Shown here: in pieces, positions 1 to 46,034 of the stretch
How the letters are laid out: each line of letters begins with the position of its first letter
How positions within the stretch are numbered: position 1 is the stretch's first letter
IMG/VR virus record: IMGVR_UViG_3300005828_000059
Source: a virus
Direction: 5' to 3' (one strand)
DNA length: 46,034 bases
Translations under genes and position numbers: made by a program
Notes under the pieces: generated by a model
The model's database searches: none
The model's input: the letters and a program-made list of their open reading frames with translations, nothing else
Told to the model about the DNA's origin: nothing

Positions 1-1011
1 GATCGCCACGAAGTGCGGGAAGTGCGGGCGAGCGAGGTGGACGCCTGCTACGGCAGCACCGTACACGCCTACGAAGGCAGCAAGGTGGACGCCTACTACG
101 GCAGCAAGGTGGACGCCTACGAAGGCAGCGAGGTGGACGCCTGCTACGGCAGCACCGTACACGCCTACGACGGCAGCATAGTGCACGCCTACGAAGGCGG
201 CGAGGTGGACGCCTGCTACGGCAGCACCGTACACGCCTACGAAGGCAGCGAGGTGGACGCCCACGGCGGCAGCACAGTGCACGCCCACGAAGGCAGCACA
301 GCGCACGCCTACGAAGGCAGCGAGGTGGACGCCCGCGCCGGTAGCACGGTGCATGCCCACGAAGGCAGCACAGTGCACGCCCACGGCGGCAGCACGGTTC
401 ACGTACACCACGGCAGCAAGGTGGACGCCCGCGCCGGTAGCACGGTGCATGCCTACTACGGCAGCAAGGTGGACGCCCGCGCCGGTAGCACAGCGCACGC
501 CCACGAAGGCAGCACGGTGGCCGCCTACAGCAGCACGGTGCACGCCTGCTCCGGTAGCATGGTGCACGCCCACGAATGCAGCACCGTGCACGCCTACGAA
601 GGCAGCAAGGTGGACGCCTGCTCCGGTAGCATGGTGTACGCCTACGACAGCAGCGAGGTGCACGCCTATGCAGGCAGCAAGGTGTACGCCAACGACGGTG
701 GCATCGTGCACGCACACGAAGGCGGTACGGTGCATGCCTACTACGGCAGCAAGGTGTACGCCAACGGCGGCAGCACCGTGCAAGCCAACGAAGGCGGTAC
801 GGTGCATGCCTACTACGGCAGCAAGGTGTACGCCAACGGCGGCAGCACCGTGCAAGCCAACGACGGTGGCATCGTGCACGCACACGAAGGCGGTACGGTG
901 CATGCCTACTACGGCAGCACGGTGGAAGCCTACGCCGGCAGTACGGTGCATGCCTACGAAGGCAGCACGGTCGTCCGCGCGAATGGCAAGGGTGAATGGA
1001 GGAACGGATGA
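1..1011 (+). CDS. Tandem octapeptide-repeat protein. About 40 units of 8 aa, consensus G-S-(T/K/E)-V-(H/D)-A-(Y/H/C)-(E/Y/D). This is the 3' part of an ORF that starts at 45894 and crosses the circular junction (343 aa in total).
   Basis: A strict 24-nt periodicity runs from about 30 to 980. The frame is continuous with ATG 45894 through the 120-bp terminal overlap. The stop TGA at 1009-1011 overlaps the next ATG. Confidence 0.8.
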   Translation, partial: DRHEVREVRASEVDACYGSTVHAYEGSKVDAYYGSKVDAYEGSEVDACYGSTVHAYDGSIVHAYEGGEVDACYGSTVHAYEGSEVDAHGGSTVHAHEGSTAHAYEGSEVDARAGSTVHAHEGSTVHAHGGSTVHVHHGSKVDARAGSTVHAYYGSKVDARAGSTAHAHEGSTVAAYSSTVHACSGSMVHAHECSTVHAYEGSKVDACSGSMVYAYDSSEVHAYAGSKVYANDGGIVHAHEGGTVHAYYGSKVYANGGSTVQANEGGTVHAYYGSKVYANGGSTVQANDGGIVHAHEGGTVHAYYGSTVEAYAGSTVHAYEGSTVVRANGKGEWRNG

Positions 1012-1190
1012 AACAGGTTGGACGGCATGTATACGTTACCTTCTGTAATGACCTTTGGTCGGTCACTATAGATCTCGGTGAATACTTTGCACCACTTGAT
1101 GGCGGCGCTTGGAAAGAAAAGAAAGATGCAATAGTTGCCGCTCGCGCCGCTGCTACAGAATATAACTGCGGATGGACCATTGACGATTGA
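1008..1190 (+). CDS. Hypothetical early protein (60 aa)
   Basis: ATGA stop/start overlap with the repeat ORF. GGAGG lies at 998-1002. The track ORF 996..1190 is trimmed to this start. Confidence 0.6.
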   Translation: MKQVGRHVYVTFCNDLWSVTIDLGEYFAPLDGGAWKEKKDAIVAARAAATEYNCGWTIDD

Positions 1191-1234
1191 CTGGGAGACA
1201 TCAACAACGTATCTGAGCCGACTACGGAGGAGTT

Positions 1235-1492
1235 ATGAAAACCACCACGAAAATAGTTTGGGATGAAATCTCACAGCGCCGCGAGGCGCACCTCACCCTT
1301 CACATGGGTGATGAGAGCGAGTTTCTCGCTCTCGTGCCCGGTATCGGTGGAGCCCTTCGGCTCATCTGCCAAAGTGGGCAGATGCAGGTAGGCCGCAATG
1401 TCTGGGCCGACGGGATCGAGGTCAAGCGGGGTAGCACATACAGTGTCATTCCAGCCGGCGGCGTTGTGCATTTCGTCACTATCGCCAGCTAA
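1235..1492 (+). CDS. Hypothetical early protein (85 aa)
   Basis: ATG preceded by the SD sequence ACGGAGGAG. The antisense ORF 1271..1471 has no start signal. Confidence 0.65.
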   Translation: MKTTTKIVWDEISQRREAHLTLHMGDESEFLALVPGIGGALRLICQSGQMQVGRNVWADGIEVKRGSTYSVIPAGGVVHFVTIAS

Positions 1493-1518
1493 TAGATCCG
1501 ACTACTAGGAGGGACACC

Positions 1519-1692
1519 ATGAAAGCAACAGTCCACGCACGCACCCTTAGCGATGGCAGCATCGTGTGGGATGTCTATTACACGCCGCTCAATGATCTGC
1601 TGGAAGTAATCCGCTTCGGCTGCCAGTCCGAAGAACATGCGCAGCTGCTGGCCGCAGCGCTCAACGATGTAGCTTTCGTTGATCACATTTAG
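1519..1692 (+). CDS. Hypothetical early protein (57 aa, below the ORF-track cutoff)
   Basis: Hand translation gives MKATVHARTLSDGSIVWDVYYTPLNDLLEVIRFGCQSEEHAQLLAAALNDVAFVDHI. A strong SD (TAGGAGGGA) lies 5 nt upstream. The ORF fills the gap in the plus-strand gene string. Confidence 0.55.
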   Translation: MKATVHARTLSDGSIVWDVYYTPLNDLLEVIRFGCQSEEHAQLLAAALNDVAFVDHI

Positions 1693-1715
1693 GCTACCAC
1701 CACTAGGAGGACAGC

Positions 1716-1955
1716 ATGAGCAAAGGAACACGCAGTCACAGTAGCCCGCTGCTGCGGGCGCACGGGATCTCGCTGTACTGGGATCCGTTCGGTCGCGATC
1801 TGCATGGCAACGCGATCGTGTGGGTCGACTTTGACGGCTTCTTGAATATGTACGTTTCACGCCAGCACGCGTTTTGCGTACTTCGCGGCTGGCTCGCCGC
1901 GAAGCAGTTAGCGAAGCAAAGTCAACGTCAACGTCAACAACGGGGGGCGGTATGA
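1716..1955 (+). CDS. Hypothetical early protein (79 aa) with a basic, Q/R-rich C-terminus
   Basis: SD sequence TAGGAGGA upstream of the ATG. The stop overlaps the next start (ATGA at 1952-1955). Confidence 0.6.
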   Translation: MSKGTRSHSSPLLRAHGISLYWDPFGRDLHGNAIVWVDFDGFLNMYVSRQHAFCVLRGWLAAKQLAKQSQRQRQQRGAV

Positions 1956-2191
1956 TTCACAGATTGAGAAATTGGCTCGAAGAGAACCGCGCGCGCAAGC
2001 TGCGTGTGTTCAAAGACGGTGACGCGAGCATCGTCTGTTACGTCGTCAACGGGCACCAATTCATGCTGCTCGAGTATGAAGAAGACGGTGCCTGGGACAT
2101 CTATATCCCAGCACACCAGGGCAATAGTGTCAGTCTGACGCTCGATGCCCTAACCAAATATTGTGGCATACCCGCTGATGAGCCCCGGTGA
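1952..2191 (+). CDS. Hypothetical early protein (79 aa)
   Basis: ATGA overlap with the upstream ORF. A G-rich stretch precedes the ATG. The track ORF 1874..2191 is trimmed to this start. Confidence 0.55.
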   Translation: MIHRLRNWLEENRARKLRVFKDGDASIVCYVVNGHQFMLLEYEEDGAWDIYIPAHQGNSVSLTLDALTKYCGIPADEPR

Positions 2192-2223
2192 CACGAGGCG
2201 AAACGCCCGAGAGGGCGTCCGGG
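2171..2223 (+). ncRNA. Candidate type I hammerhead self-cleaving ribozyme. Predicted cleavage is after C2219.
   Basis: The elements occur in this order: CCCG, CUGAUGA, stem II (2182-2199), GAA, A-CGCCC-GAGA-GGGCG-U, C, then CGGG. All invariant core nucleotides are present in the correct order. Stem III is a perfect 6 bp with a GNRA loop. Stem I is only 4 GC pairs. Confidence 0.55.
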
Positions 2224-2257
2224 AAGTCCTCCCGAACTAACTAACCTGGAGTAAATC

Positions 2258-3343
2258 ATGATCACACTGATGCAAGCTTCCGCCGAATGGGCGTCCCGTC
2301 CCGCCGACCAGCGCTTCACCTCGTTGCACGATATGCAGGAGATGATGCAGCGCATGCGCGATCGCAGCCGCAACGTGATCGTGTCGAGCCGCGCCATCAC
2401 GGCGCGTCCGGCTCACGGCAACGACATCGATGTCATAGTCGCCGGGGGCGGTGGGGCTTATCAACCCACGCACTGGAGCTTCGGTCAGCTGGCGCAACGC
2501 GCTGGCGCGCCCGCAGGCTACCTGCGCACGCTGCCCGCCGAGATGGCTGCCGATTGCATAAACTACGGCATGCGCTTCTCGCGCAGCGTCGAAGATGTTG
2601 GGATCCTGCTCCACAAGGATGAAGCCCCGGTTCTTCGGGCAGCGACTGGGCCCGGCTATGGACGCATCTGGAATGCGGACATCGTCCGCACTTTAGTCGA
2701 GCATGTCGGCGACGGCGTGAGCGGTGACTGGAAAGTGCCCGGCGAATTCAGGCAAGCCGTCCAGGTGACCAAAGACAACACGACGTTGTATGCGAGCGAT
2801 CGCGATATGTTCGTCTTCCTCGCTGACGAAAAACACCGGATCGAGATCCCCAACCGCCGCAACGGCCAGCCGGGCTCGCTCGCTCGCGGGTTCTTCATCT
2901 GGAACTCGGAAGTTGGCAAGACTACGCTCGGGATCGCAACGTTCCTGTTCGACTACGTCTGCGCCAACCGGATTGTGTGGGGAGCGAAGGAGTACAAGAA
3001 GATCACGATCCGTCACACTGCGGGCGCGCCCGATCGTTGGATCGAGCAAGTCGAGCCGGCGCTGATCGAGTACGCGGCAAGCACGCAATCGACGGTGCTC
3101 GACACAGTCAAGGCGGCCCAGGCGAAGAAGATCGACGATGTCTCCGAGTTCCTAACCAATCGGTTCGGGAAGAAAGTCGCAGCCGCGATCGAAGCGGTCC
3201 ACGTCGAGGAAGAGGGTCGTCCGATCGAGTCTCTCTGGGACGCAACGACCGGAGTCACTGCGTACGCTAAGCAGCTGCCGCACCAGGATGCGCGCGTCGA
3301 GATCGAGCGCGCGGGTGGTGAGATTCTCGAACTTGCGGCTTAA
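2258..3343 (+). CDS. DUF932-family protein (the phage/plasmid-associated family)
   Basis: 361 aa. The central segment GFFIWNSEVGKTTLGIATFLFDYVCANRIVWG matches the remembered DUF932 core pattern (NS..G...l.....f..vC.N). An SD-like CTGGAG lies upstream. Confidence 0.65.
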   Translation: MITLMQASAEWASRPADQRFTSLHDMQEMMQRMRDRSRNVIVSSRAITARPAHGNDIDVIVAGGGGAYQPTHWSFGQLAQRAGAPAGYLRTLPAEMAADCINYGMRFSRSVEDVGILLHKDEAPVLRAATGPGYGRIWNADIVRTLVEHVGDGVSGDWKVPGEFRQAVQVTKDNTTLYASDRDMFVFLADEKHRIEIPNRRNGQPGSLARGFFIWNSEVGKTTLGIATFLFDYVCANRIVWGAKEYKKITIRHTAGAPDRWIEQVEPALIEYAASTQSTVLDTVKAAQAKKIDDVSEFLTNRFGKKVAAAIEAVHVEEEGRPIESLWDATTGVTAYAKQLPHQDARVEIERAGGEILELAA

Positions 3344-3350
3344 CGAGATT

Positions 3351-3378
3351 GCCCGCCTCTTCGGAGGCGGGCTTTTTT
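3351..3378 (+). terminator. Rho-independent terminator after the DUF932 gene
   Basis: GCCCGCCTC-TTCG-GAGGCGGGC forms a 9-bp stem and is followed by TTTTTT. Confidence 0.8.
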
Positions 3379-3388
3379 AGGAGGTAGC

Positions 3389-3676
3389 ATGAAAGACCCT
3401 TTAGAAGTTTTAGCGAGCGCGCTCGTGCCGGGGGATCATATTCGCACCAGCTTGATCGAGCCGTACAACCACGCGATGGTCGTGAAGGTCGACAAAGATA
3501 ACGTGTACCTCGTTCGACCGTACATGACCTGCGCCGACTTCATCTACGGCGATGACCCACAAGTCATCGAGTATACGGGGCACGAGCACTACAGCATCGC
3601 GCGTAGCGTGCGCGTTGTGCTCGTTCGCCCTTCAACCGTCAAGGAACTCAAGGAACTCAAGGACGAGGATCTCTAA
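3389..3676 (+). CDS. Hypothetical protein (95 aa) with C-terminus ...VKELKELKDEDL
   Basis: SD sequence TAGGAGGTAG upstream of the ATG. The last 26 nt of coding sequence recur at 37567-37592. Confidence 0.65.
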   Translation: MKDPLEVLASALVPGDHIRTSLIEPYNHAMVVKVDKDNVYLVRPYMTCADFIYGDDPQVIEYTGHEHYSIARSVRVVLVRPSTVKELKELKDEDL

Positions 3677-3677
3677 A

Positions 3678-3890
3678 ATGGAACAACTGCTTTGGATCGC
3701 CCCGCTTTCTCTTGCATCTTTCTTTAGCTTGCCGCCGCTCGGCGTGCTCGCGATTGCGCTCGGCGTTGCCGGCGCGCAAGTCACCACTCTACCCGCGCCA
3801 CCCCAGCCGGTCGTTGTCGAGAAGCCGGCACCGGCTCCGAGCGGTTATCTGCCGCCGGTTGTCATACTCGAGCGGCGCGGGCGGAGGTAG
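3678..3890 (+). CDS. Small membrane protein (70 aa): two hydrophobic helices followed by a Pro-rich tail
   Basis: The ATG lies 1 nt after the upstream stop. The sequence is MEQLLWIAPLSLASFFSLPPLGVLAIALGVAGAQV... The track ORF 3552..3890 is trimmed to this start. Confidence 0.5.
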   Translation: MEQLLWIAPLSLASFFSLPPLGVLAIALGVAGAQVTTLPAPPQPVVVEKPAPAPSGYLPPVVILERRGRR

Positions 3891-3897
3891 ACCGACT

Positions 3898-4122
3898 ATG
3901 AGGCGAGTGAGGATGCCTGCAGGAAGCAAAGAGCACGAAAGAGCATGCGCGCAAGAGATCGCGCGCATGCAAGCGTGCGAGACAAACCAGACTTGGTGCG
4001 TGTATGAGACGCTCGAGCGCGTGTTCGTGCGCTCGGATCACGTCGAGCCGCCCACGTCCGCAGTGCGCATCGGGATTGCACACCCCGACGGCACGTATCA
4101 ATACGTCAACGAGGAGGTTTAG
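3898..4122 (+). CDS. Hypothetical protein (74 aa)
   Basis: GCGGAGGTAG lies 8 nt upstream of the ATG. This is an internal start of track ORF 3712..4122. Confidence 0.5.
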   Translation: MRRVRMPAGSKEHERACAQEIARMQACETNQTWCVYETLERVFVRSDHVEPPTSAVRIGIAHPDGTYQYVNEEV

Positions 4123-4124
4123 AC

Positions 4125-4337
4125 ATGAGCTTCAAAGTCGAAGTCATCGCGGATAGCAGCGGGAAATGGACCGGCAACGCCATTCGACTGCCGGACAGCA
4201 AGCAAGCTATCGAGTACGGAAACGACCTATTCAGCCGCTGGACCGCCGTCAGCGAGATGCGTGTCGTCGAGTCCGAGGATCCTGTCAACTACCTCTGGCT
4301 CGACGGCAGACTCGTTTCCGTGGAGAGGGTCGAATGA
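4125..4337 (+). CDS. Hypothetical protein (70 aa)
   Basis: SD sequence GAGGAGG upstream. Tightly packed against its neighbours. Confidence 0.6.
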   Translation: MSFKVEVIADSSGKWTGNAIRLPDSKQAIEYGNDLFSRWTAVSEMRVVESEDPVNYLWLDGRLVSVERVE

Positions 4338-4546
4338 CAGCGCGCAAATCTGACTTCCTGGTACGGTATTACCTGTCGATCACCATCTTGACCGCGCAGA
4401 CCGCCGAGGCCCGAAGCTGGGTCGATCAAAACCTGCCCGATGATCGGATATCCTGGGGCAGGCACGGTACGGTCGTCGAACCCCGCTACCTCATTGACAT
4501 CCTCGACGGGATCCACCAAAGCGGGCTGACATGGGAGGAACTATGA
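4334..4546 (+). CDS. Hypothetical protein (70 aa)
   Basis: ATGA overlap with the upstream ORF. This is an internal start of track ORF 4166..4546. Confidence 0.5.
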   Translation: MTARKSDFLVRYYLSITILTAQTAEARSWVDQNLPDDRISWGRHGTVVEPRYLIDILDGIHQSGLTWEEL

Positions 4547-4731
4547 GACAGCATGTTCACGCCCCAGGCTCGCGGCTGCGGAACTGGTATACCGACCAGT
4601 TCTGCATCGTGGGCTACAAGCCCTTGTGCGGGCGTTTGCCGGCTGGCGATACAGTCGGCGATCCCGGTGACAAGGTTACCTGTCCCGCCTGTCAGCAGGC
4701 TCTACAGCAAGCCAGAGAGGAGGTGTTATGA
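4543..4731 (+). CDS. Hypothetical protein (62 aa), possibly a zinc ribbon (C..C...CPAC)
   Basis: ATGA overlap with the upstream ORF. GGGAGG lies upstream. Cysteine pairs occur at CIVGYKPLC and CPAC. Confidence 0.5.
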   Translation: MRQHVHAPGSRLRNWYTDQFCIVGYKPLCGRLPAGDTVGDPGDKVTCPACQQALQQAREEVL

Positions 4732-5075
4732 GGCATAACTACGGGCCCCCTTGCTTCCCTCGCAGGCTGGTCTTCTGCGGCAAGCTGTATGGGGGGTCAA
4801 TGGGCGAACCAGTCTATCCGCTGATGACCCCTTACGAGATCTGGAGGGCCGCATGGCGGGTGTCCCAAGGGCTAGAAAGCGGCCACGAAAGCACAAGAAG
4901 AAACCCTTACTGCAGGGACTGTACTCGAGCGTACCAGGAGGAGCAGTTGCTGGCCGGCAACTGCAATCATCCTGAAGTACGTTTCAAGACCGACAAGGAT
5001 GGCTTTGTCACCGGGTATATCCCACGCCCCCCACGGGACAAGCGTAAGCGCGCAGGGGAGGTAGCGACGGCATGA
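4728..5075 (+). CDS. Hypothetical Cys-containing protein (115 aa) with a basic C-terminus
   Basis: ATGA overlap with the upstream ORF. SD sequence GAGAGGAGG upstream. Confidence 0.6.
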   Translation: MRHNYGPPCFPRRLVFCGKLYGGSMGEPVYPLMTPYEIWRAAWRVSQGLESGHESTRRNPYCRDCTRAYQEEQLLAGNCNHPEVRFKTDKDGFVTGYIPRPPRDKRKRAGEVATA

Positions 5076-5161
5076 ACGACATCTGGTTCTTTCTCTCCGA
5101 CGCGTTCGGAATCCTCGCGCTGCTGATCGTGCTCTACATGATCTGCAACAGGAAAAGCTAA
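5072..5161 (+). CDS. Possible 29-aa single-helix membrane peptide (MNDIWFFLSDAFGILALLIVLYMICNRKS)
   Basis: ATGA overlap with the upstream stop. It is the last ORF before the terminator. It is short, so support is weak. Confidence 0.35.
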   Translation: MNDIWFFLSDAFGILALLIVLYMICNRKS

Positions 5162-5165
5162 CTCG

Positions 5166-5200
5166 AGCCCCGCTCCGGGAAACCGGCGCGGGGCTTTTTT
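5166..5200 (+). terminator. Rho-independent terminator at the convergence point of the two arms
   Basis: AGCCCCGC...GCGGGGCT forms the outer stem, with an inner CCGG-GAAA-CCGG. It is followed by T6 on the plus strand. The hairpin also lies just beyond the 3' end of the minus-strand operon, but there is no U-tract in that direction. Confidence 0.75.
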
Positions 5201-5207
5201 GTGCCCG

Positions 5208-5564
5208 TCAGTTTCGTAAGTTCGTAGGCCGCTCGACGTAGCTGACGGTGTTGGACGGACCACTCTCGCCGTCCGCATCGTACGCCTTGGCGACACAGTT
5301 CACCCGACCGAGTTGAGTCTGCACTGTCGCTGTTCGCTCAGTAGCCGGGACCGTGACAGTCGGCAGTGAAGGCAGAGCAGCGCCCGGTTTCGCGCAATAG
5401 ACCTTGAAGCCGGTAATGCTAACCCCAGTGGGATAGTCCCATTGGAGTGTCTCAGCTGCGCTCGCGTTGCACGCCGGATAGAGCGCCACGAGGATCACCG
5501 CGAAAGTGAGCGCCAGGGGGATCGGGAAACGGCTATTGCTTGTGCTCATATTGCTTGTGTTCAT
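5208..5564 (-). CDS. Secreted protein with an N-terminal signal-like helix and a beta-rich (Fn3/Ig-like) domain (118 aa)
   Basis: SD sequence AAGGAG 8 nt upstream. ATGA overlap with the upstream ORF. The hydrophobic segment FPIPLALTFAVILVALYPACNASA is followed by a Thr/Val-rich domain. Confidence 0.6.
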   Translation of the reverse strand: MNTSNMSTSNSRFPIPLALTFAVILVALYPACNASAAETLQWDYPTGVSITGFKVYCAKPGAALPSLPTVTVPATERTATVQTQLGRVNCVAKAYDADGESGPSNTVSYVERPTNLRN

Positions 5565-5815
5565 ACTTTACGCTCCTTAAAAATCCAGCCGGAAGCCATC
5601 GACAGAATATAGCCGATGACGCCGGTAATGAACACAGAGAGCATCTGCTCCTGTGCCCCACTAAGGTACAACCCGAAATAATCGCAAGCCGCAACAGCCA
5701 GCATCGCGACCTGCGTACCGAGGACTGTCCCGAGGCCCGCACCTGCCGCAGCGTATTGCACTTTGCGGACTGGACGCAGGGTTGGCTGATTATACAACTC
5801 ACCGCGCTTTGCCAT
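5561..5815 (-). CDS. Small two-TM membrane protein (84 aa); holin-like topology
   Basis: SD sequence GAGGAG upstream. Two hydrophobic helices are present (AGAGLGTVLGTQVAMLAVAA and MLSVFITGVIGYILSMASGWIF). Confidence 0.55.
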   Translation of the reverse strand: MAKRGELYNQPTLRPVRKVQYAAAGAGLGTVLGTQVAMLAVAACDYFGLYLSGAQEQMLSVFITGVIGYILSMASGWIFKERKV

Positions 5816-6113
5816 TCAAACACTCCTCGATTTTCGTCAGTCTGATCTCGATGTTGCGCAGCCGTTCCATAACAATATCGAACCGCTCCTCTGCGCGTGG
5901 TGAGGGATTGCCAGAGCGAAACCATTCCTCATGTTTTTGCAACAGCGCATGATCCGATTCAACTCTGGCTTGAAAGGCGGCAAAACCATTCCACCAAGCG
6001 ACGATGCTGATGACGACGCTAAACGCCGTCGTTAGGAACACACCAACTAAAACATGGGTCAGCCGCTTGGATACGGTGTACGACCCATCCCCGTTTTTTG
6101 TGACTGCCGACAT
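5799..6113 (-). CDS. Type II membrane protein with a C-terminal coiled-coil-like region (104 aa); i-spanin-like architecture
   Basis: TGATG overlap with the upstream ORF. There is one TM helix (VLVGVFLTTAFSVVISIVAWW), followed by a helical, charged domain. Confidence 0.5.
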   Translation of the reverse strand: MSAVTKNGDGSYTVSKRLTHVLVGVFLTTAFSVVISIVAWWNGFAAFQARVESDHALLQKHEEWFRSGNPSPRAEERFDIVMERLRNIEIRLTKIEECLNGKAR

Positions 6114-6457
6114 CAGTGCAACTTCTCCCAGAGCGCCAGGGCACCAACAGCGGTGCCGAGCAAAAACGTAATGATAGCCGCGATCAGCGCAAATAACTTT
6201 TTGGTCCAGCTGATCTTCTCGTAGGCCAGCCGCTGAATGTGGACGATACCGGTTTCGGGGTGTTCATCGGTGCCGTACACCGTTCGCTCGATCCTCTCTA
6301 CCTTGGAGAGCACCCTGGTCAACAGTCCCATGATCTCGCCGCCATGCTTCGTCAGCTGGCGACTGATCCATCTCTCTTTTGGGCTAAGCTCGCCCCACCC
6401 TCTCTCCACAGATCGCTTCTCCAACTCATCTGCGCAGTCGCAATCTTTGTCGTCCAT
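6113..6457 (-). CDS. Tail-anchored membrane protein (114 aa) with an acidic, Cys-containing N-terminus
   Basis: The ATG at 6457 lies 1 nt after the stop of the giant ORF. The alternative upstream start at 6487 would overlap that ORF. A C-terminal TM helix is present (LFALIAAIITFLLGTAVGALALW). Confidence 0.5.
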   Translation of the reverse strand: MDDKDCDCADELEKRSVERGWGELSPKERWISRQLTKHGGEIMGLLTRVLSKVERIERTVYGTDEHPETGIVHIQRLAYEKISWTKKLFALIAAIITFLLGTAVGALALWEKLH

Positions 6458-6458
6458 A

Positions 6459-9400
6459 TTACTTTTTCCCGAGCAGCATCCCGCCAATGAAGTCTCGAAT
6501 TGACTCCGGCTCTTCTTCGCCCACAGATAGCTGATACAGGTAATCGCCTGTCGTGATCAACTGTGATGTTGGGAGTCCAACCCACAACCCTGCGGCGCGC
6601 AAAATCTTCTTCGCAAACGCGTCGATGTCTTCGTCCCCTTGCAGCATATCTTTCGTGGATCCGACTGCGCTAGTCGTGGCAGTGTATAGCTGCGCGATCG
6701 GCGAAAACTGGTAGCTGTACCCGCGAGTCCATGCCGAAAAAGCATCTCGCGCAATCGGGATAGACGCTAGCGGATAGAGCGCTACCCCGGAGATAAACCT
6801 CCACCAGTCTTCCGGCTCGGCATCCTCGTCCGGCACATTACCGGTAAGGATCTCCGCCATCAGCGCCGGCACAACCCAGACCCACATCGTCCGCGCAAAC
6901 AGCCTTACAGGGTTCACCCTGCCGACATCGTGCCCGATGCTGCGCAGTTGCCCGTAGAGCGCGCTGAATGGCGTATAAAACAGCGTGAAGATCCGCATCA
7001 AGGCGTTCGAGCGAACCGCCACCATCGCTAAGTCTTTCGCTCCACCTGCGCCTTGCGATTTGCGCACTGCGCGGTCCCCTTCTCGGATCGCTTGCTCTTT
7101 CCCTTTTTTCTCATGGCGCGCCCGCTCGTAAGCGCCAAGCCAAGTCGGCAGACTCACGAGCATTTCAGTTAACCCGATCCCATACATTGACGCAGCCCGG
7201 ATCTGCGACAGTAGATCCTCTTTACCCGACAGCGAACGCAGAACATCGCGCAAGGTTTCGTCGCGAGTCTGGAACCGGTGCCGCATCTCTCCCGACATCG
7301 ACGTCACAAAATCATACGCAGCCGGCGGGTTCGAAATGAACCTGCGATAGCCGGTTACCATCCAGCGAGCGCCGGTTGCCTCGATCGCGGGGCCCAGGCC
7401 AGCAAGCTGAGTGATCATCGTGGATGCTTTGAATCCGAGAGCGGCGATCGTTACGTTGATGCGGGCGCTCTCCAGCATCTGCTGCCAGACAAAAAGCGCG
7501 CGGATGTTGTTCGCGCTGCGATCGTTCGCGATGTTGCGAACCCAGCCTTCCAGCAAGTTCAAATACTCAGACCCCGCTGTATCTGTGATCGCCTGTCGGA
7601 TCTTGCCGCTCCGCAAGACTTTGTTGGCGTCCATGATCACTTTGCGGTGCGTAAGGTCTTTAATGACGCCAGCAACTTCAGACGGCAGCCGGTTGAGCGT
7701 GAGGTCGAAAGCAGCGGTGAACTGCTGCACGCGCGCCTTGGTTCTCCCCTGGGGCGTTGTCGCGCGCACGTAGTTGTTGTCGACCAGTCCGCCAACTGTG
7801 GACGCGAGTTGGAGTCCGCCTCGATCCGAGTACCGGGGGTCATACATCAGTGGATAGTACCCGCCTCGATATGCGCCGAACTTCGTCTCCACTTGGCGCG
7901 CTTTCACCTCTTCCGGCTCAAGCCCGGTTAGCTCCTTCTGCAGTTTCCAGATCGCGGGTTTCATCGTCTCCAGGGTATCCCAAACACCCTGTACAAAATC
8001 CCACTCTTCTTTCGTCAGCAAGCCGAGGGCTTCGTCGATTTGCTCTTTGCTCCAGGTGACGCCCAACGTGTTGGAACGTACGAGTTTGTCGTAGTTGCTT
8101 TCGTTTCCTACGTTAAGCGCGATCCCGAGCAAGTCTCGCCGCACGAGATTGACTCCAGGCGTCAACCGGAGAACGACTTTGTCGAGCGCGCTCTTCTGAA
8201 CCTCGCTCGGGATATTCTGCACCGCACGTGTGATCTTCGCGGTAATCTCTTTCGTCAGATCGTACTCGGCGGTCTGTGCGTCAACTGCCGGGCTCCACAG
8301 AGTATCGTGCCAAGGGCCTGCAGTTCCGCCGTCAACGAACTCGAAGAAAATCTCCGGCTTGAGCATGCTCGCATCAAGCAGCTTTAATATGTGAGTGAGA
8401 CTCTCCCACAAAGACATCCCCTGCTCGGTTGCAGCGCGCAACTTCGCTTTGTTCTTGAACTGCTCGCGCACGCTCGCCGCAAGAGCGTCCTCTGTCTCCA
8501 GCCATTCGCGCTTTGCTGCGCTGGCGAGGAGCTTGTTCTTTACGCGCGCGATGTGCTCGATCTGACGAACGGTGTCGTAGATGCCGTTGATCTCGTCAAC
8601 CGTCAACTGCCGATAGTTGATGCGCGTAGTCTCTTCGACCAGCCTCGCCGGCAGATTGATCTCCTCGCCGAGTGTCTCTCCGCTCGCTTCCTTCTGCTTG
8701 ATCCACTCTCCCAGCGCTTCTCGCTTGTCGAGAGCTTTGTACGGGACACGGATAAACTCGAAGCGCCCCAGCAGCGCTTGGATTTGATCGAGGTAGTCGT
8801 GTCCGGCTTTCCCGAGACGCTCGATAACGGACCGGCGCTGAAACTTCGCCATGTATCGACGGACGTCTTCGACCTGCTCTCGCGCATCGAATGCAGCGTT
8901 GTATAGCTCCATGTTCAGAAGCTCGGTCCTCTTCGCTGCAGCCGCGCTCGCGAAATCTCGCCGCATCAAAGCTTCCATCGATTCGCGGCTCGACTTTCGC
9001 GCCATCCGCAGATAGCTCTGCGGATCCAGGTTGCGCACAGTCTGCTGTCCCACCATGCCCCGCGCCATCGAGCGCAGATCCGCGCGGCCTGGGATCGAGC
9101 GCATCATGCGTCGGCCTTCTGCCACTTGCGCACGCTCTTGGCGTTGCATGACTCGAATTGCCGGTTGCGCCTGCCGCACTAGCCGCTGGAGTGCGTCGAG
9201 TTCCATCTCGACGACGTCTGCACGGGCGTCGGTGTACAAAGAGCGGATAGCCTCTTCGCGTCGAGCCGCGTCGTTTGAGAGCATGTCCCCGAACTCTGCA
9301 TTGAGCCTTTCTTGGACGCGTCTCTTGATCTTGTCGCGCATAGGCTCTGCTTGCGCGATCGATTCGAGCATCTCCTTGCCGGAAGTGAATCCGAATTGCT

Positions 9401-12400
9401 CGGCAACTACATCGGGGTGCATCCCGCTTTCGCGAAGATACATGCCCCGTGTTCTACGCATGATGTCGAGTGTCTTGTACGCAGGGTCACCCTTGTAGAG
9501 ACGCTCGACATCATCCCGGTTGAGCTTTACCTCGACATCGAGAGGATCGCCTTGCGGACTCTTTCCACGGCGGAGCGCACTAATTGCGCGATACGTTGGA
9601 TCCGCGTAGGTTTCCTCTTCGACCTCTCGCGTGACTTCTTCCTTTCGTGCATTGTACTCATCGGTCTGGGCCCTCTTGATGTCGCGCATCATCTGCGCTT
9701 GCAAGCGCGCTCGGCCATCCTGACTGACGGCTTGCAAGCGAGCCTTGTATGCCGCAAACATCTCCGGAGACATGCCGGCTGTCTGTGCGTCGATGAAGAG
9801 CGGGATGAAAGAGTCTTCCTGGCGCGCAAGCTCGATCTCAGTATCGGTCGCGAAGATGCGATCGAATACGCCAGTCACCTCGGGCGATAGCTCCACATTC
9901 AGCGCGTGCAAATCTCGATACACGCGCTTGAACCACTCCCGGATCCGCGCGAACGTCTGGCGAAGCGCGCTCGACGGAGAGACTCCGCGCATGAAGTAAG
10001 CTTCGAGCCCGCGCGCGAACTTCTCGTGGTGCTCTGTCTGGATCTGAGCACGAGACTCGACGCCGAGCCATTTGAGGATCAGATCGTAGTCTTGCTTGAG
10101 CGTCGGGTCAGCGGTTTCGAGCGCTGCGAGATCCCCAAGCATCTCCAGATAGATATGCCCAGTCTCGTGGACGAAGCTCGTCAGGTTTGCGCCTTCGAGC
10201 AGACCCACCTCGAAGCGTCGACCCGCAGGCGTGTTCAGGAAGTTGACGAACGCGAGCGGCTTTGTCCGAGCCGACGCCGCAGAAGTCTCGTCTTGTCTTA
10301 GCCCGTATCTCTGTTCGTTCTCTTGCTTGATCTTGTCCGCTGCTGATTCCCGAATGCCAAGGTATTCGGCGTCGACTCGCGGAATGCCGAGCGTGACGAC
10401 AGCACCAGTCTGTCCGAAGTTGCGGTTGAAATAGCCGTCATAACCGGACTCGATGATCGCGTGCTCAAGCCCGTTCATCGCATTCGGTTTGCCCGCCTCG
10501 AGCCACGTCTTGACGATGCCGTCGGGATCCGCTACTGCGTCGTAGATATTGTCGAGCTTGACGCGATAGACGTGCTGTCCGATAACGGTGCCTTCCGCTC
10601 TCGGCATCACGCCGTCTTCCTTTTGCGCGTAAAAATACACGCGTGTTGCGAGCGGGGTGCCGTGAACTTTGATGCGCTCACGCTCGGCACCGGGTGTTCC
10701 GGTTCCGAACATGCTGCCGGACAACGAGGATAGGTTCTCAGCCTTCCCGTAGTGGACGCCGACGACGGAGATCGCGCCTGCTTTCGGCGGGCGCGCGTGG
10801 AACGTTGGAGTGTTTACTCCGGTTTGGTCTGACCAGCCAGCGGGTGTTGCTCCAGATACTTCTCCAGGTCCGCCTCGACCGTACCCCGCTGCACCTGCTC
10901 CTCCGGCGCGCTGTTCATCACCTGGAGCAACTCCTCTTTGCTCAAGGGTGCGCTCGACGCGCGTTGGGGCGAACCTACGTTCCAGTTCTGCAGCAAGCGC
11001 ATCTCTTCCTCGTTCGCGAAGCGAACGGGTGTACCCTTCGCCAGCTTTCGCTTTTGTCCAGTCATTCTCCACCGTCCTCAAGTCTGCAGGAAATCCGTAC
11101 GCGTCGATGTCGCCGAGTTCGAGATCTTCGGCGGCAGAGACAGCGGCGTCCTGGATAGATTGTAAAGCTTTTTTACTCCAGTGTCCTGTGGAGTTGACAA
11201 AGCGAATTCCAGGCACCCCGTTTACGGTCGTCTGCTGAAAGCCGGAAATGACTTTTTCCGGTTTGAGCCCTTCCGCTGACAAGTATGCGTACATGCGCTC
11301 GAACAGGTCGGTCGCGCGCTGCATCGAATTGATCTGAGGCCCGAGCACGTCGAACGCGTGCTTCTTTCCGCTCTTGAGCGCGCGCGTTACCCAGACCTCG
11401 GTCTGCCCGAAAGCATACCCGAGCGCAGTCGCGAAATCGTCGGCCGCTTCCGGGCTTGCGAGAGCGTCGATCTGAAATGCGCTCTCGACGCTGCCGAGGT
11501 ACGCGCCTGCGCCTTCCTCAGCCTGCATGATCTTGACGTTCGCCAGCTTCGCGATCTCTTCGATCCGCTGACGTGCTTGCTCGCCGGCAAACGAGGCTTG
11601 AGGCGCGCCTTCGCCCGGAGATAGCCCGAGTGACACTCGGCGCACATTCTTACCGATGATGTCGCTGACGAACTCAGGCTGGATCCTGAGCGCTTTCTGC
11701 AGCGAAACCCAACCAACCGCTTGCGCCTCGCTCGGGATCCAGTTCCCACCGTTGAATCCGCGCGCGTTTAGCTCGCGAGCGAGATCGTTGTAAAAGCGAG
11801 ATCCGTACTCATACTGGGGTTCATGAATCGACTTGAGGTCATTGCTGACTTTCTTGACCGCTTTCGCGCCGAATATCTCAATCAAACGGTTTCGCATTTT
11901 GTCGTCGACGAAGCCGATGTCGCGGAAAGCCCAAATGTCGATAGCCGCCGGACCACCCCCGCGAACATCTCGCCCCATCGCCGTGCGAGTCGAGAACCCC
12001 AGTTCGGAGTCCATGAAATCGAGAAGCTTTACACCGAGCCCGCTCTGAGGAGTTGTCCCGCGCAGCAAAGCGCGAATTGCGTTCTCCGCTAACCCGGCTC
12101 GCGAGTACCCAACCGGCGGAAGCCCGCGCTCTAGGTCCATCGCTCGCAACACGCTGCGGAAGCCGCCGCTTGGGCTTTCGTTTATCTGTGAGGCGAGCCA
12201 CGCAGTTCCGATTACCGGGGCATCCTCTCCGTACAGAGGCTCCAGCGTCGAAAACAGTTGCCGATACCACGCCCTCGACTGCCGAAGGTCTTCGGTGCTA
12301 AGCAGCGTGCTAACACGCTCGACCCAATCATCAAACGTCACACGCCCCACTACGAGCTTATTCTCGCCGGACTGAAGAACGGTCCTCTTGTTCAAGGGTG

Positions 12401-14888
12401 CCCCTACTCGCGCATCTCGCGCAAGCGTGCGACCGAGGCGACCTGGGGCTTCTGCGCGAGTGCGCTCGCTCTCTGCCGGGCTCACGCCTCCGGTGTAGTC
12501 CGGTTGAACCTCGACGACCGCTGCTCTCTGATACAGAGTCTTGCCCTTCGGCTTTCGAGTTGCGATCGTAATGTTCGGCATGAGATTATCGCCAGCGCGA
12601 GCTATGTACGGCGCGAACCCCAAACTGACGAGCCTCTCCATCTCAGTTATGCCCGAGTACGCGCCTGCATATGCGGAGTCCATGAACTCGACTTCGAGCC
12701 CATTCTCGTCGGCAAACGCGAGAACTTCTCCCAGCGCTTCCGCGCGAGCCTGTGGTTGGAACGGAAGCCATGTGATTGCGATCTTGCCGTTGTCCTGCAA
12801 GTTGAGCAGGAGCTTGTCGTTCGTGATCCGCTGATCGACTTCCTGCCCGAACCAGCCTTGATTGACTCGATCCTCGATCGAGTACAGCTTCCGCCGAAGC
12901 TCGCGCAAATCGCGCGCTTGCGAATAGCTCTCGCCTGTCGGCGCAGTCGTGGGCCCCTCTCCCGCGATAGCGGCCCGAACGGTTGGCGCGTACTGTTCCA
13001 CCAACGCAGCCGGATCCACGCCCGCGCGAGCGGCGAGCAGTTGGAGTGGCTGGCTGTACAACAGCTGCGCATACGTGTCGACGACATCGGGCGCGAACTT
13101 TCCGGTTGCGAGCAGCTGCTCGCGCAGTTGATTGAGGCGGGCTTCCGTTCCGCCGGCTGCCTGATCCTGCTGTTGCTGCTCCTGGTTGACGCGCTCCGAC
13201 AGCGCGCGCATCTGCCCCTGAAAGTAGGTCGCCTGACGCATGGTCATGTCGTCAAACTCGAGTTTCAGATCGAGCGATAGCTCGGCGTTGTGCTCTGTGG
13301 GGGCCAAGATCGCAGCGTACCGGCTCGTCGGAATCACGAGGTCGCCCTCGGTCTCGAGCGCGTCCGAGAGTGCCTGATCGGTGCCCATTACACGCCGAGC
13401 TACCTCTGCCGGATCGACCCCCACTGACTGCCAGTACCGAACCCAGTCATCCCCCAGGATTCGAACGTTCTCGATAGGGCCCCCCTCGGTGGCCTGGGCA
13501 GCGATCTCCTGGATCGAGCTTGGCAGCCGCTGATACGCTTTCGATTCCTTGATGTTCTCGCCCAGGGCCTGGAAATAGGCTGACCGAATCTGGGCGCTAC
13601 GGCTGGCCTGGAGGTCTCTGGCGAGGCCCATCGCGTGTCCGGGTAGCAGCATGAGCGGAAAGCTCTCCAGGGCCCCCACGCCCTCCCTAAGCAGATCCTG
13701 GCCTATGTCTCCCCAGGCTCGAGGCTGGAACCCGCCCTGGGCATACTTGGCAAGCTCGCCGGACATGATCGTGACGGCCCTCTGACCCACCTCCGTGGCG
13801 ACCTCGCCAGTCAGGTTCACGCCGAATTCGACCGCAAGGCTGCCCAGCGCTGACCGAACGGTAGGGGACCGTAGCGCATAGGCGACAGCATCCCGGCCGG
13901 CGGCCCCGAATAGCTTGCCCGCTCCGGGGATTGAGCGCAGCAAGAAACCCAGCTGCGCGGTTTCCAGGCCCGCGTTGAGCACCCCGGCGGCCTGGGCTGC
14001 CACGTAGGCAGTTTTCGGGTCTAAAGGCTGTCCGCGAGCGTCCCTGAAGCTCCTGTACTCCAGCCACGCGCCCCCGGCTTCTTGCTCCTGAGTCCACATG
14101 GCCGCGCCGGTAAAGGTGCCGGCCAGATAGCCGGCAAGCGCGGCAGCTGGAACCGTGACGACTTCTGCCGCTGGTACGATCGCGCTCGCAATCGCGACCC
14201 CGCCAGCGGTCGCGAGAGCGCCCTGAGCGCCCATCAGCTGGCCTTGGGCAAGAGCACCTCCCGTCTGTGGCAGTTGCTGGAGGGTACCCGCGATCATGCG
14301 CTGCCAGAGGGGGCCCGCTACCTCGCGGCGCGTCTGCTGCTCTCGCAGCAGAGACTCGAACCGGGCGCGCTCTTCACGCGAAAGCGCAAGCTGGGGATTG
14401 ATCGCGCTCTTCATTTCGCGAAACGCGAACCGGTTCAACTCGACATCTTCCATCCCACGCGCCATCGATTCGCGAGGTGCTTGGAGCATCCATTCGAGAG
14501 CGCCCATTCGCAGATAGTCGTCTCTCGCGACCGCTGCGTTGTATGGATTCTTGGCTGCCCAGGCTGCTACGATCGGGTTGTTCTTCGCGAACGCATCTGG
14601 ATCGAAGTCCGATTTCGCTGCTTCGGCTTTGATCGCGTCGAAATTCGACTTGACGAGATCTGGCGGAAGACCTGTACGTGTCGACAGCTTCAGAATATCC
14701 GCCGCTCGATCTGGGGCAAGATCTTTCGAGATGAACATCGAGCCCTTGAGGTTCGGCTGTTGTCCTGCTAGCTCGCGCGCGAAATCGTACGCCGGGCCTC
14801 CTGAGCGCATCGAGTCGGTTTTCGGGAGCAGCTGCTGTTGCTGCTCTTCCTTGTCCAGCTGTTGTAACTGCTCTGCAAACGTAGCCAT
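6459..14888 (-). CDS. Giant (2,809 aa) virion-associated or ejected multidomain protein of the 'polyvalent protein' type, carrying a zincin HExxH motif
   Basis: An uninterrupted 8.4-kb ORF in the tail/internal-protein block. HETGH lies at nt 10155-10169 (residue ~1574). A Gly/Ala-rich hydrophobic region spans about residues 200-330. Several hydrophobic helices occur in the last ~400 aa. Confidence 0.7.
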   Translation of the reverse strand: MATFAEQLQQLDKEEQQQQLLPKTDSMRSGGPAYDFARELAGQQPNLKGSMFISKDLAPDRAADILKLSTRTGLPPDLVKSNFDAIKAEAAKSDFDPDAFAKNNPIVAAWAAKNPYNAAVARDDYLRMGALEWMLQAPRESMARGMEDVELNRFAFREMKSAINPQLALSREERARFESLLREQQTRREVAGPLWQRMIAGTLQQLPQTGGALAQGQLMGAQGALATAGGVAIASAIVPAAEVVTVPAAALAGYLAGTFTGAAMWTQEQEAGGAWLEYRSFRDARGQPLDPKTAYVAAQAAGVLNAGLETAQLGFLLRSIPGAGKLFGAAGRDAVAYALRSPTVRSALGSLAVEFGVNLTGEVATEVGQRAVTIMSGELAKYAQGGFQPRAWGDIGQDLLREGVGALESFPLMLLPGHAMGLARDLQASRSAQIRSAYFQALGENIKESKAYQRLPSSIQEIAAQATEGGPIENVRILGDDWVRYWQSVGVDPAEVARRVMGTDQALSDALETEGDLVIPTSRYAAILAPTEHNAELSLDLKLEFDDMTMRQATYFQGQMRALSERVNQEQQQQDQAAGGTEARLNQLREQLLATGKFAPDVVDTYAQLLYSQPLQLLAARAGVDPAALVEQYAPTVRAAIAGEGPTTAPTGESYSQARDLRELRRKLYSIEDRVNQGWFGQEVDQRITNDKLLLNLQDNGKIAITWLPFQPQARAEALGEVLAFADENGLEVEFMDSAYAGAYSGITEMERLVSLGFAPYIARAGDNLMPNITIATRKPKGKTLYQRAAVVEVQPDYTGGVSPAESERTRAEAPGRLGRTLARDARVGAPLNKRTVLQSGENKLVVGRVTFDDWVERVSTLLSTEDLRQSRAWYRQLFSTLEPLYGEDAPVIGTAWLASQINESPSGGFRSVLRAMDLERGLPPVGYSRAGLAENAIRALLRGTTPQSGLGVKLLDFMDSELGFSTRTAMGRDVRGGGPAAIDIWAFRDIGFVDDKMRNRLIEIFGAKAVKKVSNDLKSIHEPQYEYGSRFYNDLARELNARGFNGGNWIPSEAQAVGWVSLQKALRIQPEFVSDIIGKNVRRVSLGLSPGEGAPQASFAGEQARQRIEEIAKLANVKIMQAEEGAGAYLGSVESAFQIDALASPEAADDFATALGYAFGQTEVWVTRALKSGKKHAFDVLGPQINSMQRATDLFERMYAYLSAEGLKPEKVISGFQQTTVNGVPGIRFVNSTGHWSKKALQSIQDAAVSAAEDLELGDIDAYGFPADLRTVENDWTKAKAGEGYTRSLRERGRDALAAELERRFAPTRVERTLEQRGVAPGDEQRAGGAGAAGYGRGGPGEVSGATPAGWSDQTGVNTPTFHARPPKAGAISVVGVHYGKAENLSSLSGSMFGTGTPGAERERIKVHGTPLATRVYFYAQKEDGVMPRAEGTVIGQHVYRVKLDNIYDAVADPDGIVKTWLEAGKPNAMNGLEHAIIESGYDGYFNRNFGQTGAVVTLGIPRVDAEYLGIRESAADKIKQENEQRYGLRQDETSAASARTKPLAFVNFLNTPAGRRFEVGLLEGANLTSFVHETGHIYLEMLGDLAALETADPTLKQDYDLILKWLGVESRAQIQTEHHEKFARGLEAYFMRGVSPSSALRQTFARIREWFKRVYRDLHALNVELSPEVTGVFDRIFATDTEIELARQEDSFIPLFIDAQTAGMSPEMFAAYKARLQAVSQDGRARLQAQMMRDIKRAQTDEYNARKEEVTREVEEETYADPTYRAISALRRGKSPQGDPLDVEVKLNRDDVERLYKGDPAYKTLDIMRRTRGMYLRESGMHPDVVAEQFGFTSGKEMLESIAQAEPMRDKIKRRVQERLNAEFGDMLSNDAARREEAIRSLYTDARADVVEMELDALQRLVRQAQPAIRVMQRQERAQVAEGRRMMRSIPGRADLRSMARGMVGQQTVRNLDPQSYLRMARKSSRESMEALMRRDFASAAAAKRTELLNMELYNAAFDAREQVEDVRRYMAKFQRRSVIERLGKAGHDYLDQIQALLGRFEFIRVPYKALDKREALGEWIKQKEASGETLGEEINLPARLVEETTRINYRQLTVDEINGIYDTVRQIEHIARVKNKLLASAAKREWLETEDALAASVREQFKNKAKLRAATEQGMSLWESLTHILKLLDASMLKPEIFFEFVDGGTAGPWHDTLWSPAVDAQTAEYDLTKEITAKITRAVQNIPSEVQKSALDKVVLRLTPGVNLVRRDLLGIALNVGNESNYDKLVRSNTLGVTWSKEQIDEALGLLTKEEWDFVQGVWDTLETMKPAIWKLQKELTGLEPEEVKARQVETKFGAYRGGYYPLMYDPRYSDRGGLQLASTVGGLVDNNYVRATTPQGRTKARVQQFTAAFDLTLNRLPSEVAGVIKDLTHRKVIMDANKVLRSGKIRQAITDTAGSEYLNLLEGWVRNIANDRSANNIRALFVWQQMLESARINVTIAALGFKASTMITQLAGLGPAIEATGARWMVTGYRRFISNPPAAYDFVTSMSGEMRHRFQTRDETLRDVLRSLSGKEDLLSQIRAASMYGIGLTEMLVSLPTWLGAYERARHEKKGKEQAIREGDRAVRKSQGAGGAKDLAMVAVRSNALMRIFTLFYTPFSALYGQLRSIGHDVGRVNPVRLFARTMWVWVVPALMAEILTGNVPDEDAEPEDWWRFISGVALYPLASIPIARDAFSAWTRGYSYQFSPIAQLYTATTSAVGSTKDMLQGDEDIDAFAKKILRAAGLWVGLPTSQLITTGDYLYQLSVGEEEPESIRDFIGGMLLGKK

Positions 14889-16697
14889 CTATCGGACTTG
14901 TCCTTTGAGGATCGCGTCGATCTCTTCAGTGCTCGCCCCACTTCTGGCAGCGCCCACCGCGCGCTGCATCCTGCGCCTCATGTCGGGCACATTATCGATG
15001 TCCTGGAGCTTTGTCGATACCGGAACAACTTCGAGAGCACGGATCCGGTTTCGGAGCGCCATCAAAGTGCCCGAAGCGTATTGCTTGTTGCCGATCCTTT
15101 GATACGCGAAATCCTTGTAGGGGACATACACGTTCGCGAGGTCATCCTCTTCGAGCTTGACGACCGGCACGTTTTCTTTGTCCCACCACCAGTTCTTCTC
15201 GACGTGGACGCGAGCGGCGAACATATCGGAGAGGATCTTGTCTTTCTCCGCGCCTGTTGCTCTTCGCTTGCCGCCAAGCTCGTGTTCTTCATATGCGTTC
15301 AGCCGGCGCTCAAACTCGGGTTGGACTTCGGCGATCGCTTCTTTGTTTTGTGCCCTTCCACGCTCAGAGCGCGGGAAATTTTTATCGACGATGCCGGCGT
15401 CTACCAGCGTTCTTCGGATTCGCTCGTCGTCAGACAGCACAGAAGTGAGCTTCGGGTCCGACATATCCTTCTTTTCGCCTGCGGTCCGCATCGTCTCCCA
15501 GCGAGACAAAACCGAGTTGAAGTGAGCATCATCCAGGTACGGACGAAGACGCATGATATCGGCTTTCGACATGCGCGCGACTTCCTGCACCGACTTGTCC
15601 AGGAAGTCGACATAGACGCCATCCTTGTTGACCGGCTCTATCCCGCGACGTGAGATGTCCCAGTAGCTTTTGAGCGCGGCGCGCTCTTGCACCGTCAGTT
15701 GCTGCCACATTGGAGTTGGGATATTAGTCCAGGATCCTTTTTGCTCGACGATGTTGGTCGCATCGACGAACCTCTGATCGTCCTCTTGCTTCTTGACTGC
15801 GCCCCGTACTGTCCAGTCAGCCTTGATGCGAGCTTCGGCGGCTTCCCGGACATCGGGATCCAGGCTCTTGGTCTGCTCCAGGGCTGCGCTGAGAGACTCT
15901 GTCGACGCCAAGATCTTGTCGGCTTCCGCTTGGGCCTGACCTTTTACGCTGCTGGTATGGAGCGCATCTCGAATCTTAGCCGCTTGCGCAGGATCGATCT
16001 CTTTTTCGTTCTGCGCGAAGTAGGCTTTCGCCTGTTTGTAGTTTTCGCCGGCCAGCATCTGCGTGATAACCGTCGAATGCATCTGCGATATCTTCGCTTC
16101 GGTTTGTTCTTTTAGCCACGCGGCTCCGCGCCCGTGCGACTTCGCGAAATCACCGAGCGAGGTCTCGATAAGCAACCCGGACTGTGCGATCACGTTGGGG
16201 TCGTAGTAGTTGCGGCCCGCATGATCGATCAATGTGTTGACGTACGATTGTGTCTCCTGCGTCTCGTAAGCGTCGATCTGCTGTGCCGTGTGGCGGTTGA
16301 CCGACATCGAAAGCTCGAAGTATCGAGTTTGCGCACGAGAATCGAAAGCCGGGATCTGGTCCTCGGACAAACCCGCGCGAATCTCTCCCGAGGTCTTCTG
16401 CCAGCGCTGCTCGAACTCGTCAGGAAGGCCGGCTGCGTCTTTGCCGACGCGTTTGATCGCGCCGTTATCGCCGTACATGAAGTCGCGCTCGAACTCCAGC
16501 AGCTTTCGATCTGCCTCCATCAGCGCTGTCGCGTCGGCTCTATGCTTGTACGCGCGAAAGACCGTCTCGCCGGAACGCGCGAGCGTATTCCCGAGCCCGA
16601 CGCCGAACGCGCGTTGATCGACTTGCGTAGACAGCCGGACTGCCGGCGCTCCGGTGGGGCTTACCTGCTGTCCTGTCATCTTCGGTACGACTGGCAT
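14889..16697 (-). CDS. Internal virion/ejection protein candidate (602 aa, largely helical)
   Basis: Contiguous with the giant ORF: its TAG is followed directly by the giant's ATG. The position and composition are typical of podovirus internal core proteins. No specific motif was recognised. Confidence 0.5.
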   Translation of the reverse strand: MPVVPKMTGQQVSPTGAPAVRLSTQVDQRAFGVGLGNTLARSGETVFRAYKHRADATALMEADRKLLEFERDFMYGDNGAIKRVGKDAAGLPDEFEQRWQKTSGEIRAGLSEDQIPAFDSRAQTRYFELSMSVNRHTAQQIDAYETQETQSYVNTLIDHAGRNYYDPNVIAQSGLLIETSLGDFAKSHGRGAAWLKEQTEAKISQMHSTVITQMLAGENYKQAKAYFAQNEKEIDPAQAAKIRDALHTSSVKGQAQAEADKILASTESLSAALEQTKSLDPDVREAAEARIKADWTVRGAVKKQEDDQRFVDATNIVEQKGSWTNIPTPMWQQLTVQERAALKSYWDISRRGIEPVNKDGVYVDFLDKSVQEVARMSKADIMRLRPYLDDAHFNSVLSRWETMRTAGEKKDMSDPKLTSVLSDDERIRRTLVDAGIVDKNFPRSERGRAQNKEAIAEVQPEFERRLNAYEEHELGGKRRATGAEKDKILSDMFAARVHVEKNWWWDKENVPVVKLEEDDLANVYVPYKDFAYQRIGNKQYASGTLMALRNRIRALEVVPVSTKLQDIDNVPDMRRRMQRAVGAARSGASTEEIDAILKGQVR

Positions 16698-16712
16698 CTT
16701 CTTACCCCTTGC

Positions 16713-17207
16713 TCATCCCTTGCTCACACGCTGGGTCGCTGGAACGTTCAAGCCGCGACTGAACAGATATACATCTGTCCCGCCACCGAGCAACGTGGAG
16801 AACGCGCTCATTGTGCCGGCTCGCTCAGCATACACCGCTTCTTGTGCGTAGCCCGCACCTTGCATGCGATACCCCCACGCCTCTCTCGCTGCGTTGTTTC
16901 TGATCGTGAGCGCGTCTAGCTCGCCGTAATAGGCCACGTCTAGCTGGAGATCGAGAGCGGATCCGAATGAGACATCGAGCCCCTGGGCCGACATCGAGGC
17001 GCGCTGCTCTCCGATTAGCTGACGGATGCTAGTCCGATACCGACGCTCTTCGACTTCACCGCGCGCGATCGCATCTTGCGCTTGACCTCCTGCGACCTGC
17101 TGGTTGAACTTCAGATTTTCGGCTTCCGCTTTTCCCGCTTGCTGCTGTCCTACTGCGGAAAAACCGGTCCCGAGCGCCATCAGCCCGATACCTGTAGAGA
17201 TCCCCAT
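16713..17207 (-). CDS. Internal virion protein candidate (164 aa) with an N-terminal Gly-rich hydrophobic segment
   Basis: SD sequence GAGGAG 6 nt upstream of the ATG at 17207. The N-terminus is MGISTGIGLMALGTGFSAVGQQQAGK. The track ORF is trimmed to this start. Confidence 0.5.
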   Translation of the reverse strand: MGISTGIGLMALGTGFSAVGQQQAGKAEAENLKFNQQVAGGQAQDAIARGEVEERRYRTSIRQLIGEQRASMSAQGLDVSFGSALDLQLDVAYYGELDALTIRNNAAREAWGYRMQGAGYAQEAVYAERAGTMSAFSTLLGGGTDVYLFSRGLNVPATQRVSKG

Positions 17208-17217
17208 ACGTTTCTCC

Positions 17218-20200
17218 TCAGCCTCTTTCCATCGCAACAACCCCATTCGGGATAGCAGCCAGGATTGTAAGCGGAAGCGGCTTTTGCTGTCGGATAACGA
17301 AGCTGCCCTGCGTACCCCAGCTACCGTCGATGACGACCTTCAGCAACCCGGTGACCACTCCGGTACTCGGAGTCAACGTCGGATCGGACTCTCGCAGATT
17401 GTTAGCGTCTGGCCCAATCATCACGGGCCCGGACGACTGCACAAGGACCGACACCGAAGTCACGATCTTCTGCTTGTCGCGTATTGTCTCGCCTTGCACC
17501 GTGTCGAGATCGAGGGTCTCGGCTTCTGCGGTGTATCCGAGCCCGCCGTGAACGAAAGCGTATGGCTTGCTGAGTGTGATCGTCCCGCTCGACACGACAG
17601 CTGTCTCATACTCGCCGTCACCGAGCACAGAGATCAAAGCGCTCTCCAAGTGCTCGAAGCCCGAAACCTGCTTGACAGCTTTCGCCCACGACGTTGTCGC
17701 AACTGCCTGGAACTCTACCGGTACGGTTATCTCGGCATACCCGCGCATCTGAGTGCTGCTCACGTAGGTGCCGAAAATGATCTTCGACTTCAGCCCGGCT
17801 ACCGGCAACAGCATGACGCCGTTATCGACATCGCCCGGTGTAAAGTATGGCGCACTCGCAGTAACGAGAAGCTCGTCTTCGAGAGTCCAACCTCCACCAA
17901 CCGAAGTAACCGTCATCGTAAGCGCACTTAGGTTAGTACCATCATACGTGCGCGAGGAGTCCACGAAAATTGCATCTCGTTGAACGTCAGTGAATTGGCG
18001 AGACGCAAACCGCTCGATGTACTTCTTGTACACTCCGTTAATGAGACGTCGCACAAGAATGTAAACGGCATCCTCGGTCCCTTCCGGCACCACGCATACG
18101 TCGAGAACTTCACCTTGAGTATCGTGTCGATGCCATCCCCAGATGTCGTGCTCTCGAAGATAAGTCAGCCCGAGCAAGGTTCCGTCCGAACGGACAGCCC
18201 AGATCACACTGTCGGGAACCTCGGCATAATCCATTCGCACAAGCGTGTAACCCTGGAACAAATGAGCGGCGTACACCGATAGATCTTTTCCGCTATATCC
18301 ATCGCTGGTGATCTCGTACTTGAGGTCGCGCACGAAACTGCCACGCGCTTGTGTGTAAACCACAGAATCCCCGACAACGACCGGAGCGATAGTCGAGATT
18401 CCGCTGGTCCCCTGTGAGAGCGGATTGATCTCACCAGGACGCAGAACGCCATCGGTCCCACCTTGGATCTGCCATTGCCCGACCGACGTGAACACGATCA
18501 GTGTTCCGACGTCAGTGTAGTAGCGGATCTCGTTGTTCTTCGTTCCTCGCTGACGCCAAGTGATCGCATCATCGGCCTGCGACGGATTGCTCGTCGAGAA
18601 ATTCCGAGGGTTGCTGGAGCGGCTTGCGAAGTTTACCGCAGGATCGTTGTACGTGTTCCCGAATAACAGTCGCTGTTGATAGTACCCCACCGCTGCGGGG
18701 TAGTCCCCCGCGCGGGAGAATAGCTCGCGCCTATCGGGCGGGGTGGAGTCAGTAGCGGGGACTTTGCCGTCATCGACGAAGCTCGCTCCGCGCGCGGTTC
18801 CGATATAGCCGAAGACACCGTTCACGGCTTTGTAGACGTTGTACTCCAGCGTGTTCTTCGCATCTGCCGCAGTCCACGTCAGCGTGATCGGAGATCCAGA
18901 GGTCGCCGTATTGATCGACTTCCCGCAAGCCAGCTGTACTTTGCCGGACGTGAAAGCACCTCCGCTAGTCTCTTCGTTGACGACGTCGAAAGTCACGCCA
19001 CTCAATCCGGTGATCGCGAACTCGCGCTCGCTGAACTCATCGGGACCGACGACTTCGGTAAACCACACTGAGTCCCCGAGAGCCCAGCCGGTTGTTGCAG
19101 CAACGGTTCCGCGCCATGTCGTGCCACTGACAACTGCGAGCCCGGTGAGCGTCTTTACCGCTTCCATACCGGCATAGCTTTCTTCGTAAGTCTCTTTTGC
19201 GACTGCGGTAACCTTGTAGTAGGTATCGGCCCCTGCCGTCCCGCCGGAGGTCGCCAAGGACGTCGGCTCCGCGATATCCGGCGAGATGTCGAACGGAACA
19301 ACAGACCACCAGTAGGTGCCGTATCTTCTGATCTCGTAAACCGGATAGTCCAAATCGACAACTATGATGACGTCGTCTTTTTGGACATACGAAAACCGAT
19401 AGACGTCGTCATGCGACCAGGGAGTCTCGCACTCGAAGATATTATCGATAAGAGCATGCCACCAAGTCGGGCTGATGTCCGGCTGGTGTCCGGTGTTCGA
19501 GTCCGCAAGCGAGACGTAAGTCACCCCACTGTAGGTGACAGAGTCTCCCCCGGCATAAGTAGTGCCCCCGTTGTAGGCGCCGAGTGGAGCGACATCGAGG
19601 CGAACCCCTGCCTGAATGACGCGCATGTAGTAGTCACCCAGTTCGATCACATACGTTTGCGCGTCATTGAAAACGAATTTGATCAGACGTGCATCTTTCG
19701 CCGAGTCCTTCACCTCGCAAACAAAAGATGCCCCTGGGCGATTCGCAATCCCGCCGCCCTTCTGCACGATGAAGTTGCGGCAGGTGCGAAGACCGGTCTG
19801 ATACTTAGTTTGATCGGTCCGAGCCCAGACCCCCGGATTCAATTCCCCGCCAGCGAACGATCGTTGAATTGCGCTTTGACTCATGCCCATCACCAGTGAG
19901 TTAAGTATCGGATCTATCCTCGTGCCTTGCTGCGGAGGCCCGAGCGATTGAAGCTTGAACGCAGCAAACCCGCCTCGTGCAACAATCGGAACGTATCCGA
20001 CGAATGCGAGGCGGCCGGACTCCGGTGCAACAACACGAGAGACACCGGGCGTATACCCAGTTAACGTAATGCGACCTGATGCAGGTCGTATCGTGTTGCC
20101 TTGGTCGATCAGCGGCGTATAGCCGGTTAGCACTAGGTGGCCGGTTGACGGGAACACCGTCTTGCCAACCGTTGGCGCGTAGCCGGTAAAAGCTAGATGC

Positions 20201-21225
20201 CCAGTCGTAGGCTCGATGTCGGTTCCGCCAGTAACATAGCTATACGTGTCAAACGAAGTGTTGTTCGTCTGATTCGTTCCGTTGTTTTTTGGATTCCGGC
20301 GATAGATCGTGACAGAGGGATCCTTGATCTTCGAGTAAACCTCGACATACGGTTGATTCGCACCCATCGGGTACCAAAAATTGTAAGGATAGCCACCTAC
20401 TCCGGGCACATAGAAATTCGCGCTCGCTTTGACTTCACGCTGGTATGTTAGCGGTAGGGTCGTCCTTGTAATCGTGGGAGTGCTGTAAGGAGATCCTAGT
20501 GTCCCAAGCGGAGCGAGATAGGTTGATACGGCTCTGCCATATAGCACTAAGTAGTACCAGTTGTAGTGCACGAGAGAAGCGACTTGCTCATTGTTGAGAA
20601 TGCAAGTCATCTGTTTAGTACAGTGATCTCCCAATACTCTGTCTGAGAAGCCGGCCCAGTCCCGATCGTACCAAAACCACTTTACAGAATAGTCTAGCTT
20701 CCAGATCTCCCAAGACGTGTTGAGTACGGACTCGGGTAGCGACACAGTCGCGATATTCGAGTACCACCCGCCAGCAAGATACCCAGAATAATTTCCTACA
20801 AACGCCGTTGCTTCTGCGGCTACCGAAAGATTCTCTGTCGTTTGATCGTAATCGTCGGGCCAGACAACGGTGCCGAATAAAGTGCCGTCTTTGTCTTGCC
20901 ACTCGAAGACGAGCCGGACATCCCAAAAACCGAGCGAAGGAAACGTGAAGTTGCGAGAACCGTTGACGTAGGTATCGACTACATCTCCGATATCGGCCCA
21001 CGCACTGAAGGTGCCGGTGGTCCAGCCGGTCAGCCCGGTATTTCGGTAGTCGATCCGTGCTCGATACTGACGACGATACCAACGGCTAGCGCCGTTGCCT
21101 CGCTTGCTCTTAACGCGGAAGTTCGCAGTAACGCTTTCGGCGATTCCAGGAAGCGTGTAAGCAGCGCTAGTCCAAGATCCCGACCCTACATCACCGCTAG
21201 TGTCTCCGACAGATACAATCGGCAC
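17218..21225 (-). CDS. Large tail structural protein (1,335 aa), nozzle/tail-tubular-B-like, with an N-terminal extension
   Basis: GTG start with GAGG upstream. The protein is beta-rich. The segment ...RTDQTKYQTGLRTCRNFIVQKGGGIANRPG... resembles podovirus nozzle proteins from memory. Four repeats of ~17-18 aa lie at residues ~337-417. Confidence 0.55.
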   Translation of the reverse strand: MPIVSVGDTSGDVGSGSWTSAAYTLPGIAESVTANFRVKSKRGNGASRWYRRQYRARIDYRNTGLTGWTTGTFSAWADIGDVVDTYVNGSRNFTFPSLGFWDVRLVFEWQDKDGTLFGTVVWPDDYDQTTENLSVAAEATAFVGNYSGYLAGGWYSNIATVSLPESVLNTSWEIWKLDYSVKWFWYDRDWAGFSDRVLGDHCTKQMTCILNNEQVASLVHYNWYYLVLYGRAVSTYLAPLGTLGSPYSTPTITRTTLPLTYQREVKASANFYVPGVGGYPYNFWYPMGANQPYVEVYSKIKDPSVTIYRRNPKNNGTNQTNNTSFDTYSYVTGGTDIEPTTGHLAFTGYAPTVGKTVFPSTGHLVLTGYTPLIDQGNTIRPASGRITLTGYTPGVSRVVAPESGRLAFVGYVPIVARGGFAAFKLQSLGPPQQGTRIDPILNSLVMGMSQSAIQRSFAGGELNPGVWARTDQTKYQTGLRTCRNFIVQKGGGIANRPGASFVCEVKDSAKDARLIKFVFNDAQTYVIELGDYYMRVIQAGVRLDVAPLGAYNGGTTYAGGDSVTYSGVTYVSLADSNTGHQPDISPTWWHALIDNIFECETPWSHDDVYRFSYVQKDDVIIVVDLDYPVYEIRRYGTYWWSVVPFDISPDIAEPTSLATSGGTAGADTYYKVTAVAKETYEESYAGMEAVKTLTGLAVVSGTTWRGTVAATTGWALGDSVWFTEVVGPDEFSEREFAITGLSGVTFDVVNEETSGGAFTSGKVQLACGKSINTATSGSPITLTWTAADAKNTLEYNVYKAVNGVFGYIGTARGASFVDDGKVPATDSTPPDRRELFSRAGDYPAAVGYYQQRLLFGNTYNDPAVNFASRSSNPRNFSTSNPSQADDAITWRQRGTKNNEIRYYTDVGTLIVFTSVGQWQIQGGTDGVLRPGEINPLSQGTSGISTIAPVVVGDSVVYTQARGSFVRDLKYEITSDGYSGKDLSVYAAHLFQGYTLVRMDYAEVPDSVIWAVRSDGTLLGLTYLREHDIWGWHRHDTQGEVLDVCVVPEGTEDAVYILVRRLINGVYKKYIERFASRQFTDVQRDAIFVDSSRTYDGTNLSALTMTVTSVGGGWTLEDELLVTASAPYFTPGDVDNGVMLLPVAGLKSKIIFGTYVSSTQMRGYAEITVPVEFQAVATTSWAKAVKQVSGFEHLESALISVLGDGEYETAVVSSGTITLSKPYAFVHGGLGYTAEAETLDLDTVQGETIRDKQKIVTSVSVLVQSSGPVMIGPDANNLRESDPTLTPSTGVVTGLLKVVIDGSWGTQGSFVIRQQKPLPLTILAAIPNGVVAMERG
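18884..18927. repeat. 44-nt near-identical repeat, copy in the tail gene. It consists of 32 nt exact, 2 mismatches, then 10 nt exact. The partner is at 40171-40214.
   Basis: GTGATCGGAGATCCAGAGGTCGCCGTATTGAT-NN-ACTTCCCGCA. It is read as ...KSINTATSGSPIT... here and as ...REVYQYGDLWISDH... in ORF 40033-40455. Confidence 0.9.
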
Positions 21226-21234
21226 AAGTCAGCC

Positions 21235-21690
21235 TCACGCGTTGATTGCATCAAACCAACCGTTACCCGGCGTAACGAGTACGAGAGGTGCGCCGTCTGG
21301 CGTCGAAGGTATATCTGCCGGCGTAGAATCCCCCAGGAAAGCGCCAATCAGCGGATCGGTGCGCCCCCACAGAGACCCCGACACATACATGACCGCGTGC
21401 CGCCAAACGGGAATCGAGCCTCCGCTCGCAGTCCACGACACGTTCGCGCTTGCGAACTTATACCCGTTCGTAACCGACGTTGCGACCTTCGACGCGAGAG
21501 CGGCTCCACCTGCGGTATATCCAAACCCGGCAGCGATCTCGTTCGCGGAAACGTCAGCCCATTCGTCATGAGCTTCATCGAAGGTGTACGTTGATGCCAC
21601 GAGCGCGAACTTCACAGTCGCGCTCAAAAGGTCATTGATGCTGACCCGGTCTACGCTAGCTTTGTAGAGATTGAATACGCCGGCTGCCAT
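21235..21690 (-). CDS. Hypothetical virion protein (151 aa)
   Basis: SD sequence GAGGGA upstream. Located between the adaptor-like and nozzle-like genes. Confidence 0.5.
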   Translation of the reverse strand: MAAGVFNLYKASVDRVSINDLLSATVKFALVASTYTFDEAHDEWADVSANEIAAGFGYTAGGAALASKVATSVTNGYKFASANVSWTASGGSIPVWRHAVMYVSGSLWGRTDPLIGAFLGDSTPADIPSTPDGAPLVLVTPGNGWFDAINA

Positions 21691-21694
21691 GATG

Positions 21695-22303
21695 TCATTC
21701 CCTCGCTCGAATGAATTCGGACTCGAACTCCGAAGGGAGATCGATCTGTGTCTCGTTGAGCGCTTGTTCGAGCGCTCGGTCCCGCTGAACCTCGTACATC
21801 TCCATGCAGGTCTTAGCGATTCCGTTAATCTGCGAGAGCGCTGGAGCTAGCTCGAAAGCCAGCGCCCAGGAAAGCGCGCTCTTCACAAGCGACGACATCC
21901 AGATAATGCTGCTTACGTCGTAAGTGATTTCGCACCATGCGTCAGGTTCGTCGGTGAAGATCAACAGCCCGGTATCGTCGTTGCCGACTGTGTATGCAGG
22001 TGGAATCGGATCTCGTCGCCCCAGCTTAGGACGTACAACCCTGCGGACCTTGAGGCAGCTTGTAGGGTATCGATAGCTATACACCCAATCGTAGTTGGGA
22101 GTTTCTTCGACGAGAGTCAGCTCGACATAGCGTTTCGCGAAAGGCCAATTCGCGTCAGCAAGAAACGTCTGCCGAACGTTGTCCCAGTGATAAGCGCAAG
22201 CGTCCTCCTCTTTTGAGCCGTCGCCTTCATCTATTGTGCGGCTCGCCCCGATATGGTACAAAGCGAGGTTCCACACCTGGACCTTCGTCGTGATGACAGC
22301 CAC
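21695..22303 (-). CDS. Head-tail adaptor or tail tubular protein A-like (202 aa)
   Basis: GTG start with GGAGGA 6 nt upstream. The N-terminal pattern VWNLALYHIGASRTI...WPFA and the gene position resemble gp11-type adaptors. This is a memory-based call. Confidence 0.4.
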   Translation of the reverse strand: MAVITTKVQVWNLALYHIGASRTIDEGDGSKEEDACAYHWDNVRQTFLADANWPFAKRYVELTLVEETPNYDWVYSYRYPTSCLKVRRVVRPKLGRRDPIPPAYTVGNDDTGLLIFTDEPDAWCEITYDVSSIIWMSSLVKSALSWALAFELAPALSQINGIAKTCMEMYEVQRDRALEQALNETQIDLPSEFESEFIRARE

Positions 22304-22306
22304 GGA

Positions 22307-22678
22307 CTATCCTCCGAGCGTTGTCTTGTATCCGCTACCAGACCCACCGAGGTTCGTCGGTGGAATTCCTCGAGGCCCGGTGAACGAAAACCTATCAGCA
22401 CCAGCGGCCGCCGCTTTCTGCTTCTGACGGTCGCGCGCAGAGGTCGCTTCCGCTTGCCCTTGCATCGTCTGCTGAGGTGGTGCAGGAGGCTGCATACCGT
22501 AAGCCTTGAGAGCGTTGTTGCGCGCGCTCTCAGCCGCTTTACGGGCTTCTGAGGACTGTTGATAGCCCATCGCAAGCCCGGCAGCGCCAGCCCCCAGGCC
22601 AATCGCTGCTGCAGTTCCGAGCCCGGCTCCACTAGCCCCGAGCCCGGTCAACAAGCCAATACCTGCGGAGATTGCCAT
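22307..22678 (-). CDS. Gly-rich membrane-active or internal virion protein (123 aa)
   Basis: SD sequence GAGGAG upstream of the ATG at 22678. The N-terminus is MAISAGIGLLTGLGASGAGLGTAAAIGLGAGAAGLAMG, followed by a Q/A-rich region. The architecture is similar to 16713-17207. Confidence 0.5.
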   Translation of the reverse strand: MAISAGIGLLTGLGASGAGLGTAAAIGLGAGAAGLAMGYQQSSEARKAAESARNNALKAYGMQPPAPPQQTMQGQAEATSARDRQKQKAAAAGADRFSFTGPRGIPPTNLGGSGSGYKTTLGG

Positions 22679-22692
22679 CTCTGTTAGCTCCT

Positions 22693-23493
22693 CTACGGTA
22701 AAGCCGCAATTTCCGAAATCAAAGCACTCCACAAAGCCACTGATTCTTCTATCTCGGCAGCTTTTGTCCCGAATCCCATGTCATGCTGATCGGCTGCGTA
22801 CCAGACAGCCACCTCACACCCACCATCCCGTGCGTGCCGCAGCATTCGCGATGACCATGCATGCTGCACGTAGCGCGGCTGCGACCTGAAGCGCGGCTTG
22901 AGCACTCCAGTTTCAGTACACCAGACGGGTCGCTCCTCGCAACGGTAAGACCACATTGCTCGCCGCAGGTTATCCAGCATCTCTGGTATGCGATCCATCT
23001 CTAATACGCTAGATGGGTAGAGATGCACGCCAACCACGTCGATATCGACCCAGGGCTGCGGGATCGCATCTAGCATCCTAGACAGCCATTTGCATGCATG
23101 GCCGCAGTTCTGCGTTCCTTGCAGACCGCAGGTTATCACTCTGACCGGGTAAGCCTTCGCGGCCTGCCGCCATGCAAGATAGCGTTTAGCATACTCCGCA
23201 GCATCGTTCTTCCAAGGCCCCGTGTCACTGCACTCGTTGCCGATCTCGACCGCTACTAGCTTGTTACCGTAGAGTTGCAGCACGGTCGCGGGATCTTCAG
23301 CCGGATCGACGATCAGAATTGCCTTGCGGCTGGAGACAGCGTTGACCCAGGCAGTGCGAGCCGCTTCACCTATTAGCTCAGGCGAGCGAACGTACTCCAC
23401 CTGAAATAGCGACCAGTCATAAGACGGCGGATGCAGAGATCCGTCGGGATACTGATTCACCGGAGAAGCCAGCATATGCAGACCGAGTCTCAT
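22693..23493 (-). CDS. Clan GH-A (TIM-barrel) glycoside hydrolase (266 aa)
   Basis: VEIGNE gives the acid/base Asn-Glu pair and WCTETG gives the nucleophile Glu, about 100 aa apart. The ATG at 23493 forms an ATGA overlap with the tailspike stop. The track start at 23526 is an alternative. Confidence 0.6.
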   Translation of the reverse strand: MRLGLHMLASPVNQYPDGSLHPPSYDWSLFQVEYVRSPELIGEAARTAWVNAVSSRKAILIVDPAEDPATVLQLYGNKLVAVEIGNECSDTGPWKNDAAEYAKRYLAWRQAAKAYPVRVITCGLQGTQNCGHACKWLSRMLDAIPQPWVDIDVVGVHLYPSSVLEMDRIPEMLDNLRRAMWSYRCEERPVWCTETGVLKPRFRSQPRYVQHAWSSRMLRHARDGGCEVAVWYAADQHDMGFGTKAAEIEESVALWSALISEIAALP

Positions 23494-25532
23494 GCGAATG
23501 TCGGCAGAGGTCCTGTCATGCGCCACGATCCGCCAGTGTGAATAAACTCCATCACGATGCGCTGCGCTGTCGCGCCTGCTGCAATGGTGCCCACATCGGT
23601 TCCGTCCTGCTTGTCGAAAACAGTCCCGAAGGCAATGCTACTCGCCGCTCCAGACGTGATGACGATCACGGTCAACCGCGCCCCCTTTTTGTTTCCGCCT
23701 CCAGGGTTTGCAATGGTGCCAGTGAATGGCGATCCACCGCTTAACGTAACCTCTAGGAGTTCGACGCCATACGCTTGCCATGTGAGAGTCGCTGCACCAG
23801 AAGTCAACGTTTCCTCGCGAGCGTACCCGGTGCCATAGACTACTTGCGCATCCGAGCTTGCGGGATTACCTCCGCCGATGTTGTATTGGAAGCGCTGCCC
23901 GGAGTACAGCTTAAACGGATTCCCCCCGATACGGACGTTTACTCCATCGGCTGCGTCCGTGCCCATGATATTCATCGGCGCGATCTCGATCCGCGAGTAC
24001 ACTGAATTGGTCTTGACCCGCTCGAACTTCGCCCGCGTCGAGCCGGCAGCGCCATCGTCCTGGCAATCCTCCATAGAGAGATACATATCGCCATTCAATC
24101 CGGCTACGCACTCGATCTCAGCGCCCGTGTAGTAGTGGGTCTGACTGCGCTTCACGCCCTCGAACCGTAGCGGCTTTACAGAACTCGTTAAAGTTGAAGG
24201 TTCTCCCACGATTGCTAGACGTTGATTGCGTTCGCTGTAGCCGCCTATGAAGCGATACCCGCGGTTAGATGAATTCCTGATCCGCATCCACACTTCCGAA
24301 ATTATCTGGTTGTGATTGATGAACAGGTGCGAATCGCACGAACCAGCGGTGTTGAATGCAGCCTTGAACGGGGAGGCCCCGTTACTGTCTGCAAGGAAGG
24401 TGCCCAGGTGAAACTGCACCGTGCGCGCCTGCGTGCCCGGCACATAGGTATTCGACAGCGTGATGGTCGTGCCGGATACGTCAGTCACGCGAGTGGACTC
24501 CGGGAAACCGAGCGTCGGCAGCGACGTCACATCCACGACGCGCATGCCCTTACGCACTAGCGCGGCATTGGCAGCACTCAACGTGATTTGGTTGCTGGCG
24601 TTCGTGCAGGTTACGCTTGCCTGCCCTGGGCAATTCTGTGCGAGCTTTGTTTCGATCCCAGTCATTGAGTCTACATTGTAGAACTCTTCGATTCCAAACA
24701 TGACGGTATCGAAGACGACGTTGTTAAGCCTGGTCGTGGTGGAATCATCCAGCGCAATCCCGGATAGTGCATTGCATAACCATAGGTTGCTGAACTCGGT
24801 GTTGTACATCACATCAGACCGACCGGCAGAAACGCCACCTACTTGTAGCAGTCTGTTTTGCGAAAAGAAGAAACACTTTGTTGACGCTGCCTGCGTTGGC
24901 AATGCCGATGAGATAGTCACATCGGATGCGCCCACATTCGTTACAGTCGTCCACCAGTCGCGCCCGTTGTCCAACACGATCAGGCACGCGCATCCTTGCG
25001 TGACGCCAGCAACAGAATTGACGCTAATGACGGTCTGCCCCGCCGCTTCGGTACCGTTGACTGTCGTAGCGAGCAGCAGTTCGATGCCCGGTCCGATGAT
25101 CTGCATATTGCTCAGGCGCGGGAAGCCCATCAGGGACACATCGGAAGGATACCAGCGGAATCCCGTCGAGTTCCCGGCACCGGTGAAATGCACCCGCGTA
25201 TTCATGACTCCTGCTCCACGGATTGCTGGTGCGATAATCCGATCACCTGTGCCAGCTAGGCCACCTCCAAGGGTGCTTGTCGTGCGCAAGCCGCCACTGA
25301 TGTCAATAGGCGACGTATTGTTTACGATGATGTCGCCGGGTGGAAGGAGAATGGTTCCGCAAAAACCACGAGCGGCGATGTCTTCTGCCATGTCCTGAAA
25401 ATTTGCGAACTGATCTGCGGTCGAATCGGAACTGATCCCATAATAAGATGCTGGGATATAGTCGTCCCAAGGAATTTTGACTTTCGCGCCTTGCCCGGTC
25501 TGAATGACATCTAAATACGACTCAAACGCCAT
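23490..25532 (-). CDS. Tailspike/depolymerase-like protein with a predicted right-handed beta-helix (680 aa)
   Basis: SD sequence AAGGAGG upstream. The N-terminal GTILLPPGDIIVNNT motif is typical of pectate-lyase-fold tailspikes. The composition is rich in Ser, Thr, Gly and Asn. Confidence 0.6.
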   Translation of the reverse strand: MAFESYLDVIQTGQGAKVKIPWDDYIPASYYGISSDSTADQFANFQDMAEDIAARGFCGTILLPPGDIIVNNTSPIDISGGLRTTSTLGGGLAGTGDRIIAPAIRGAGVMNTRVHFTGAGNSTGFRWYPSDVSLMGFPRLSNMQIIGPGIELLLATTVNGTEAAGQTVISVNSVAGVTQGCACLIVLDNGRDWWTTVTNVGASDVTISSALPTQAASTKCFFFSQNRLLQVGGVSAGRSDVMYNTEFSNLWLCNALSGIALDDSTTTRLNNVVFDTVMFGIEEFYNVDSMTGIETKLAQNCPGQASVTCTNASNQITLSAANAALVRKGMRVVDVTSLPTLGFPESTRVTDVSGTTITLSNTYVPGTQARTVQFHLGTFLADSNGASPFKAAFNTAGSCDSHLFINHNQIISEVWMRIRNSSNRGYRFIGGYSERNQRLAIVGEPSTLTSSVKPLRFEGVKRSQTHYYTGAEIECVAGLNGDMYLSMEDCQDDGAAGSTRAKFERVKTNSVYSRIEIAPMNIMGTDAADGVNVRIGGNPFKLYSGQRFQYNIGGGNPASSDAQVVYGTGYAREETLTSGAATLTWQAYGVELLEVTLSGGSPFTGTIANPGGGNKKGARLTVIVITSGAASSIAFGTVFDKQDGTDVGTIAAGATAQRIVMEFIHTGGSWRMTGPLPTFA

Positions 25533-25544
25533 GATAAGTCCTCC

Positions 25545-25778
25545 TTACAGCTGGTCTTCGTCGGCGATGCGCGCGTCGGAATACGAATCGTTTTGAGCTT
25601 CTGTCGCGGTCTGCACCGTCTGCGGGCGCAAACGCGCAGACTTCGCGATAGGTGGATCCTCGACGTATTCCATCCAGGATCCGAAATCTTTCTCACTCTG
25701 GATCTCGAAGACTGCGCCCTCACGCTGACGCCGGTTATCGTAGACCCCGAGACGGATTGCGCGAACCATGATTCCCAT
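25545..25778 (-). CDS. Hypothetical protein (77 aa)
   Basis: GAGGAG lies 8 nt upstream of the ATG at 25778. The ATG at 25784 is only 2 nt from the SD. Confidence 0.5.
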   Translation of the reverse strand: MGIMVRAIRLGVYDNRRQREGAVFEIQSEKDFGSWMEYVEDPPIAKSARLRPQTVQTATEAQNDSYSDARIADEDQL

Positions 25779-25790
25779 TGTCATATCTCC

Positions 25791-25830
25791 TCAGCGGTTG
25801 TCAGCGGTTGTCAGCGGTTGTCAGCGGTTG
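25791..25830. repeat. Perfect tandem repeat: 4 copies of the 10-nt unit TCAGCGGTTG (CAACCGCTGA on the coding strand)
   Basis: Read directly from the sequence. Copy 4 contains the stop codon of ORF 25821-26153. Copy 1 abuts the SD of the next gene. Confidence 0.95.
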
Positions 25831-26153
25831 GGTTGCCAGATGATCGCGACACGCTCGTCGTCGGTCGCGCTGGAAAGAGCGGCCGTACATGCCCCGGCGT
25901 CATTGACGACATCGCCAAGCGGGTACACGCCAGCTGCGAGCGCAACGGGGAGCACGAAATTCGCTGCAGCGATAGTGCCGCCGCTGTTCCGCTTGTTGAA
26001 GCCTGCGATCGTCAGAGTCCCTGCGAGCGCGGTATGCACTACGATCGCGTGAACTCGAACATCCCCCGCTGCGCTGCTTCCGCCGACAGCGATTGCTCCC
26101 GTGCCGTCGAGAATCTGCATATAACGACGCGGGGATGAAATCGATCCTTCCAT
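25821..26153 (-). CDS. Hypothetical beta-rich head-associated protein (110 aa)
   Basis: SD sequence GAGGAG 8 nt upstream. It is the first gene after the post-capsid terminator. Confidence 0.5.
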   Translation of the reverse strand: MEGSISSPRRYMQILDGTGAIAVGGSSAAGDVRVHAIVVHTALAGTLTIAGFNKRNSGGTIAAANFVLPVALAAGVYPLGDVVNDAGACTAALSSATDDERVAIIWQPNR

Positions 26154-26176
26154 TTCTCGTGCTCCTCTGCTTGAAC

Positions 26177-26204
26177 AAAACCCCGCGCTCTCTCGAGCAC
26201 GGGG
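26177..26204 (-). terminator. Intrinsic terminator/attenuator after the capsid-cement genes
   Basis: On the minus strand, CCCCGTGCTC-GAGA-GAGCGCGGGG forms a 10-bp stem with one G.U pair, followed by TTTTGTT. Confidence 0.6.
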
Positions 26205-26229
26205 TTTAGACTGAGCCGATCAGACCCCG

Positions 26230-26676
26230 TTAAGAGATCGTGATGTTGTCAGGGTACTTGATGTTGTCCTGAGCGTCGATGCCAATCCAGGACGTCATGA
26301 TGCCGGTCGAAGCGAACGTGTTATCGCCGACATACTGCACGCCGAGATACTGCTGCCAGACCGTCGAGAGCGCACCTCGCGCGACCGGGATCTGCAGATG
26401 GTAGCCGGCAACCAAAGTCGCTTTCGCGATCGCGCCAGTCGACTGGATGACCGACGGAGACGACAGAGAAGCGTTGTCATCGGAAACGAGGTTGAAGGTA
26501 AGCGTGGTGCCGCTGCCGGCAGGGATCTCCTCGGAGAGAATGTGCCAGTAGAGGATCTGACCCGCGCCCAGGTCGCGAATGTTCTTGAGGTCAACCACAT
26601 TCGTGGAAAGCTCTGTTGCGCCGCCATCGCAAACGCGTTGCGAGTTGCTGAAGAGCATCTGTGCGTCGATATACAT
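26230..26676 (-). CDS. Bbp16-like capsid cement/decoration protein (148 aa)
   Basis: The N-terminus MYIDAQMLFSNSQRV...STNVVDLKN and the position directly after the major capsid gene resemble the BPP-1 Bbp16 family from memory. SD sequence AAGGAG upstream. Confidence 0.55.
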   Translation of the reverse strand: MYIDAQMLFSNSQRVCDGGATELSTNVVDLKNIRDLGAGQILYWHILSEEIPAGSGTTLTFNLVSDDNASLSSPSVIQSTGAIAKATLVAGYHLQIPVARGALSTVWQQYLGVQYVGDNTFASTGIMTSWIGIDAQDNIKYPDNITIS

Positions 26677-26727
26677 GATGATGAAGCTCCTTAAAGTAGA
26701 GTTGTCGAGACGAAGGCCGAACCGCGA

Positions 26728-27759
26728 TCAGGTAACCCGAGCTTCCGTTTCGAGCAAGGCGTCGACAGTGCGAACCGGGATCCCGCGAAATGTGTTGACG
26801 AAACCGCCGTAGTTGCCGTCCTTGTCGTACACGACGTTGTTGACCACGGTAACGCCACCGGTGTTGAGGTTCTTGCCGATCGACTGGATGTCCAGCATCT
26901 GCGCGACAGTGCGGTTCACGTAGAACACCGGACGCCCCATCTTCAGGTTCTCGACGCGATGCATTGCCTTGATCATCAGCTTCGCCAGATCGGCTGCAGA
27001 CGTCTCGGAAACGAGCGAACTTACATCGATGTTGCAGATGCGAACGCCATAGCGCCAGTCCTTGCTTACAAGTCCGCACTTCCACTGCCAGTGATCCTGG
27101 AAAGCGCGCAAACGTCCGTTGGTCGCGCCGATACCAGTCGCAGTCTCGATCGTCTGCAGGCCGAGATCCTCATGCATGATGCCGGCTTTGCTGCCCTTCG
27201 GATACGTGCAGAAGAACGTTTCCGGGCCCCACACGAGAAGCCAGATAGAGCAATTGTCGGTACTCGATCCACCGGCATCGATGATGTTGCGCGCGTTGTT
27301 CGCACTGAGCGACGAATACCGGATCGAAAGCCCGAGAAACTCCTCGGGATCGGTCGTCGTGTTGCCGTAGAACAGCGTGCTCGCCATCTCCTGATTGAGG
27401 GCCTCGATCGTCGCGCGAGCCTCGGAGAGCCGGAACTGCGGCGAGTTGCCGTTTAGCTCCGCGATGTCTTTGTCGACTTCGCTCCAGCCCTCCAGCATGC
27501 CGCAGGACTCGTCGACTTGCGCGGTCGTGCTCTTGCTCGGCGTCACGCCTTGGTTGAGCAAACGCCACGCAACCGTTGGGTATCCGGTACGCATCGTGAC
27601 ACGATGACCCGTGGGCAGATTGCCTTCAGCCCAGTGAGCGTCGGTGAGAACCTCATTGGTCTGGGACAGCATCTCCACGATCGCGGCGATATTGCCATCG
27701 GGATCCATACGCTTCGCGACATCGCTCAGCGTGACTACGTTTGTTGCGAGAGTTGCCAT
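26728..27759 (-). CDS. Major capsid protein (343 aa)
   Basis: Lies between the scaffold and cement genes. The N-terminal pattern ...DPDGNIAAIVEMLSQTNEVLTDAHWAEGNLPTGHRVTMRTGYPTVAWRLLNQGV... is typical of podovirus HK97-fold coat proteins. SD sequence AGGAG upstream. Confidence 0.75.
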   Translation of the reverse strand: MATLATNVVTLSDVAKRMDPDGNIAAIVEMLSQTNEVLTDAHWAEGNLPTGHRVTMRTGYPTVAWRLLNQGVTPSKSTTAQVDESCGMLEGWSEVDKDIAELNGNSPQFRLSEARATIEALNQEMASTLFYGNTTTDPEEFLGLSIRYSSLSANNARNIIDAGGSSTDNCSIWLLVWGPETFFCTYPKGSKAGIMHEDLGLQTIETATGIGATNGRLRAFQDHWQWKCGLVSKDWRYGVRICNIDVSSLVSETSAADLAKLMIKAMHRVENLKMGRPVFYVNRTVAQMLDIQSIGKNLNTGGVTVVNNVVYDKDGNYGGFVNTFRGIPVRTVDALLETEARVT

Positions 27760-27788
27760 GATGCTTTGCTCCTATGCTTGAGTTGGGG

Positions 27789-28451
27789 TCAGGCCGCTTT
27801 GTTTCCGTAGATACGGTCAGCGAGATCGCGCGGCTGCTTGCTGCCACCGCCTTCTCCGCCAGTCTCGAACTTATCGTCACGCATCGCCTTTCCGACCTTG
27901 GCGAACACGCGCACGAGTTCAGGATGATTTCCGTACCCACTTTCGTTCAGTGCCTTGCGAAAATCCGCTGTTGCGAAACGCTCGAGCGCGCGGTTGACGT
28001 CGGAGATCGTAGCGTCGTAATTGCTGCCGCCGATATCCTTGTCTGCCTTAATCGCGTCCGGCCACTGCTTCGTGACAAGCTCATTCCACTGCTGTTGACG
28101 CTCAGTGACAAGCTTCGTCACCTCGGCATCGACAGTCCCAAGCAACTTCTTCGCGCTCTCCGAGTTCAGCCCGAGTTGGGTTGCGTACTCTTTGACGCGC
28201 GCAGTAGCTTCTGCATCGAGCGGAGAACCGTCTCGCAACGTCAGCGTGTACTCTCCAGTGTCTTTCGACTGCGCGTCCGACTGCTGGTTTTGCTGTTGCT
28301 GATCGCTGCCCTGCTGGTTCTGCTGCGATTGTTGATCGCCCTGCGATTGCTGGTTCTGCTTATCTTGCTGCTGGTTCTGCTTATCTTGCTGCTGGTCTTG
28401 CTGCTGGTCTTGCTGCTGCTGGTTCTGCTGCTGCTGGTTATCGTCAGACAT
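27789..28451 (-). CDS. Scaffolding protein candidate (220 aa) with an N-terminal tract of about 55 aa rich in Gln, Asn and Asp
   Basis: Lies between the portal-proximal ORF and the capsid gene. The C-terminal part is helical and charged. The ATG at 28451 has GGAAGAGG upstream. Confidence 0.55.
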   Translation of the reverse strand: MSDDNQQQQNQQQQDQQQDQQQDKQNQQQDKQNQQSQGDQQSQQNQQGSDQQQQNQQSDAQSKDTGEYTLTLRDGSPLDAEATARVKEYATQLGLNSESAKKLLGTVDAEVTKLVTERQQQWNELVTKQWPDAIKADKDIGGSNYDATISDVNRALERFATADFRKALNESGYGNHPELVRVFAKVGKAMRDDKFETGGEGGGSKQPRDLADRIYGNKAA

Positions 28452-28779
28452 CTTGATCCTCTTCCGGTTGAACGTTCTGTCGCAAGCTCTCCTCATACTC
28501 GGCCAGCATGAGCAACCATTGTTGAGGGCAAGCTTCGCGCAGGAAAACAGTCAGATTCTTCCCGATCTCCTGGATGCCGACGTTGTGCGCCATCACAAGC
28601 TCGCTACCAAGACCGACAGGGCTTTCGAGCCCGCAGATCTCGTAAACCATGCGATACACGAATCTGCGCCCGCGATCTGAACTCATGACATGCAAGACGT
28701 CGTTAACGCGCTGCTCTTGCTCCCGAGTCTCGCTCTGGCGCGCTCGCTTGAGTGCTCTCTCGTTAGCGGCGTTCGTCAT
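28444..28779 (-). CDS. Hypothetical head-module protein (111 aa), possibly Bbp19-like
   Basis: ATGA-type overlap with the portal stop. The family call is a weak recollection only. Confidence 0.4.
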   Translation of the reverse strand: MTNAANERALKRARQSETREQEQRVNDVLHVMSSDRGRRFVYRMVYEICGLESPVGLGSELVMAHNVGIQEIGKNLTVFLREACPQQWLLMLAEYEESLRQNVQPEEDQDV

Positions 28780-30521
28780 GCCGGCACACCTCCAGGCGGG
28801 GCCGCCGCACCCAACATTCGAGTGAGTGCGTTGTCACCTGCCATATCGGTCGAGGACAGGTTCTTGGCGGCCCCCGCCAGTTGCTCTGCACGCTGAACCG
28901 CAGCAGCCTGTTGCGCTGCCTGAGCGCGAGCTTGCCGGATCCCGACAACGGCATCATCAGAGCGCACGATCTGCGGTGGCACTCCGGTGATTAGCGCGTA
29001 CTCGTCGATCGTCTGATCGAGATCGACTTTATCGACGACGTCAGGCGTCACACCGAGGTTGGCTTGTGCTGCGGCAACGTTACCGACAAAGCCCATGAAC
29101 CGATCGATCGCGCCGATGCCGACTAGCTTCTGAGCTTGCGCCATAAGGCTGATGTACTCGACGCGCAAGGCTCTCCCCTGGATCTCTTTTGGCGGCGGCG
29201 GAAGCTGACCGCGAGATCCAAGCTTTGTGAAAGCATCATCGATCGCTGGATCGAGTAGCTCGTCGTTGAGACGCTCAAGCACTGGCCCCAGCATCAGCAG
29301 CTTTTCTTCGTGGCGCTCGTCGATCTCGCGCGCGGTGACTCGCGTGCGCTGGGCAGAATCGAGCGCGACCATCATCTGAAACAAGTCGACGTAGAAAGCG
29401 CGCCGAAGACGCGACCGGATCTGCTCTGCTTTCGCCTCCGCGTGCTCGACGTCAAACCGAATCTCATGCAGCGGCTTAAGGCCGGCTTGCCCTTCGCGGA
29501 TATCCGCGAAAGTAACATCCCCTGGGATCAAACTGACTCGATGATTGCGCAACGACGTTGGCGCGCTCATCGGCGGATTGATCATCTTCTCGATCGCTTG
29601 CGCGATTCGCTTCTCGTAGACCTGGAGCCCTTTGTTCGACCCAAGCGCGTCAGCACCGGGACCGGTGCCGTAGATGTCCTCCCCGAGCAAGTCCCACCTG
29701 GGGCACAGCACGGGAAAGTGATCATATCCACTCTCGCGCAAGAACTTATCCGCGATATCGTTTCGGTAGCCGTCTGCGCCGATCTCGTAATACAGGGAAG
29801 CGAACTTCTTGTACTTCGCGTCGAAGAGGGTTTCGTCCCACTTGTCGTTCGGCATGATCAGGTGGACAACATCGATCTTCGTCTCGAAGTTACCGTTGTC
29901 CCAGAGATCCTTGACGCGCTGTGAGAACGGAGCCCAACGCTTCTCAGGAGAGGCGTTCGGGTCTCCGAACTTGTGAACAAGCTGGCGCACGGTATACGAG
30001 ATATCGCGCGACCAGATGTTCGCCAGCATGCGATCGTCATTGCCGATGTAGAAACGACCGATGGGCTGCGAGTAGACGCGAAGAGTGTCTTTCTGGTCGT
30101 CGTCGAGGAAGAGGGACGCTGTCCCGAAGACACCGAGATCCCCGTAGGTCGTGGAGATCCCGTTGTAGAAGTTCGAGCGCAAGAACAGCCAGTGGATGCG
30201 CTCGGTCACATGATGCAGCCAGCGCTTGACTGGCGCGAACTCGTTGAGATCTGGGTCAGGAGTCGTGAGCTTGAACCACGGTCGCGCGGGCGAGGTGATC
30301 CCTGACATCATGCCAGCCTGTAGAGTGCGGCTGGAAAATCGACCCTCTTCGTCGAGGATCTTCGCGTTGCGCTTGTCGCCCTTATTGACGTTCGCGCTAT
30401 TCAGCCGGATACGGCGCGGCTGGAAGTAGTCGGCACACTCCTGCCAGAGCGGTTCCCAGGAGGAGCGCTCATCGACGAGCCCCGATACTATGGCTTCAAC
30501 CCGCTTTCGTCTGCTCTCCAA
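28776..30521 (-). CDS. Portal (head-to-tail connector) protein (581 aa)
   Basis: The size, the position after TerL/GNAT and the N-terminal pattern ...WEPLWQECADYFQPRR...ILDEEGRFSSRTLQAGMMSGITSPARPWFKL are typical of T7 gp8-like connectors. The start is TTG, with an in-frame stop 2 codons upstream. Confidence 0.75.
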   Translation of the reverse strand: MESRRKRVEAIVSGLVDERSSWEPLWQECADYFQPRRIRLNSANVNKGDKRNAKILDEEGRFSSRTLQAGMMSGITSPARPWFKLTTPDPDLNEFAPVKRWLHHVTERIHWLFLRSNFYNGISTTYGDLGVFGTASLFLDDDQKDTLRVYSQPIGRFYIGNDDRMLANIWSRDISYTVRQLVHKFGDPNASPEKRWAPFSQRVKDLWDNGNFETKIDVVHLIMPNDKWDETLFDAKYKKFASLYYEIGADGYRNDIADKFLRESGYDHFPVLCPRWDLLGEDIYGTGPGADALGSNKGLQVYEKRIAQAIEKMINPPMSAPTSLRNHRVSLIPGDVTFADIREGQAGLKPLHEIRFDVEHAEAKAEQIRSRLRRAFYVDLFQMMVALDSAQRTRVTAREIDERHEEKLLMLGPVLERLNDELLDPAIDDAFTKLGSRGQLPPPPKEIQGRALRVEYISLMAQAQKLVGIGAIDRFMGFVGNVAAAQANLGVTPDVVDKVDLDQTIDEYALITGVPPQIVRSDDAVVGIRQARAQAAQQAAAVQRAEQLAGAAKNLSSTDMAGDNALTRMLGAAAPPGGVPA

Positions 30522-30550
30522 CGCGCATCATCCGCGCCCCCGTAGGTGGA

Positions 30551-31060
30551 TCAGCCGGGCTGCCCAGCCCGGTCCAGCCTGCGCCCCCAGACCGATTCGA
30601 TCTCCTCGTAGCCCAGCCTTCTCAGGAGGGGCCCGAAGTCATGGGCGCGCTTAACGTGGTTATATACCACAGAAGCCCCAGCCGCCGCAAGGGACATGTC
30701 AGCAAATGCTATCAGACCTGCCCCGGTGCCCTGGTCGCGGTATTCGGGCAGCAGGAATAGGACGTCCTGTTTAGCGTTCACGACGTCGTAGTGCAGGTGC
30801 CTGGAAAGCACGAAAACGGCATACCCGACCAGCCAGTTCTCACCATCTACGTCGAGCGCGCGGGCTGTATAGATCTTCAGCATGCCGGCAGCCTGCGCTC
30901 GGTAGTAGCTGTCCCAGTCAACTGCAAGCTCGATGTCCGGGTAATGCGCAATCTCTCTCCAGTGCTGATAGAGCAGCGGCCTGATCTCTGCGGCGAAAGC
31001 CTCGTCGAGCAGTTCCTCACTGAACACGGTGGGGTGCGTCATATCGTTCATATCGCTCAT
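30551..31060 (-). CDS. GNAT-family N-acetyltransferase (169 aa)
   Basis: VLFLLPEYRDQGTGAGLI matches the acetyl-CoA binding motif (R/Q-x-x-G-x-G/A). ATGA overlap with the TerL stop. Confidence 0.65.
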   Translation of the reverse strand: MSDMNDMTHPTVFSEELLDEAFAAEIRPLLYQHWREIAHYPDIELAVDWDSYYRAQAAGMLKIYTARALDVDGENWLVGYAVFVLSRHLHYDVVNAKQDVLFLLPEYRDQGTGAGLIAFADMSLAAAGASVVYNHVKRAHDFGPLLRRLGYEEIESVWGRRLDRAGQPG

Positions 31061-32526
31061 GTCCTGCTCTCCTCATAGGGGTTCCATTCCGCTAACGCTC
31101 GGTCCTGCACAACTGGAATCATCGACGTTCCCGAGATCGCGCGAGGCCGTGGTACAACAGGTGCCGCGTGTGTCAGAATGAATGCGTCCCAAATATCGGG
31201 CGACACCTGCAGGACCGCTTTGATCTCGTCTTTGTCCTGCACGATCAGTTTGTCACGCTTGAGTGTGTAAGTCGCTGCAACTGCTTCTCTCGCCAGTTGG
31301 GGATCGTTCGGGAGAGCACCCCCGTTCTTCACCCACTCGGCCGCGTTAAAGTGCATCTCTGCGCGCCGGTTGTAGTAGCGAGGATCGAATGCTTTGCCGG
31401 CGAATGACACTGGGATAAGAGACATCCCAAGGTCGAGGGCCGCATCGATCGCGCCTGCAGCGTATCCCCCACCATCATCGATGAAGATCGCATCGGGCTG
31501 GAACTTCTCATTCGCGATCGCCAGCCGAGCGGCGATGTCTTGAGTCCTCGCGTTACGCATGATCACTGGCTTGAAAGCCTGCACGCCCTGGCGCGGAAAC
31601 ATGACGGTGCGATCGTCCCCCATGCGTGCGATGTCGACCCCGATCACGCGCGCTGCGAATGCGTACTGGTCTTTCGGGATCACACGCCGCATCGCTATCG
31701 AGACGTCGTCGGGCCCGAGGAGTGCGTTGATCGAAGCGGGCGGAAATTTGCCCAGCACGTTGACCATGACCCAGGGGTTATCGCGCCCCCAGGATTCGAT
31801 TTGATCTCGTGCCCACTGGATGCTCACACGTGAAGACCTGTTCGGATCATCAGGGTCGCCCGTGATCTCGACCATCGTCCACAGATGCCGCTCGACTGTT
31901 GCCGCTCGATAGAGCGGGCCCTCGAGCGTAGTGGGATTCCCCGCTTGCACGAGATGACACTCCACCCCCGACGCGAGAGCGGCTTCAGCTGCAGCCATCA
32001 CCGCGCTTGGAATACCGCCGCTCTCGTCGAGGATGAACAGCATGTAGTCGGCGTGCTTGCCGGCCAGCGTGTCGGCTTGCGCTTCTGGAGATGCAGATCT
32101 CGACCACGCGCGAGCGACCATGTAGTGAGTCTCTGGATCGTCGACCGCGAAGATGCGAGTTGCTGTCCATTTGAAAGCTTTGTCTAAACACTTGTTGACG
32201 GACTGCTTCTGCCACTTCGCCATCTCAGTCCAGAGGCCGTCGGACAAGTTATCGGCGGTAATCGAGGTAGCAACGATCTTCGGGTGAGGACGAGTGAGGA
32301 GAAAATTCCAACAGATCCAGGCTAGCACGCAGGTCTTGCCTGGGCCCTTACACGCTTTCATCGCGAGTCGCGGGTTATAGCGGAACTTATGCAAAGCCTG
32401 CGCTTGCCAGGGGTCTGGTGAAGCCCCGAACACTTCACGCACGAAGCGCTCGGGGCTCTCGCGCCACTCGGATATCTTGCGCGCGGTAACCGCAGCGCTG
32501 TATCCGAGAGCGCTGGCGATCGACAT
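31057..32526 (-). CDS. terL: Terminase large subunit (489 aa)
   Basis: The Walker A-like motif is CKGPGKTCV and the Walker B motif is MLFILDESGG. The nuclease-domain acidic motifs are IGVDIARMGDD and IFIDDGGGY. Confidence 0.85.
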   Translation of the reverse strand: MSIASALGYSAAVTARKISEWRESPERFVREVFGASPDPWQAQALHKFRYNPRLAMKACKGPGKTCVLAWICWNFLLTRPHPKIVATSITADNLSDGLWTEMAKWQKQSVNKCLDKAFKWTATRIFAVDDPETHYMVARAWSRSASPEAQADTLAGKHADYMLFILDESGGIPSAVMAAAEAALASGVECHLVQAGNPTTLEGPLYRAATVERHLWTMVEITGDPDDPNRSSRVSIQWARDQIESWGRDNPWVMVNVLGKFPPASINALLGPDDVSIAMRRVIPKDQYAFAARVIGVDIARMGDDRTVMFPRQGVQAFKPVIMRNARTQDIAARLAIANEKFQPDAIFIDDGGGYAAGAIDAALDLGMSLIPVSFAGKAFDPRYYNRRAEMHFNAAEWVKNGGALPNDPQLAREAVAATYTLKRDKLIVQDKDEIKAVLQVSPDIWDAFILTHAAPVVPRPRAISGTSMIPVVQDRALAEWNPYEESRT

Positions 32527-32828
32527 CAGTTCGGGCGGCCGAGCGGGGCGATTGCACTTGCGACCTGAATGCGAGACGCGTTCTCGGCACGCATCTGAGC
32601 GAGATGCCGCGCCACTAAGCTCTCGCCGGCTTGCTTCAGCCAGTACGCAGCTTTGTAGGAATCGACGATACCCGCCATCTGAACGTCGATCGTGTCCTGG
32701 TTGTCGCCCTCGAACGAGAGCATGACGAATGCCGCCTTGCCACTCTCAACTGCATCAGCTAACAGACGCAGCTTCTGCGCGAGCTTGCGCTCTTCGCGAT
32801 TGACTCTGTACTCGGCTGTCTCTTCCAC
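32526..32828 (-). CDS. Hypothetical protein (100 aa) upstream of terL
   Basis: GTG at 32828 with GGAGG 4 nt upstream. TGATG overlap with the terL start. The track start at 32864 lacks an SD. Confidence 0.45.
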   Translation of the reverse strand: MEETAEYRVNREERKLAQKLRLLADAVESGKAAFVMLSFEGDNQDTIDVQMAGIVDSYKAAYWLKQAGESLVARHLAQMRAENASRIQVASAIAPLGRPN

Positions 32829-32829
32829 G

Positions 32830-32988
32830 CTACCTCCGTCGCTTACCACGCAACATGACTGCACTGCGCGGTCTAGATATATAAACGCGTTTCAGTCCCT
32901 GACAGAACTTGTGCGTGTGCCCTGCGTCAAGCCCCACCGTCATTACCTCAGCGAGCCGGCGCAATCGCTTCGCAACCGTGCCTCTCAT
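32830..32988 (-). CDS. Small Arg-rich protein (52 aa, below the track cutoff)
   Basis: Hand translation gives MRGTVAKRLRRLAEVMTVGLDAGHTHKFCQGLKRVYISRPRSAVMLRGKRRR. ATGA overlap with the upstream micro-ORF. Confidence 0.35.
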   Translation of the reverse strand: MRGTVAKRLRRLAEVMTVGLDAGHTHKFCQGLKRVYISRPRSAVMLRGKRRR

Positions 32989-33140
32989 CGTTTGCCCCTC
33001 TTCGCCTTGCTGTAGCTCTCGCGAATAGCCGCTCGACGGCGAGCCTCTGCGACGCTCTGCGTGTTGAAATGTACAGTGCTCCCATCTCGCTTGACGCCGG
33101 TTACACCGCTGCCCGTCTTCCTGAATCGCACGTATGGCAT
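32985..33140 (-). CDS. Small basic protein (51 aa, below the track cutoff)
   Basis: Hand translation gives MPYVRFRKTGSGVTGVKRDGSTVHFNTQSVAEARRRAAIRESYSKAKRGKR. SD sequence AGGAGG 5 nt upstream. Confidence 0.45.
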   Translation of the reverse strand: MPYVRFRKTGSGVTGVKRDGSTVHFNTQSVAEARRRAAIRESYSKAKRGKR

Positions 33141-33151
33141 ATCACCTCCTG

Positions 33152-33439
33152 CTACAGGTCATGCTCGAAGGAAGCCGCGATCAAGTCCGCGAGAGTGCCC
33201 TTCACGTCATGTTCCAACCGCTTGGGCGCATCGGGGATCAGCTTGTTCATCAGCGCGAGCGCGACCCTGATCTGCGAGTCGGTCAGAAACTTGGGTGCAT
33301 CCTCCGCCTTAACGGCGACCGCCTCCATGTGCGTTGCGACCCGCTGCATCACCTGCTGCGCGTTGAGCGTTTTCAGCAGCTGCTGCGCGTACCGCTCGCT
33401 GTAGATGAACTCAAACTCGCTCTGGTTCTTCGTGCTCAT
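33152..33439 (-). CDS. Hypothetical protein (95 aa); small terminase subunit candidate by position only
   Basis: ATGA overlap with the RuvC-like stop. The protein is helical. No motif was recognised. Confidence 0.35.
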   Translation of the reverse strand: MSTKNQSEFEFIYSERYAQQLLKTLNAQQVMQRVATHMEAVAVKAEDAPKFLTDSQIRVALALMNKLIPDAPKRLEHDVKGTLADLIAASFEHDL

Positions 33440-33885
33440 AGCTGTGTATCCATCCAGGTAACCGCCAGGGCAAACGCCTGCCACTCGTCTTTCGCGAGCC
33501 CGTATGTTACACCAGGAGCAGACTTGCGTCCTGGAGCGCCGAATCGGTCGATGAGGGCCTGCCGAATGTCAGCGTCTTTTGCCCGACTCGAGCCGCAGAT
33601 ATGCAGCTTCACGGTCCTGCGATAGATGCGCTCGGTCGTGGTGAATCGCTCCATGAAGCGACCGATCCACACGCACGTTTCGAACACCGATGCCCCGACT
33701 CGCATACCGCGACCCTCGATCATCTCTATGACAGTGTCGTAAGGTGAGTGAACGAGGTGGAACAGTGACGCGCGAGATGACAGCGTGGCGTTTGCGCTAA
33801 TGCTGTGCGCGCGAATACACTTCCCATTCCACACGACCCACGCACTTTTTTCCGGCCCTGGATCAATCGCAAGAACCATTGTCAT
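33436..33885 (-). CDS. RuvC-like Holliday junction resolvase (149 aa)
   Basis: The motifs are LAIDPGPEKSAWVVW (first catalytic Asp), VIEMIEG and KDEWQAFALAV, in the typical RuvC-fold order. Confidence 0.7.
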   Translation of the reverse strand: MTMVLAIDPGPEKSAWVVWNGKCIRAHSISANATLSSRASLFHLVHSPYDTVIEMIEGRGMRVGASVFETCVWIGRFMERFTTTERIYRRTVKLHICGSSRAKDADIRQALIDRFGAPGRKSAPGVTYGLAKDEWQAFALAVTWMDTQL

Positions 33886-34064
33886 CGCTGTCCCGCTCTG
33901 ATTGCTTCAATGCGATCTCGCGCATCGAGCAAATGCTTCACGTTGCACGCGCTCGGTAGTGCCAACAACGCGACAAGCGCCCACGGCAACCATCGATAGA
34001 CCCGAGGCTGTTCTCGTCCGACATCAGGACGATCGCCGAAATAAGTCCTGCTCTGACGCCTCAC
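33882..34064 (-). CDS. Hypothetical small protein (60 aa from GTG 34064; the track ORF extends to 34136) with one hydrophobic helix
   Basis: GTGA overlap with the upstream stop and ATGA overlap with the RuvC-like start. The hydrophobic segment is WLPWALVALLALPSAC. Confidence 0.35.
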   Translation of the reverse strand: MRRQSRTYFGDRPDVGREQPRVYRWLPWALVALLALPSACNVKHLLDARDRIEAIRAGQR

Positions 34065-34294
34065 CAGTAGCCCCCTAACCGGTCCCACAGATCTCCGCTC
34101 TCGCGGTCTTCCCATCCGGGTTCCCACTGCTGACAAGCTGCTTCGAGTAGCTCGATTGTGAGCAGCTTGTCAGCGTTCGCTACGGTATCCCACAACCAGA
34201 TCAAATAGCCGGGATCGATCTCGTAGACCTGCTCCGGCGTTAAGCCCTTGTGCTTGCCAAACCTCAACGGCGTTTTATCAATATCGACTGTCAT
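34061..34294 (-). CDS. DUF3820-like protein (77 aa)
   Basis: LRFGKHKGLTPEQVYEIDPGYLIWLW matches the remembered DUF3820 signature. The ATG at 34294 overlaps the stop of a 35-aa micro-ORF. Confidence 0.6.
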   Translation of the reverse strand: MTVDIDKTPLRFGKHKGLTPEQVYEIDPGYLIWLWDTVANADKLLTIELLEAACQQWEPGWEDRESGDLWDRLGGYW

Positions 34295-34398
34295 GGCCAT
34301 CCTATCCATCGAAAGAATCGTTGATACCAGTGCAGCCCCTTACCGCACGCTTGCTCTACGGTCGCCCATACCAGACGTTTGCGTAACCATTTCCTCAT
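34291..34398 (-). CDS. Possible 35-aa Trp/Arg-rich micro-ORF (MRKWLRKRLVWATVEQACGKGLHWYQRFFRWIGWP)
   Basis: It bridges two genes with TGATG and ATGA overlaps. There is no other support. Confidence 0.25.
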   Translation of the reverse strand: MRKWLRKRLVWATVEQACGKGLHWYQRFFRWIGWP

Positions 34399-34622
34399 CA
34401 CTCCACCTCCCATGATCTTTGAACTTGTGCCACCCGCTCTTCGTGAGTCTCTCCACCGAGGTGAAATCTACCGCACTGACACCTGCAAGTCCAGGGAATA
34501 GCGTGCTCAGATGCAGCAAGCAGCATGATCTCTTCGACGTCCTCGACTACCTCTGGCGCACGAGCAACTTCAAATTCATAGCGCCCCACCTGCGTCTCCA
34601 CTTCGACTTTGTTCCAGTCCAT
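34398..34622 (-). CDS. Hypothetical protein (74 aa)
   Basis: SD sequence GGAGGA upstream. It is the first ORF downstream of the iteron region. Confidence 0.5.
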   Translation of the reverse strand: MDWNKVEVETQVGRYEFEVARAPEVVEDVEEIMLLAASEHAIPWTCRCQCGRFHLGGETHEERVAQVQRSWEVE

Positions 34623-34689
34623 CTCAAGTCCTCCAAGCGTGTTTGCGCAACGCGCTCGCGCACCCCCAGGAAGGTACGCAAGCGGGCGG

Positions 34690-34970
34690 TCTTGTTACCG
34701 CCGCGCGTACCCCCCTTTAGGGGGGTAAAATCGGGAAACAATCGGTAACAATCTAACATGTTGATTCCAAACGCTTTTCACTGCCCTCCGATTGTTACCC
34801 GTTGACAACAGATTTTGATCAGCGGGAAACAATCGCCTTTTGCGTGTTTTCAAGCACTTAGCTCAGGATCTTGTTTCCCGGTTTTTTCGGGAAACAATCG
34901 GTAACAATCGGTAACAATCGAAAAATGTACATACATACAGTGCTTTTCTGTATTTTCGTACAGTACGCTC
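34690..34970. promoter_or_regulatory. Putative replication origin: an iteron cluster, a G6/C6 hairpin and an AT-rich segment
   Basis: The motif (G)G(G/T)AAACAATCG occurs in direct orientation at 34733-34744, 34745-34753, 34824-34835, 34889-34900, 34901-34910 and 34911-34920. It occurs inverted at 34789-34798, 34871-34880 and, as a variant, 34691-34700. The hairpin TACCCCCC-TTTA-GGGGGGTA lies at 34708-34727. An AT-rich stretch spans 34921-34970. Confidence 0.55.
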
Positions 34971-34991
34971 ATGCCAGACTACTCAATTTCC

Positions 34992-37037
34992 TTACAGTAC
35001 CGACACCCGATATCCACGCATCTTCGTGCCCTGCATTGCCCGCTCGATCAAACCTTCCTCCACCATCGACTTGCAAATCGACATGATCATATTGGTCCTG
35101 ATCCCGGTGACCAGCTGAATGTCGCGTATGACTGCCGCTTCCTTGAGATCACATACCTCCGCGATCGCTTGCAGCACCTTCGCGCGGCGCGCGTGCATCT
35201 CCGCCGTAACCGCAGCTTGATCCTTCGCCGCTACCGCAGGGCGCTTATAGTCGAATGGAGTAAGCACACTGCTCTCGCCGATTACCACGCGCTCGAAGTA
35301 AGCCTCGCTGCCGATCCTGGACACGTTGGTCTTGCTGAGCCTGAGCTTGAGGATATCGTCGTAGAGGGACTCCTCGATGTCTTGCTCGGCGCACCATTTC
35401 TCTTTCGCCTTCAGCGGGCATGGTGGGGTTAGAAACGCCGTCGCGCGCGTGTTGAAGACGATCGCGCTCGCTCCTCGTACATCACCTTGAGATAGCTCGT
35501 GGCCTTCGTCGAGCTTGGCAAGAGCGGCTTTGGAGATGTGCGCGCTCGCGATCACAGCAGCGCCGGTCTGCTTCGCCATGAATTCCATCATCTCGACGAA
35601 GCGGATCCCGGCTTGGTTGCTGCCTTCCTCGCCGCCCAGGAATCTCGCCAGAGGATCCAGCACAATCAGCCTGGGGCGCTCCACTGACTTCGCGCGCTCG
35701 ACGACCGTCCTGACCTGCTCCCAGATCGGCTCGGGGTTTCCGTCGATCTGCTTGAGCAACTGGACTGTACGGCCAACCATGGGTATGATCTGCAGTCGCC
35801 GGGTCAGCAAGGCGCGCTCTGCCTCCGAGAAGTGTCTAAGCTGATGAATGCCCCACAAGCGACGCTCGATCTCTTCGCCGTCATCCTCCGTCGCGAGTAT
35901 CAGCACTGACCCGGCATCTTCTGGCGGCAGGGTAGGAACCCCGCCCAGCATCTCACCCAGGCAGACCGAGATCCCCAGCTGCAGGAGGAACTGGGTTTTG
36001 CTGCCGCCGCCCGAGGCTGCCAGGACGCCTGTTTTAGCCCGCTCGAAGAACCCCCCTAGCACCCATTTCCGGGGGCTGGGGACGGTCGAGAAAGCCCGCT
36101 CGATGTCGACCCCCTGAAGCTGTTTAGGCGGGGGCTGGGCGGGCTGGGAAGGCTCGGCAGAGGGAAATGCCTCGATCAGGCTCTCCGCCTCGCTCCAGCC
36201 GCCCTGGCGGGCCAGGAAGCGTACGCTATCGAGCCCTACCTTGACCCCGCCCTCGGAGCGCCCGAAGGACTCCCACCTGCGCCGGTTCTCTCGCGGGTCG
36301 TAGTTGCCCTGGGTCGTCCTCTGGGACCAATCGTCGAAGATCTCCCAGGCACCCTCACCATAGGCGTCCTTGAGCGCCATTCCCACCTTGAGCCACGTGG
36401 TGTCGTCGGACGGGTCTACGTGCTCGAGCAGACGCTCTAGCTCGGAATGCGCTGGCGTGGGTTCCCGCCTCTCGACCGGCAGGGGTGCGACCTTGGCGCG
36501 AGCTTGCTCCTGGATCCACTCGACTAGCTCGGCTCCGTCAGCTAGCTGCGGATCCAGGTTGGCGTCGTCCCAGAGATCCCCGGTGATCGTGAAGTAGCGC
36601 TTGTCGCGGTAGACCTCGATCTTGCCGTCGAGCAGCGTCGTGCGCAGCGAGCGCTCCAGGCTGCTGCAGCGGACGATCAGATGGAGGCCCTGTCCGCTCG
36701 GGCTCACCTCGATGTAGGCACCTGCCGGCGCGCGCTTGAGGACTTCCTCGGCGAGCCTGTTCGGTTCTCCATCCTTGTCCAGACAGTGATCCAGGTCGAT
36801 GCCGGCTACGCCCTCTCCGAGGACGTAGCCGATACCGTCGAAATGTCCGGGAAGCCTCTGCAGCGTGTTGAACGCGCGCTCGAAGCTAGTCCAAGTCCCC
36901 GAGTCCGTCGTAGACGCATGTACACCATTCGCCTGGAACGGAACCTTGCGAGAGTGCATCACCCACCTCGCGTGGGCACGAAGAAAAGCAGGGATGCTCT
37001 GCGGCCGAAGGGAGGAAGGCATAGGGACAGAATCCAT
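34992..37037 (-). CDS. Bifunctional Prim-Pol primase / RecA-like (AAA_25-type) helicase with a C-terminal wHTH-like domain (681 aa)
   Basis: GIDLDHC and EVSPSGQGLHLIV are Prim-Pol motifs. WLKVGMALKD...DDWSQ is PriCT-2-like. The Walker A motif is ASGGGSKTQ and the Walker B motif is LIVLDPL. Confidence 0.8.
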   Translation of the reverse strand: MDSVPMPSSLRPQSIPAFLRAHARWVMHSRKVPFQANGVHASTTDSGTWTSFERAFNTLQRLPGHFDGIGYVLGEGVAGIDLDHCLDKDGEPNRLAEEVLKRAPAGAYIEVSPSGQGLHLIVRCSSLERSLRTTLLDGKIEVYRDKRYFTITGDLWDDANLDPQLADGAELVEWIQEQARAKVAPLPVERREPTPAHSELERLLEHVDPSDDTTWLKVGMALKDAYGEGAWEIFDDWSQRTTQGNYDPRENRRRWESFGRSEGGVKVGLDSVRFLARQGGWSEAESLIEAFPSAEPSQPAQPPPKQLQGVDIERAFSTVPSPRKWVLGGFFERAKTGVLAASGGGSKTQFLLQLGISVCLGEMLGGVPTLPPEDAGSVLILATEDDGEEIERRLWGIHQLRHFSEAERALLTRRLQIIPMVGRTVQLLKQIDGNPEPIWEQVRTVVERAKSVERPRLIVLDPLARFLGGEEGSNQAGIRFVEMMEFMAKQTGAAVIASAHISKAALAKLDEGHELSQGDVRGASAIVFNTRATAFLTPPCPLKAKEKWCAEQDIEESLYDDILKLRLSKTNVSRIGSEAYFERVVIGESSVLTPFDYKRPAVAAKDQAAVTAEMHARRAKVLQAIAEVCDLKEAAVIRDIQLVTGIRTNMIMSICKSMVEEGLIERAMQGTKMRGYRVSVL
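35731..35776. repeat. 46-nt exact direct repeat, copy A (inside the helicase coding region)
   Basis: TCGGGGTTTCCGTCGATCTGCTTGAGCAACTGGACTGTACGGCCAA is identical to 37467-37512. Confidence 0.95.
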
Positions 37038-37103
37038 TGCAAGGTTGGAGTTGTAAAGGTTCGGGGCTTACGCTGCTTTTCGCGCTGCTCTTCGCGCGGC
37101 TCT

Positions 37104-38009
37104 TCATGTCTGATCTCCGACGCCGCTCGTGCTCTTACACCATGTCGCGAACTCGCGGAAGCTCAGCCTGAATCTCGCTGCGTACTTGTGTCCGTCGCCT
37201 CCGTACATCTTCGCGATCTCACCTACGTCGACACCGCCTTCGGCAGAGTGCAGACTGAAATCAACCCCGAACTGCGAGAAAGAGAAGCTAGCTACGAAAG
37301 GATCTCCCGCTTTCATCAGATGCATGTAGTTGAGATGCACGACCGGGACGTCGTAGTTACCGATGCTGCCTCTCATCTGCGTTACACCGAGAAGCTGGTT
37401 GAGAAAATTGTCCCAGGCTTCCTGGCACCGCTCGTGGGTGCCCTTCGTATCGTTGCTCATTTCTCTTCGGGGTTTCCGTCGATCTGCTTGAGCAACTGGA
37501 CTGTACGGCCAATCTCCCTCTTCCTTCGGGCTTACGCGCTTGTTTTCCGCTCGACGTTCAAAGAGATCAAGGAACTCAAGGAACTCAAGGACAAGGAGCT
37601 TATCCATGATGGGCTTTCTTTCTTCCTCGTTGCGCACGAACTCGTCGTACGCGATCGCGCGCAGCTGGACCAAGACGTCGTCTATCTTGCTAGCCGGGAT
37701 GACATACGCTTCAACCCGAAGATCGACGTCTCCGGTTGTGGGATCGTTCGTGCCTTCGACCGAGAACAGCTTCGATTCGGCGCACGCAAAACCGAATTCG
37801 CGCATACGATGCGCGAGCAAGTCTGCATACGCTGTCTGATATTGCTCAAGCTGTTCGCGCGTTAGCCGCATACCATCCATCCCATATAGCTTAAGATCTT
37901 CGCGCGCGATTCGCTGGATTGCCCCCATGTAATATTTGCGCAAGCTCGCCTTGAGCTTATCCATTTCGCTCGGCGCTTTCGTCGCTTCGTTGCTCGTTTC
38001 GTTGCTCAT
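37104..38009 (-). CDS. Composite ORF (301 aa): an N-terminal helical part, a ~45-aa low-complexity linker built from repeated DNA patches, and a C-terminal DHHA1-like domain. The DHHA1-like part may be an independent 118-aa gene starting at ATG 37460.
   Basis: YGGDGHKYAARF resembles the DHHA1 motif GGGH..AAG. The start region at 37460 (ATGAGCAACGATACGA) nearly duplicates the start region at 38009 (ATGAGCAACGAAACGA). Confidence 0.5.
   Translation of the reverse strand: MSNETSNEATKAPSEMDKLKASLRKYYMGAIQRIAREDLKLYGMDGMRLTREQLEQYQTAYADLLAHRMREFGFACAESKLFSVEGTNDPTTGDVDLRVEAYVIPASKIDDVLVQLRAIAYDEFVRNEEERKPIMDKLLVLEFLEFLDLFERRAENKRVSPKEEGDWPYSPVAQADRRKPRREMSNDTKGTHERCQEAWDNFLNQLLGVTQMRGSIGNYDVPVVHLNYMHLMKAGDPFVASFSFSQFGVDFSLHSAEGGVDVGEIAKMYGGDGHKYAARFRLSFREFATWCKSTSGVGDQT
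37467..37512. repeat. 46-nt exact direct repeat, copy B (inside ORF 37104-38009, in a different reading frame)
   Basis: Identical to 35731-35776. It ends 7 nt upstream of the internal ATG at 37460. Confidence 0.95.
37567..37592. repeat. 26-nt exact copy of 3639-3664 (TCAAGGAACTCAAGGAACTCAAGGAC). It is itself an internal tandem of 11-nt units.
   Basis: Read directly from the sequence, in the same orientation. The match extends to 34 nt with 2 mismatches. Confidence 0.95.
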
Positions 38010-40036
38010 TTCCTAAACCTCCTGTCTTCCCAGCCTTCGGCCTTGATTGGAAATCCCGCAGCCCACGCGGGCACCTCGGTAAGGACGCTGATCAACCGCT
38101 GAAGCGGCCAGTCGTCTGCGTCCTTATGCACTTCGAGCACGACTTCGTCGTGCACATGGAGCACGATCGGAGCACCGAGTCTCGCCAGCCGCACGAGCCC
38201 GTGCGCGAGCAGATCTCGACAGATCGCTTGATCGGTATTCTCTAGAAAGGCACCTCCCCACATGGCGCGCCTTCCGCTGCGGATCTCCTCTTCGTCTTCG
38301 AGCGCGATCTCGTCCTCACTCTTGTCCGCGCTCTCCTCGGGATAGCGCTGATACGTTACTACACCGCCCCTGCCGTCGTTTTCGACTTCCGCGCCCCAGT
38401 AGTAGAGCGCACGACCGGACGGCAGCACGCACTTGAGAACTCCGCTCTTGGCGAGATACACGAACGTAACTCGGCAAGTAGAGAACAGCTTTCCCGGATG
38501 CAAGACCGCACGCACGGCAGCCCGCTGGAGCGAATACCATCCCTGTACGATGTTGGCGTTTTTCTCGCGGTAAGCGCCGACCGCGCGCTCGCCTTCTTCT
38601 AGCGTGATGTCGCTGTTCGGATCCAGCATGATCACGATCACAACGAACTTCTCGGGCCCCATCCCATAGCCGCACCCGAGCACGGCAGTCTTTCCGATGA
38701 AGCGCTGAGCATCTGTGATCTCGGTGACTGGCGTGTGGTAGATGCTGGAAGCCATGATCTTGTACGCGTCTTCGTCCCGCGCGAACGCGTCCAGCAACCA
38801 CTGCTCTCCGCACTGCCAAGCCGCATCTCGAGCTTCAATCGCGGCGAAGTCCGCAGCCTTGAACACGCAGCCAGACTTCGCGCGAATGATCCCGCGCAGC
38901 GAAGACGAGATCGCGTGTATCGGTTTCCCATATAGGAAGTCGATCGCGCTGTACGCTTGCGCGGTTGGCATGCTCTTAAGCGCAGAGAGCACGATCTCTT
39001 GGTCTTGCGGCTTGAAACCACGCTGTGGCCGGGGGAAGTTATGCGTCTGCAACGGGCGCTGTCCGCTCCACCTTTGCGTGCGAGCAGCGCCCGAGTGTTT
39101 GATCACGCCGCGAATTCGACCGTCCGCGCATACGCCGGCCGATACAGCCTCGAGCTTGCTTGTTGAGGACTTCGCGGCCAGCAAGCGCAGGTCCAGCATC
39201 TGTACCAGTTCGGGCGCTAGCTGAAATCGGTGCTTGACTAAGATCCGATTCAGGACTTCCTTGCGCAGGGTGTCGTAGCTGAACCCGCGAGCCTGCAGCC
39301 ACTTGAGGGTGCGCTCGTGCTGAGTCGCGACGTTAGTTATCGCGCCGCCGGATAGTCGAGCGGCCTCTTCGTTGAGTGGGGCAAGTCCGTGTATGACTGC
39401 GAGCAGCGCGGCAGCCGCTGCTTCGCGGTCGATCTCCATCCCACGCTCGTTGATGACGCGGTCGACATTGAACACCTCTTGCTCGGAGACGCTCAGATTA
39501 GGCAGCATCTTGAGCATTCCCACCTCGGCACGAGTATCATCGACGCAGTATCGATAGAACGCCTCGAAGTCTTCCGGGTAGTCGGCAGGCGTAGGCAGCC
39601 GCCCGCCGAGTTTCTTTTGCGGCTTGCAAAGCTTGTTGATGAGCGACCTGCCCTCTTTGCTCTTCGTGTGCGGCATGCGCGCAAGACGGGTCGCTTTATC
39701 GAGAGAACCCGGTAGCCCGTGCATGAGCGCGAGCGACATGATGCAACGGAACTGCAGGAGATCGCCTGGGAGCTTGAGCGTACGGTTCCACAGCCCCCAC
39801 TCGAACATCGAGTTCCACGCCCACACCCGCCCGCCGGCGCGGACGTGCTCGATTACCTCCGGGGGTGCCCCGTGCCCGACATGCAGACCGACCTCGATGC
39901 TGTCCGGGAACCAGTAGCTGCAGCACAAAACGCGCGTCGAGGGATCCTCTGCATACCGGTAGCCGCCTGCTTGCACGAGATCGACAGCCGACTGGCTCTC
40001 GAAGTCGATCACGCAGTCGCTATCGGAGAGGATCAT
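38006..40036 (-). CDS. polA: Family A DNA polymerase with a 3'-5' exonuclease domain (676 aa)
   Basis: The Exo I motif is VIDFES. Motif A is DFAAIEARDAAW, motif B is RFIGKTAVLGCGYGMG and motif C is LHVHDEVV. The ATG at 40036 forms an ATGA overlap with the upstream stop. The track start at 40123 is rejected. Confidence 0.85.
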   Translation of the reverse strand: MILSDSDCVIDFESQSAVDLVQAGGYRYAEDPSTRVLCCSYWFPDSIEVGLHVGHGAPPEVIEHVRAGGRVWAWNSMFEWGLWNRTLKLPGDLLQFRCIMSLALMHGLPGSLDKATRLARMPHTKSKEGRSLINKLCKPQKKLGGRLPTPADYPEDFEAFYRYCVDDTRAEVGMLKMLPNLSVSEQEVFNVDRVINERGMEIDREAAAAALLAVIHGLAPLNEEAARLSGGAITNVATQHERTLKWLQARGFSYDTLRKEVLNRILVKHRFQLAPELVQMLDLRLLAAKSSTSKLEAVSAGVCADGRIRGVIKHSGAARTQRWSGQRPLQTHNFPRPQRGFKPQDQEIVLSALKSMPTAQAYSAIDFLYGKPIHAISSSLRGIIRAKSGCVFKAADFAAIEARDAAWQCGEQWLLDAFARDEDAYKIMASSIYHTPVTEITDAQRFIGKTAVLGCGYGMGPEKFVVIVIMLDPNSDITLEEGERAVGAYREKNANIVQGWYSLQRAAVRAVLHPGKLFSTCRVTFVYLAKSGVLKCVLPSGRALYYWGAEVENDGRGGVVTYQRYPEESADKSEDEIALEDEEEIRSGRRAMWGGAFLENTDQAICRDLLAHGLVRLARLGAPIVLHVHDEVVLEVHKDADDWPLQRLISVLTEVPAWAAGFPIKAEGWEDRRFRK

Positions 40037-40455
40037 TTCGGAATTCCGGAGTTTCTGTTTCTCTCCAGTTCTGCCTTTGCCGCCATCGCTGCGGCAGTGG
40101 CGCGGTCGGGATATATGACCCACTTAATTGATTGGTTGATTAGAGTGCTCCATGAATAGCACGGCGCAGTGTGATCGGAGATCCAGAGGTCGCCGTATTG
40201 ATAAACTTCCCGCATCTTGTTGCTAGTCATCTGTAGTGACCATCCAGCGTGAAGCAGCGCATCCTCGACAGCGAATATGCCCTGCACAAGAATGCGTGGC
40301 GGCTGAAGACTGGTGATGCCAGGACCTATGTAGCAGCGCATCCTCGACAAGGCAAACAGCACTGCACAGTTATCAATATGACCCCACCATCCAAACCCTG
40401 CATCAAACTCCCATCTGCACAGTTTTGCGCAGGCTTCTAGCAGGTCAGCGTTCAT
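40033..40455 (-). CDS. Hypothetical protein (140 aa), partial paralog of 40445-40948. It contains internally frame-shifted duplicated segments, so it may be mosaic or decaying.
   Basis: SD sequence AGGAG 8 nt upstream. The C-terminal VEDALLHAGW...DRATAAAMAAKAELER parallels VEDALGEKGW...DRDTAAEMAAEMAARLEAR in the neighbouring gene. Confidence 0.45.
   Translation of the reverse strand: MNADLLEACAKLCRWEFDAGFGWWGHIDNCAVLFALSRMRCYIGPGITSLQPPRILVQGIFAVEDALLHAGWSLQMTSNKMREVYQYGDLWISDHTAPCYSWSTLINQSIKWVIYPDRATAAAMAAKAELERNRNSGIPK
40171..40214. repeat. 44-nt near-identical repeat, copy in hypothetical gene 40033-40455 (partner at 18884-18927)
   Basis: Same orientation as the partner but a different reading frame. 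It lies 135 nt upstream of the polA start codon. Confidence 0.9.
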
Positions 40456-40948
40456 CTTCGGATCTCCTAGCCTCCAGCCTTGCTGCCATCTCTGCTGCCA
40501 TCTCTGCGGCAGTGTCTCTATCTCTGTGGACCATTCGGATCGTTTCTTTGGTGTCGCGTTTGGGCTGGTAGAAACACCACGCTCCGTCAGTCCCCCATCC
40601 GTCAGGTATCCACTCTACCCGCCATCCCTTCTCCCCCAGCGCATCCTCGACGGCGATGCGGTTTCTCACGTCGATCAACTGCTGCATAGCTATCGCCACG
40701 TTTTCAAGCACGGGCGTCCAGTATGCGTGGCTCCGGTCTAACATTTCTCGGTTCAGCGACTCTGGGGTGTCGCTGCGGCTGATCACGTCGATCGCCGTCA
40801 GTTGCATTATGTGGTTTTCTTTAAGCATGGCGATGCGCTTCTGCGCCGCCTTCAGATCAGCCAGAGCCTTGTCCCTCTGGTCTAGAGCGTTCCTGGCGAT
40901 GGCCCGCAGGAGTTCGGCGGTCGTTTCTTTGTCGTATATCGGGTCCAC
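40445..40948 (-). CDS. Hypothetical protein (167 aa) with an N-terminal coiled coil
   Basis: GTG start with GGAGGAAGG upstream. Confidence 0.55.
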   Translation of the reverse strand: MDPIYDKETTAELLRAIARNALDQRDKALADLKAAQKRIAMLKENHIMQLTAIDVISRSDTPESLNREMLDRSHAYWTPVLENVAIAMQQLIDVRNRIAVEDALGEKGWRVEWIPDGWGTDGAWCFYQPKRDTKETIRMVHRDRDTAAEMAAEMAARLEARRSEDER

Positions 40949-41050
40949 TTTCCTTCCTCCTGTCTGGCGGGCTCGCGCGGCGGCAGCCTAACGCTGCACA
41001 TGCCGGCATGCGAGTGTCAATTCACCCCGCGCCGCGCTGCCCGTTACTCG

Positions 41051-41674
41051 TTAAAAATCGATCGAGTCGTCTTCCGCTCCGATCTCGGCAACTTCGCCTG
41101 CGCCGAGATCGTCGAACAAGCCTGTAGTATCGATGCGCGCTCCAAGCGGCTTCCCATCCGCGACCCACTGCACCGCGATCAGGTTACCGTTGATGCGCTT
41201 GCCGCCGATTGCCGGCGGATTGTTCTGATACCACAACCCAAAGTACGCGTTGACGATGCAACCGGCATAGAACTTCGCCGCATCACTCGCTTGCGCTTTG
41301 GACGCGTCTCGCAGCCGAACATCCGGTGCAATCCCGGTTGCCGTGCTGCAGTAGAATGCTTGCTGCACCTCGGGCCTATCCATCTGCTGCCGTCCATCGC
41401 GCAGACAAGTGCGATCGAGCGGCATCTCCTGGCCGACGCACACTTTCGCGAACCGGCTGATCTGCGACTTGATCTGCACGATCGCATCCCGATGAGTCTC
41501 GATTGGCATGATGAATTGCGCCGTGTAGCGAGACTCCGACATCGAGCCGTCCTGACGCTGCTGGGGCGCTCGCGGTTTGAACAACCACGGATAGGAGAGG
41601 ATGACTTCGTTGACCTGCATGACATCGAGATACTTGCCGTCTGCGATGCCGCCTTTATCGTGTAATTTGAACAA
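41051..41674 (-). CDS. DUF2815-type ssDNA-binding-like protein (start uncertain: TTG 41674 or ATG 41620)
   Basis: EVILSYPWLFKPR resembles the N-terminal OB-fold strand of DUF2815. The position between DUF2800 and polA is the usual module order. The track start at 41800 overlaps the upstream gene by 98 nt. Confidence 0.55.
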   Translation of the reverse strand: MFKLHDKGGIADGKYLDVMQVNEVILSYPWLFKPRAPQQRQDGSMSESRYTAQFIMPIETHRDAIVQIKSQISRFAKVCVGQEMPLDRTCLRDGRQQMDRPEVQQAFYCSTATGIAPDVRLRDASKAQASDAAKFYAGCIVNAYFGLWYQNNPPAIGGKRINGNLIAVQWVADGKPLGARIDTTGLFDDLGAGEVAEIGAEDDSIDF

Positions 41675-41702
41675 TTTGGTTTCCTTTTCGTCTGGATTGA
41701 AA

Positions 41703-42845
41703 TCAAAGCTCGTCGAGATTCTCGACCAGCCCGAAAACATGAGCCTCCGGCCTGGGGTCTTCCTCCTCGACGAGCGTGGGTTTTCCCGGTACGGTCTCAA
41801 TGTATAGTGCTAGCTTCTCCCTCTTTTTGCCCGCTGCTTTTTCTGCCTTTGCCGGAGAGAGCAGCGTAGACTCCCACGGCTCAATGCCCATTGACTTCAG
41901 GACATTGACCATCACGGCTTCACCTTGCGACCACTTGCGCGAGTTCCGCCCCAGCACCAGCTTGTGCCTCGGTATCTTCGTGCCGTTCAGCGCCAGCATC
42001 TCGGCATACCACCAGACCGCGTCAAGCCAGTCTCGCAGATAGCCCGAGGCTTTGAGGGCCTCTCCCAAGCTCTTCAGATCCGGGCTGCCGTCTGCTTGCT
42101 TGTACGGGGAGATCGTGATCCCGTGCGCGTGCTCGCGCGCTTCTCGACACGTCGCGAGCGCGGGGCACCACGTACACCAGTCTCCCGGCACACGTAGGTC
42201 GCGCTGCTCGCGCACCCGACGAGCCGCCTCCCGCAAGTCAAGCTCCCAATCGTACAGGTCCATCAGATTGATCGTCTCGCTTCGGATTGGCTGTTTTCCA
42301 TTCCTGGGCTGGATAATCGTCAGCTTGACATTGAGTGGGATCCGGACGCCGCGACGCTGAAGCTCGAGAACAACGCCCATTGCATAAAACCGTAGTTGGT
42401 AGTTACCCTCGATCGCTACAAACGTACCGCGTCCGTGCTTGTAGTCTATGACTTCAAGCACGCTCTCGCCAACTGCTACGACGTCTGCGGTCCCGCCCAT
42501 GTCGGGATCGATCGCAGACATGTCAAGCTCTAGCTCGGATAGCACGCTTTTAGCGTACGGTGGGCAGGGTAAAGCTCGGATGTAGGCAAGCGCGACGTCG
42601 ACTGCGGCGATCATCTCGTCAGTGATCTCGATCGAGAATCCGTCGTAGTCGAGCGTCGTGTAGTGCGTCGGCTTTCCCATCAGCGTGTCGGACAATAGCT
42701 GGTGCGCTGCCGATCCTTCCGCCGCGTACTTGCTGACGCTCCTCGGAAAGCCCTGCGCCGCCCACACTGAGCCGGGACAGTTCCACCAGCGCTCGCAGGC
42801 GGAACCTCCCAGCAATCGGTGAGAGCTAGATCCCGAGCCCGCCAT
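41703..42845 (-). CDS. DUF2800-type PD-(D/E)XK (Cas4/RecB-like) nuclease with a C-terminal Cys cluster (380 aa)
   Basis: The motifs are SACERWWNCPGS, IDYKHGRG and CTWCPALATC. SD sequence GGAGG upstream of the ATG at 42845. Confidence 0.7.
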   Translation of the reverse strand: MAGSGSSSHRLLGGSACERWWNCPGSVWAAQGFPRSVSKYAAEGSAAHQLLSDTLMGKPTHYTTLDYDGFSIEITDEMIAAVDVALAYIRALPCPPYAKSVLSELELDMSAIDPDMGGTADVVAVGESVLEVIDYKHGRGTFVAIEGNYQLRFYAMGVVLELQRRGVRIPLNVKLTIIQPRNGKQPIRSETINLMDLYDWELDLREAARRVREQRDLRVPGDWCTWCPALATCREAREHAHGITISPYKQADGSPDLKSLGEALKASGYLRDWLDAVWWYAEMLALNGTKIPRHKLVLGRNSRKWSQGEAVMVNVLKSMGIEPWESTLLSPAKAEKAAGKKREKLALYIETVPGKPTLVEEEDPRPEAHVFGLVENLDEL

Positions 42846-43254
42846 CGTCGGCACCTCCATCGGACAGTTGCTCCATGTGCTCCACAAACGCAGTGTACTG
42901 CGCCGGGGCCAGATTCTCCAGCTTGGGCGGACTCGCGCCAAGCTCGGCGAGCTTCTTGCGCAGCGGCTCAATCATGCCGCGCTCGATCAGAGGTGCCGCT
43001 TTCGCCCGCACGTCCTGGAGTGTGTAGTTCGCGCTTGCTTGAGGCGCAGACGGCGTCGGTTCTTCCAGCGGCTTCGGTGCCGGCTTGCGTCCGCGACCGC
43101 GCCCCGTCGGTGCCGGAGCAGCTTCGGGCGCGGGAGACGGATTGACATCGAGCATGCGCGCAGCGCCGTCACCGAGGACATTGTTGATCTGGCCCATCGC
43201 GTCAATCGCTTCGGCGGGAGTGGCGAAGTACAGCGAAATGACAATGTGTTGCAT
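42826..43254 (-). CDS. Hypothetical protein (142 aa) with a Pro/Ala-rich, AT-hook-like GRGRGRKP linker
   Basis: SD sequence GGAG upstream of the ATG at 43254. Confidence 0.5.
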   Translation of the reverse strand: MQHIVISLYFATPAEAIDAMGQINNVLGDGAARMLDVNPSPAPEAAPAPTGRGRGRKPAPKPLEEPTPSAPQASANYTLQDVRAKAAPLIERGMIEPLRKKLAELGASPPKLENLAPAQYTAFVEHMEQLSDGGADDGGLGI

Positions 43255-43269
43255 ATAAATCTCCAAAGG

Positions 43270-44604
43270 TTAGTCGAACACTGCTTGAATTGACGCGCGC
43301 TTGCGCTTGATCACGCTCACGCATGCGTCATCCAGGGTGCCGAGCAAGCTGAATAGCCTGCACTGCACTGGATGCTGTTGTCCGGGCCGATGCGTCCGCT
43401 TCGCGGCCTGGAACAAGTCCGAGGGGTTCCACCACAATTCCGCGAACCACGCGTCTCGAGCCTCGACTAAATCGAAACCGGTCCCTGCCGTGTGGATCTG
43501 CGCAAGGAAAATCTTCGCGGTGTGGTCAGTACGAAATCGTTGAATCCGCGCCTCCCGCTCTTTCGCCGGTACTGCACCGAACAGGACTTGAGGGTTGAAA
43601 GACGCGAGAGCGTCGTGCAGCTTGCGGATCACTTCGATATGCCGCGCGAACAGCACGAGTTTGCGATGGGGTTCTTGCATGAAAAAATTCCGAACCTCGT
43701 CGACGATCGAGGGCACTTTCGCCAGCCCGATCAGTCGCATTACCGTTGCGAGGTGCTCATCCGAGCCGGGCCGCAACCGGCCTGTTGCTTCAATTTGCTC
43801 GCGGATATCGCACGTGCGTTGATCGCACAGAAGCTCGGCTAGATCCTCGCCGTAGCTGATCTCCAGTGGATACCAGTCCATCTGGAATGGCGGCAGATAC
43901 TGATCGACTACGTTTTGCGGTACGTTGAGCAGATACGGCTTTAGGTGCTCGCGTAGCTCGTGCATGTGCTGGGGCCGCACAGTCACCCAGCCATCCGACG
44001 TCATCGAGCCGATCGTGTAGTAGCTCCCGAACGCGCGCTCTCCCATCATGCCGCCTTTCGCGTTCAAAATCGTGCGCGGGAACACTGCTCGCAAGTGCGG
44101 ATATAGCTCCAGGGGATCCCCGTTGGGGGCCAGAGTGCCGGACATGACCGTTATCCTGCGCACGACATCGATCAGCCCTCCCGATTTGTACAACACGCGC
44201 TCCCCATAGAGCGCTTGCGTGCGCTGAGCACGCAGCGACTTCACGTAGTGAGCTTCGTCGATAACGAGCCGGTCCCAGCGGCGGGCCATGAGGGCGCGCA
44301 TCAGATCCTCGTTGTTGAGTTGGGAGTATGGCACGACAAGAACGTCAGCGCGTGCTGGAATCGAGCCCGAGGTGACCGGAGCTATCCGCCAGTACGGAGC
44401 GCCCCATTGCTGGATCTGCCGCACGATATGCGGGATCGGCGTGACCGGCGAGATCCAAAGCATAGACGTCTCGCCAAGCCCGCGCGCTGTCTCGCACACG
44501 ATGCGAGACTTCCCCCCGCCTGGGGGGATCCTCAGCATCGAGCAAGGGGTCGACGAGCCGAGATTGATCCCCGCCTGCTGGTACGCGAATAGCGGAGCGG
44601 ACAT
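43270..44604 (-). CDS. SNF2-family helicase/ATPase (444 aa)
   Basis: Motif I is PPGGGKS and motif II is DEAHYVK. The C-terminal lobe motifs are HTAGTGFDL and QAAKRTHRPGQ. TGATG overlap with the Cro-like stop. Confidence 0.8.
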   Translation of the reverse strand: MSAPLFAYQQAGINLGSSTPCSMLRIPPGGGKSRIVCETARGLGETSMLWISPVTPIPHIVRQIQQWGAPYWRIAPVTSGSIPARADVLVVPYSQLNNEDLMRALMARRWDRLVIDEAHYVKSLRAQRTQALYGERVLYKSGGLIDVVRRITVMSGTLAPNGDPLELYPHLRAVFPRTILNAKGGMMGERAFGSYYTIGSMTSDGWVTVRPQHMHELREHLKPYLLNVPQNVVDQYLPPFQMDWYPLEISYGEDLAELLCDQRTCDIREQIEATGRLRPGSDEHLATVMRLIGLAKVPSIVDEVRNFFMQEPHRKLVLFARHIEVIRKLHDALASFNPQVLFGAVPAKEREARIQRFRTDHTAKIFLAQIHTAGTGFDLVEARDAWFAELWWNPSDLFQAAKRTHRPGQQHPVQCRLFSLLGTLDDACVSVIKRKRASIQAVFD

Positions 44605-44822
44605 CACAATCTCGTTGCGAGCTTCCGCTTCATGGCAACGATGTGCGGGCGCTTGTCCGCTTTGAGGTAGCCATGCGAAACATATTCTAGCTCGTACTGT
44701 GCCAGCGGCGAGATCGCGCCTCGCTTGACCCATTGATTGACGACTTGCCCGGTCACGCCGAGCAGCGCAGCGAGGTGCGTCTGCCGCCCGCCGGCGTATT
44801 TCAGCGCTTGATCGATAGTCAT
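44604..44822 (-). CDS. Cro/YdaS-like helix-turn-helix regulator (72 aa); first gene of the leftward operon
   Basis: ALKYAGGRQTHLAALLGVTGQVVNQWVKRGAISP is a typical YdaS/Cro HTH. SD sequence GGAGAC upstream of the ATG at 44822. Confidence 0.65.
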   Translation of the reverse strand: MTIDQALKYAGGRQTHLAALLGVTGQVVNQWVKRGAISPLAQYELEYVSHGYLKADKRPHIVAMKRKLATRL

Positions 44823-44854
44823 GTGCCAGTCTCCAGGGTAAGATGGGGGCAGGC

Positions 44855-44897
44855 AGTATAACACCCTGTTGACAGCGCTTGTCAACGAGAGTAGTGT
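44855..44897. promoter_or_regulatory. Divergent promoter pair whose two -35 TTGACA boxes form the arms of a palindromic operator
   Basis: The palindrome GTTGACA-GCGCT-TGTCAAC lies at 44868-44886. Rightward, TTGACA (44869-44874) is followed by a 17-nt spacer and TAGTGT (44892-44897). Leftward, TTGACA (complement of 44880-44885) is followed by TATACT (complement of 44855-44860) with a 19-nt spacer. Confidence 0.55.
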
Positions 44898-44925
44898 TCT
44901 ATTTCCCGGCTGGGCAGTCGGGATG

Positions 44926-45059
44926 ACCGAGCGCTAACAGCGTGGGTCTGCAATGTGCCCCTGTGCAGCAGACATCTGGCTCCGGGTTCGTCCGCAGGCG
45001 CGGAGTGGCCCCACCGGAGGAATAACAGGCCACCAGGGGGCACGCTGTTAGCGCTCGGT
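44926..45059 (+). ncRNA. 134-nt structured element in the rightward early leader, closed by a perfect 19-bp helix
   Basis: ACCGAGCGCTAACAGCGTG (44926-44944) is the exact reverse complement of 45041-45059. Internal hairpins lie at 44946-44973, 44980-45005 and 45005-45033. GTGCCCCT (44955-44962) can also pair with AGGGGCAC (45036-45043). Confidence 0.45.
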
Positions 45060-45090
45060 ATACCAGATCGAAACCATATGGAGGCAGCAG

Positions 45091-45447
45091 ATGGACACGA
45101 ACATCGAGAACTTCAGCGCCCTTATCCTGGACGGAGCGGGGATCGTCGCAGACCAGTTGGGGGAGGTGAAAGCGAGAATGGCAGACTTGGCCAAATCGAA
45201 GAAGGAGCTAGAAGGTCACCTCATCGACTTGCTGCCGAGCGGCTTAGGCGGAAGCGTAGAGGGCGGCATGTTTTGCGCTACTGTCGTGCCGGGTGGCGTG
45301 CGTAAAGCCATCAACTGGGAGTTGGTCGCGATGTTTCTCGCGGCCGAGCTTGGGATTGACGAGGGGCAGCTGAACGCTGCCGCAGGTGATTTCATGCAAG
45401 AGACTCGGGTATCGCCGAGCGTGCGCGTCTCGGCGCGCAAGAGTTAA
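45091..45447 (+). CDS. Hypothetical early protein (118 aa) with an N-terminal coiled coil
   Basis: SD sequence GGAGG 6 nt upstream. The transcription unit is bounded by the promoter at 44869 and the terminator at 45472. Confidence 0.65.
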   Translation: MDTNIENFSALILDGAGIVADQLGEVKARMADLAKSKKELEGHLIDLLPSGLGGSVEGGMFCATVVPGGVRKAINWELVAMFLAAELGIDEGQLNAAAGDFMQETRVSPSVRVSARKS

Positions 45448-45471
45448 GCTAAGATCGTTTCCTCCCCCTTT

Positions 45472-45497
45472 GCCCCGCTCATGCGGGGCTTTTTTTT
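45472..45497 (+). terminator. Rho-independent terminator
   Basis: GCCCCGC-TCAT-GCGGGGC followed by T8. Confidence 0.8.
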
Positions 45498-45540
45498 GCC
45501 AACAAAATCTGAGTGTTATGCATTTCTTTATCAACACCTG

Positions 45541-45569
45541 TTGACAAGCTACGTGAACCCGAGGAGAAT
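45541..45569 (+). promoter_or_regulatory. Sigma70-like promoter for the repeat-protein/early operon
   Basis: TTGACA (45541-45546) is followed by a 17-nt spacer and GAGAAT (45564-45569). It shares the upstream context C(C)CTGTTGACA with the 44862-44874 promoter. Confidence 0.5.
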
Positions 45570-45575
45570 GGATCC

Positions 45576-45893
45576 TGTAGCACGTAACACCGCGAAGGGC
45601 CAGCGGGATAGAAAAAGGGCACCGGGGTCAACCTGATCTAGAGCCGAAAGGCTGAGGGGCAGCCCCAGACCGCTAGGACTTAGCCGATCTGTCGAAAGGC
45701 TAACGAGTGCGAACCGACCGAGCCGGGCAGCGCCATCGATGCTGCGCAAGCACCCGGCTCGCAGAGATAGGTGCCCTCGATCGAGGACGTCGATTTCTGC
45801 GACAACAACGGGGGTAGCATGATGCAAAACATTCTTAACCTGACGCAACACACGTTCGAACGTCCGTTTGGCTTGAATCTTGAGGAGGATGGT
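45576..45893 (+). ncRNA. Roughly 320-nt structured 5' leader or candidate cis-regulatory RNA upstream of the octapeptide-repeat gene
   Basis: No convincing ORF is present. Several helices can be drawn:
- 45616-45623 pairs with 45770-45777.
- AGCC-GAAA-GGCT lies at 45642-45653.
- TAGCC...GGCTA pairs 45681-45685 with 45698-45702.
- The 9-bp helix CGAGCCGGG/CCCGGCTCG pairs 45719-45727 with 45753-45761.
- A palindrome lies at 45775-45786.
The motif CGAAAGGCT occurs twice. Confidence 0.4.
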
Positions 45894-46034
45894 ATGCCTG
45901 TATCAAGGAATGGCGATCGCCACGAAGTGCGGGAAGTGCGGGCGAGCGAGGTGGACGCCTGCTACGGCAGCACCGTACACGCCTACGAAGGCAGCAAGGT
46001 GGACGCCTACTACGGCAGCAAGGTGGACGCCTAC
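45894..46034 (+). CDS. 5' part of the octapeptide-repeat protein ORF. It continues at base 1, and 45915-46034 duplicates 1-120.
   Basis: The ATG at 45894 has GAGGAGGA 4 nt upstream. In-frame alternative starts exist at ATG 45819/45822 and GTG 45771, with an in-frame stop at 45768-45770. Confidence 0.7.
   Translation, partial: MPVSRNGDRHEVREVRASEVDACYGSTVHAYEGSKVDAYYGSKVDAY
45915..46034. repeat. 120-bp terminal overlap identical to 1-120 (circular closure or direct terminal repeat)
   Basis: A base-by-base comparison of the two ends shows they are identical. Confidence 0.95.

Follow-up and report, generated by a model that had tools for sequence, protein, structure and literature searches.

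An eight-residue period with a glycine kink and alternating small or hydrophobic inward residues has been described for the T4 gp5C prism, whose octad register places G at a, N or D at b and V at g, on 6-residue strands (PMC3004832). Viral tandem octads are also known from EVM025, the F1L orthologue of Ectromelia virus, in which N-terminal DIDNGIVQ repeats precede a Bcl-2-like domain and vary in copy number among isolates (PMC8232671). Other rods built from short tandem repeats include the pentapeptide-repeat proteins Qnr, MfpA and AlbG, which are right-handed beta-helices with a net negative surface, the autotransporter passengers TibA (4q1q), Ag43 (7ko9/7kob) and pertactin (1dab), which are long single-chain parallel beta-helices, and the ice-nucleation repeats (PF00818), with 16-residue coils made of two octads each (AGYGSTxT). 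The proteins most similar to the one described here are the octad-repeat proteins of PHROG 15773 and 22557, listed in PHROG as of unknown function. They share with it the residues S2, V4 and A6, G, S or N at octad position 1, an aromatic residue at 7 and D, E or G at 8, as well as a non-structural, early or recombination setting and instability of copy number. Our protein differs from them in being 95% repeat with no partner domain, and in its unusually high His content and above-median acidity.

The window, which is the whole 46,034-nt stretch of viral DNA that was analysed (IMG/VR record IMGVR_UViG_3300005828_000059), has ends that overlap by 120 identical nucleotides (1-120 equals 45915-46034), so the repeat ORF is continuous from an ATG at 45894 to a TGA at 1009-1011 and encodes 343 aa (~35 kDa). 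The coordinates of this gene and of the features around it are collected in Table 1. In the independent JGI annotation of contig Ga0074474_1534575 the gene was called from the identical ATG. Codons for the conserved residues of the array have an entropy of 0.26 bits at positions 1-2 versus 0.61 at position 3, and synonymous variation exceeds non-synonymous variation at these residues. Another frame (frame 2, ORF 353-1048) was considered as the coding frame and rejected, as it meets an early stop in the array and reads as a low-complexity string of T, P, A and R, and as the entropy favours frame 1. The stop codon overlaps the start of a 60-aa gene, for which a family search gave no match, and this ATGA overlap suggests translational coupling of the two genes. 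Codon entropy, a strong Shine-Dalgarno sequence, the ATGA overlap and the JGI call at the same ATG support the earlier claim that the ORF is translated, and we conclude that a podophage-like genome of ~45.9 kb carries here a genuine protein-coding gene.

Table 1. Features at and around the octad-repeat gene (window coordinates).
Feature	Position	Strand	Basis
Terminator-like hairpin and T-run, closing an upstream 118-aa gene (45091-45447)	45472..45499	+	7 G-C pairs, then TTTTTTTT
Sigma-70-like promoter candidate (TTGACA, 17 nt, GAGAAT)	45541..45569	+	Consensus match only
Leader, ~325 nt	45570..45893	+	Fold z = +0.51; no Rfam family
Shine-Dalgarno GAGGAGGA, 4 nt ahead of the repeat-gene ATG	45882..45889	+	Sequence
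Repeat-protein CDS, 5' part (codons 1-47)	45894..46034	+	JGI gene call, same ATG
Repeat-protein CDS, remainder	1..1011	+	Homologues to E = 1e-26 in frame; codon-position entropy
50-nt exact direct repeat, left copy, bounding the 168-nt polymorphism	32..81	+	Repeat search; second assembly
24-nt tandem array coding G-S-x-V-x-A-x-x octads	36..971	+	TRF
50-nt exact direct repeat, right copy	200..249	+	Repeat search; second assembly
Sole 7-residue unit (GSTVAAY), moves the octad register by one codon	508..528	+	Sequence, unit counts
72-nt (three-octad) super-unit, copy 1	721..792	+	Repeat search
72-nt super-unit, copy 2	793..864	+	1 mismatch with copy 1
SNP C to A, T to K at octad position 3	918	+	Contig L017
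60-aa downstream gene, ATG overlapping the repeat-gene TGA (ATGA)	1008..1190	+	Sequence; JGI call, 4-nt overlap

Forty octads of the form G-S-x-V-x-A-x-x make up ~95% of the protein, with just ~16 residues ahead of the array and ~14 behind it. The sequence-only reading had described a near-perfect 24-nt array; the period holds, but near-perfection does not extend to sequence identity, as TRF found 39.1 copies with 71% matches between copies (score 773). The invariant and variable positions that it had named agree with residue counts over 41 units: G1 occurs in 37, S2 in 34, V4 in 38 and A6 in 38, with T21/K8/E6/I3/M2 at position 3, H21/D10/Y4/Q2 at position 5, Y17/H9/N6/C5/R3 at position 7 and E14/Y8/G5/A5/D4 at position 8. 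The duplicated super-unit was likewise found as it had been reported, with a difference at 1 of 72 nt.

Array length differs between two assemblies of the same phage. The second assembly, whose flanks match over 13 kb without a single difference, carries 33 octads versus 40 and is shorter by exactly one 168-nt (7-octad) interval. Octad number also ranges from 6 to ~19 in close DUF7666 homologues and from a few to more than 20 in Bacteroidota-phage-like homologues, so that the expansion and contraction proposed from the super-unit finds support both within the phage and among its relatives. Short contigs from other samples end at window positions 756 and 895, around the super-unit block, and the substitution at 918 was the sole SNP seen in L017, a contig of 928 nt from a different sample (JGI sample 3300021276). 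The 33-octad allele may have arisen by collapse of the array during assembly and would then not be a real variant. The additional 168 nt of the longer allele carries unit variants absent elsewhere in the array and is therefore not an invention of the assembler.

These observations bear on a sceptical reading, in which the array would be an artefact of assembly or non-coding repetitive DNA, such as iterons or a packaging or recombination signal, that is open in one frame by chance. Such a reading could draw on the position of the window ends within the gene, on the breaks in or beside the array in short-read contigs from three other samples, and on the 168-nt disagreement between the two assemblies. 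It is opposed by the distinct unit variants in the extra 168 nt, by a longest exact repeat inside the array of 76 nt, shorter than the 120-nt overlap, by the internal location of the gene in the second assembly, by the excess of synonymous variation at conserved residues, and by hundreds of protein-level relatives with unrelated DNA. We regard it as largely refuted, with a negligible residual probability.

Upstream of the gene are a terminator-like hairpin (stem-loop at 45472-45489) and a promoter candidate with 10 of 12 consensus matches, a score for which one site was found versus 0.5 expected in shuffled sequence. The frame is open from 45771 in the leader, where alternative in-frame ATGs at 45819 and 45822 have poor Shine-Dalgarno sequences. 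Of the own promoter and long structured leader that had been proposed, the sigma-70-like candidate and the length stand, but the structure is not supported, since the folding energy is no better than that of shuffled sequence; Rfam searches of the leader and of the whole window gave nothing at threshold, and a tRNA search found none. The arm on this strand otherwise holds small ORFan genes, consistent with the earlier placement of the gene among small accessory genes, and the tail and head genes lie on the opposite strand at ~17-32 kb. PADLOC returned no match. No relative of the window phage emerged when 11 kb were compared by megablast with the INPHARED phages, when IMG/VR was scanned with the repeat protein and with the helicase, or when JGI metagenomes were scanned with the helicase. 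An adhesin-like role, one of the functions first suggested, is unlikely because the N-terminus, MPVSRNGDRHEVREVRAS, reads as lacking a hydrophobic signal segment.

The protein has many distant relatives. A phmmer search recovered 906 clusters at E <= 1e-3, 162 of them at E <= 1e-10 (best 8e-32), the closest only 43% identical, which bears out the earlier suggestion of similar repeats in uncharacterised phage and bacterial proteins. A homologue search gave 28 matches, to E = 1e-26, and the PHROG matches were phrog_15773 (E = 1.7e-8) and phrog_22557 (E = 4.4e-7). No curated family covers the protein: Pfam gave no domain above threshold, the match to Gp5_trimer_C being sub-threshold, and NCBIfam gave only a sub-threshold match to LktA_tand_53 (21 bits versus 50). 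Most of the relatives come from early or recombination regions of phages, and some even from Microviridae. Across 114 of them V4 is conserved at 83%, A6 at 77% and S2 at 67%, with positions 3 and 5 free, and charge per octad runs from -1.17 to +1.69, compared with ~-0.6 in the window protein.

The homologues have RecT, YqaJ, Mom, Dam, WhiB and methyltransferase genes among their neighbours. When the neighbours in 86 IMG/VR loci, which largely represent one protein subfamily, were clustered, RecT, YqaJ and AAA_24 proved recurrent, and a RecT or AAA_24 recombinase lies one or two genes downstream in 20 of the 86. The recombinase association, largely from one subfamily and absent in the window phage, is a lead and does not count as evidence for a function. 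In lambda, gam holds the same position relative to bet and exo as the octad genes do relative to the recombinase.

AlphaFold2 modelled the monomer as an all-beta solenoid (pLDDT 92.4, pTM 0.86) from an alignment of only 29 rows, with ~41 four-residue strands at 8-residue spacing, one per octad. Foldseek placed right-handed beta-helices nearest in the PDB, with TibA first (E = 1.9e-6) and then Ag43, at a probability of ~1.0 but with a loose fit (TM 0.23-0.36, rmsd 12-14 A). The beta-solenoid that had been anticipated is thus what structure prediction returns. AlphaFold2 gives confident solenoids for idealised repeats, and the idealised repeats, the shallow alignment and the low TM values all count against treating the fold as settled. 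When the PDB was searched by sequence, the single protein drew no meaningful match and the 29-row profile none at E <= 1. In the model, with high confidence, each octad forms a 4-residue strand (x3-V4-x5-A6) and a 4-residue corner (x7-x8-G1-S2), and the octads are predicted to stack as a single-chain parallel beta-solenoid rod. Strand alternation would make V4 and A6 the core and positions 3 and 5 outward ladders, predicted to present T, K or E at position 3 and H, D or Y at position 5. A geometry of three octads per turn, also raised earlier, finds some echo in the window protein, where identity at lags 3, 6 and 9 is 0.41, 0.32 and 0.35 versus 0.21-0.30 at other lags, but not in the family, where the lag profile is flat across 108 relatives with no lag-3 periodicity; the signal may be a trace of the history of 72-nt duplication alone.

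Comparison with known rods sharpens this picture. The autotransporter passengers are the best PDB matches (E = 1.9e-6 to 1e-3) and resemble the model in being long single-chain parallel helices of short repeats, but the TM is low, and the window protein is phage-encoded and presumably cytoplasmic, has no signal peptide or beta-barrel translocator, and ends 14 residues past the array. Among viral proteins, the second-best structure match was an Ectromelia virus 'Caspase 9 inhibitor' (E = 6.5e-8, TMq 0.42), which we take to be EVM025; it too has a viral tandem 8-residue repeat of isolate-variable copy number, but it comes from a eukaryotic virus, its consensus is unrelated and its repeats are appended to a Bcl-2-like domain. 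With pentapeptide-repeat proteins the window protein would share short tandem repeats, a right-handed beta-helical rod and a net negative surface; its period is 24 nt, or 8 residues and not 5, it has no A(D/N)LXX motif, a Pfam search found no match to the Pentapeptide families (PF00805/PF13599) at E <= 1, and charge in its family is neither high nor conserved. Ice-nucleation repeats have the same octad periodicity and a Y-x-G-S-T-x-x-A-like string, and 1 of 117 relatives matches PF00818; the window protein does not match that model and lacks the water-ordering TxT motif, nor is it a protein of the outer membrane.

The likeness to gp5C raises the question of whether three chains could intertwine as in gp5 and VgrG, each giving one 8-residue side per layer, to form a needle or spike of ~190 A in the virion or against the envelope. 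The shared period would fit (PMC3004832), as would a weak Pfam match to Gp5_trimer_C (PF22178; E = 7e-4, 20.1 bits) and the matches of 12 of 117 relatives to the same model (best 5.9e-11); two relatives carry DUF2345. The bit score falls short of the gathering threshold of 30.9, however, and no single stretch passes it; the register differs, with V-x-G in gp5 and A-x-x-G in the window motif (V4-x-A6-x-x-G1), as does predicted strand length (4 residues versus 6). A family profile run against the PDB picked up neither gp5 nor VgrG chains at E <= 1, the protein has no hub, OB-fold, lysozyme or gp27-like domain, its gene lies in the accessory arm away from the tail and baseplate genes (tail genes at 17-30 kb), and the monomer model is confident already. 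We consider a trimeric spike very improbable.

The predicted ladders also invite a metal-binding interpretation, in which outward His, Asp, Glu, Tyr and Cys at 4.8 A spacing would form many sites for Zn, Ni, Cu or Fe that could store or buffer the metal or act catalytically. Composition speaks for it: the protein has 32 His (~9.3-9.7%, seventh among 114 relatives), 8.5% Tyr, 6 Cys and 39 D+E, and the outward position 5 is His in 21 and Asp in 10 of 41 units. Family-wide, however, His occupies position 5 in only 6% of cases, median His content is 0.9%, and there is no match to any metal-binding family. Acidity and His content are by these comparisons features of the lineage and not traits of the family, and we judge a metal-binding or sequestering function unlikely.

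Domain architecture bears on a structural role. In relatives, octad repeats correspond to the region N-terminal to Pfam DUF7666 or DUF5758. In most relatives the array is shorter and fused to a further domain (DUF7666 in 17 of 117, DUF5758 in 4 of 117), so a partner domain is common, not universal, and none of DUF7666, DUF5758 or the N-terminal TTQAELDAA-type cap is present beside the window array. A DUF7666-bearing relative (P0028) was modelled with AlphaFold2 at pLDDT 85.4, and its model gave no fold match in the PDB at E <= 0.001; a literature search found no papers on DUF7666, DUF5758, phage beta-solenoid DNA mimics or eight-residue-repeat beta-helices. Such fusions suggest a scaffold, and only 3 of 114 relatives, the window protein among them, are more than 85% repeat. 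The protein might then be a self-associating filament, fibre or spacer with no specific ligand, similar to bactofilins, for example a polymer in the infected cell or a solenoid module stripped of its effector domain. Exposed ends of beta-solenoids favour end-to-end association. This reading fits less well with an array that is the third-longest in the set and under protein-level constraint, with a gene that heads its transcription unit behind a strong ribosome-binding site, and with the lack of any match to bactofilin or another polymer family; we think it improbable.

The explanation that we prefer, tentatively and at less than even confidence when taken as a whole, is that the protein is a cytoplasmic, early solenoid rod that acts as a decoy for a host protein. 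It would be made early, a timing suggested by gene position, in the host cytoplasm, and would act through its surface and not by catalysis. A rigid, mildly polyanionic rod, with 39 D+E, 18 K+R and 32 His, would probably bind, and then block or sequester, a host DNA-handling or defence protein, in a manner analogous to pentapeptide-repeat DNA mimics and lambda Gam. Unequal recombination among near-identical 24-nt units would alter the length of the rod and reshuffle its surface, and could provide the phage with a quickly evolvable binding surface. Conserved V4, A6 and S2 with free positions 3 and 5 point to a scaffold with a variable surface, and the small-ORFan arm, together with the recombination-gene neighbours of homologues, points to a non-structural, early or accessory setting; we count both for the decoy. 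Against it, no experiment or curated family assigns a function to any member, acidity and His-richness are not conserved in the family, and the recombinase association is limited in the way described above. The charge density of classical DNA mimics such as Ocr is far above ~-0.6 per octad.

A broader and more speculative proposal, which we consider rather unlikely as it stands, is that GSxVxAxx solenoids are a very widespread, unrecognised class of phage early proteins that inhibit host nucleases or defence proteins or act as decoys for them, with a conserved Val/Ala core and a hypervariable ladder surface evolving by recombination. The same proposal would extend from Microviridae to actinophages and podophages and make these proteins a counterpart of Gam, Ocr and the pentapeptide-repeat mimics; this wider reach seems equally doubtful. 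Under it, and with no greater confidence, the window protein would stand for the smallest version, a solenoid and nothing else, to which His/Asp ladders could add metal- or pH-dependent binding.

By sequence comparison, the protein is a variant of a large, uncharacterised octad-repeat family of phage early regions. If the prediction is true, it would be a beta-solenoid of 8-residue units that lies outside every curated repeat family and whose geometry fits no solved structure well (TM <= 0.36). With more than 900 clusters of relatives, many in phage early regions, a single functional assignment would annotate much viral 'dark matter'. As an entry point the window protein is well suited, being long and consisting of the solenoid alone, and with the 40- and 33-octad variants in otherwise identical genomes the importance of length could be tested directly. 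If the array is only the remnant of a scaffold, the finding is ordinary; should the protein turn out to decoy a nuclease or a defence protein of the host, phage counter-defence would gain a new structural class.

The repeat gene looks translated and encodes octads alone. Its frame runs through 120 nt that are identical at both ends of the window (1-120 = 45915-46034, leaving 45,914 bp of unique sequence), and a ribosome-binding site, GAGGAGGA, stands 4 nt before the start codon; the frame stays open back to 45771, and two further in-frame ATGs, at 45819 and 45822, are preceded by weaker ribosome-binding sites. An ATGA at 1008-1011 overlaps the stop with the start of a 60-aa gene, and JGI gene calling, done independently on a different contig, arrived at this start and this coupled gene too. 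Mean codon entropy at the four conserved octad residues was 0.26 bits for codon positions 1-2 versus 0.61 for position 3, and at the four variable residues it was 1.02 versus 0.92, which is a signature of protein-level selection in this frame with diversifying surface residues. That the array is an artefact or a non-coding repeat is scarcely credible.

Parsed into 41 units, a single one of which has seven residues (GSTVAAY, window 508-528), the protein carries G in 37, S in 34, V in 38 and A in 38 at octad positions 1, 2, 4 and 6, respectively. Position 3 varies among T (21), K (8), E (6), I (3) and M (2), position 5 among H (21), D (10), Y (4) and Q (2), position 7 among Y (17), H (9), N (6), C (5) and R (3), and position 8 among E (14), Y (8), G (5), A (5) and D (4). 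These counts bear out the residues that the sequence-only reading assigned to each position, as well as its 72-nt super-unit of three octads (721-792, repeated at 793-864 with one mismatch); its description of the array as near-perfect is right about the period but overstates sequence identity. Further long exact repeats in the array measure 64 nt (688 and 856) and 50 nt (32 and 200). Among the other frames, frame 2 meets an early stop in the array and reads as a low-complexity T/P/A/R string, and frame 3 is full of stops.

Two assemblies of this phage differ in array length. The sister contig, JGI Ga0074474_1534575 (45,866 bp), has 0 mismatches in the 13 kb compared, except that 168 nt are missing, and its repeat gene, internal to the contig, encodes 287 aa, or 33 octads. 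The absent stretch corresponds to residues 33-88 and is bounded by the 50-nt exact repeat (32-81 / 200-249). The lengths fit (45,866 = 45,914 - 168 + 120); with the gene lying inside that contig, the 120-nt overlap looks like a product of circular assembly (or circular permutation) and not a fixed terminal repeat. The 40-octad form is real sequence, since its extra seven octads hold unit variants absent elsewhere in the array; for the 33-octad form, a genuine deletion allele and an assembly collapse are the two readings. The same phage occurs in at least three further samples, only as contigs of ~1 kb: L017 (JGI 3300021276) and L015 (JGI 3300021852) stop within the octads (window 756 and 895), and L016 (SRR7086083) starts at 1090, just past it. 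Short-read assemblies evidently fragment at the octad locus. One short contig has a single SNP, at 918, which replaces T by K at the third octad position. Among relatives from other lineages, those whose flanks are 85-88% identical have 6 to ~19 octads, and members of a gut-phage subfamily have a few to more than 20. These variable octad numbers give good support, at the level of the family, to the proposed ongoing expansion and contraction, which is also likely for the window phage, given 40 versus 33 octads.

An AlphaFold2 model built from a 29-row alignment (mean pLDDT 92.4, pTM 0.86) comprises 41 strands of four residues, spaced exactly 8 residues apart, each strand formed by octad residues 3-6 and each corner by Y/H7-E8-G1-S2; given how residues alternate along a strand, V4 and A6 are expected to face inward, and positions 3 and 5 outward. 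Foldseek against the PDB ranked autotransporter right-handed beta-helices first (TibA at 1.9e-6, then Ag43 and pertactin), at TM of just 0.23-0.36 and rmsd of 12-14 A. Matches in BFVD were a phage neck-appendage protein, an Ectromelia virus "caspase 9 inhibitor" (TMq 0.42) and giant-virus collagen-like proteins, and PDB sequence and profile searches with the repeat protein found nothing. As a prediction, then, the beta-solenoid suggested from the repeat pattern is well supported, by a confident model with right-handed beta-helices as its top matches, and the modelled geometry is unlike that of any solved protein. Identity at the variable positions peaks at lags 3, 6 and 9 in the window protein (0.41, 0.32 and 0.35 vs 0.21-0.30), which recalls the idea of three octads per turn, but since the lag profile is flat over 108 relatives this signal may merely record the 72-nt duplication.

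The closest kin are uncurated octad-repeat proteins, with which the window protein shares the motif and a profile match, although it lacks a partner domain. An exhaustive phmmer run over 1.84 billion representatives returned 906 clusters at E <= 1e-3 and 162 at <= 1e-10, in keeping with the sequence-only reading's mention of similar repeats in uncharacterised phage and bacterial proteins; the best relative was merely 43% identical. A word-indexed search gave 28 relatives, down to E = 1e-26, two PHROGs families matched, both annotated without function, and NCBIfam and PADLOC held nothing useful for the protein. A three-octad DNA pattern was found in more than 120 IMG/VR stretches among the matches listed, and octads also occur in a 5.4-kb microvirus and a Porphyromonas phage. 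In this microvirus, bajarodmic virus 919 (PQ007169.1), a 184-aa gene of GSxVxAxx octads (3354-3908) is flanked by the replication initiator and pilot protein genes, notable in such a compact genome.

Conserved family-wide are S2, V4, A6 and an aromatic residue at position 7, with positions 3 and 5 free; net charge per octad ranges from -1.17 to +1.69 in relatives and median His is 0.9%. The window protein, with 40 octads, ranks 3 of 114 and is 95% repeat, one of just 3 of the 114 above 85%; His makes up 9.7% of its repeat region and net charge is -0.57 per octad. Metal binding by the repeat protein is an unlikely function. The protein's single Pfam match was Gp5_trimer_C, below threshold (20.1 vs 30.9 bits), and among 117 representatives this domain was matched in 12 and DUF2345 in 2. 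A gp5-like trimeric needle is nevertheless very improbable, as the window protein fails the gp5/VgrG comparison on score, register, accessory domains and gene position. DUF7666 was found in 17 of the same representatives and DUF5758 in 4; that the window protein is a self-associating scaffold or a domain remnant is doubtful. The two partner domains have a common C-G-x-G-[LI]-H motif (in the DUF7666 relatives P0028, P0003 and P0010, and in P0035, where it is N-terminal to the repeats). An AlphaFold2 model of P0028 (pLDDT 85.4) had no significant PDB fold match, its fold search giving only faint ART-toxin-like rows (probability <= 0.16).

The window's features are collected in the table. The only plus-arm protein with matches has 361 aa (phrog_1362 and a weak DUF932). 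The 2,809-aa ORF, whose sole Pfam match is LPD22 ("large polyvalent protein" domain, residues 55-142), may represent a giant virion protein, ejected or internal. No GenBank phage has a portal more than 46% identical to that of the window phage, megablast of 11 kb against INPHARED phages gave no match, and no integrase was seen among the ORFs scanned in the window. The P22_Cro / YdaS-type gene adjoins the divergent region between the two arms and may be the early regulator. It is plausible that the repeat gene is the first behind its own promoter; the structured leader that was also proposed is unsupported, as the ~325-nt leader folds no more stably than shuffled sequence (z = +0.51) and matched no Rfam family.

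Features of the window and its repeat gene
Feature	Position	Strand	Detail
Repeat-protein ORF	ATG 45894 to TGA 1009-1011	+	343 aa, through end overlap
24-nt tandem array	36-971		TRF: 39.1 copies, 71% matches, score 773
Plus-strand arm	45091 to ~6.5 kb	+	small ORFans
Minus-strand arm	~6.4-44.7 kb	-	helicase, exonuclease, DNA polymerase, primase-helicase; terminase, portal, major head protein, tail protein
Endolysin-like ORF	14889-16697	-	602 aa
Long ORF	6459-14888	-	2,809 aa; after tail genes and endolysin-like ORF
P22_Cro / YdaS-type gene	44604-44822	-	72 aa; called on sister contig, precomputed Pfam matches
Terminator-like hairpin	45472-45489		upstream of repeat gene
Promoter-like site	45541-45569		TTGACA-17-GAGAAT, upstream of repeat gene
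Two small leader hairpins	45640-45700		types AGCC-GAAA-GGCT and TAGCC...GGCTA
26-nt exact repeat TCAAGGAACTCAAGGAACTCAAGGAC	3639-3664 and 37567-37592		9-nt unit x 2.8; 34 kb apart; flanks dissimilar; + strand reads KELKELKD at both
394-aa ORF	36681-37865	+	holds second TCAAGGAACTCAAGGAACTCAAGGAC site
301-aa ORF	37104-38009	-	overlaps 394-aa ORF
Perfect array TCAGCGGTTG	25791-25830		TRF, x 4.0
Perfect array AACAATCGGT	34893-34920		TRF, x 2.8
Imperfect array	28348-28438		12-24 nt

Phage members of the family are encoded in early, replication or recombination regions, and some members are bacterial-chromosomal. The neighbours of individual relatives include WhiB, RecT and a DNA methylase; YqaJ, RecT, Mom and Dam; a primase-polymerase and a PDDEXK nuclease; a ssDNA-binding protein, thymidylate synthase and SNF2 helicase; and methyltransferases with an Apyc1-like gene. 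RecT or AAA_24 (Sak4-like) lies 1-2 genes downstream in 20 of 86 IMG/VR loci (those with a complete repeat ORF among the matches listed), often with YqaJ next, an arrangement that recalls the lambda gene order gam-bet-exo. Because these 20 proteins are essentially one subfamily, the recombinase association is only a lead.

We tentatively favor the view that the repeat protein serves as a decoy for, or an inhibitor of, a host protein involved in DNA handling or defence. The protein would be expressed early, in the cytoplasm, as a single-chain beta-solenoid rod whose core is Val and Ala and whose ladders face outward, and would act through the rod surface, with array recombination giving fast evolution of surface and length. 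This role was chosen because the surface varies freely around a conserved core, because the protein has no catalytic or partner domain, because the family occupies accessory and early regions, with genes for anti-restriction and recombination as neighbours, and because the rod is mildly polyanionic (D+E 39, K+R 18). Against it, the charge is modest and not conserved in the family, and the gene-context evidence is lineage-biased.

The window protein is not a member of the pentapeptide-repeat proteins and is only loosely similar to autotransporter beta-helices. A parallel in another virus realm is offered by the DIDNGIVQ octads of Ectromelia virus, the number of which varies among isolates (PMC8232671). 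Beta-solenoid repeat proteins are already known, and solenoids built from repeats are unsurprising in themselves; the octad protein is real, abundant, structurally distinctive as predicted, and experimentally tractable.

Follow-up and report, generated by a model that had tools for sequence, protein, structure and literature searches.

Does the 53-base element at 2171-2223 of a podovirus-like phage contig work as a type I hammerhead ribozyme, and what would its cleavage do to the DUF932-like gene that follows it? The window analysed here, 46,034 nt long, is the entire metagenomic contig (IMG/VR record IMGVR_UViG_3300005828_000059), and it encodes a head-tail connector (PF12236), a GP7 capsid protein, a family A DNA polymerase and a primase-helicase. 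Hammerheads flank prophage genes and cut polycistronic RNA in vitro (Perreault et al., 2011, PMC3088659), and what such ribozymes do for bacteria and phages is, according to PMC6765202, still an open question. Judging from sequence, we conclude that 2171-2223 is probably a genuine type I hammerhead, whose cut after C2219 would free the DUF932 message from the early genes before it; we put the probability of this reading at roughly 0.78.

A hammerhead motif between early genes

The invariant hammerhead core, including A15.1-U16.1 and H17, is complete and in proper order, both by reading and by descriptor, and the base-by-base assignment in the first-pass annotation proved correct at every position on rereading. 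The topology is that of type I: the 5' strand of stem I, CUGAUGA, the stem II hairpin, GAA, the stem III hairpin, C, and the 3' strand of stem I, with stem I open and stems II and III looped. Core-adjacent pairs are all standard, namely G2174-C2220 (1.1-2.1), G2182-C2199 (10.1-11.1) and A2203-U2218 (15.1-16.1). At semi-conserved sites the element carries G10.1-C11.1, C15.2-G16.2 and a GUC triplet, the commonest choices among hammerheads; the first two are invariant in our alignment A5 of 75 viral-contig type I hammerheads. By the three rules that Perreault et al. (2011) set for accepting a hammerhead, 2171-2223 qualifies: its core and the pairs adjoining the core are intact, and multiple mispairs are absent.

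The setting is typical of hammerheads: sense strand, intergenic placement, and a phage early-gene block, here a succession of small plus-strand ORFs across 1-6400. The ORF that precedes the element overlaps its own upstream neighbour at its start by ATGA, has no homologues beyond this phage and belongs to no PHROG family. Its UGA stop at 2189-2191 lies within loop II, as the first-pass annotation had stated, and the 38-nt leader given there between the predicted cut and the ATG of the DUF932-like gene (2258) is likewise correct (Table 1). The protein encoded downstream scored 21.1 bits against PF06067, slightly below the cut-off of 23; its relatives bear the name DUF932, and a search of solved structures returned nothing informative.

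Table 1. Coordinates of the hammerhead locus in the window, and ribozymes next to DUF932-like genes at other loci
Locus	Feature	Positions	Strand	Remarks
Window	Whole element	2171-2223	+	CCCG CUGAUGA GCCCCG-GUGACA-CGAGGC GAA ACGCCC-GAGA-GGGCGU C CGGG; 53 bases; direct reading
Window	Stem I, 5' strand CCCG	2171-2174	+	Partner 2220-2223; pair probability 0.83-0.91 in the isolated element
Window	Core CUGAUGA (C3 U4 G5 A6 U7 G8 A9)	2175-2181	+	In-frame codons of ORF 1952-2191
Window	Stem II hairpin	2182-2199	+	Closing pair G10.1-C11.1, loop GUGACA; 5 pairs and 1 mismatch, C2185.A2196
Window	Core GAA (G12 A13 A14)	2200-2202	+	Reading and covariance model
Window	Stem III hairpin	2203-2218	+	Closing pair A15.1-U16.1, GAGA (GNRA) loop; 6 perfect pairs
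Window	C17 of GUC triplet	2219	+	Predicted scission between C2219 and C2220; consensus position
Window	Stem I, 3' strand CGGG	2220-2223	+	Stem I of 4 G-C/C-G pairs
Window	Alternative hairpin CGGGA-AGUCC-UCCCG	2220-2234	+	Folding; mutually exclusive with stem I
Window	Candidate pseudoknot partner GUC	2226-2228	+	3 bp with loop II GAC 2190-2192; AA spacer after stem I
Window	Upstream ORF, 79 aa	1952-2191	+	Last 7 codons and stop overlap the ribozyme 5' half
Window	Ribosome-binding site GGAG of DUF932-like gene	2248-2251	+	6 nt 5' of ATG
Window	DUF932-like gene, 361 aa	2258-3343	+	phrog_1362, E=3.6e-55
Window	Intrinsic terminator	3351-3378 (stem-loop 3351-3372)	+	9-bp GC-rich stem, TTCG loop, T6; 8 nt past DUF932 stop
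L124	Type I hammerhead	2371-2433		~70 nt before DUF932 ATG
L128/L129	Type I hammerhead	1420-1473		~55 nt before DUF932 ATG; 30.3 bits with R2
L186	Type I core variant, one extra core nucleotide			65 nt before DUF932 ATG
L171	Type II hammerheads			113 nt before and 11 nt after DUF932
L008	Type II hammerhead			Directly past DUF932 stop; Rfam 45 bits, above gathering
L174, L212	Type II hammerheads			Directly past DUF932 stop
L012/L173	Twister-P5			Directly past DUF932 gene; 39.7 bits
L190	Twister-P5			Directly past DUF932 gene; 43.4 bits
L124	Twister-P5			380 nt past DUF932 gene; 36.3 bits, slightly under gathering

Transcription of the DUF932-like gene together with the upstream ORFs is plausible, because 1-3350 holds no plus-strand terminator and no plus-strand sigma-70-like promoter was found in 1-6500. 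Across 1-6500 the terminator behind the DUF932-like gene is the sole plus-strand terminator-like site; stem III itself was ruled out as a terminator, having no T-run behind it. The window contains no second ribozyme, the other side of the DUF932-like gene being occupied by the terminator instead, and neither repeats nor an integrase lie near this gene.

Chance matches and covariance models

We searched both strands of the window with a descriptor that demanded the core and stems of at least 4 bp and tolerated one mismatch in stem II. It matched only at 2171-2223, and it matched nowhere in 2000 dinucleotide-preserving shuffles of the window (~184 Mb in total). The linear core pattern without stems gave 4 matches against 5.75 expected, which is not significant alone.

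Rfam at gathering thresholds reported no family in the whole window. At permissive thresholds, the top two of 4227 families for 2100-2300 were hammerhead models that spanned the full core: RAGATH-1-hammerhead (RF03152), with the best score at 23.1 bits against a gathering threshold of 56.3, and the type I model Hammerhead_1 (RF00163), at 17.6 bits against 34. The E-value of the latter, 0.094 for 402 bases and 4227 families, becomes ~0.005 when rescaled to one family and the whole window. In the Rfam check, which the first-pass annotation had named, the hammerhead models were thus ranked first and were both under gathering. Gathering thresholds are, however, insensitive for phage hammerheads, since they also miss the full-consensus type II hammerheads of L171 (three), L174, L177 and L212. 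The RAGATH-1 model aligned with the core and with stems I-III, but membership of that family was ruled out, both by score and because its specific 5' hairpin aligned to zero loop residues, and is thus absent.

We also used a population-specific model. Scanning viral contigs with the pattern CTGATGAG..CGAAAC..GTC matched at least 120 loci, and in 73 of the 120 listed the type I hammerhead is complete, frequently with several on the same contig. The 75 distinct and cleanly aligned hammerheads of A5, which come from unrelated viral contigs, were used to build covariance model R2, which, run over both strands of the whole window with filters off, recovered 2171-2223 at full length with 45.6 bits (E ~4e-13); the second-best site in the window reached 11.6 bits. 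The hammerhead identity proposed in the first-pass annotation is thus borne out at the sequence level, with every expected feature in place and the phage type I model singling out this element. Since the R2 seeds were picked with a descriptor that also fits 2171-2223, and the high pairing in A5 stems partly from that selection, the 45.6 bits show that the element is typical of a population that is real and abundant, and are not fully independent proof. Over 576 kb of other loci R2 gave no match at E<=0.1.

Model R1, built on the sequence of 2171-2223 alone, is too specific to detect homologues: it returned only weak matches (E>=0.4, at L128, L124 and L058) and no new homologues. Two further R1 matches, L097 1589-1626 and L131 965-1019, are not hammerheads, their cores being broken (C-GAUGAG and CUAAUGAG, respectively). 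We consider L220 2634-2709 and L058 1592-1658 doubtful, as they satisfy loose descriptors with weak stems. The element had no exact DNA match in viral contigs, and a MAFFT alignment of four type I candidates upstream of DUF932 genes was misaligned.

Short stem I and the leader hairpin

The first-pass annotation had singled out the 4-bp stem I as a weak point, a concern that was not upheld. Where phage type I hammerheads have a long stem II (L289, L358, L347, L273, L274, L267, L268 and L338), stem I has only 4-5 bp; 1-3 purines come next, and after them 3-6 nt able to pair with loop II. Because such short stems, with an A-rich spacer and a pseudoknot, are routine there, a 4-bp stem I is normal for this subclass. 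Perreault et al. (PMC3088659) described tertiary contact through pseudoknots of this kind, between loop II and the 3' flank. The first six of these loci resemble the element in other respects as well: stem I is GC-rich and 4-5 bp long, stem II has 5-7 bp and a loop of 5-9 nt, stem III is short, GC-rich and capped by a tetraloop, the cleavage site is GUC, and an A-rich spacer follows stem I. The stem III of L293, ACGCCC-UGA-GGGCGU, is nearly identical to that in the window.

Tertiary contact between stem I and loop II is needed for fast hammerhead cleavage at physiological Mg2+. The candidate partner GUC at 2226-2228 matches the position of the pseudoknots in related phage hammerheads. Those of the long-stem-II hammerheads comprise 4-6 bp (loop UGGNN / NNCCA), whereas the GAC/GUC pairing in the window comprises only 3; since three pairs easily arise by chance, we regard this pseudoknot as a possibility and not as a finding. 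The same GUC falls inside the loop of a hairpin that competes with stem I.

That hairpin, of CGGGA (2220-2224) with UCCCG (2230-2234), had been proposed in the first-pass annotation; it can form, and it is the counterpart of a 5'-UTR hairpin kept in relatives. Many relatives at 50% identity or more carry a small hairpin immediately 5' of the ribosome-binding site, its end lying 14-40 nt upstream of the ATG. Its position is constant and its stems vary (GCCGC/GCGGC, GCGCG/CGCGC, GCAGG/CCUGC, GGGAGC/GCUCCC and UCGGGGG/CCCCCGA), with loops that are frequently CUAGAAA or CUAGUAA. Perfect hairpins of at least 5 bp stood at the leader position in 19 of 35 distinct leaders, against 6 +/- 2.3 in shuffles. 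As 2220-2234 lies at this conserved position, the 3' strand of stem I in the ribozyme is borrowed from the 5' arm of the hairpin.

Folding predictions depend on how much of the leader is included. The minimum-energy fold of the isolated 53-mer is the exact hammerhead secondary structure, at -21.9 kcal/mol. Stem I had a predicted pair probability of ~0.8 for a transcript ending at 2229, and of at most 0.001 once 2230-2234 were added. Nearest-neighbour energies, which leave out hammerhead tertiary contacts and co-transcriptional order, favour the hairpin conformer by 3.5 kcal/mol (-26.5 against -23.0 for the hammerhead fold). An upstream segment at ~2144-2151 is also able to pair with the 3' arm of stem III, and the predicted fold of the 3' cleavage product places the hairpin at its exact 5' end. 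Minimum-energy folding does not discriminate here, because it also missed this structure in L124, in L128 and in most of the type II neighbours. Given that the hairpin competes with stem I, the predicted cleavage may be partial or conditional, and we regard the modelled competition as a genuine reservation about activity. The 5' half of the ribozyme would, in addition, be unfolded by ribosomes that terminate at 2189-2191.

Ribozymes beside DUF932-like genes and a proposed role

Near-identical copies from other samples (99.7-100% identity) have zero substitutions in the element and almost none anywhere, and only contigs of that kind were reached from the identical DUF932 protein and from the upstream ORF. 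The closest distinct relatives share 65-71% protein identity, and no hammerhead lies upstream of the DUF932 gene in relatives at 53-71%; this gene is the first past a divergent promoter region in L162, and stands behind a 90-125 nt spacer in L163-L168. The core, whose conservation or covariation in related phages the first-pass annotation had raised as a test, is thus lacking upstream of the gene at 53-71% identity, but hammerheads with other stems do occur beside DUF932 in distant relatives.

Full-consensus hammerheads were found in 9 of 363 DUF932 flanks (~200 nt; 212 distinct loci) against 0.13 expected, with a maximum of 2 in 300 shuffles. Individual DUF932-like genes are adjoined directly by type I or type II hammerheads or by Twister-P5 (Table 1), and some genomes hold clusters, with three ribozymes in L171 and two in L128. 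As in the window, the upstream ORF in L124 and in L128 terminates within the ribozyme. A DUF932-like gene was found in none of the 120 listed loci of the pattern scan, which indicates that DUF932 is one of many partner genes.

Perreault et al. (PMC3088659) likewise described prophage hammerhead clusters with many partner genes, among them a triple hammerhead around ardA in Agrobacterium tumefaciens. The window shares with these prophage and phage hammerheads a canonical core on the sense strand between genes of a polycistronic phage unit and, as we propose, the cutting of long transcripts into gene-length mRNAs. It differs from ardA-type clusters in having a single ribozyme, an intrinsic terminator in place of a second ribozyme and a DUF932-like downstream gene. 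In haloviruses HF1 and HF2, a hammerhead lies 13 nt before an early helicase gene, and a mapped 5' end falls within 3 nt of the cleavage site (PMC3088659). Both systems place a hammerhead in an early-gene leader where its cut defines the 5' end of a message, a predicted outcome in the window; the HF1/HF2 ribozyme, however, has a variant core, archaeal hosts and another gene, in contrast to the canonical core and the 38-nt leader with a 5'-end hairpin found here. A passage of PMC6765202 that summarises Roth 2014 and Weinberg 2015 states that twister and hammerhead ribozymes occupy common gene neighbourhoods for an unexplained reason. To the extent of that summary, the DUF932 loci are alike, with two unrelated self-cleaving classes at equivalent spots by one gene family.

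Our literature search, beyond whose reach the gene lists of Roth 2014 and Weinberg 2015 lay, found no paper naming both 'hammerhead' and 'DUF932', and the main text of a 2017 RNA-motif paper mentions neither RAGATH nor DUF932. The first-pass annotation had considered the gene context undescribed; hammerheads next to genes of phages have been on record since 2011 (PMC3088659), and type I members abound in viral contigs. The element at 2171-2223 is one further member of a class that is already large and well described. The useful leads are the recurrence of ribozymes by DUF932-like genes, the overlap of stem I with the leader hairpin and the blind spot of Rfam thresholds, none of which amounts to a new category.

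Four observations underlie the mechanism that we propose: a motif backed by statistics and by models, the repeated occurrence of ribozymes next to DUF932, a leader hairpin kept in relatives, and a terminator behind the gene. That the RNA cuts itself, that the early transcript is polycistronic and that mRNA stability is affected are the parts that we infer. An early transcript would read through ORF 1952-2191 into the DUF932-like gene and, with stems II and III and the 4-bp stem I formed, the RNA would cut itself between C2219 and C2220, perhaps assisted by the short pseudoknot between loop II and the 3' flank. The upstream fragment would have the GC-rich stem III hairpin at its 3' end, which would bear a 2',3'-cyclic phosphate. 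The downstream fragment would begin with a 5'-OH at C2220 and refold into the hairpin 2220-2234, and since this refolding takes away the 3' strand of stem I, we propose that the cut would be irreversible. The refolded product would carry its 38-nt leader with a stem-loop at the very 5' end, and the terminator would close a discrete monocistronic message of ~1.16 kb, so that stability and translation of the DUF932 message would be uncoupled from the upstream genes. Stem-loops at the 5' terminus and non-monophosphorylated 5' ends protect bacterial transcripts from RNase E-type, 5'-end-dependent decay, which makes stabilisation of the DUF932 mRNA a reasonable, though host-dependent, expectation.

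Efficient cutting of every transcript is not the only way in which an active ribozyme could behave. There is a real, if minority, chance that activity is conditional, with the leader hairpin and translation into loop II holding most transcripts uncleavable and with regulated or minor cleavage tuning or lowering DUF932 expression. The greater stability of the hairpin conformer (3.5 kcal/mol) and the near-zero probability of stem I in the full-length context are consistent with this, as are the stop codon inside loop II, the upstream ORFs of L124 and L128 that also end within their ribozymes, and the seat of the candidate pseudoknot partner in the hairpin loop. The energy models behind the first of these points are, however, blind to tertiary contacts and co-transcriptional order and fail in the same way to predict a hammerhead for L124, for L128 and for most of the type II neighbours, and no ligand or protein partner is known.

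We consider it unlikely that 2171-2223 only resembles a hammerhead, by chance or through decay, and has no catalytic role, its two GC-rich hairpins being mere intergenic structure. It does score under Rfam gathering, the closest relatives are without it, its copies are too alike (99.7-100% identical) to show covariation, and many windows were scanned initially, so that rare chance matches could be picked; against this stand the empty ~184 Mb of shuffles, the 45.6 bits with R2 against at most 11.6 elsewhere in the window, the choice of the common variant at each semi-conserved site, and the independent hammerheads and twisters beside DUF932 in other phages. A role outside mRNA processing is very improbable, be it within a DUF932 cassette that is mobile or selfish or in the ligation or circularisation of the RNA between flanking ribozymes. 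Such a role would fit the sporadic occurrence of ribozymes across DUF932 lineages and the interchangeability of their class and topology, which together suggest repeated gain and loss, and self-cleaving ribozymes are frequent in selfish elements (PMC3088659). The window, however, has one ribozyme with a terminator at the other side, has no repeats or integrase by the DUF932-like gene, and Perreault et al. sought spliced or circular products and found none (PMC3088659). A type I hammerhead that releases the DUF932 message remains our preferred reading.

More speculatively, we suggest that self-cleaving ribozymes of two or more classes could be placed preferentially beside phage DUF932-like genes, where they would release DUF932 as a separate message. 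The 3' strand of stem I and the candidate pseudoknot partner both lie inside the leader hairpin, and here this might form a cleave-then-refold switch, or a ribozyme gated by the hairpin or by a factor or ribosome bound to it. If true, this would give a concrete and testable reason for one unexplained association of twister and hammerhead ribozymes with a gene. The practical warning is that many canonical phage hammerheads escape Rfam gathering thresholds. The locus itself is a tidy test case, with one canonical ribozyme, one competing conserved leader hairpin, one terminator and a single gene, and with the same gene family adjoined in other phages by type II hammerheads or twisters; it is well suited to asking whether such ribozymes make stable monocistronic messages.

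Contig ends and the probable window ribozyme

Near its left end the window carries a 24-nt tandem repeat (36-971; about 39 copies, 71% matches), which codes for the 8-residue repeat protein GS[TK]V[HD]AY[EY] in ORF 13-1011. The array resumes at the right end (45945-46034), and L161, one of the loci compared, connects 45004-46034 with 1-93; from this follows circular permutation or terminal redundancy of the contig.

Upstream of the hammerhead, GAUGCCC (about 2144-2151) is complementary to GGGCGUC (about 2213-2219), which comprises the 3' arm of stem III and C17. When transcripts begin at 2140, minimum-energy folding predicts this long-range helix in place of stem III; the modeled pairing may trap the RNA in a misfold or may be coincidental.

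Ribozymes and other RNAs in compared loci

The RNA elements found in the compared loci are collected in the table. Twister-P5 ribozymes lie near DUF932-like genes in L012/L173, L190 and L124, all viral contigs, and a permuted tmRNA lies near such a gene in another viral contig. The type I hammerhead-like element of L186 has one additional nucleotide in its core (CUGAAUGAG); it could be a variant that is active or a copy that has decayed.

The type II hammerheads of L171, L174, L212 and L177 have the full consensus and long stems, and Rfam at gathering thresholds reported none of them; for these phage elements the curated cut-off lacks sensitivity.

In some viral contigs type I hammerheads are densely clustered, with copies a few hundred bases apart: among the matches listed there are six in L352, five in L325, four each in L311 and L241, and three in L290/L355. 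Clustered copies share an identical stem I sequence within one contig, for example TTAA/TTAA or CTAA/TTAG.

RNA elements in the compared loci (gathering, Rfam's curated score cut-off; R2, covariance model from 75 viral-contig type I hammerheads)
Locus	Element	Coordinates	Position relative to DUF932-like gene	Score
L012/L173	Twister-P5	1973-2033	directly 3'	Rfam 39.7 bits, above gathering
L190	Twister-P5	2594-2651	directly 3'	Rfam 43.4 bits, above gathering
L124	Twister-P5	4039-4098	380 nt 3'	36.3 bits, just under gathering
L199	permuted tmRNA (RF04321)	527-777	about 0.7 kb 5'	84.5 bits
L186	type I hammerhead-like	1383-1436	65 nt 5'	R2 23.8 bits
L171	type II hammerheads	584-639, 1329-1388, 2663-2732		
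L174	type II hammerhead	2664-2718		
L212	type II hammerhead	2588-2669		
L177	type II hammerhead	454-508		
L023 (example)	loop-CCGGUGGUGCA hairpin	about 2915-2945	about 45-70 nt 5' of ATG	

Hairpins upstream of DUF932

Distant DUF932 relatives have in common a hairpin about 45-70 nt before the ATG. Its stems covary, its loop, CCGGUGGUGCA, is nearly invariant, and a T-rich run comes after it, as in GAGAGA-CCGGTGGTGCA-TCTCTC-GTTTTT. Its carriers (L023, L031, L033, L038, L042, L044, L063, L067 and L133-L151) are mostly Planctomycetota genomes, with DUF932 at 25-34% identity. The Rfam families searched gave no match to this hairpin, which could be a hitherto unreported element of RNA or of single-stranded DNA.

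In L162 (2960-3060), the closest distinct relative (71% identity), a divergent intergenic region with TTGACA-like hexamers immediately precedes the DUF932-like gene, which thus comes first in its gene order. The conserved leader hairpin, here GCCGC-CUAGAAA-GCGGC, ends 14 nt before the DUF932-like ATG. This arrangement is consistent with the idea that the usual place of the conserved leader hairpin is close to the mRNA 5' end.

Follow-up and report, generated by a model that had tools for sequence, protein, structure and literature searches.

Microhomology-mediated template switching, as in MMBIR, is described in PMC8421209 as an established mechanism that produces templated insertions. In insertions of the MMBIR/FoSTeS or "filler DNA" type, according to the same source (PMC8421209), a short tract is taken from an intact donor in the same genome and is placed at a non-homologous site. 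PMC6451138 adds that A-family organellar polymerases are capable of microhomology-mediated end joining. Templated insertions have mostly been described in eukaryotic, cancer and yeast genomes. Here we describe a probable case that is fixed in a natural phage lineage and has been preserved within coding sequence.

Three other kinds of system are close enough to matter. Phage antisense RNA regulators include lambda OOP, P22 sar and P1/P7 c4, and the known phage antisense RNAs are encoded opposite their target or act with short complementary boxes. Perfect direct repeats of 46 bp with a spacing of 1.7 kb suffice for recombination, whether homologous or by single-strand annealing. Finally, gene fusions usually arise by point mutation, single-base frameshift or deletion, and in translationally coupled phage genes they can arise by loss of a stop/start overlap. 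The locus studied here, in which a primase-helicase gene and a neighboring ORF share an identical stretch, can be compared with all of these.

Results

The 46-nt repeat is reproducible

The window, i.e., the whole 46,034-nt stretch of DNA that was analyzed, contains two exact plus-strand occurrences of the 46-mer TCGGGGTTTCCGTCGATCTGCTTGAGCAACTGGACTGTACGGCCAA, at 35731-35776 (copy 1) and 37467-37512 (copy 2), in direct orientation and with a spacing of 1,736 bp. A third site is absent from the window even when up to three mismatches are allowed, and the identity between the two copies breaks off at both ends. Each copy falls within an ORF of the minus strand, but the two reading frames differ: the 46-mer is translated as GRTVQLLKQIDGNP(E) in the primase-helicase gene at 34992-37037 and as WPYSPVAQADRRKPR in the 301-aa ORF at 37104-38009 (ORF301). 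This search of the window confirms the earlier note, which had reported a perfect 46-nt direct repeat 1,736 bp apart in different frames. That note had also held that chance could not produce such a recurrence in 46 kb, and this too is borne out: the recurrence was seen in none of 100 dinucleotide-preserving shuffles, and a self-BLAST of the window ranks the pair first among the dispersed repeats (E = 3e-18), while 0/20 composition-preserving shuffles gave any pair at E < 0.01.

The JGI assembly 3300005824 (contig L001) and an ENA SPAdes contig (L002), which share 99.96% and 99.5% identity with the window, respectively, each contain both copies free of mismatches. Copy 2 is also present in the short contigs L003 and L004, neither of which extends to copy 1, and it is found in all five assemblies. 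The replication module at 35.26-40.2 kb is invariant across all assemblies, and the 46-mer shows no variation in any of them. An assembly or sequencing artefact could be suspected on the grounds that the window is a metagenomic contig, judged from assemblies, and that L004 terminates 29 nt short of copy 1. However, both copies have their own unique flanks in the JGI and ENA SPAdes assemblies, which come from different samples and different pipelines, and one of these two represents a distinguishable strain (0.5% diverged). In addition, 46 nt is less than a typical read length, and both ORFs stay open through the copies. Because both copies recur in independent assemblies and in other samples, the chimeric assembly that had been raised as the first concern is effectively excluded, and an artefact of any sort is hardly conceivable.

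The helicase gene is the donor

The primase-helicase gene (34992-37037, minus strand) has Pfam and PHROG matches and a Prim-Pol / PriCT-2 / AAA_25 architecture. Copy 1 (35731-35776, minus strand) encodes residues ~421-436 (GRTVQLLKQIDGNPE) in the AAA_25 core. It falls within a contiguous Pfam AAA_25 match (residues 302-504) and aligns without gaps with the AAA_25 homologues P0009 and P0037, with which it has the pattern VG....L..Q in common. When read in the helicase frame, the 46-mer has G or C at the third position in 11 of 14 codons, compared with 5 of 15 in the ORF301 frame, and the GC3 of the phage's genes is 0.65-0.77. Since the AAA_25 match is uninterrupted, the homologues align without gaps and the codon bias is that of the helicase frame, these sequence features show the helicase copy to be the original and the direction of copying to be from helicase to ORF301.

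It had been proposed that related phages would reveal which copy is ancestral. This route yielded no usable relative: the nearest public homologues of the primase-helicase protein are only ~28-36% identical, a search of IMG/VR gave a single distant helicase locus, the 5.3-kb region has no nucleotide match among 50,697 phage records, and the searched databases contain no relatives of intermediate divergence. The question is settled instead by the domain alignment and codon bias given above.

ORF301 is a composite recipient

ORF301 (37104-38009, minus strand) is called as a single gene in both the JGI and ENA records, and a protein search returned the identical protein only. Its N-terminal part is an orphan, its C-terminal domain is DHHA1-like, and a patchwork linker connects the two. 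Phage DHH/DHHA1 phosphoesterases (PHROG 4771; ~280-300 aa in 242 hits) provide the closest comparison. PHROG 4771 matches residues 200-289 only, and a family HMM built from 81 full-length members matches residues 197-288 only, corresponding to nodes 178-275 of 290 (85 bits), i.e., the DHHA1 half. Within this part the GGDGH of ORF301 aligns with the family GGGGH, and most of the invariant DHHA1 positions are kept, including GG.GH...F. In contrast to the family, DHH motifs I-IV, including DHH and DRDLW, are absent from the ORF301 alignment, and the N-terminal half has no Pfam or PHROG match. With its N-terminal DHH catalytic domain, motifs included, either missing or replaced, ORF301 does not qualify as a functional DHH protein as the family is defined. 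Thus, the description "DHHA1-like ORF" in the earlier note holds for the C-terminal third and fails for the remainder. We also considered ORF301 as a full-length degenerate DHH protein, as BLAST reached residues 104-196; the 81-member profile gave the N-terminal part no support, and this reading was dropped as not demonstrable.

Copy 2 (37467-37512, minus strand) covers residues 166-181 and lies upstream of the point where DHH/DHHA1 family homology begins. GC3 drops to 0.45 over codons 137-183, while both flanks have normal coding bias. In the AlphaFold model the pLDDT is 34-42 over copy 2 and at least 90 in the DHHA1 domain. The fold of residues 200-295 is confident, the N-terminal half is too uncertain for a fold search, and the copy 2 stretch is predicted to be disordered.

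Other patches are present in the genome

The 46-mer has company. A 48-nt patch in ORF140 (40167-40214, minus strand; MREVYQYGDLWISDHT) matches a segment at 18880-18927 (minus strand; CGKSINTATSGSPITL), which encodes residues 767-782 of a 1335-aa tail protein and is the probable donor. In the window the two agree at 45/48 positions (self-BLAST E = 3.5e-14), which rises to 46/48 in L002 and L003, and the donor segment lies inside a PHROG 376 tail-protein match (residues 448-1328). An FN3-like nature for this segment was rejected, as Pfam gives no FN3 match. Between two conserved anchors, ORF140 has 33 nt more than its paralogue ORF167, with a 32-nt alignment gap inside the patch; the recipient is thus longer than the paralogous state. 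The ends of the patch resemble the diverged paralogue (TGCGGGA vs TGGGGGA, and ACTG), which would be expected for microhomology-mediated switching. Strains differ at position 40203, so the identity of this patch is not being maintained, and on these sequence comparisons it is an older case that is already decaying.

Two shorter patches were found in the same recipient ORFs. A 31-nt patch in ORF301 (37567-37597), 54 nt from copy 2, matches 3639-3669 at 30/31 positions (E = 8e-8); it reads LLVLEFLEFLD on the minus strand, and its partner, in the gene at 3389-3676, is translated from the plus strand as VKELKELKDED. Within ORF140, a 21-nt patch (40329-40349, minus strand; SRMRCY) is 20/21 identical to 40250-40270 (VEDALL), a site at a distance of 79 nt that is read in another frame; the paralogue ORF167 has the VEDAL reading as well. 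All of these patches (46, 48, 31 and 21 nt) are direct, and in each the two copies are translated in different frames or from different strands.

In silico, removal of the 46 nt gives a putative two-gene junction

When the exact 46 nt are removed in silico, the sequence becomes ...GAA GAG AAA TGA, and the TGA overlaps the ATG of a second frame, MSNDTKG.... We infer from this that ORF301 was formerly two genes, A and B. Putative gene A (37513-38009, minus strand) would encode 168 aa after the 46-nt removal and end in ...SPKEEGEEK*. Its GC by codon position (0.60/0.37/0.67) is typical of coding sequence, and it has no homologues in 1.84 billion representative proteins, no PHROG match and no match to the family HMM (-2.3 bits). 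Putative gene B (37104-37460, minus strand; ATG at 37460-37458) would encode 118 aa. Alone it scores 88.5 bits against the family HMM (E = 6e-29), and it appears to be a remnant of a DHH-family phosphoesterase with the DHHA1 domain only. A Shine-Dalgarno-like GGGAGA motif (37513-37518, minus strand) is 6 nt upstream of the gene B ATG without the insert and 52 nt upstream with it. In this phage, an SD-like motif is found at -16 to -8 in 17/22 genes versus 13% of background codons, and ATGA overlaps occur at 6 of the 21 tabulated junctions, two of them as GAAATGA. Random 46-nt deletions yield such an overlap at 1.3% of positions, and the joint chance of the overlap and the SD motif after the exact deletion is ~0.2%. 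The pre-insertion allele and the 46-mer core were sought in metagenome_contigs and viral_contigs with empty results, in searches that likewise did not return the known JGI contig.

A different history with the same templated origin and helicase donor is that ORF301 was already a single ORF, and that the net change was a multiple of three with no fusion. In that case the ends of the 46-mer would be pre-existing microhomology, or an equivalent stretch would have been replaced, so that the net insertion was shorter. The sister 48-nt patch lends this some weight, as it apparently has microhomology at both ends and a net gain of only 32-33 nt. Moreover, with the patch in place, the spacing from a degenerate "LDLF" (LDLFERR, a weak match to motif IV) to DHHA1 is 65 aa compared with 62 in the family, which weakly favors replacement over pure insertion, and the pairwise BLAST alignment to P0094 runs through the patch region (residues 104-288). 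On the other hand, the family HMM gives gene A its negative score and finds homology only from residue 197, DHH motifs I-IV are lacking, and the restored GAAATGA together with its Shine-Dalgarno motif would have to be a coincidence. We therefore regard the single-ORF history as unlikely and favor the fusion of two genes.

The start of gene B carries one further match. The 19-nt stretch GAAATGAGCAACGATACGA (37445-37463, minus strand), which spans this start, agrees at 18/19 positions with 37994-38012, the junction of the polA stop and the ORF301 start. As its genome-wide E is only 0.72, we rejected it as a third patch and keep it as a suggestive detail.

No signals of a regulatory element were found at copy 2

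The earlier note had listed a DNA- or RNA-level recognition element and a plus-strand antisense RNA among its explanations. From the geometry alone, a plus-strand transcript of copy 2 would be perfectly complementary to the helicase mRNA over 46 nt. Such an RNA would resemble lambda OOP, P22 sar and P1/P7 c4 in its extended complementarity to an essential phage mRNA, and it could pair over a further 19 nt with the ORF301 start region. Three genome matches cluster within 37445-37597, and there is one terminator-like plus-strand hairpin at 37595-37617. Unlike in those systems, the 46-nt copy is embedded in another ORF, and no sigma-70-like promoter, terminator enrichment, structure or Rfam family was detected. 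A scan for sigma-70-type promoters found none on the plus strand upstream of 37467, and terminator-like sites number 3 versus 3.0 expected. Folding is no better than in shuffled sequence (z-scores at copy 2 are +1.2 and -0.6; those of the isolated 46-mer are +1.2 and +0.4), there is no Rfam match at the gathering threshold, and the 46-mer has no internal symmetry. Furthermore, strains are diverging at the comparable 48-nt patch, and the partner of the 31-nt patch would be sense, not antisense, to its own gene. Both proposals thus find no backing in promoter, terminator, structure or Rfam searches, and a functional element at copy 2 is very unlikely.

We give a similarly low, if marginally higher, probability to a broader pair of ideas: that 37445-37597 is a composite regulatory locus, or that the replisome has a high rate of ectopic patch insertion. 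The mid-region of ORF301 may be a regulatory locus built from copied pieces of phage genes. If so, one antisense RNA would pair with the helicase mRNA (46 nt) and with the polA-stop/ORF301-start junction (18/19), and the expression of replication genes would be linked to that RNA. Alternatively, the PolA/Prim-Pol replisome could have an unusually high intrinsic rate of ~20-50-nt ectopic patches, and it would then serve as a natural model of template switching and of how genes are fused or born by patchwork.

Recombination between the copies looks like a hazard rather than a function

The two copies could be functional recombination sites, acting as an att-like pair or as a switch for a programmed deletion of the Prim-Pol half and gene B. 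They are perfect 46-bp direct repeats 1.7 kb apart, and the phage encodes a PD-(D/E)XK nuclease, an Enc34-type ssDNA-binding protein and a RuvC-like resolvase. However, neither 35731-37512 nor its immediate surroundings encode an integrase or recombinase, no deletion-bearing contig was seen among the assemblies, and the product would be an out-of-frame fusion without Prim-Pol, PriCT-2 and the N-terminal part of AAA_25 with the invariant K347. Because the product would be out of frame and the primase and the K347-bearing part of the ATPase would be lost, the deletion looks like a liability and not a function. The suggestion of a deletion-prone repeat therefore survives as a passive consequence of the duplication, while a functional pair of sites is highly improbable.

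Other mechanisms were rejected. A diversity-generating retroelement (TR/VR) is at odds with the zero mismatches between the copies, and no RT domain is present in the Pfam records of the tabulated L001 genes (window ~27.1-46.0 kb and 0.2-2.3 kb). CRISPR-like, MITE-like and translational-bypass readings fail on the presence of only two copies, no inverted repeats and a continuous ORF. Hallmarks of a transposon are missing too, with no inverted repeat in the 46-mer and no recombinase among the neighboring genes.

Discussion

Among the four explanations that the earlier note had listed with no preference, the recent templated patch insertion is the one favored by our results, with a direction from helicase to ORF301 and with further patches of the same kind in the genome. 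We consider it likely that copy 2 is a templated ectopic insertion that fused two genes, and that it is now a functionless mutational scar and a passive deletion hazard. We suggest that, while the genome was being replicated or a break repaired, 46 nt of the helicase gene served as template for a copy placed 1.7 kb away in unchanged orientation. Likely routes would be a template switch by a polymerase or "filler DNA" left where a break was repaired, either of which would leave the donor gene intact, and the candidate enzymes are the phage PolA, the Prim-Pol or a host polymerase. The most likely landing site is the 4-nt stop/start overlap (GAAATGA) of genes A and B, downstream of polA, which would once have been small, translationally coupled genes. 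Since 46 is 3n+1 and cancels the one-base frame offset, the insertion would have fused A and B into the 301-aa ORF, and the 15 foreign codons would now form an unstructured linker. We propose that the scar is tolerated because the fusion keeps gene B translated. As a side effect, the repeat would offer recombination a route to a lethal deletion of 1,736 bp.

The locus agrees with templated insertions in several respects. The short tract is a copy of an intact donor in the same genome at a non-homologous site, as in the MMBIR/FoSTeS-type and "filler DNA" insertions (PMC8421209). Terminal inverted repeats, target-site duplication and a recombinase are all lacking here, as they are in such insertions; several patches cluster in the same recipient ORFs; and the 48-nt junctions are microhomology-like. 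For an insert of exactly 46 nt, microhomology at the junctions of the 46-mer would not exceed 2 nt (TC). As a probable gene fusion the case has features of its own. The probable ancestral junction is an ATGA, as in fusions of translationally coupled phage genes by loss of a stop/start overlap, and here a 3n+1 insertion would have joined the frames. Whereas the usual routes to fusion are small mutations or deletions, the joining piece is in this case a 46-nt copy of another gene, and the origin of the linker is therefore traceable.

The finding on the 46-mer does not overturn current understanding. It suggests that perfect repeats within one genome whose copies are read in different frames can be scars and not signals, which is useful in the triage of metagenomic phage contigs. 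For the phage itself, the repeat predicts a specific 1,736-bp deletion that could yield defective genomes, and the accessory ORFs that flank polA apparently tolerate patches. Two ages of one process are visible, in the 46-mer and in the older, decaying 48-nt patch. This locus offers a traceable natural case of a short templated insertion that remodels phage genes: one genome reveals donor and recipient, the direction of copying and its likely consequence, an in-frame fusion of two translationally coupled genes.

The 46-nt repeat and its two settings

The window has exactly two occurrences of the 46-mer, 35731-35776 and 37467-37512; both are on one strand, and identity stops abruptly at each end. 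There are no further matches with up to three mismatches in the window, and it recurred in none of 100 dinucleotide-preserving shuffles. Copy 1 lies in the primase-helicase gene (34992-37037, minus strand; 681 aa, Prim-Pol/PriCT-2/AAA_25) and copy 2 in ORF301 (37104-38009, minus strand; 301 aa), which follows polA (38006-40123). The reading frames differ, the helicase copy being read as GRTVQLLKQIDGNP(E) and the ORF301 copy as WPYSPVAQADRRKPR. The exact direct repeat in different frames described in the earlier note is thus beyond chance and is confirmed as real biology. With 0 differences in 46 positions, the 95% upper bound on divergence between the copies is about 6.5% per site (from exp(-46d) = 0.05), so that "recent" is a relative term only for this insertion.

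Five contigs, drawn from JGI and ENA samples, code for an identical ORF301 protein. Two other assemblies, L001 (JGI 3300005824; 99.96% identity to the window) and L002 (an ENA SPAdes contig; 99.5% identity, 70 substitutions), each have both copies with no mismatches, and the short contigs L003 and L004 have copy 2 only, ending ahead of copy 1. Because the samples are independent, come from two assembly pipelines and include a distinguishable strain, the chimeric assembly that the earlier note wished to see excluded is very unlikely.

The assemblies are also informative elsewhere. The final 32 nt of L003 (4953-4984, about 36553-36584 of the window), directly after the conserved Prim-Pol motif DKRYFTI, are wholly unlike the window and may mark a chimeric end of the contig or a mosaic join to another phage. 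Strain substitutions cluster at 27253-32742 (27.2-32.8 kb) and are densest at 30.6-32.8 kb; a CTG/CTGGTT-rich imperfect tandem array at 28269-28445 has a 12-nt indel at 28383 in L002. The replication module (35.26-40.2 kb; 35260-40200) has no differences among all assemblies, which suggests a recent sweep or exchange of the module, or else strong constraint. A 24-nt tandem repeat array (about 44 units, 8-aa periodicity) at 1-1047, with the same units again at 45979-46034, differs among assemblies. These units stand at both ends, and L001 corresponds to the window in circularly permuted form; the contig therefore seems to represent a complete genome, circular or terminally redundant.

The helicase copy as the original

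Copy 1 falls within a single unbroken AAA_25 match (residues 302-504). In an alignment of distant homologues, its segment (VGR-TVQLLKQID) shows no gaps against the two nearest AAA_25 proteins, P0009 and P0037 (VGE-DNRLTIQVD and VGQ-DARLTVQQK), and the motif LIVLDPLA, readable as a Walker B motif, is immediately downstream. The GC3 of the 46-mer is 11/14 in the helicase frame versus 5/15 in the ORF301 frame; phage genes have 0.65-0.77. The unbroken match, the gap-free alignment and GC3 together argue that the helicase copy is native and the ORF301 copy derived, which answers the question of which copy is ancestral.

Immediately downstream of the primase-helicase, in a stretch with only a 40-aa ORF in the JGI annotation, iteron-like 10-nt repeats (AACAATCGGT) form two clusters, 34723-34756 and 34879-34922, and 23 nt at 34731 recur exactly at 34887. 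A role as origin or operator is possible.

The recipient gene and its probable former junction

ORF301 had 242 matches among 1.84 billion representative proteins. Those listed are nearly all DHH/DHHA1 proteins or DHHA1 fragments, many being about 280-300 aa long, and align with its C-terminal third; none among them reaches the first 118 residues. PHROG 4771 (DHH phosphoesterase) matches residues 200-289 only. A family HMM built from 81 full-length members of the DHH/DHHA1 family matches residues 197-288, corresponding to nodes 178-275 of 290, with no score for the N-terminal part, and DHH motifs are absent from ORF301. AlphaFold2 models residues 200-295 confidently, with a pLDDT of 34-42 for patch residues 166-181. 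Position-specific GC is that of ordinary coding sequence in codons 1-136 (0.60/0.37/0.67) and in the C-terminal part (about 0.55/0.42/0.70), and GC3 is just 0.45 in codons 137-183. ORF301 is therefore a three-part composite: an N-terminal module that is an orphan, a linker of foreign composition and a remnant with DHHA1 alone; its earlier label as DHHA1-like holds for the C-terminal third and not for the N-terminal part.

In-silico removal of the exact 46 nt gives ...GAA GAG GGA GAA GAG AAA TGA. The restored TGA overlaps the ATG at 37460-37458, whose frame is that of the DHHA1 part (MSNDTKG...), and GGGAGA then lies six bases upstream of this ATG. ATGA overlaps are found at 6 of 21 tabulated phage gene junctions, two of the six being GAAATGA (polA/ORF301 among them), and 17 of 22 genes have a Shine-Dalgarno-like motif at -16 to -8, versus 13% of internal codons. 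Random-position 46-nt deletions in phage genes create such an overlap in 1.3% of cases. The restored junction would be the phage's standard one, and from it we infer that the insert fell in the stop/start overlap of two formerly coupled genes: A, of 168 aa, and B, of 118 aa. In the main rival account, which is less likely, ORF301 was one ORF before the patch arrived and the 46-mer ends are microhomology that was there beforehand. The start regions of gene B and ORF301 are identical at 18 of 19 positions, yet across the genome this match is no better than chance (E = 0.72).

Other patches in the genome

Self-BLAST of the window gave only three significant dispersed repeats, all direct, with none in 20 shuffles. 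Besides the 46-mer (46/46, E = 3e-18), a 48-nt patch is shared in different frames by a tail gene (18880-18927, CGKSINTATSGSPITL) and ORF140 (40167-40214, MREVYQYGDLWISDHT; 45/48, E = 3.5e-14). A 31-nt patch (30/31, E = 8e-8) is shared by gene 3389-3676 (3639-3669, plus strand, VKELKELKDED) and ORF301 (37567-37597, minus strand, LLVLEFLEFLD), the order of naming implying no direction. It is made of 9-nt units (TCAAGGAAC), gives the plus-strand gene its C-terminal KELKELKDED and lies just 54 nt from the 46-mer in ORF301.

The probable donor side of the 48-nt patch is within a PHROG 376 tail-protein match. At the patch, ORF140 has 33 nt more than its partial paralogue ORF167 between two conserved anchors, and a 32-nt alignment gap falls within it. 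The patch ends are TGCGGGA and ACTG, similar to TGGGGGA and ACTG in the paralogue, as microhomology-mediated switching would predict, though the paralogues have diverged. Position 40203 is C in L002 and L003 (46/48 to the tail copy) and A in the window; therefore the identity is not maintained, and this repeat looks like an older case of the same process. ORF140 also has a 21-nt local patch (20/21) at 40250-40270 (VEDALL) and 40329-40349 (SRMRCY), the frame-shifted second copy being 79 nt upstream of the first. ORF167, which shares AVEDAL..GW, reads VEDALG at this site, giving a third place at 40632-40652. The patch recipients are small accessory ORFs flanking polA on both sides.

Elsewhere, TCAGCGGTTG occurs in four tandem copies at 25791-25830, and a perfect 19-nt inverted repeat lies at 44926-44944 and 45041-45059, its arms 96 nt apart.

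Functional readings of the repeat

A recognition element or an antisense RNA had been proposed. The only plus-strand sigma-70-like promoter match, at 35761-35789 (TGGACT, 17-nt spacer, TATGAT), is at copy 1, on the strand antisense to the helicase. The -35 hexamer of this match falls within copy 1, copy 2 has no matching -10, and the scan (2 promoter-like sites versus 0.8 expected) gave no plus-strand site upstream of copy 2. Terminator-like sites are not in excess (3 versus 3.0 expected), RNA folding of the 46-mer alone and of the copy 2 context is no better than that of shuffled sequence, and Rfam gave no match. Neither proposal gains support from these results.

Recombination between the copies is predicted to yield ORF301 codons 1-181 followed by helicase sequence in the wrong frame, and to remove Prim-Pol, PriCT-2 and, with the invariant K347, the N-terminal portion of the AAA_25 ATPase domain. 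The domain matches of neighbouring genes include no recombinase near the copies. A deletion would thus remove Prim-Pol, as the earlier note foresaw, but the out-of-frame product and the lack of a nearby recombinase argue against a switch; the repeat is a liability.

Mechanism and meaning

The evidence fits best with ectopic templated insertion of the 46 nt, either through template switching by a polymerase or through filler DNA made at a break. This was one of the earlier options, and it is favoured by the direction from helicase to ORF301 and by the sister patches in the same genome. We suggest that the helicase tract would have been copied into the A/B overlap, where its length of 3n+1 would fuse the two genes in frame and displace the Shine-Dalgarno motif of the DHHA1 module by 46 nt. 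The insertion may have been kept because the in-frame fusion maintains translation of this module. Templated insertions of the MMBIR type are a class described in PMC8421209, and PMC6451138 describes microhomology-mediated end joining by A-family polymerases related to phage enzymes; we assign the 46-mer to the former class.

The 46-mer copy is most likely a mutational scar rather than a signal. A regulatory role or an unusually patch-prone replisome would be considerably more interesting if true, and we consider either very improbable. The case is a tidy instance of an already recognised type of event; a gene fusion is its plausible outcome, and the same genome has sister events.

Follow-up and report, generated by a model that had tools for sequence, protein, structure and literature searches.

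ORF301, a minus-strand reading frame in the 46,034-nt viral DNA analysed here (the window, meaning that whole stretch), is a chimera. The seam that joins its two parts is probably the scar of an illegitimate copy-and-paste recombination rather than a functional element, a recent templated insertion of 3n+1 length having fused two coupled genes into one. The features on which this reading draws are collected in Table 1.

Table 1. Positions of ORF301, its parts and the copied tracts in the window.
Feature	Position	Strand	Description
ORF301	37104..38009	-	301 aa; ORFan N-terminal part, seam and DHHA1 domain
Junction S1	37994..38012	-	GAAATGAGCAACGAAACGA; polA stop TGA overlaps the ORF301 ATG as ATGA
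Body of putative gene A	37601..37993	-	ORFan, mostly helical, low-confidence model; coding-like codon usage
Tract copy in ORF301	37567..37600		26 nt exact, 32/34 overall; opposite strand, read LVLEFLEFL
Tract without detectable source	37513..37566	-	54 nt; 3' coding end of putative ancestral gene A
Inserted patch	37467..37512	-	46 nt, read as WPYSPVAQADRRKPR in ORF301, out of source frame
Junction S2	37445..37463	-	GAAATGAGCAACGATACGA; internal ATG (37460-37458) and overlapping TGA (37459-37457)
Putative gene B	37104..37460	-	118 aa; DHHA1-only remnant of a DHH-family phosphoesterase
Patch donor	35731..35776	-	in AAA_25 (RecA-like) domain of primase-helicase; read there as GRTVQLLKQIDGNPE
Partner copy	3639..3672	+	3' end of gene 3389-3676 (VKELKELKDEDL and stop); next ATG (3678) 6 nt beyond
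Second patch	40167..40214	-	48 nt (16 codons, in frame), in early ORFan gene 40033-40455; read as REVYQYGDLWISDHT
Probable donor of second patch	18880..18927	-	conserved region of tail protein gene 17218-21225; other frame, CGKSINTATSGSPITL

The C-terminal part of ORF301, residues about 190-294, is a DHHA1 domain, corresponding to the C-terminal third of a DHH-family phosphoesterase (family membership was taken as Pfam DHH PF01368 with DHHA1 PF02272, and PHROG 4771). This part matched PHROG 4771 with an E value of 5e-14, and in hhalign against 40 full-length DHH/DHHA1 proteins residues 195-294 fell on profile columns 176-281 of 294 (probability 99.6, E 9e-25), the homology beginning right after the internal ATG at 37460. 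AlphaFold modelled it at pLDDT 87-98, and its Foldseek matches were NrnA, PggH, GdpP and RecJ. Five of 25 near-invariant family positions differ in ORF301, including the GGGH motif, which reads GGDGH, and the Arg of FSLRS, which is replaced by His. Upstream, residues 1-183 carried no DHH signal (hhalign probability 0.1 against 40 family members, and no Pfam match) and yielded no homologues, and most of residues 135-172 form a linker predicted by AlphaFold to be disordered (pLDDT <50). A diverged, frame-shifted or duplicated DHH/DHHA1 domain was considered for the N-terminal part and gave no signal. When all six frames of the window were searched with hmmsearch --max, the DHHA1 part alone was found and no DHH catalytic domain; a split gene with its DHH domain elsewhere in the genome was likewise looked for and not found. 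Word-indexed searches with ORF301 and with gene B returned the query itself only. ORF301 has the DHHA1 domain and the usual overall length of the known DHH/DHHA1 phosphoesterases (NrnA, Rv2837c, PggH, GdpP, the RecJ core and PHROG 4771), but lacks the catalytic DHH domain with all of its motifs (DXD, D, DHH, D) and, judged by its sequence, cannot function as an ordinary DHH phosphoesterase.

An earlier note on this DNA had described the region between the two parts as a 126-nt mosaic assembled from distant loci, and its quoted minus-strand translation of that mosaic was correct. Its 46-nt helicase-derived segment was confirmed, as the patch and its donor lie on one strand and agree at all 46 bases (blastn-short E 2e-21), with sharp borders and unrelated flanks around both copies. 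The donor tract lies within the Pfam AAA_25 domain of the primase-helicase (residues 302-504), in a segment that aligns with homologous helicases, and the codon-usage score of the 46 nt was +7.9 in the helicase frame and -6.0 in the ORF301 frame. The ORF301 frame scored best for codon usage throughout except at 37530-37440, the sole such stretch. Because one copy sits in the conserved AAA_25 core and codon usage is native in the helicase frame only, these comparisons identify the helicase as donor and ORF301, 1.7 kb away, as recipient. Microhomology at the patch was limited to a 2-nt TC/GA ambiguity at one border. Over the patches, junction microhomology amounts to 0-2 nt; template switch and fragment capture are both candidate mechanisms. 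A small mobile element, MITE-like or homing, for which terminal inverted repeats, a target-site duplication and many copies would be expected, was rejected as an identity for the patch on the grounds that there are two copies only and that one of them is integral to the helicase domain; exact scans of viral and metagenome contig collections found nothing.

In-silico deletion of the 46 nt resolved ORF301 into two cistrons of 168 and 118 aa, and the TGA of the 168-aa ORF then overlapped ATG 37460 as ATGA, as at the polA/ORF301 junction. The deletion also placed AAGGAAGAGGGAG 6 nt before ATG 37460, the same spacing as at ATG 38009. The Shine-Dalgarno (SD) duplex at ATG 37460 reached -8.5 kcal/mol after deletion, a value attained by only 4% of internal ATGs, compared with -3.5 kcal/mol at present, which is background and no better than the average internal ATG. 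Junction S2 matched S1 at 18 of 19 positions (E 0.008), bearing out the earlier report that the region at ATG 37460 nearly duplicates the start region of the ORF. S1 itself has a strong SD (AGGAGG) upstream, with a duplex of -11.5 kcal/mol. The 54-nt tract upstream of the patch includes the purine tract AAGGAAGAGGGAGA, the putative SD of gene B, and had no significant match within the genome; the resemblance of this spacer to 37060-37086, suggested previously, came down to a 10-mer at chance level (gapped local score 14, tied with an unrelated locus, with many loci at 13). Translationally coupled cistrons with an ATGA overlap are a general form of bacterial and phage gene organisation. The polA/ORF301 and reconstructed A/B junctions are of this kind, with the SD in the last codons of the upstream gene, whereas the present A/B junction would have been disabled by the insertion.

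We propose that the ancestral order was polA, gene A (168 aa, an ORFan) and gene B (118 aa), with both junctions formed by ATGA stop/start overlaps of almost the same 19-nt sequence and with the SD of gene B lying within the last codons of gene A. A simple insertion of 46 nt copied from the primase-helicase gene, 6 nt upstream of the gene B ATG, would then have fallen between the ribosome-binding site and the start codon of gene B. As 46 is 3n+1, the frame of gene A would pass the old TGA and enter the frame of gene B, giving one 301-aa fusion in which the patch is translated out of its source frame as part of the disordered linker. The SD of gene B would at the same time have been pushed 46 nt from its ATG, so that gene B would now be made essentially as a fusion only. 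In the predicted ancestral allele ...GGGAGA would be joined directly to AGAGAAATG. We infer this state because no patch-free allele was found and the nearest relatives are only ~30% identical, and the reconstruction would fail if the insertion was accompanied by a deletion. The perfect identity of the patch could reflect either selection on its sequence or recency, which strains at most 0.5% apart do not distinguish. The suggestion that ORF301 is two genes joined by the mosaic thus stands as history, in that deletion returns two cistrons with an ATGA overlap and a restored SD; the joiner, however, would be the 46-nt insertion alone and not the whole 126 nt, and the downstream part is the DHHA1 third of a phosphoesterase gene rather than a complete gene.

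An unlikely alternative is that ORF301 was already a single two-domain gene, in which the 46-nt tract replaced a linker stretch of equal length by insertion and deletion together. The ATGA overlap and the restored SD would then be coincidental, since S2 copies the gene's own start region. Most members of the family are indeed undivided proteins, 270-300 aa long, whose DHHA1 domain has the same C-terminal position, the distance between S1 and S2 is exactly 183 codons, and the prior for the ATGA outcome after deletion is about 1 in 3 by frame alone. Against this, the N-terminal 183 residues are devoid of DHH signal in every frame, the stop overlap and the correctly spaced SD (p about 0.04) both become canonical after a simple deletion, and S2 is a copy of a genuine stop/start junction.

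The earlier note also raised the possibility that translation restarts at the internal ATG, and it can be asked whether the seam still yields two products. Initiation at ATG 37460 would be one route; the other would be a +1 shift at CCC-C near the end of the patch, after which shifted ribosomes would stop at the ATGA and re-initiate, giving free DHHA1 protein beside the fusion. The ATG and its overlapping TGA are intact, a CCC CGA AGA run containing the rarest Arg codon (AGA, 4.9%) lies just upstream, an 8-bp hairpin (GUUGCUCA/UGAGCAAC) connects the patch with the start codon at 37460, and databases hold short DHHA1-only proteins of 117-163 aa. We nevertheless regard continued production of two proteins as quite improbable. 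The SD pairing of -3.5 kcal/mol equals the internal-ATG background, CGA is not rare, CCC-C occurs in frame 16 times in other genes, and the fold is not significant (z = -1.3), while the hairpin would hide the AUG rather than expose it. With the ribosome-binding site displaced, the coupling stop removed and the anti-SD pairing that of an average internal ATG, restart at 37460 today was not upheld. A programmed +1 frameshift and a bypass of the T4 gene 60 type were both rejected, the required signals being absent and the patch region having no in-frame stop. In T4 gene 60, translational bypassing spans a 50-nt coding gap. The seam of ORF301 is similar in having a foreign tract of ~50 nt inside the reading frame, with GGA codons before and within it, but no stop follows the codon at which take-off would occur. 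The tract is open in frame from end to end; no bypass is needed.

The 46-nt patch was not the sole repeat of this kind. Simulating the genome 60 times with a second-order Markov model gave longest exact repeats of 15-19 nt, and self-blastn of the whole window returned three dispersed repeats at E <1e-2, two of the three within the ORF301 seam. The copy in common with gene 3389-3676 is a further patch, in the tail of gene A. The exact 26-nt match reported for it in the earlier note (37567-37592 with 3639-3664) and its extension to 34 nt with 2 mismatches were both reproduced, and 31 nt aligned with 1 mismatch (E 5e-10). Both of its copies consist of the 9-nt unit TCAAGGAAC repeated 2.8 times, these being the two period-9 arrays of the window, and the direction of copying was ambiguous by codon usage. 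A longer match of 45 nt at 76%, returned by a repeat search, was rejected; it rests on the 9-nt periodicity, and its spacer part had no significant local alignment. The third repeat, the 48-nt patch, matched its partner at 45 of 48 positions here and at 46 of 48 in strains L002 and L003, with no microhomology at its borders. The tail gene was probably its donor, a direction that follows from domain conservation (the tail protein matches phrog_376 over residues 448-1328), codon usage being ambiguous. That this patch is diverged and variable among strains argues against selection for identity.

An antisense role had been proposed for the tract in common with gene 3389-3676, as a trans RNA-RNA link between two early operons. 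In such an arrangement the 26-34-nt tract would be kept as a device that couples the divergent early gene blocks in their expression, the minus-strand ORF301 mRNA pairing with the plus-strand mRNA of gene 3389-3676 over its stop and over the SD that serves the following ATG at 3678. The complementarity is present, with 34 nt of the two transcripts able to pair with one G-U pair and one mismatch; the possible duplex ends 6 nt before ATG 3678 and covers the GAGGA there, and both copies of the tract are identical in all strains sampled. The link itself was unsupported, because any copy between oppositely transcribed genes gives complementarity automatically, and we consider it very unlikely. The strains (99.5-100% identical) are too close for tract identity to carry meaning, there was no Rfam match and no significant structure, pairing is impossible for the other two patches, whose copies are direct repeats in genes of like orientation, and the 48-nt patch is visibly decaying. 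A search for regulatory RNA gave no Rfam family, no tRNA and an insignificant fold, and promoter and terminator matches were at background level only.

An origin of the mosaic in faulty assembly or chimeric reads is hardly credible; assemblers can be misled by short exact repeats, but four samples assembled by JGI and ENA (SPAdes) show the same junctions, on contigs that include ones of 45.9, 21.3, 5.0 and 3.2 kb, and a 46-nt repeat is shorter than the read length and would not produce such a structure. The identical 301-aa ORF was found on five contigs from the four samples, JGI and ENA assemblies made independently and 99.5-100% identical contain the 301-aa product and both patches, and the fusion is present in every independent assembly found.

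All contigs found carry the patch, and the absence of a patch-free allele reflects sparse sampling and is not counter-evidence. The reconstructed 168- and 118-aa proteins were absent from a collection of 15 billion proteins. No DNA match was found among 50,697 phage records, and protein matches were to jumbo phages only. The nearest relatives of the helicase and polA were 28-32% identical, none of them had a DHH gene adjoining polA, and the searches turned up no relatives closer than ~30% amino-acid identity. Full-length DHH genes occurred at IMG/VR loci, most of which lacked the replication module seen here. At one of these loci (L058) a PriCT_2/AAA_25 primase lies ~2.5 kb downstream, and at two others (L054 and L043) there were partial matches to polA and helicase, all of them weak.

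Templated insertions are known from repaired breaks and stalled forks, where MMBIR/FoSTeS and polymerase-theta-type end joining operate (PMC8421209, PMC11724301), and organellar polymerases of family A are capable of MMEJ (PMC6451138). The phage tracts of 46, 48 and ~34 nt resemble such insertions in being identical to sequence of the same genome, in their sharp borders and in the clustering of more than one tract at one seam. Those systems are eukaryotic and experimentally defined, whereas the phage junctions have only 0-2 nt of microhomology and no pre-insertion allele was found. Composite (remodelled) phage genes and mosaic boundaries have been ascribed to recombination, illegitimate or relaxed, on which selection then acts (PMC4202312, PMC2327257, PMC3945230). 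ORF301 is similar to these in that unrelated segments are joined, that the breakpoint falls where two genes would once have met, and that near-identical short sequences lie at successive gene junctions; it differs in that the joining piece came from its own genome and not from another phage, and the fusion would have arisen by frame shift, not by module exchange.

It is a tentative and rather unlikely extension of the proposed history that the phage or its host has an active short-patch process of copy-and-paste, by which small early ORFan genes receive tracts of ~46-48 nt from conserved genes, such as those of the helicase and the tail protein, and read them in new frames. This copying could run on the phage's family A polymerase, PrimPol-type primase-helicase and Cas4-like nuclease. 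If so, the three significant dispersed repeats in 46 kb, all alike, would be its footprint, and it would make new coding sequence and rewire gene boundaries, as in the joining of two cistrons at ORF301.

For annotation, our findings mean that the fitting label for ORF301 is ORFan-DHHA1 fusion lacking a catalytic domain, and not DHH phosphoesterase. If the proposed history is correct, the seam is a clear case in nature of phage genes remodelled in one step by a very short ectopic copy. By one short copy, two cistrons would have been fused, a ribosome-binding site disabled and newly coding sequence added out of its original frame. Should the two or three patches of this genome stem from a mechanism that acts repeatedly, such a mechanism would supply phages with both ORFan sequence and composite genes.

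ORF301, the 301-aa minus-strand ORF that holds the seam (37467-37600), was situated in the replication block of a complete, circularly permuted 46-kb phage genome, both ends of which were bridged by a contig from another sample. The primase-helicase start chosen by gene callers was 36959 (655 aa, GAGGTGG upstream) rather than the longest-ORF ATG 37037 (681 aa, without a Shine-Dalgarno (SD) sequence), leaving a gap of 145 nt to ORF301. Directly downstream of that gene, the 10-nt unit AACAATCGGT was clustered at 34723-34756 and 34879-34922; these clusters resemble iterons and may represent a candidate replication origin.

Minus-strand replication block containing ORF301, in gene order
Feature	Placement	Coordinates
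Cro-like gene	first in block	
SNF2-type helicase	after Cro-like gene	
PD-(D/E)XK nuclease (DUF2800)	after SNF2-type helicase	
Enc34-type ssDNA-binding protein	after PD-(D/E)XK nuclease	
Two small paralogous genes	between Enc34-type ssDNA-binding protein and polA	
Family A DNA polymerase (polA)		38006-40123
ORF301		37104-38009
Primase-helicase (PriCT_2 and AAA_25 domains)		34992-37037

An exhaustive phmmer search of ORF301 against 1.8 billion representative proteins returned 242 matches, and nearly all of the 150 listed fell on residues ~200-290. Most matches were 270-300 aa long and aligned at their own C-terminus, and those scanned (10 against Pfam, 3 against PHROGs) were DHH-family phosphoesterases (Pfam DHH and DHHA1, PHROG 4771). 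A profile of 40 full-length members matched residues 195-294 (probability 99.6, E 9e-25, columns 176-281 of 294), residues 1-183 gave a probability of 0.1 against the DHH profile, and a six-frame search of the whole window detected no DHH catalytic domain. These results make ORF301 a chimera, in which an ORFan N-terminal part is joined through the seam to what remains of a phosphoesterase, its C-terminal third, the catalytic domain having been lost. AlphaFold gave block-mean pLDDT values of 87-98 for residues 190-295 and values below 50 for most of residues 96-172, linker included; Foldseek matched the model to NrnA, PggH, GdpP, and RecJ. Of 25 positions near-invariant in the family, 5 were changed in the DHHA1 domain, among them GGGH (here GGDGH) and the Arg of FSLRS (here His), and other N-terminally truncated DHHA1 proteins were present in databases.

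The two dispersed copies described for the seam in the earlier note were recovered by sequence comparison. The 46-nt patch (37467-37512) was an exact same-strand match to 35731-35776 in the primase-helicase gene, sharply bordered and flanked by unrelated sequence, while the longest exact repeat in genomes simulated with second-order composition was only 15-19 nt. The tract at 37567-37592 equaled 3639-3664 over 26 nt, extending to 31 nt with 1 mismatch and to 34 nt with 2 (37567-37600, 3639-3672); both tracts repeat one 9-nt unit 2.8 times and were the sole period-9 arrays in the genome. Whole-window self-comparison yielded three dispersed repeats with E < 0.01, two of them in the seam. The near-duplication of the ORF301 start region (37994-38012) at the internal ATG (37445-37463) also held, at 18 of 19 nt, whereas the reported resemblance of the 54-nt spacer to 37060-37086 came down to a 10-mer whose gapped score tied with an unrelated locus. 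An assembly artefact is so improbable as to be negligible, as an identical 301-aa product, along with both patches, occurred in JGI and ENA assemblies from 4 samples (99.5-100% nucleotide identity).

Short 12-nt tandem duplications, perfect or near-perfect, occurred at both ends of ORF301 (37071-37105, 37982-38012), with CGCTGCTCTTCG repeated 2.9 times across the stop and the start region reading MSNE/TSNE; from these duplications the locus appears slippage-prone. The 12-mer ATGGATAAGCTC (MDKL) was present twice in frame (37596-37607, 37953-37964); the former copy abuts the 34-nt match with a 2-nt overlap, a suggestive position for a repeat that alone is at chance level (E 0.47).

The copy at 35731-35776 forms part of the AAA_25 domain, homologous helicases align across it, and codon usage of the tract was good in the helicase frame alone (+7.9, versus -6.0 in the ORF301 frame); both observations identify the primase-helicase gene as the donor. 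Within ORF301, a frame other than its own scored best in the patch and nowhere else; ORF301 translates the patch out of frame, giving WPYSPVAQADRRKPR where the helicase has GRTVQLLKQIDGNPE. A mobile element as its origin was tested and rejected, as was gene-60-type bypass.

Removal of the 46 nt in silico ended the frame of ATG 38009 at a TGA after 168 codons (...KRVSPKEEGEEK), and this TGA overlapped the internal ATG 37460 as ATGA, the same stop/start overlap as at the polA/ORF301 junction, in nearly the same 19-nt sequence. The deletion also placed the purine tract AAGGAAGAGGGAG 6 nt ahead of ATG 37460, equal to the SD spacing at ATG 38009, with a predicted anti-SD pairing of -8.5 kcal/mol that just 4% of internal ATGs reached. 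Homology to the DHH family started a few codons past this ATG.

The simplest history of the seam, which these sequence features make likely, is that a 46-nt templated insertion fused two coupled genes. Gene A, of 168 aa, and the DHHA1-only gene B, of 118 aa, would have been translationally coupled cistrons until the helicase copy was inserted between the SD of gene B and its start codon; because 46 = 3n + 1, the gene A frame would thereby run through its old stop into gene B. Such an insertion would account for the helicase-frame reading of the patch ending EEK-stop at the ATGA. The patch may have been copied by template switching or fragment capture, between which the 0-2 nt of microhomology at the patch junctions does not discriminate. 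The suggestion that two genes had been joined was thus retained as a history, since the deletion restores both overlap and SD, but the joiner would be the 46-nt insertion alone and not a 126-nt mosaic. The phage would make one ~34-kDa fusion protein whose linker, patch included, would be disordered, and independent initiation of gene B has probably been lost. Nothing indicates a function of the seam itself.

That ORF301 was already one fused gene, with part of its linker replaced by the 46-nt tract, is improbable, as both the ATGA arrangement and the return of the SD would then be coincidental. Still less credence is given to a restart at ATG 37460, as proposed earlier, or a +1 slip at CCC-C: the supporting signals were absent at the CCC-C site and before the ATG, where the present anti-SD pairing (-3.5 kcal/mol) is the background of internal ATGs. 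An 8-bp hairpin between patch and AUG would mask the start codon, and its fold was not significant. In the suggested trans pairing, ORF301 mRNA and that of gene 3389-3676 could physically form a duplex ending 6 nt short of the following gene's ATG; such pairing is very unlikely, as any tract copied between opposite strands is bound to be complementary and no testable evidence favored it.

A second patch of 48 nt was found at 40167-40214 in the early ORFan gene 40033-40455, matching 18880-18927, where the tail protein is conserved (phrog_376), at 45 of 48 positions and read in a different frame by each gene. It adds 16 codons, lengthening the region between two paralogue-shared motifs from 28 to 44 aa, compared with 33 aa in the neighboring paralogue. 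In two other strains the patch was 46/48 identical to the donor, position 40203 being polymorphic, which indicates that the copy is drifting without preservation of identity. This drift favors scars over a sequence-specific function, and the second patch suggests that short-patch insertions recur in this lineage. Genes 40033-40455 and 40445-40948 are adjacent, small, early, weak paralogues with common motifs AVEDAL..GW and DR.TAA.MAA, and gave no match in a PHROG scan, the sole family library applied.

Elsewhere, the sole match of the 2809-aa ORF 6459-14888 was phrog_9880, a PHROG family of unknown function; the protein that comes next, of 602 aa, is endolysin-like in its N-terminal part. Close to the divergent early region, 44926-44944 and 45041-45059 form a perfect 19-bp inverted repeat whose arms are 96 nt apart. 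The window ends (45945-46034 and 1-971; ORF 13-1011) were spanned by a tandem array of 24-nt units, about 43 in number, which encodes GSTVHAYE-like repeats of 8 residues within a 332-aa ORF of 67% GC; the array varied among strains, with ~96% identity in L002 and an indel in L001.

The phage stands in an isolated lineage: its helicase and polA shared 28-32% identity with their nearest relatives, no DNA match was found among deposited phages, and the reconstructed unfused 168-aa and 118-aa proteins were absent from a 15-billion-protein collection. The ORF301 event works like the templated insertions of break-induced and end-joining repair (PMC8421209, PMC11724301), and microhomology-mediated end joining is within the capacity of family A polymerases (PMC6451138). 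Phage mosaic joints have been attributed to illegitimate or relaxed recombination (PMC2327257, PMC3945230), a view that the event fits, and ORF301 is a product of the kind cataloged as composite genes in viruses (PMC4202312). The seam is a new, well-resolved case of a known event type and no new system; its significance would grow if the short-patch process were recurrent and phage-encoded.
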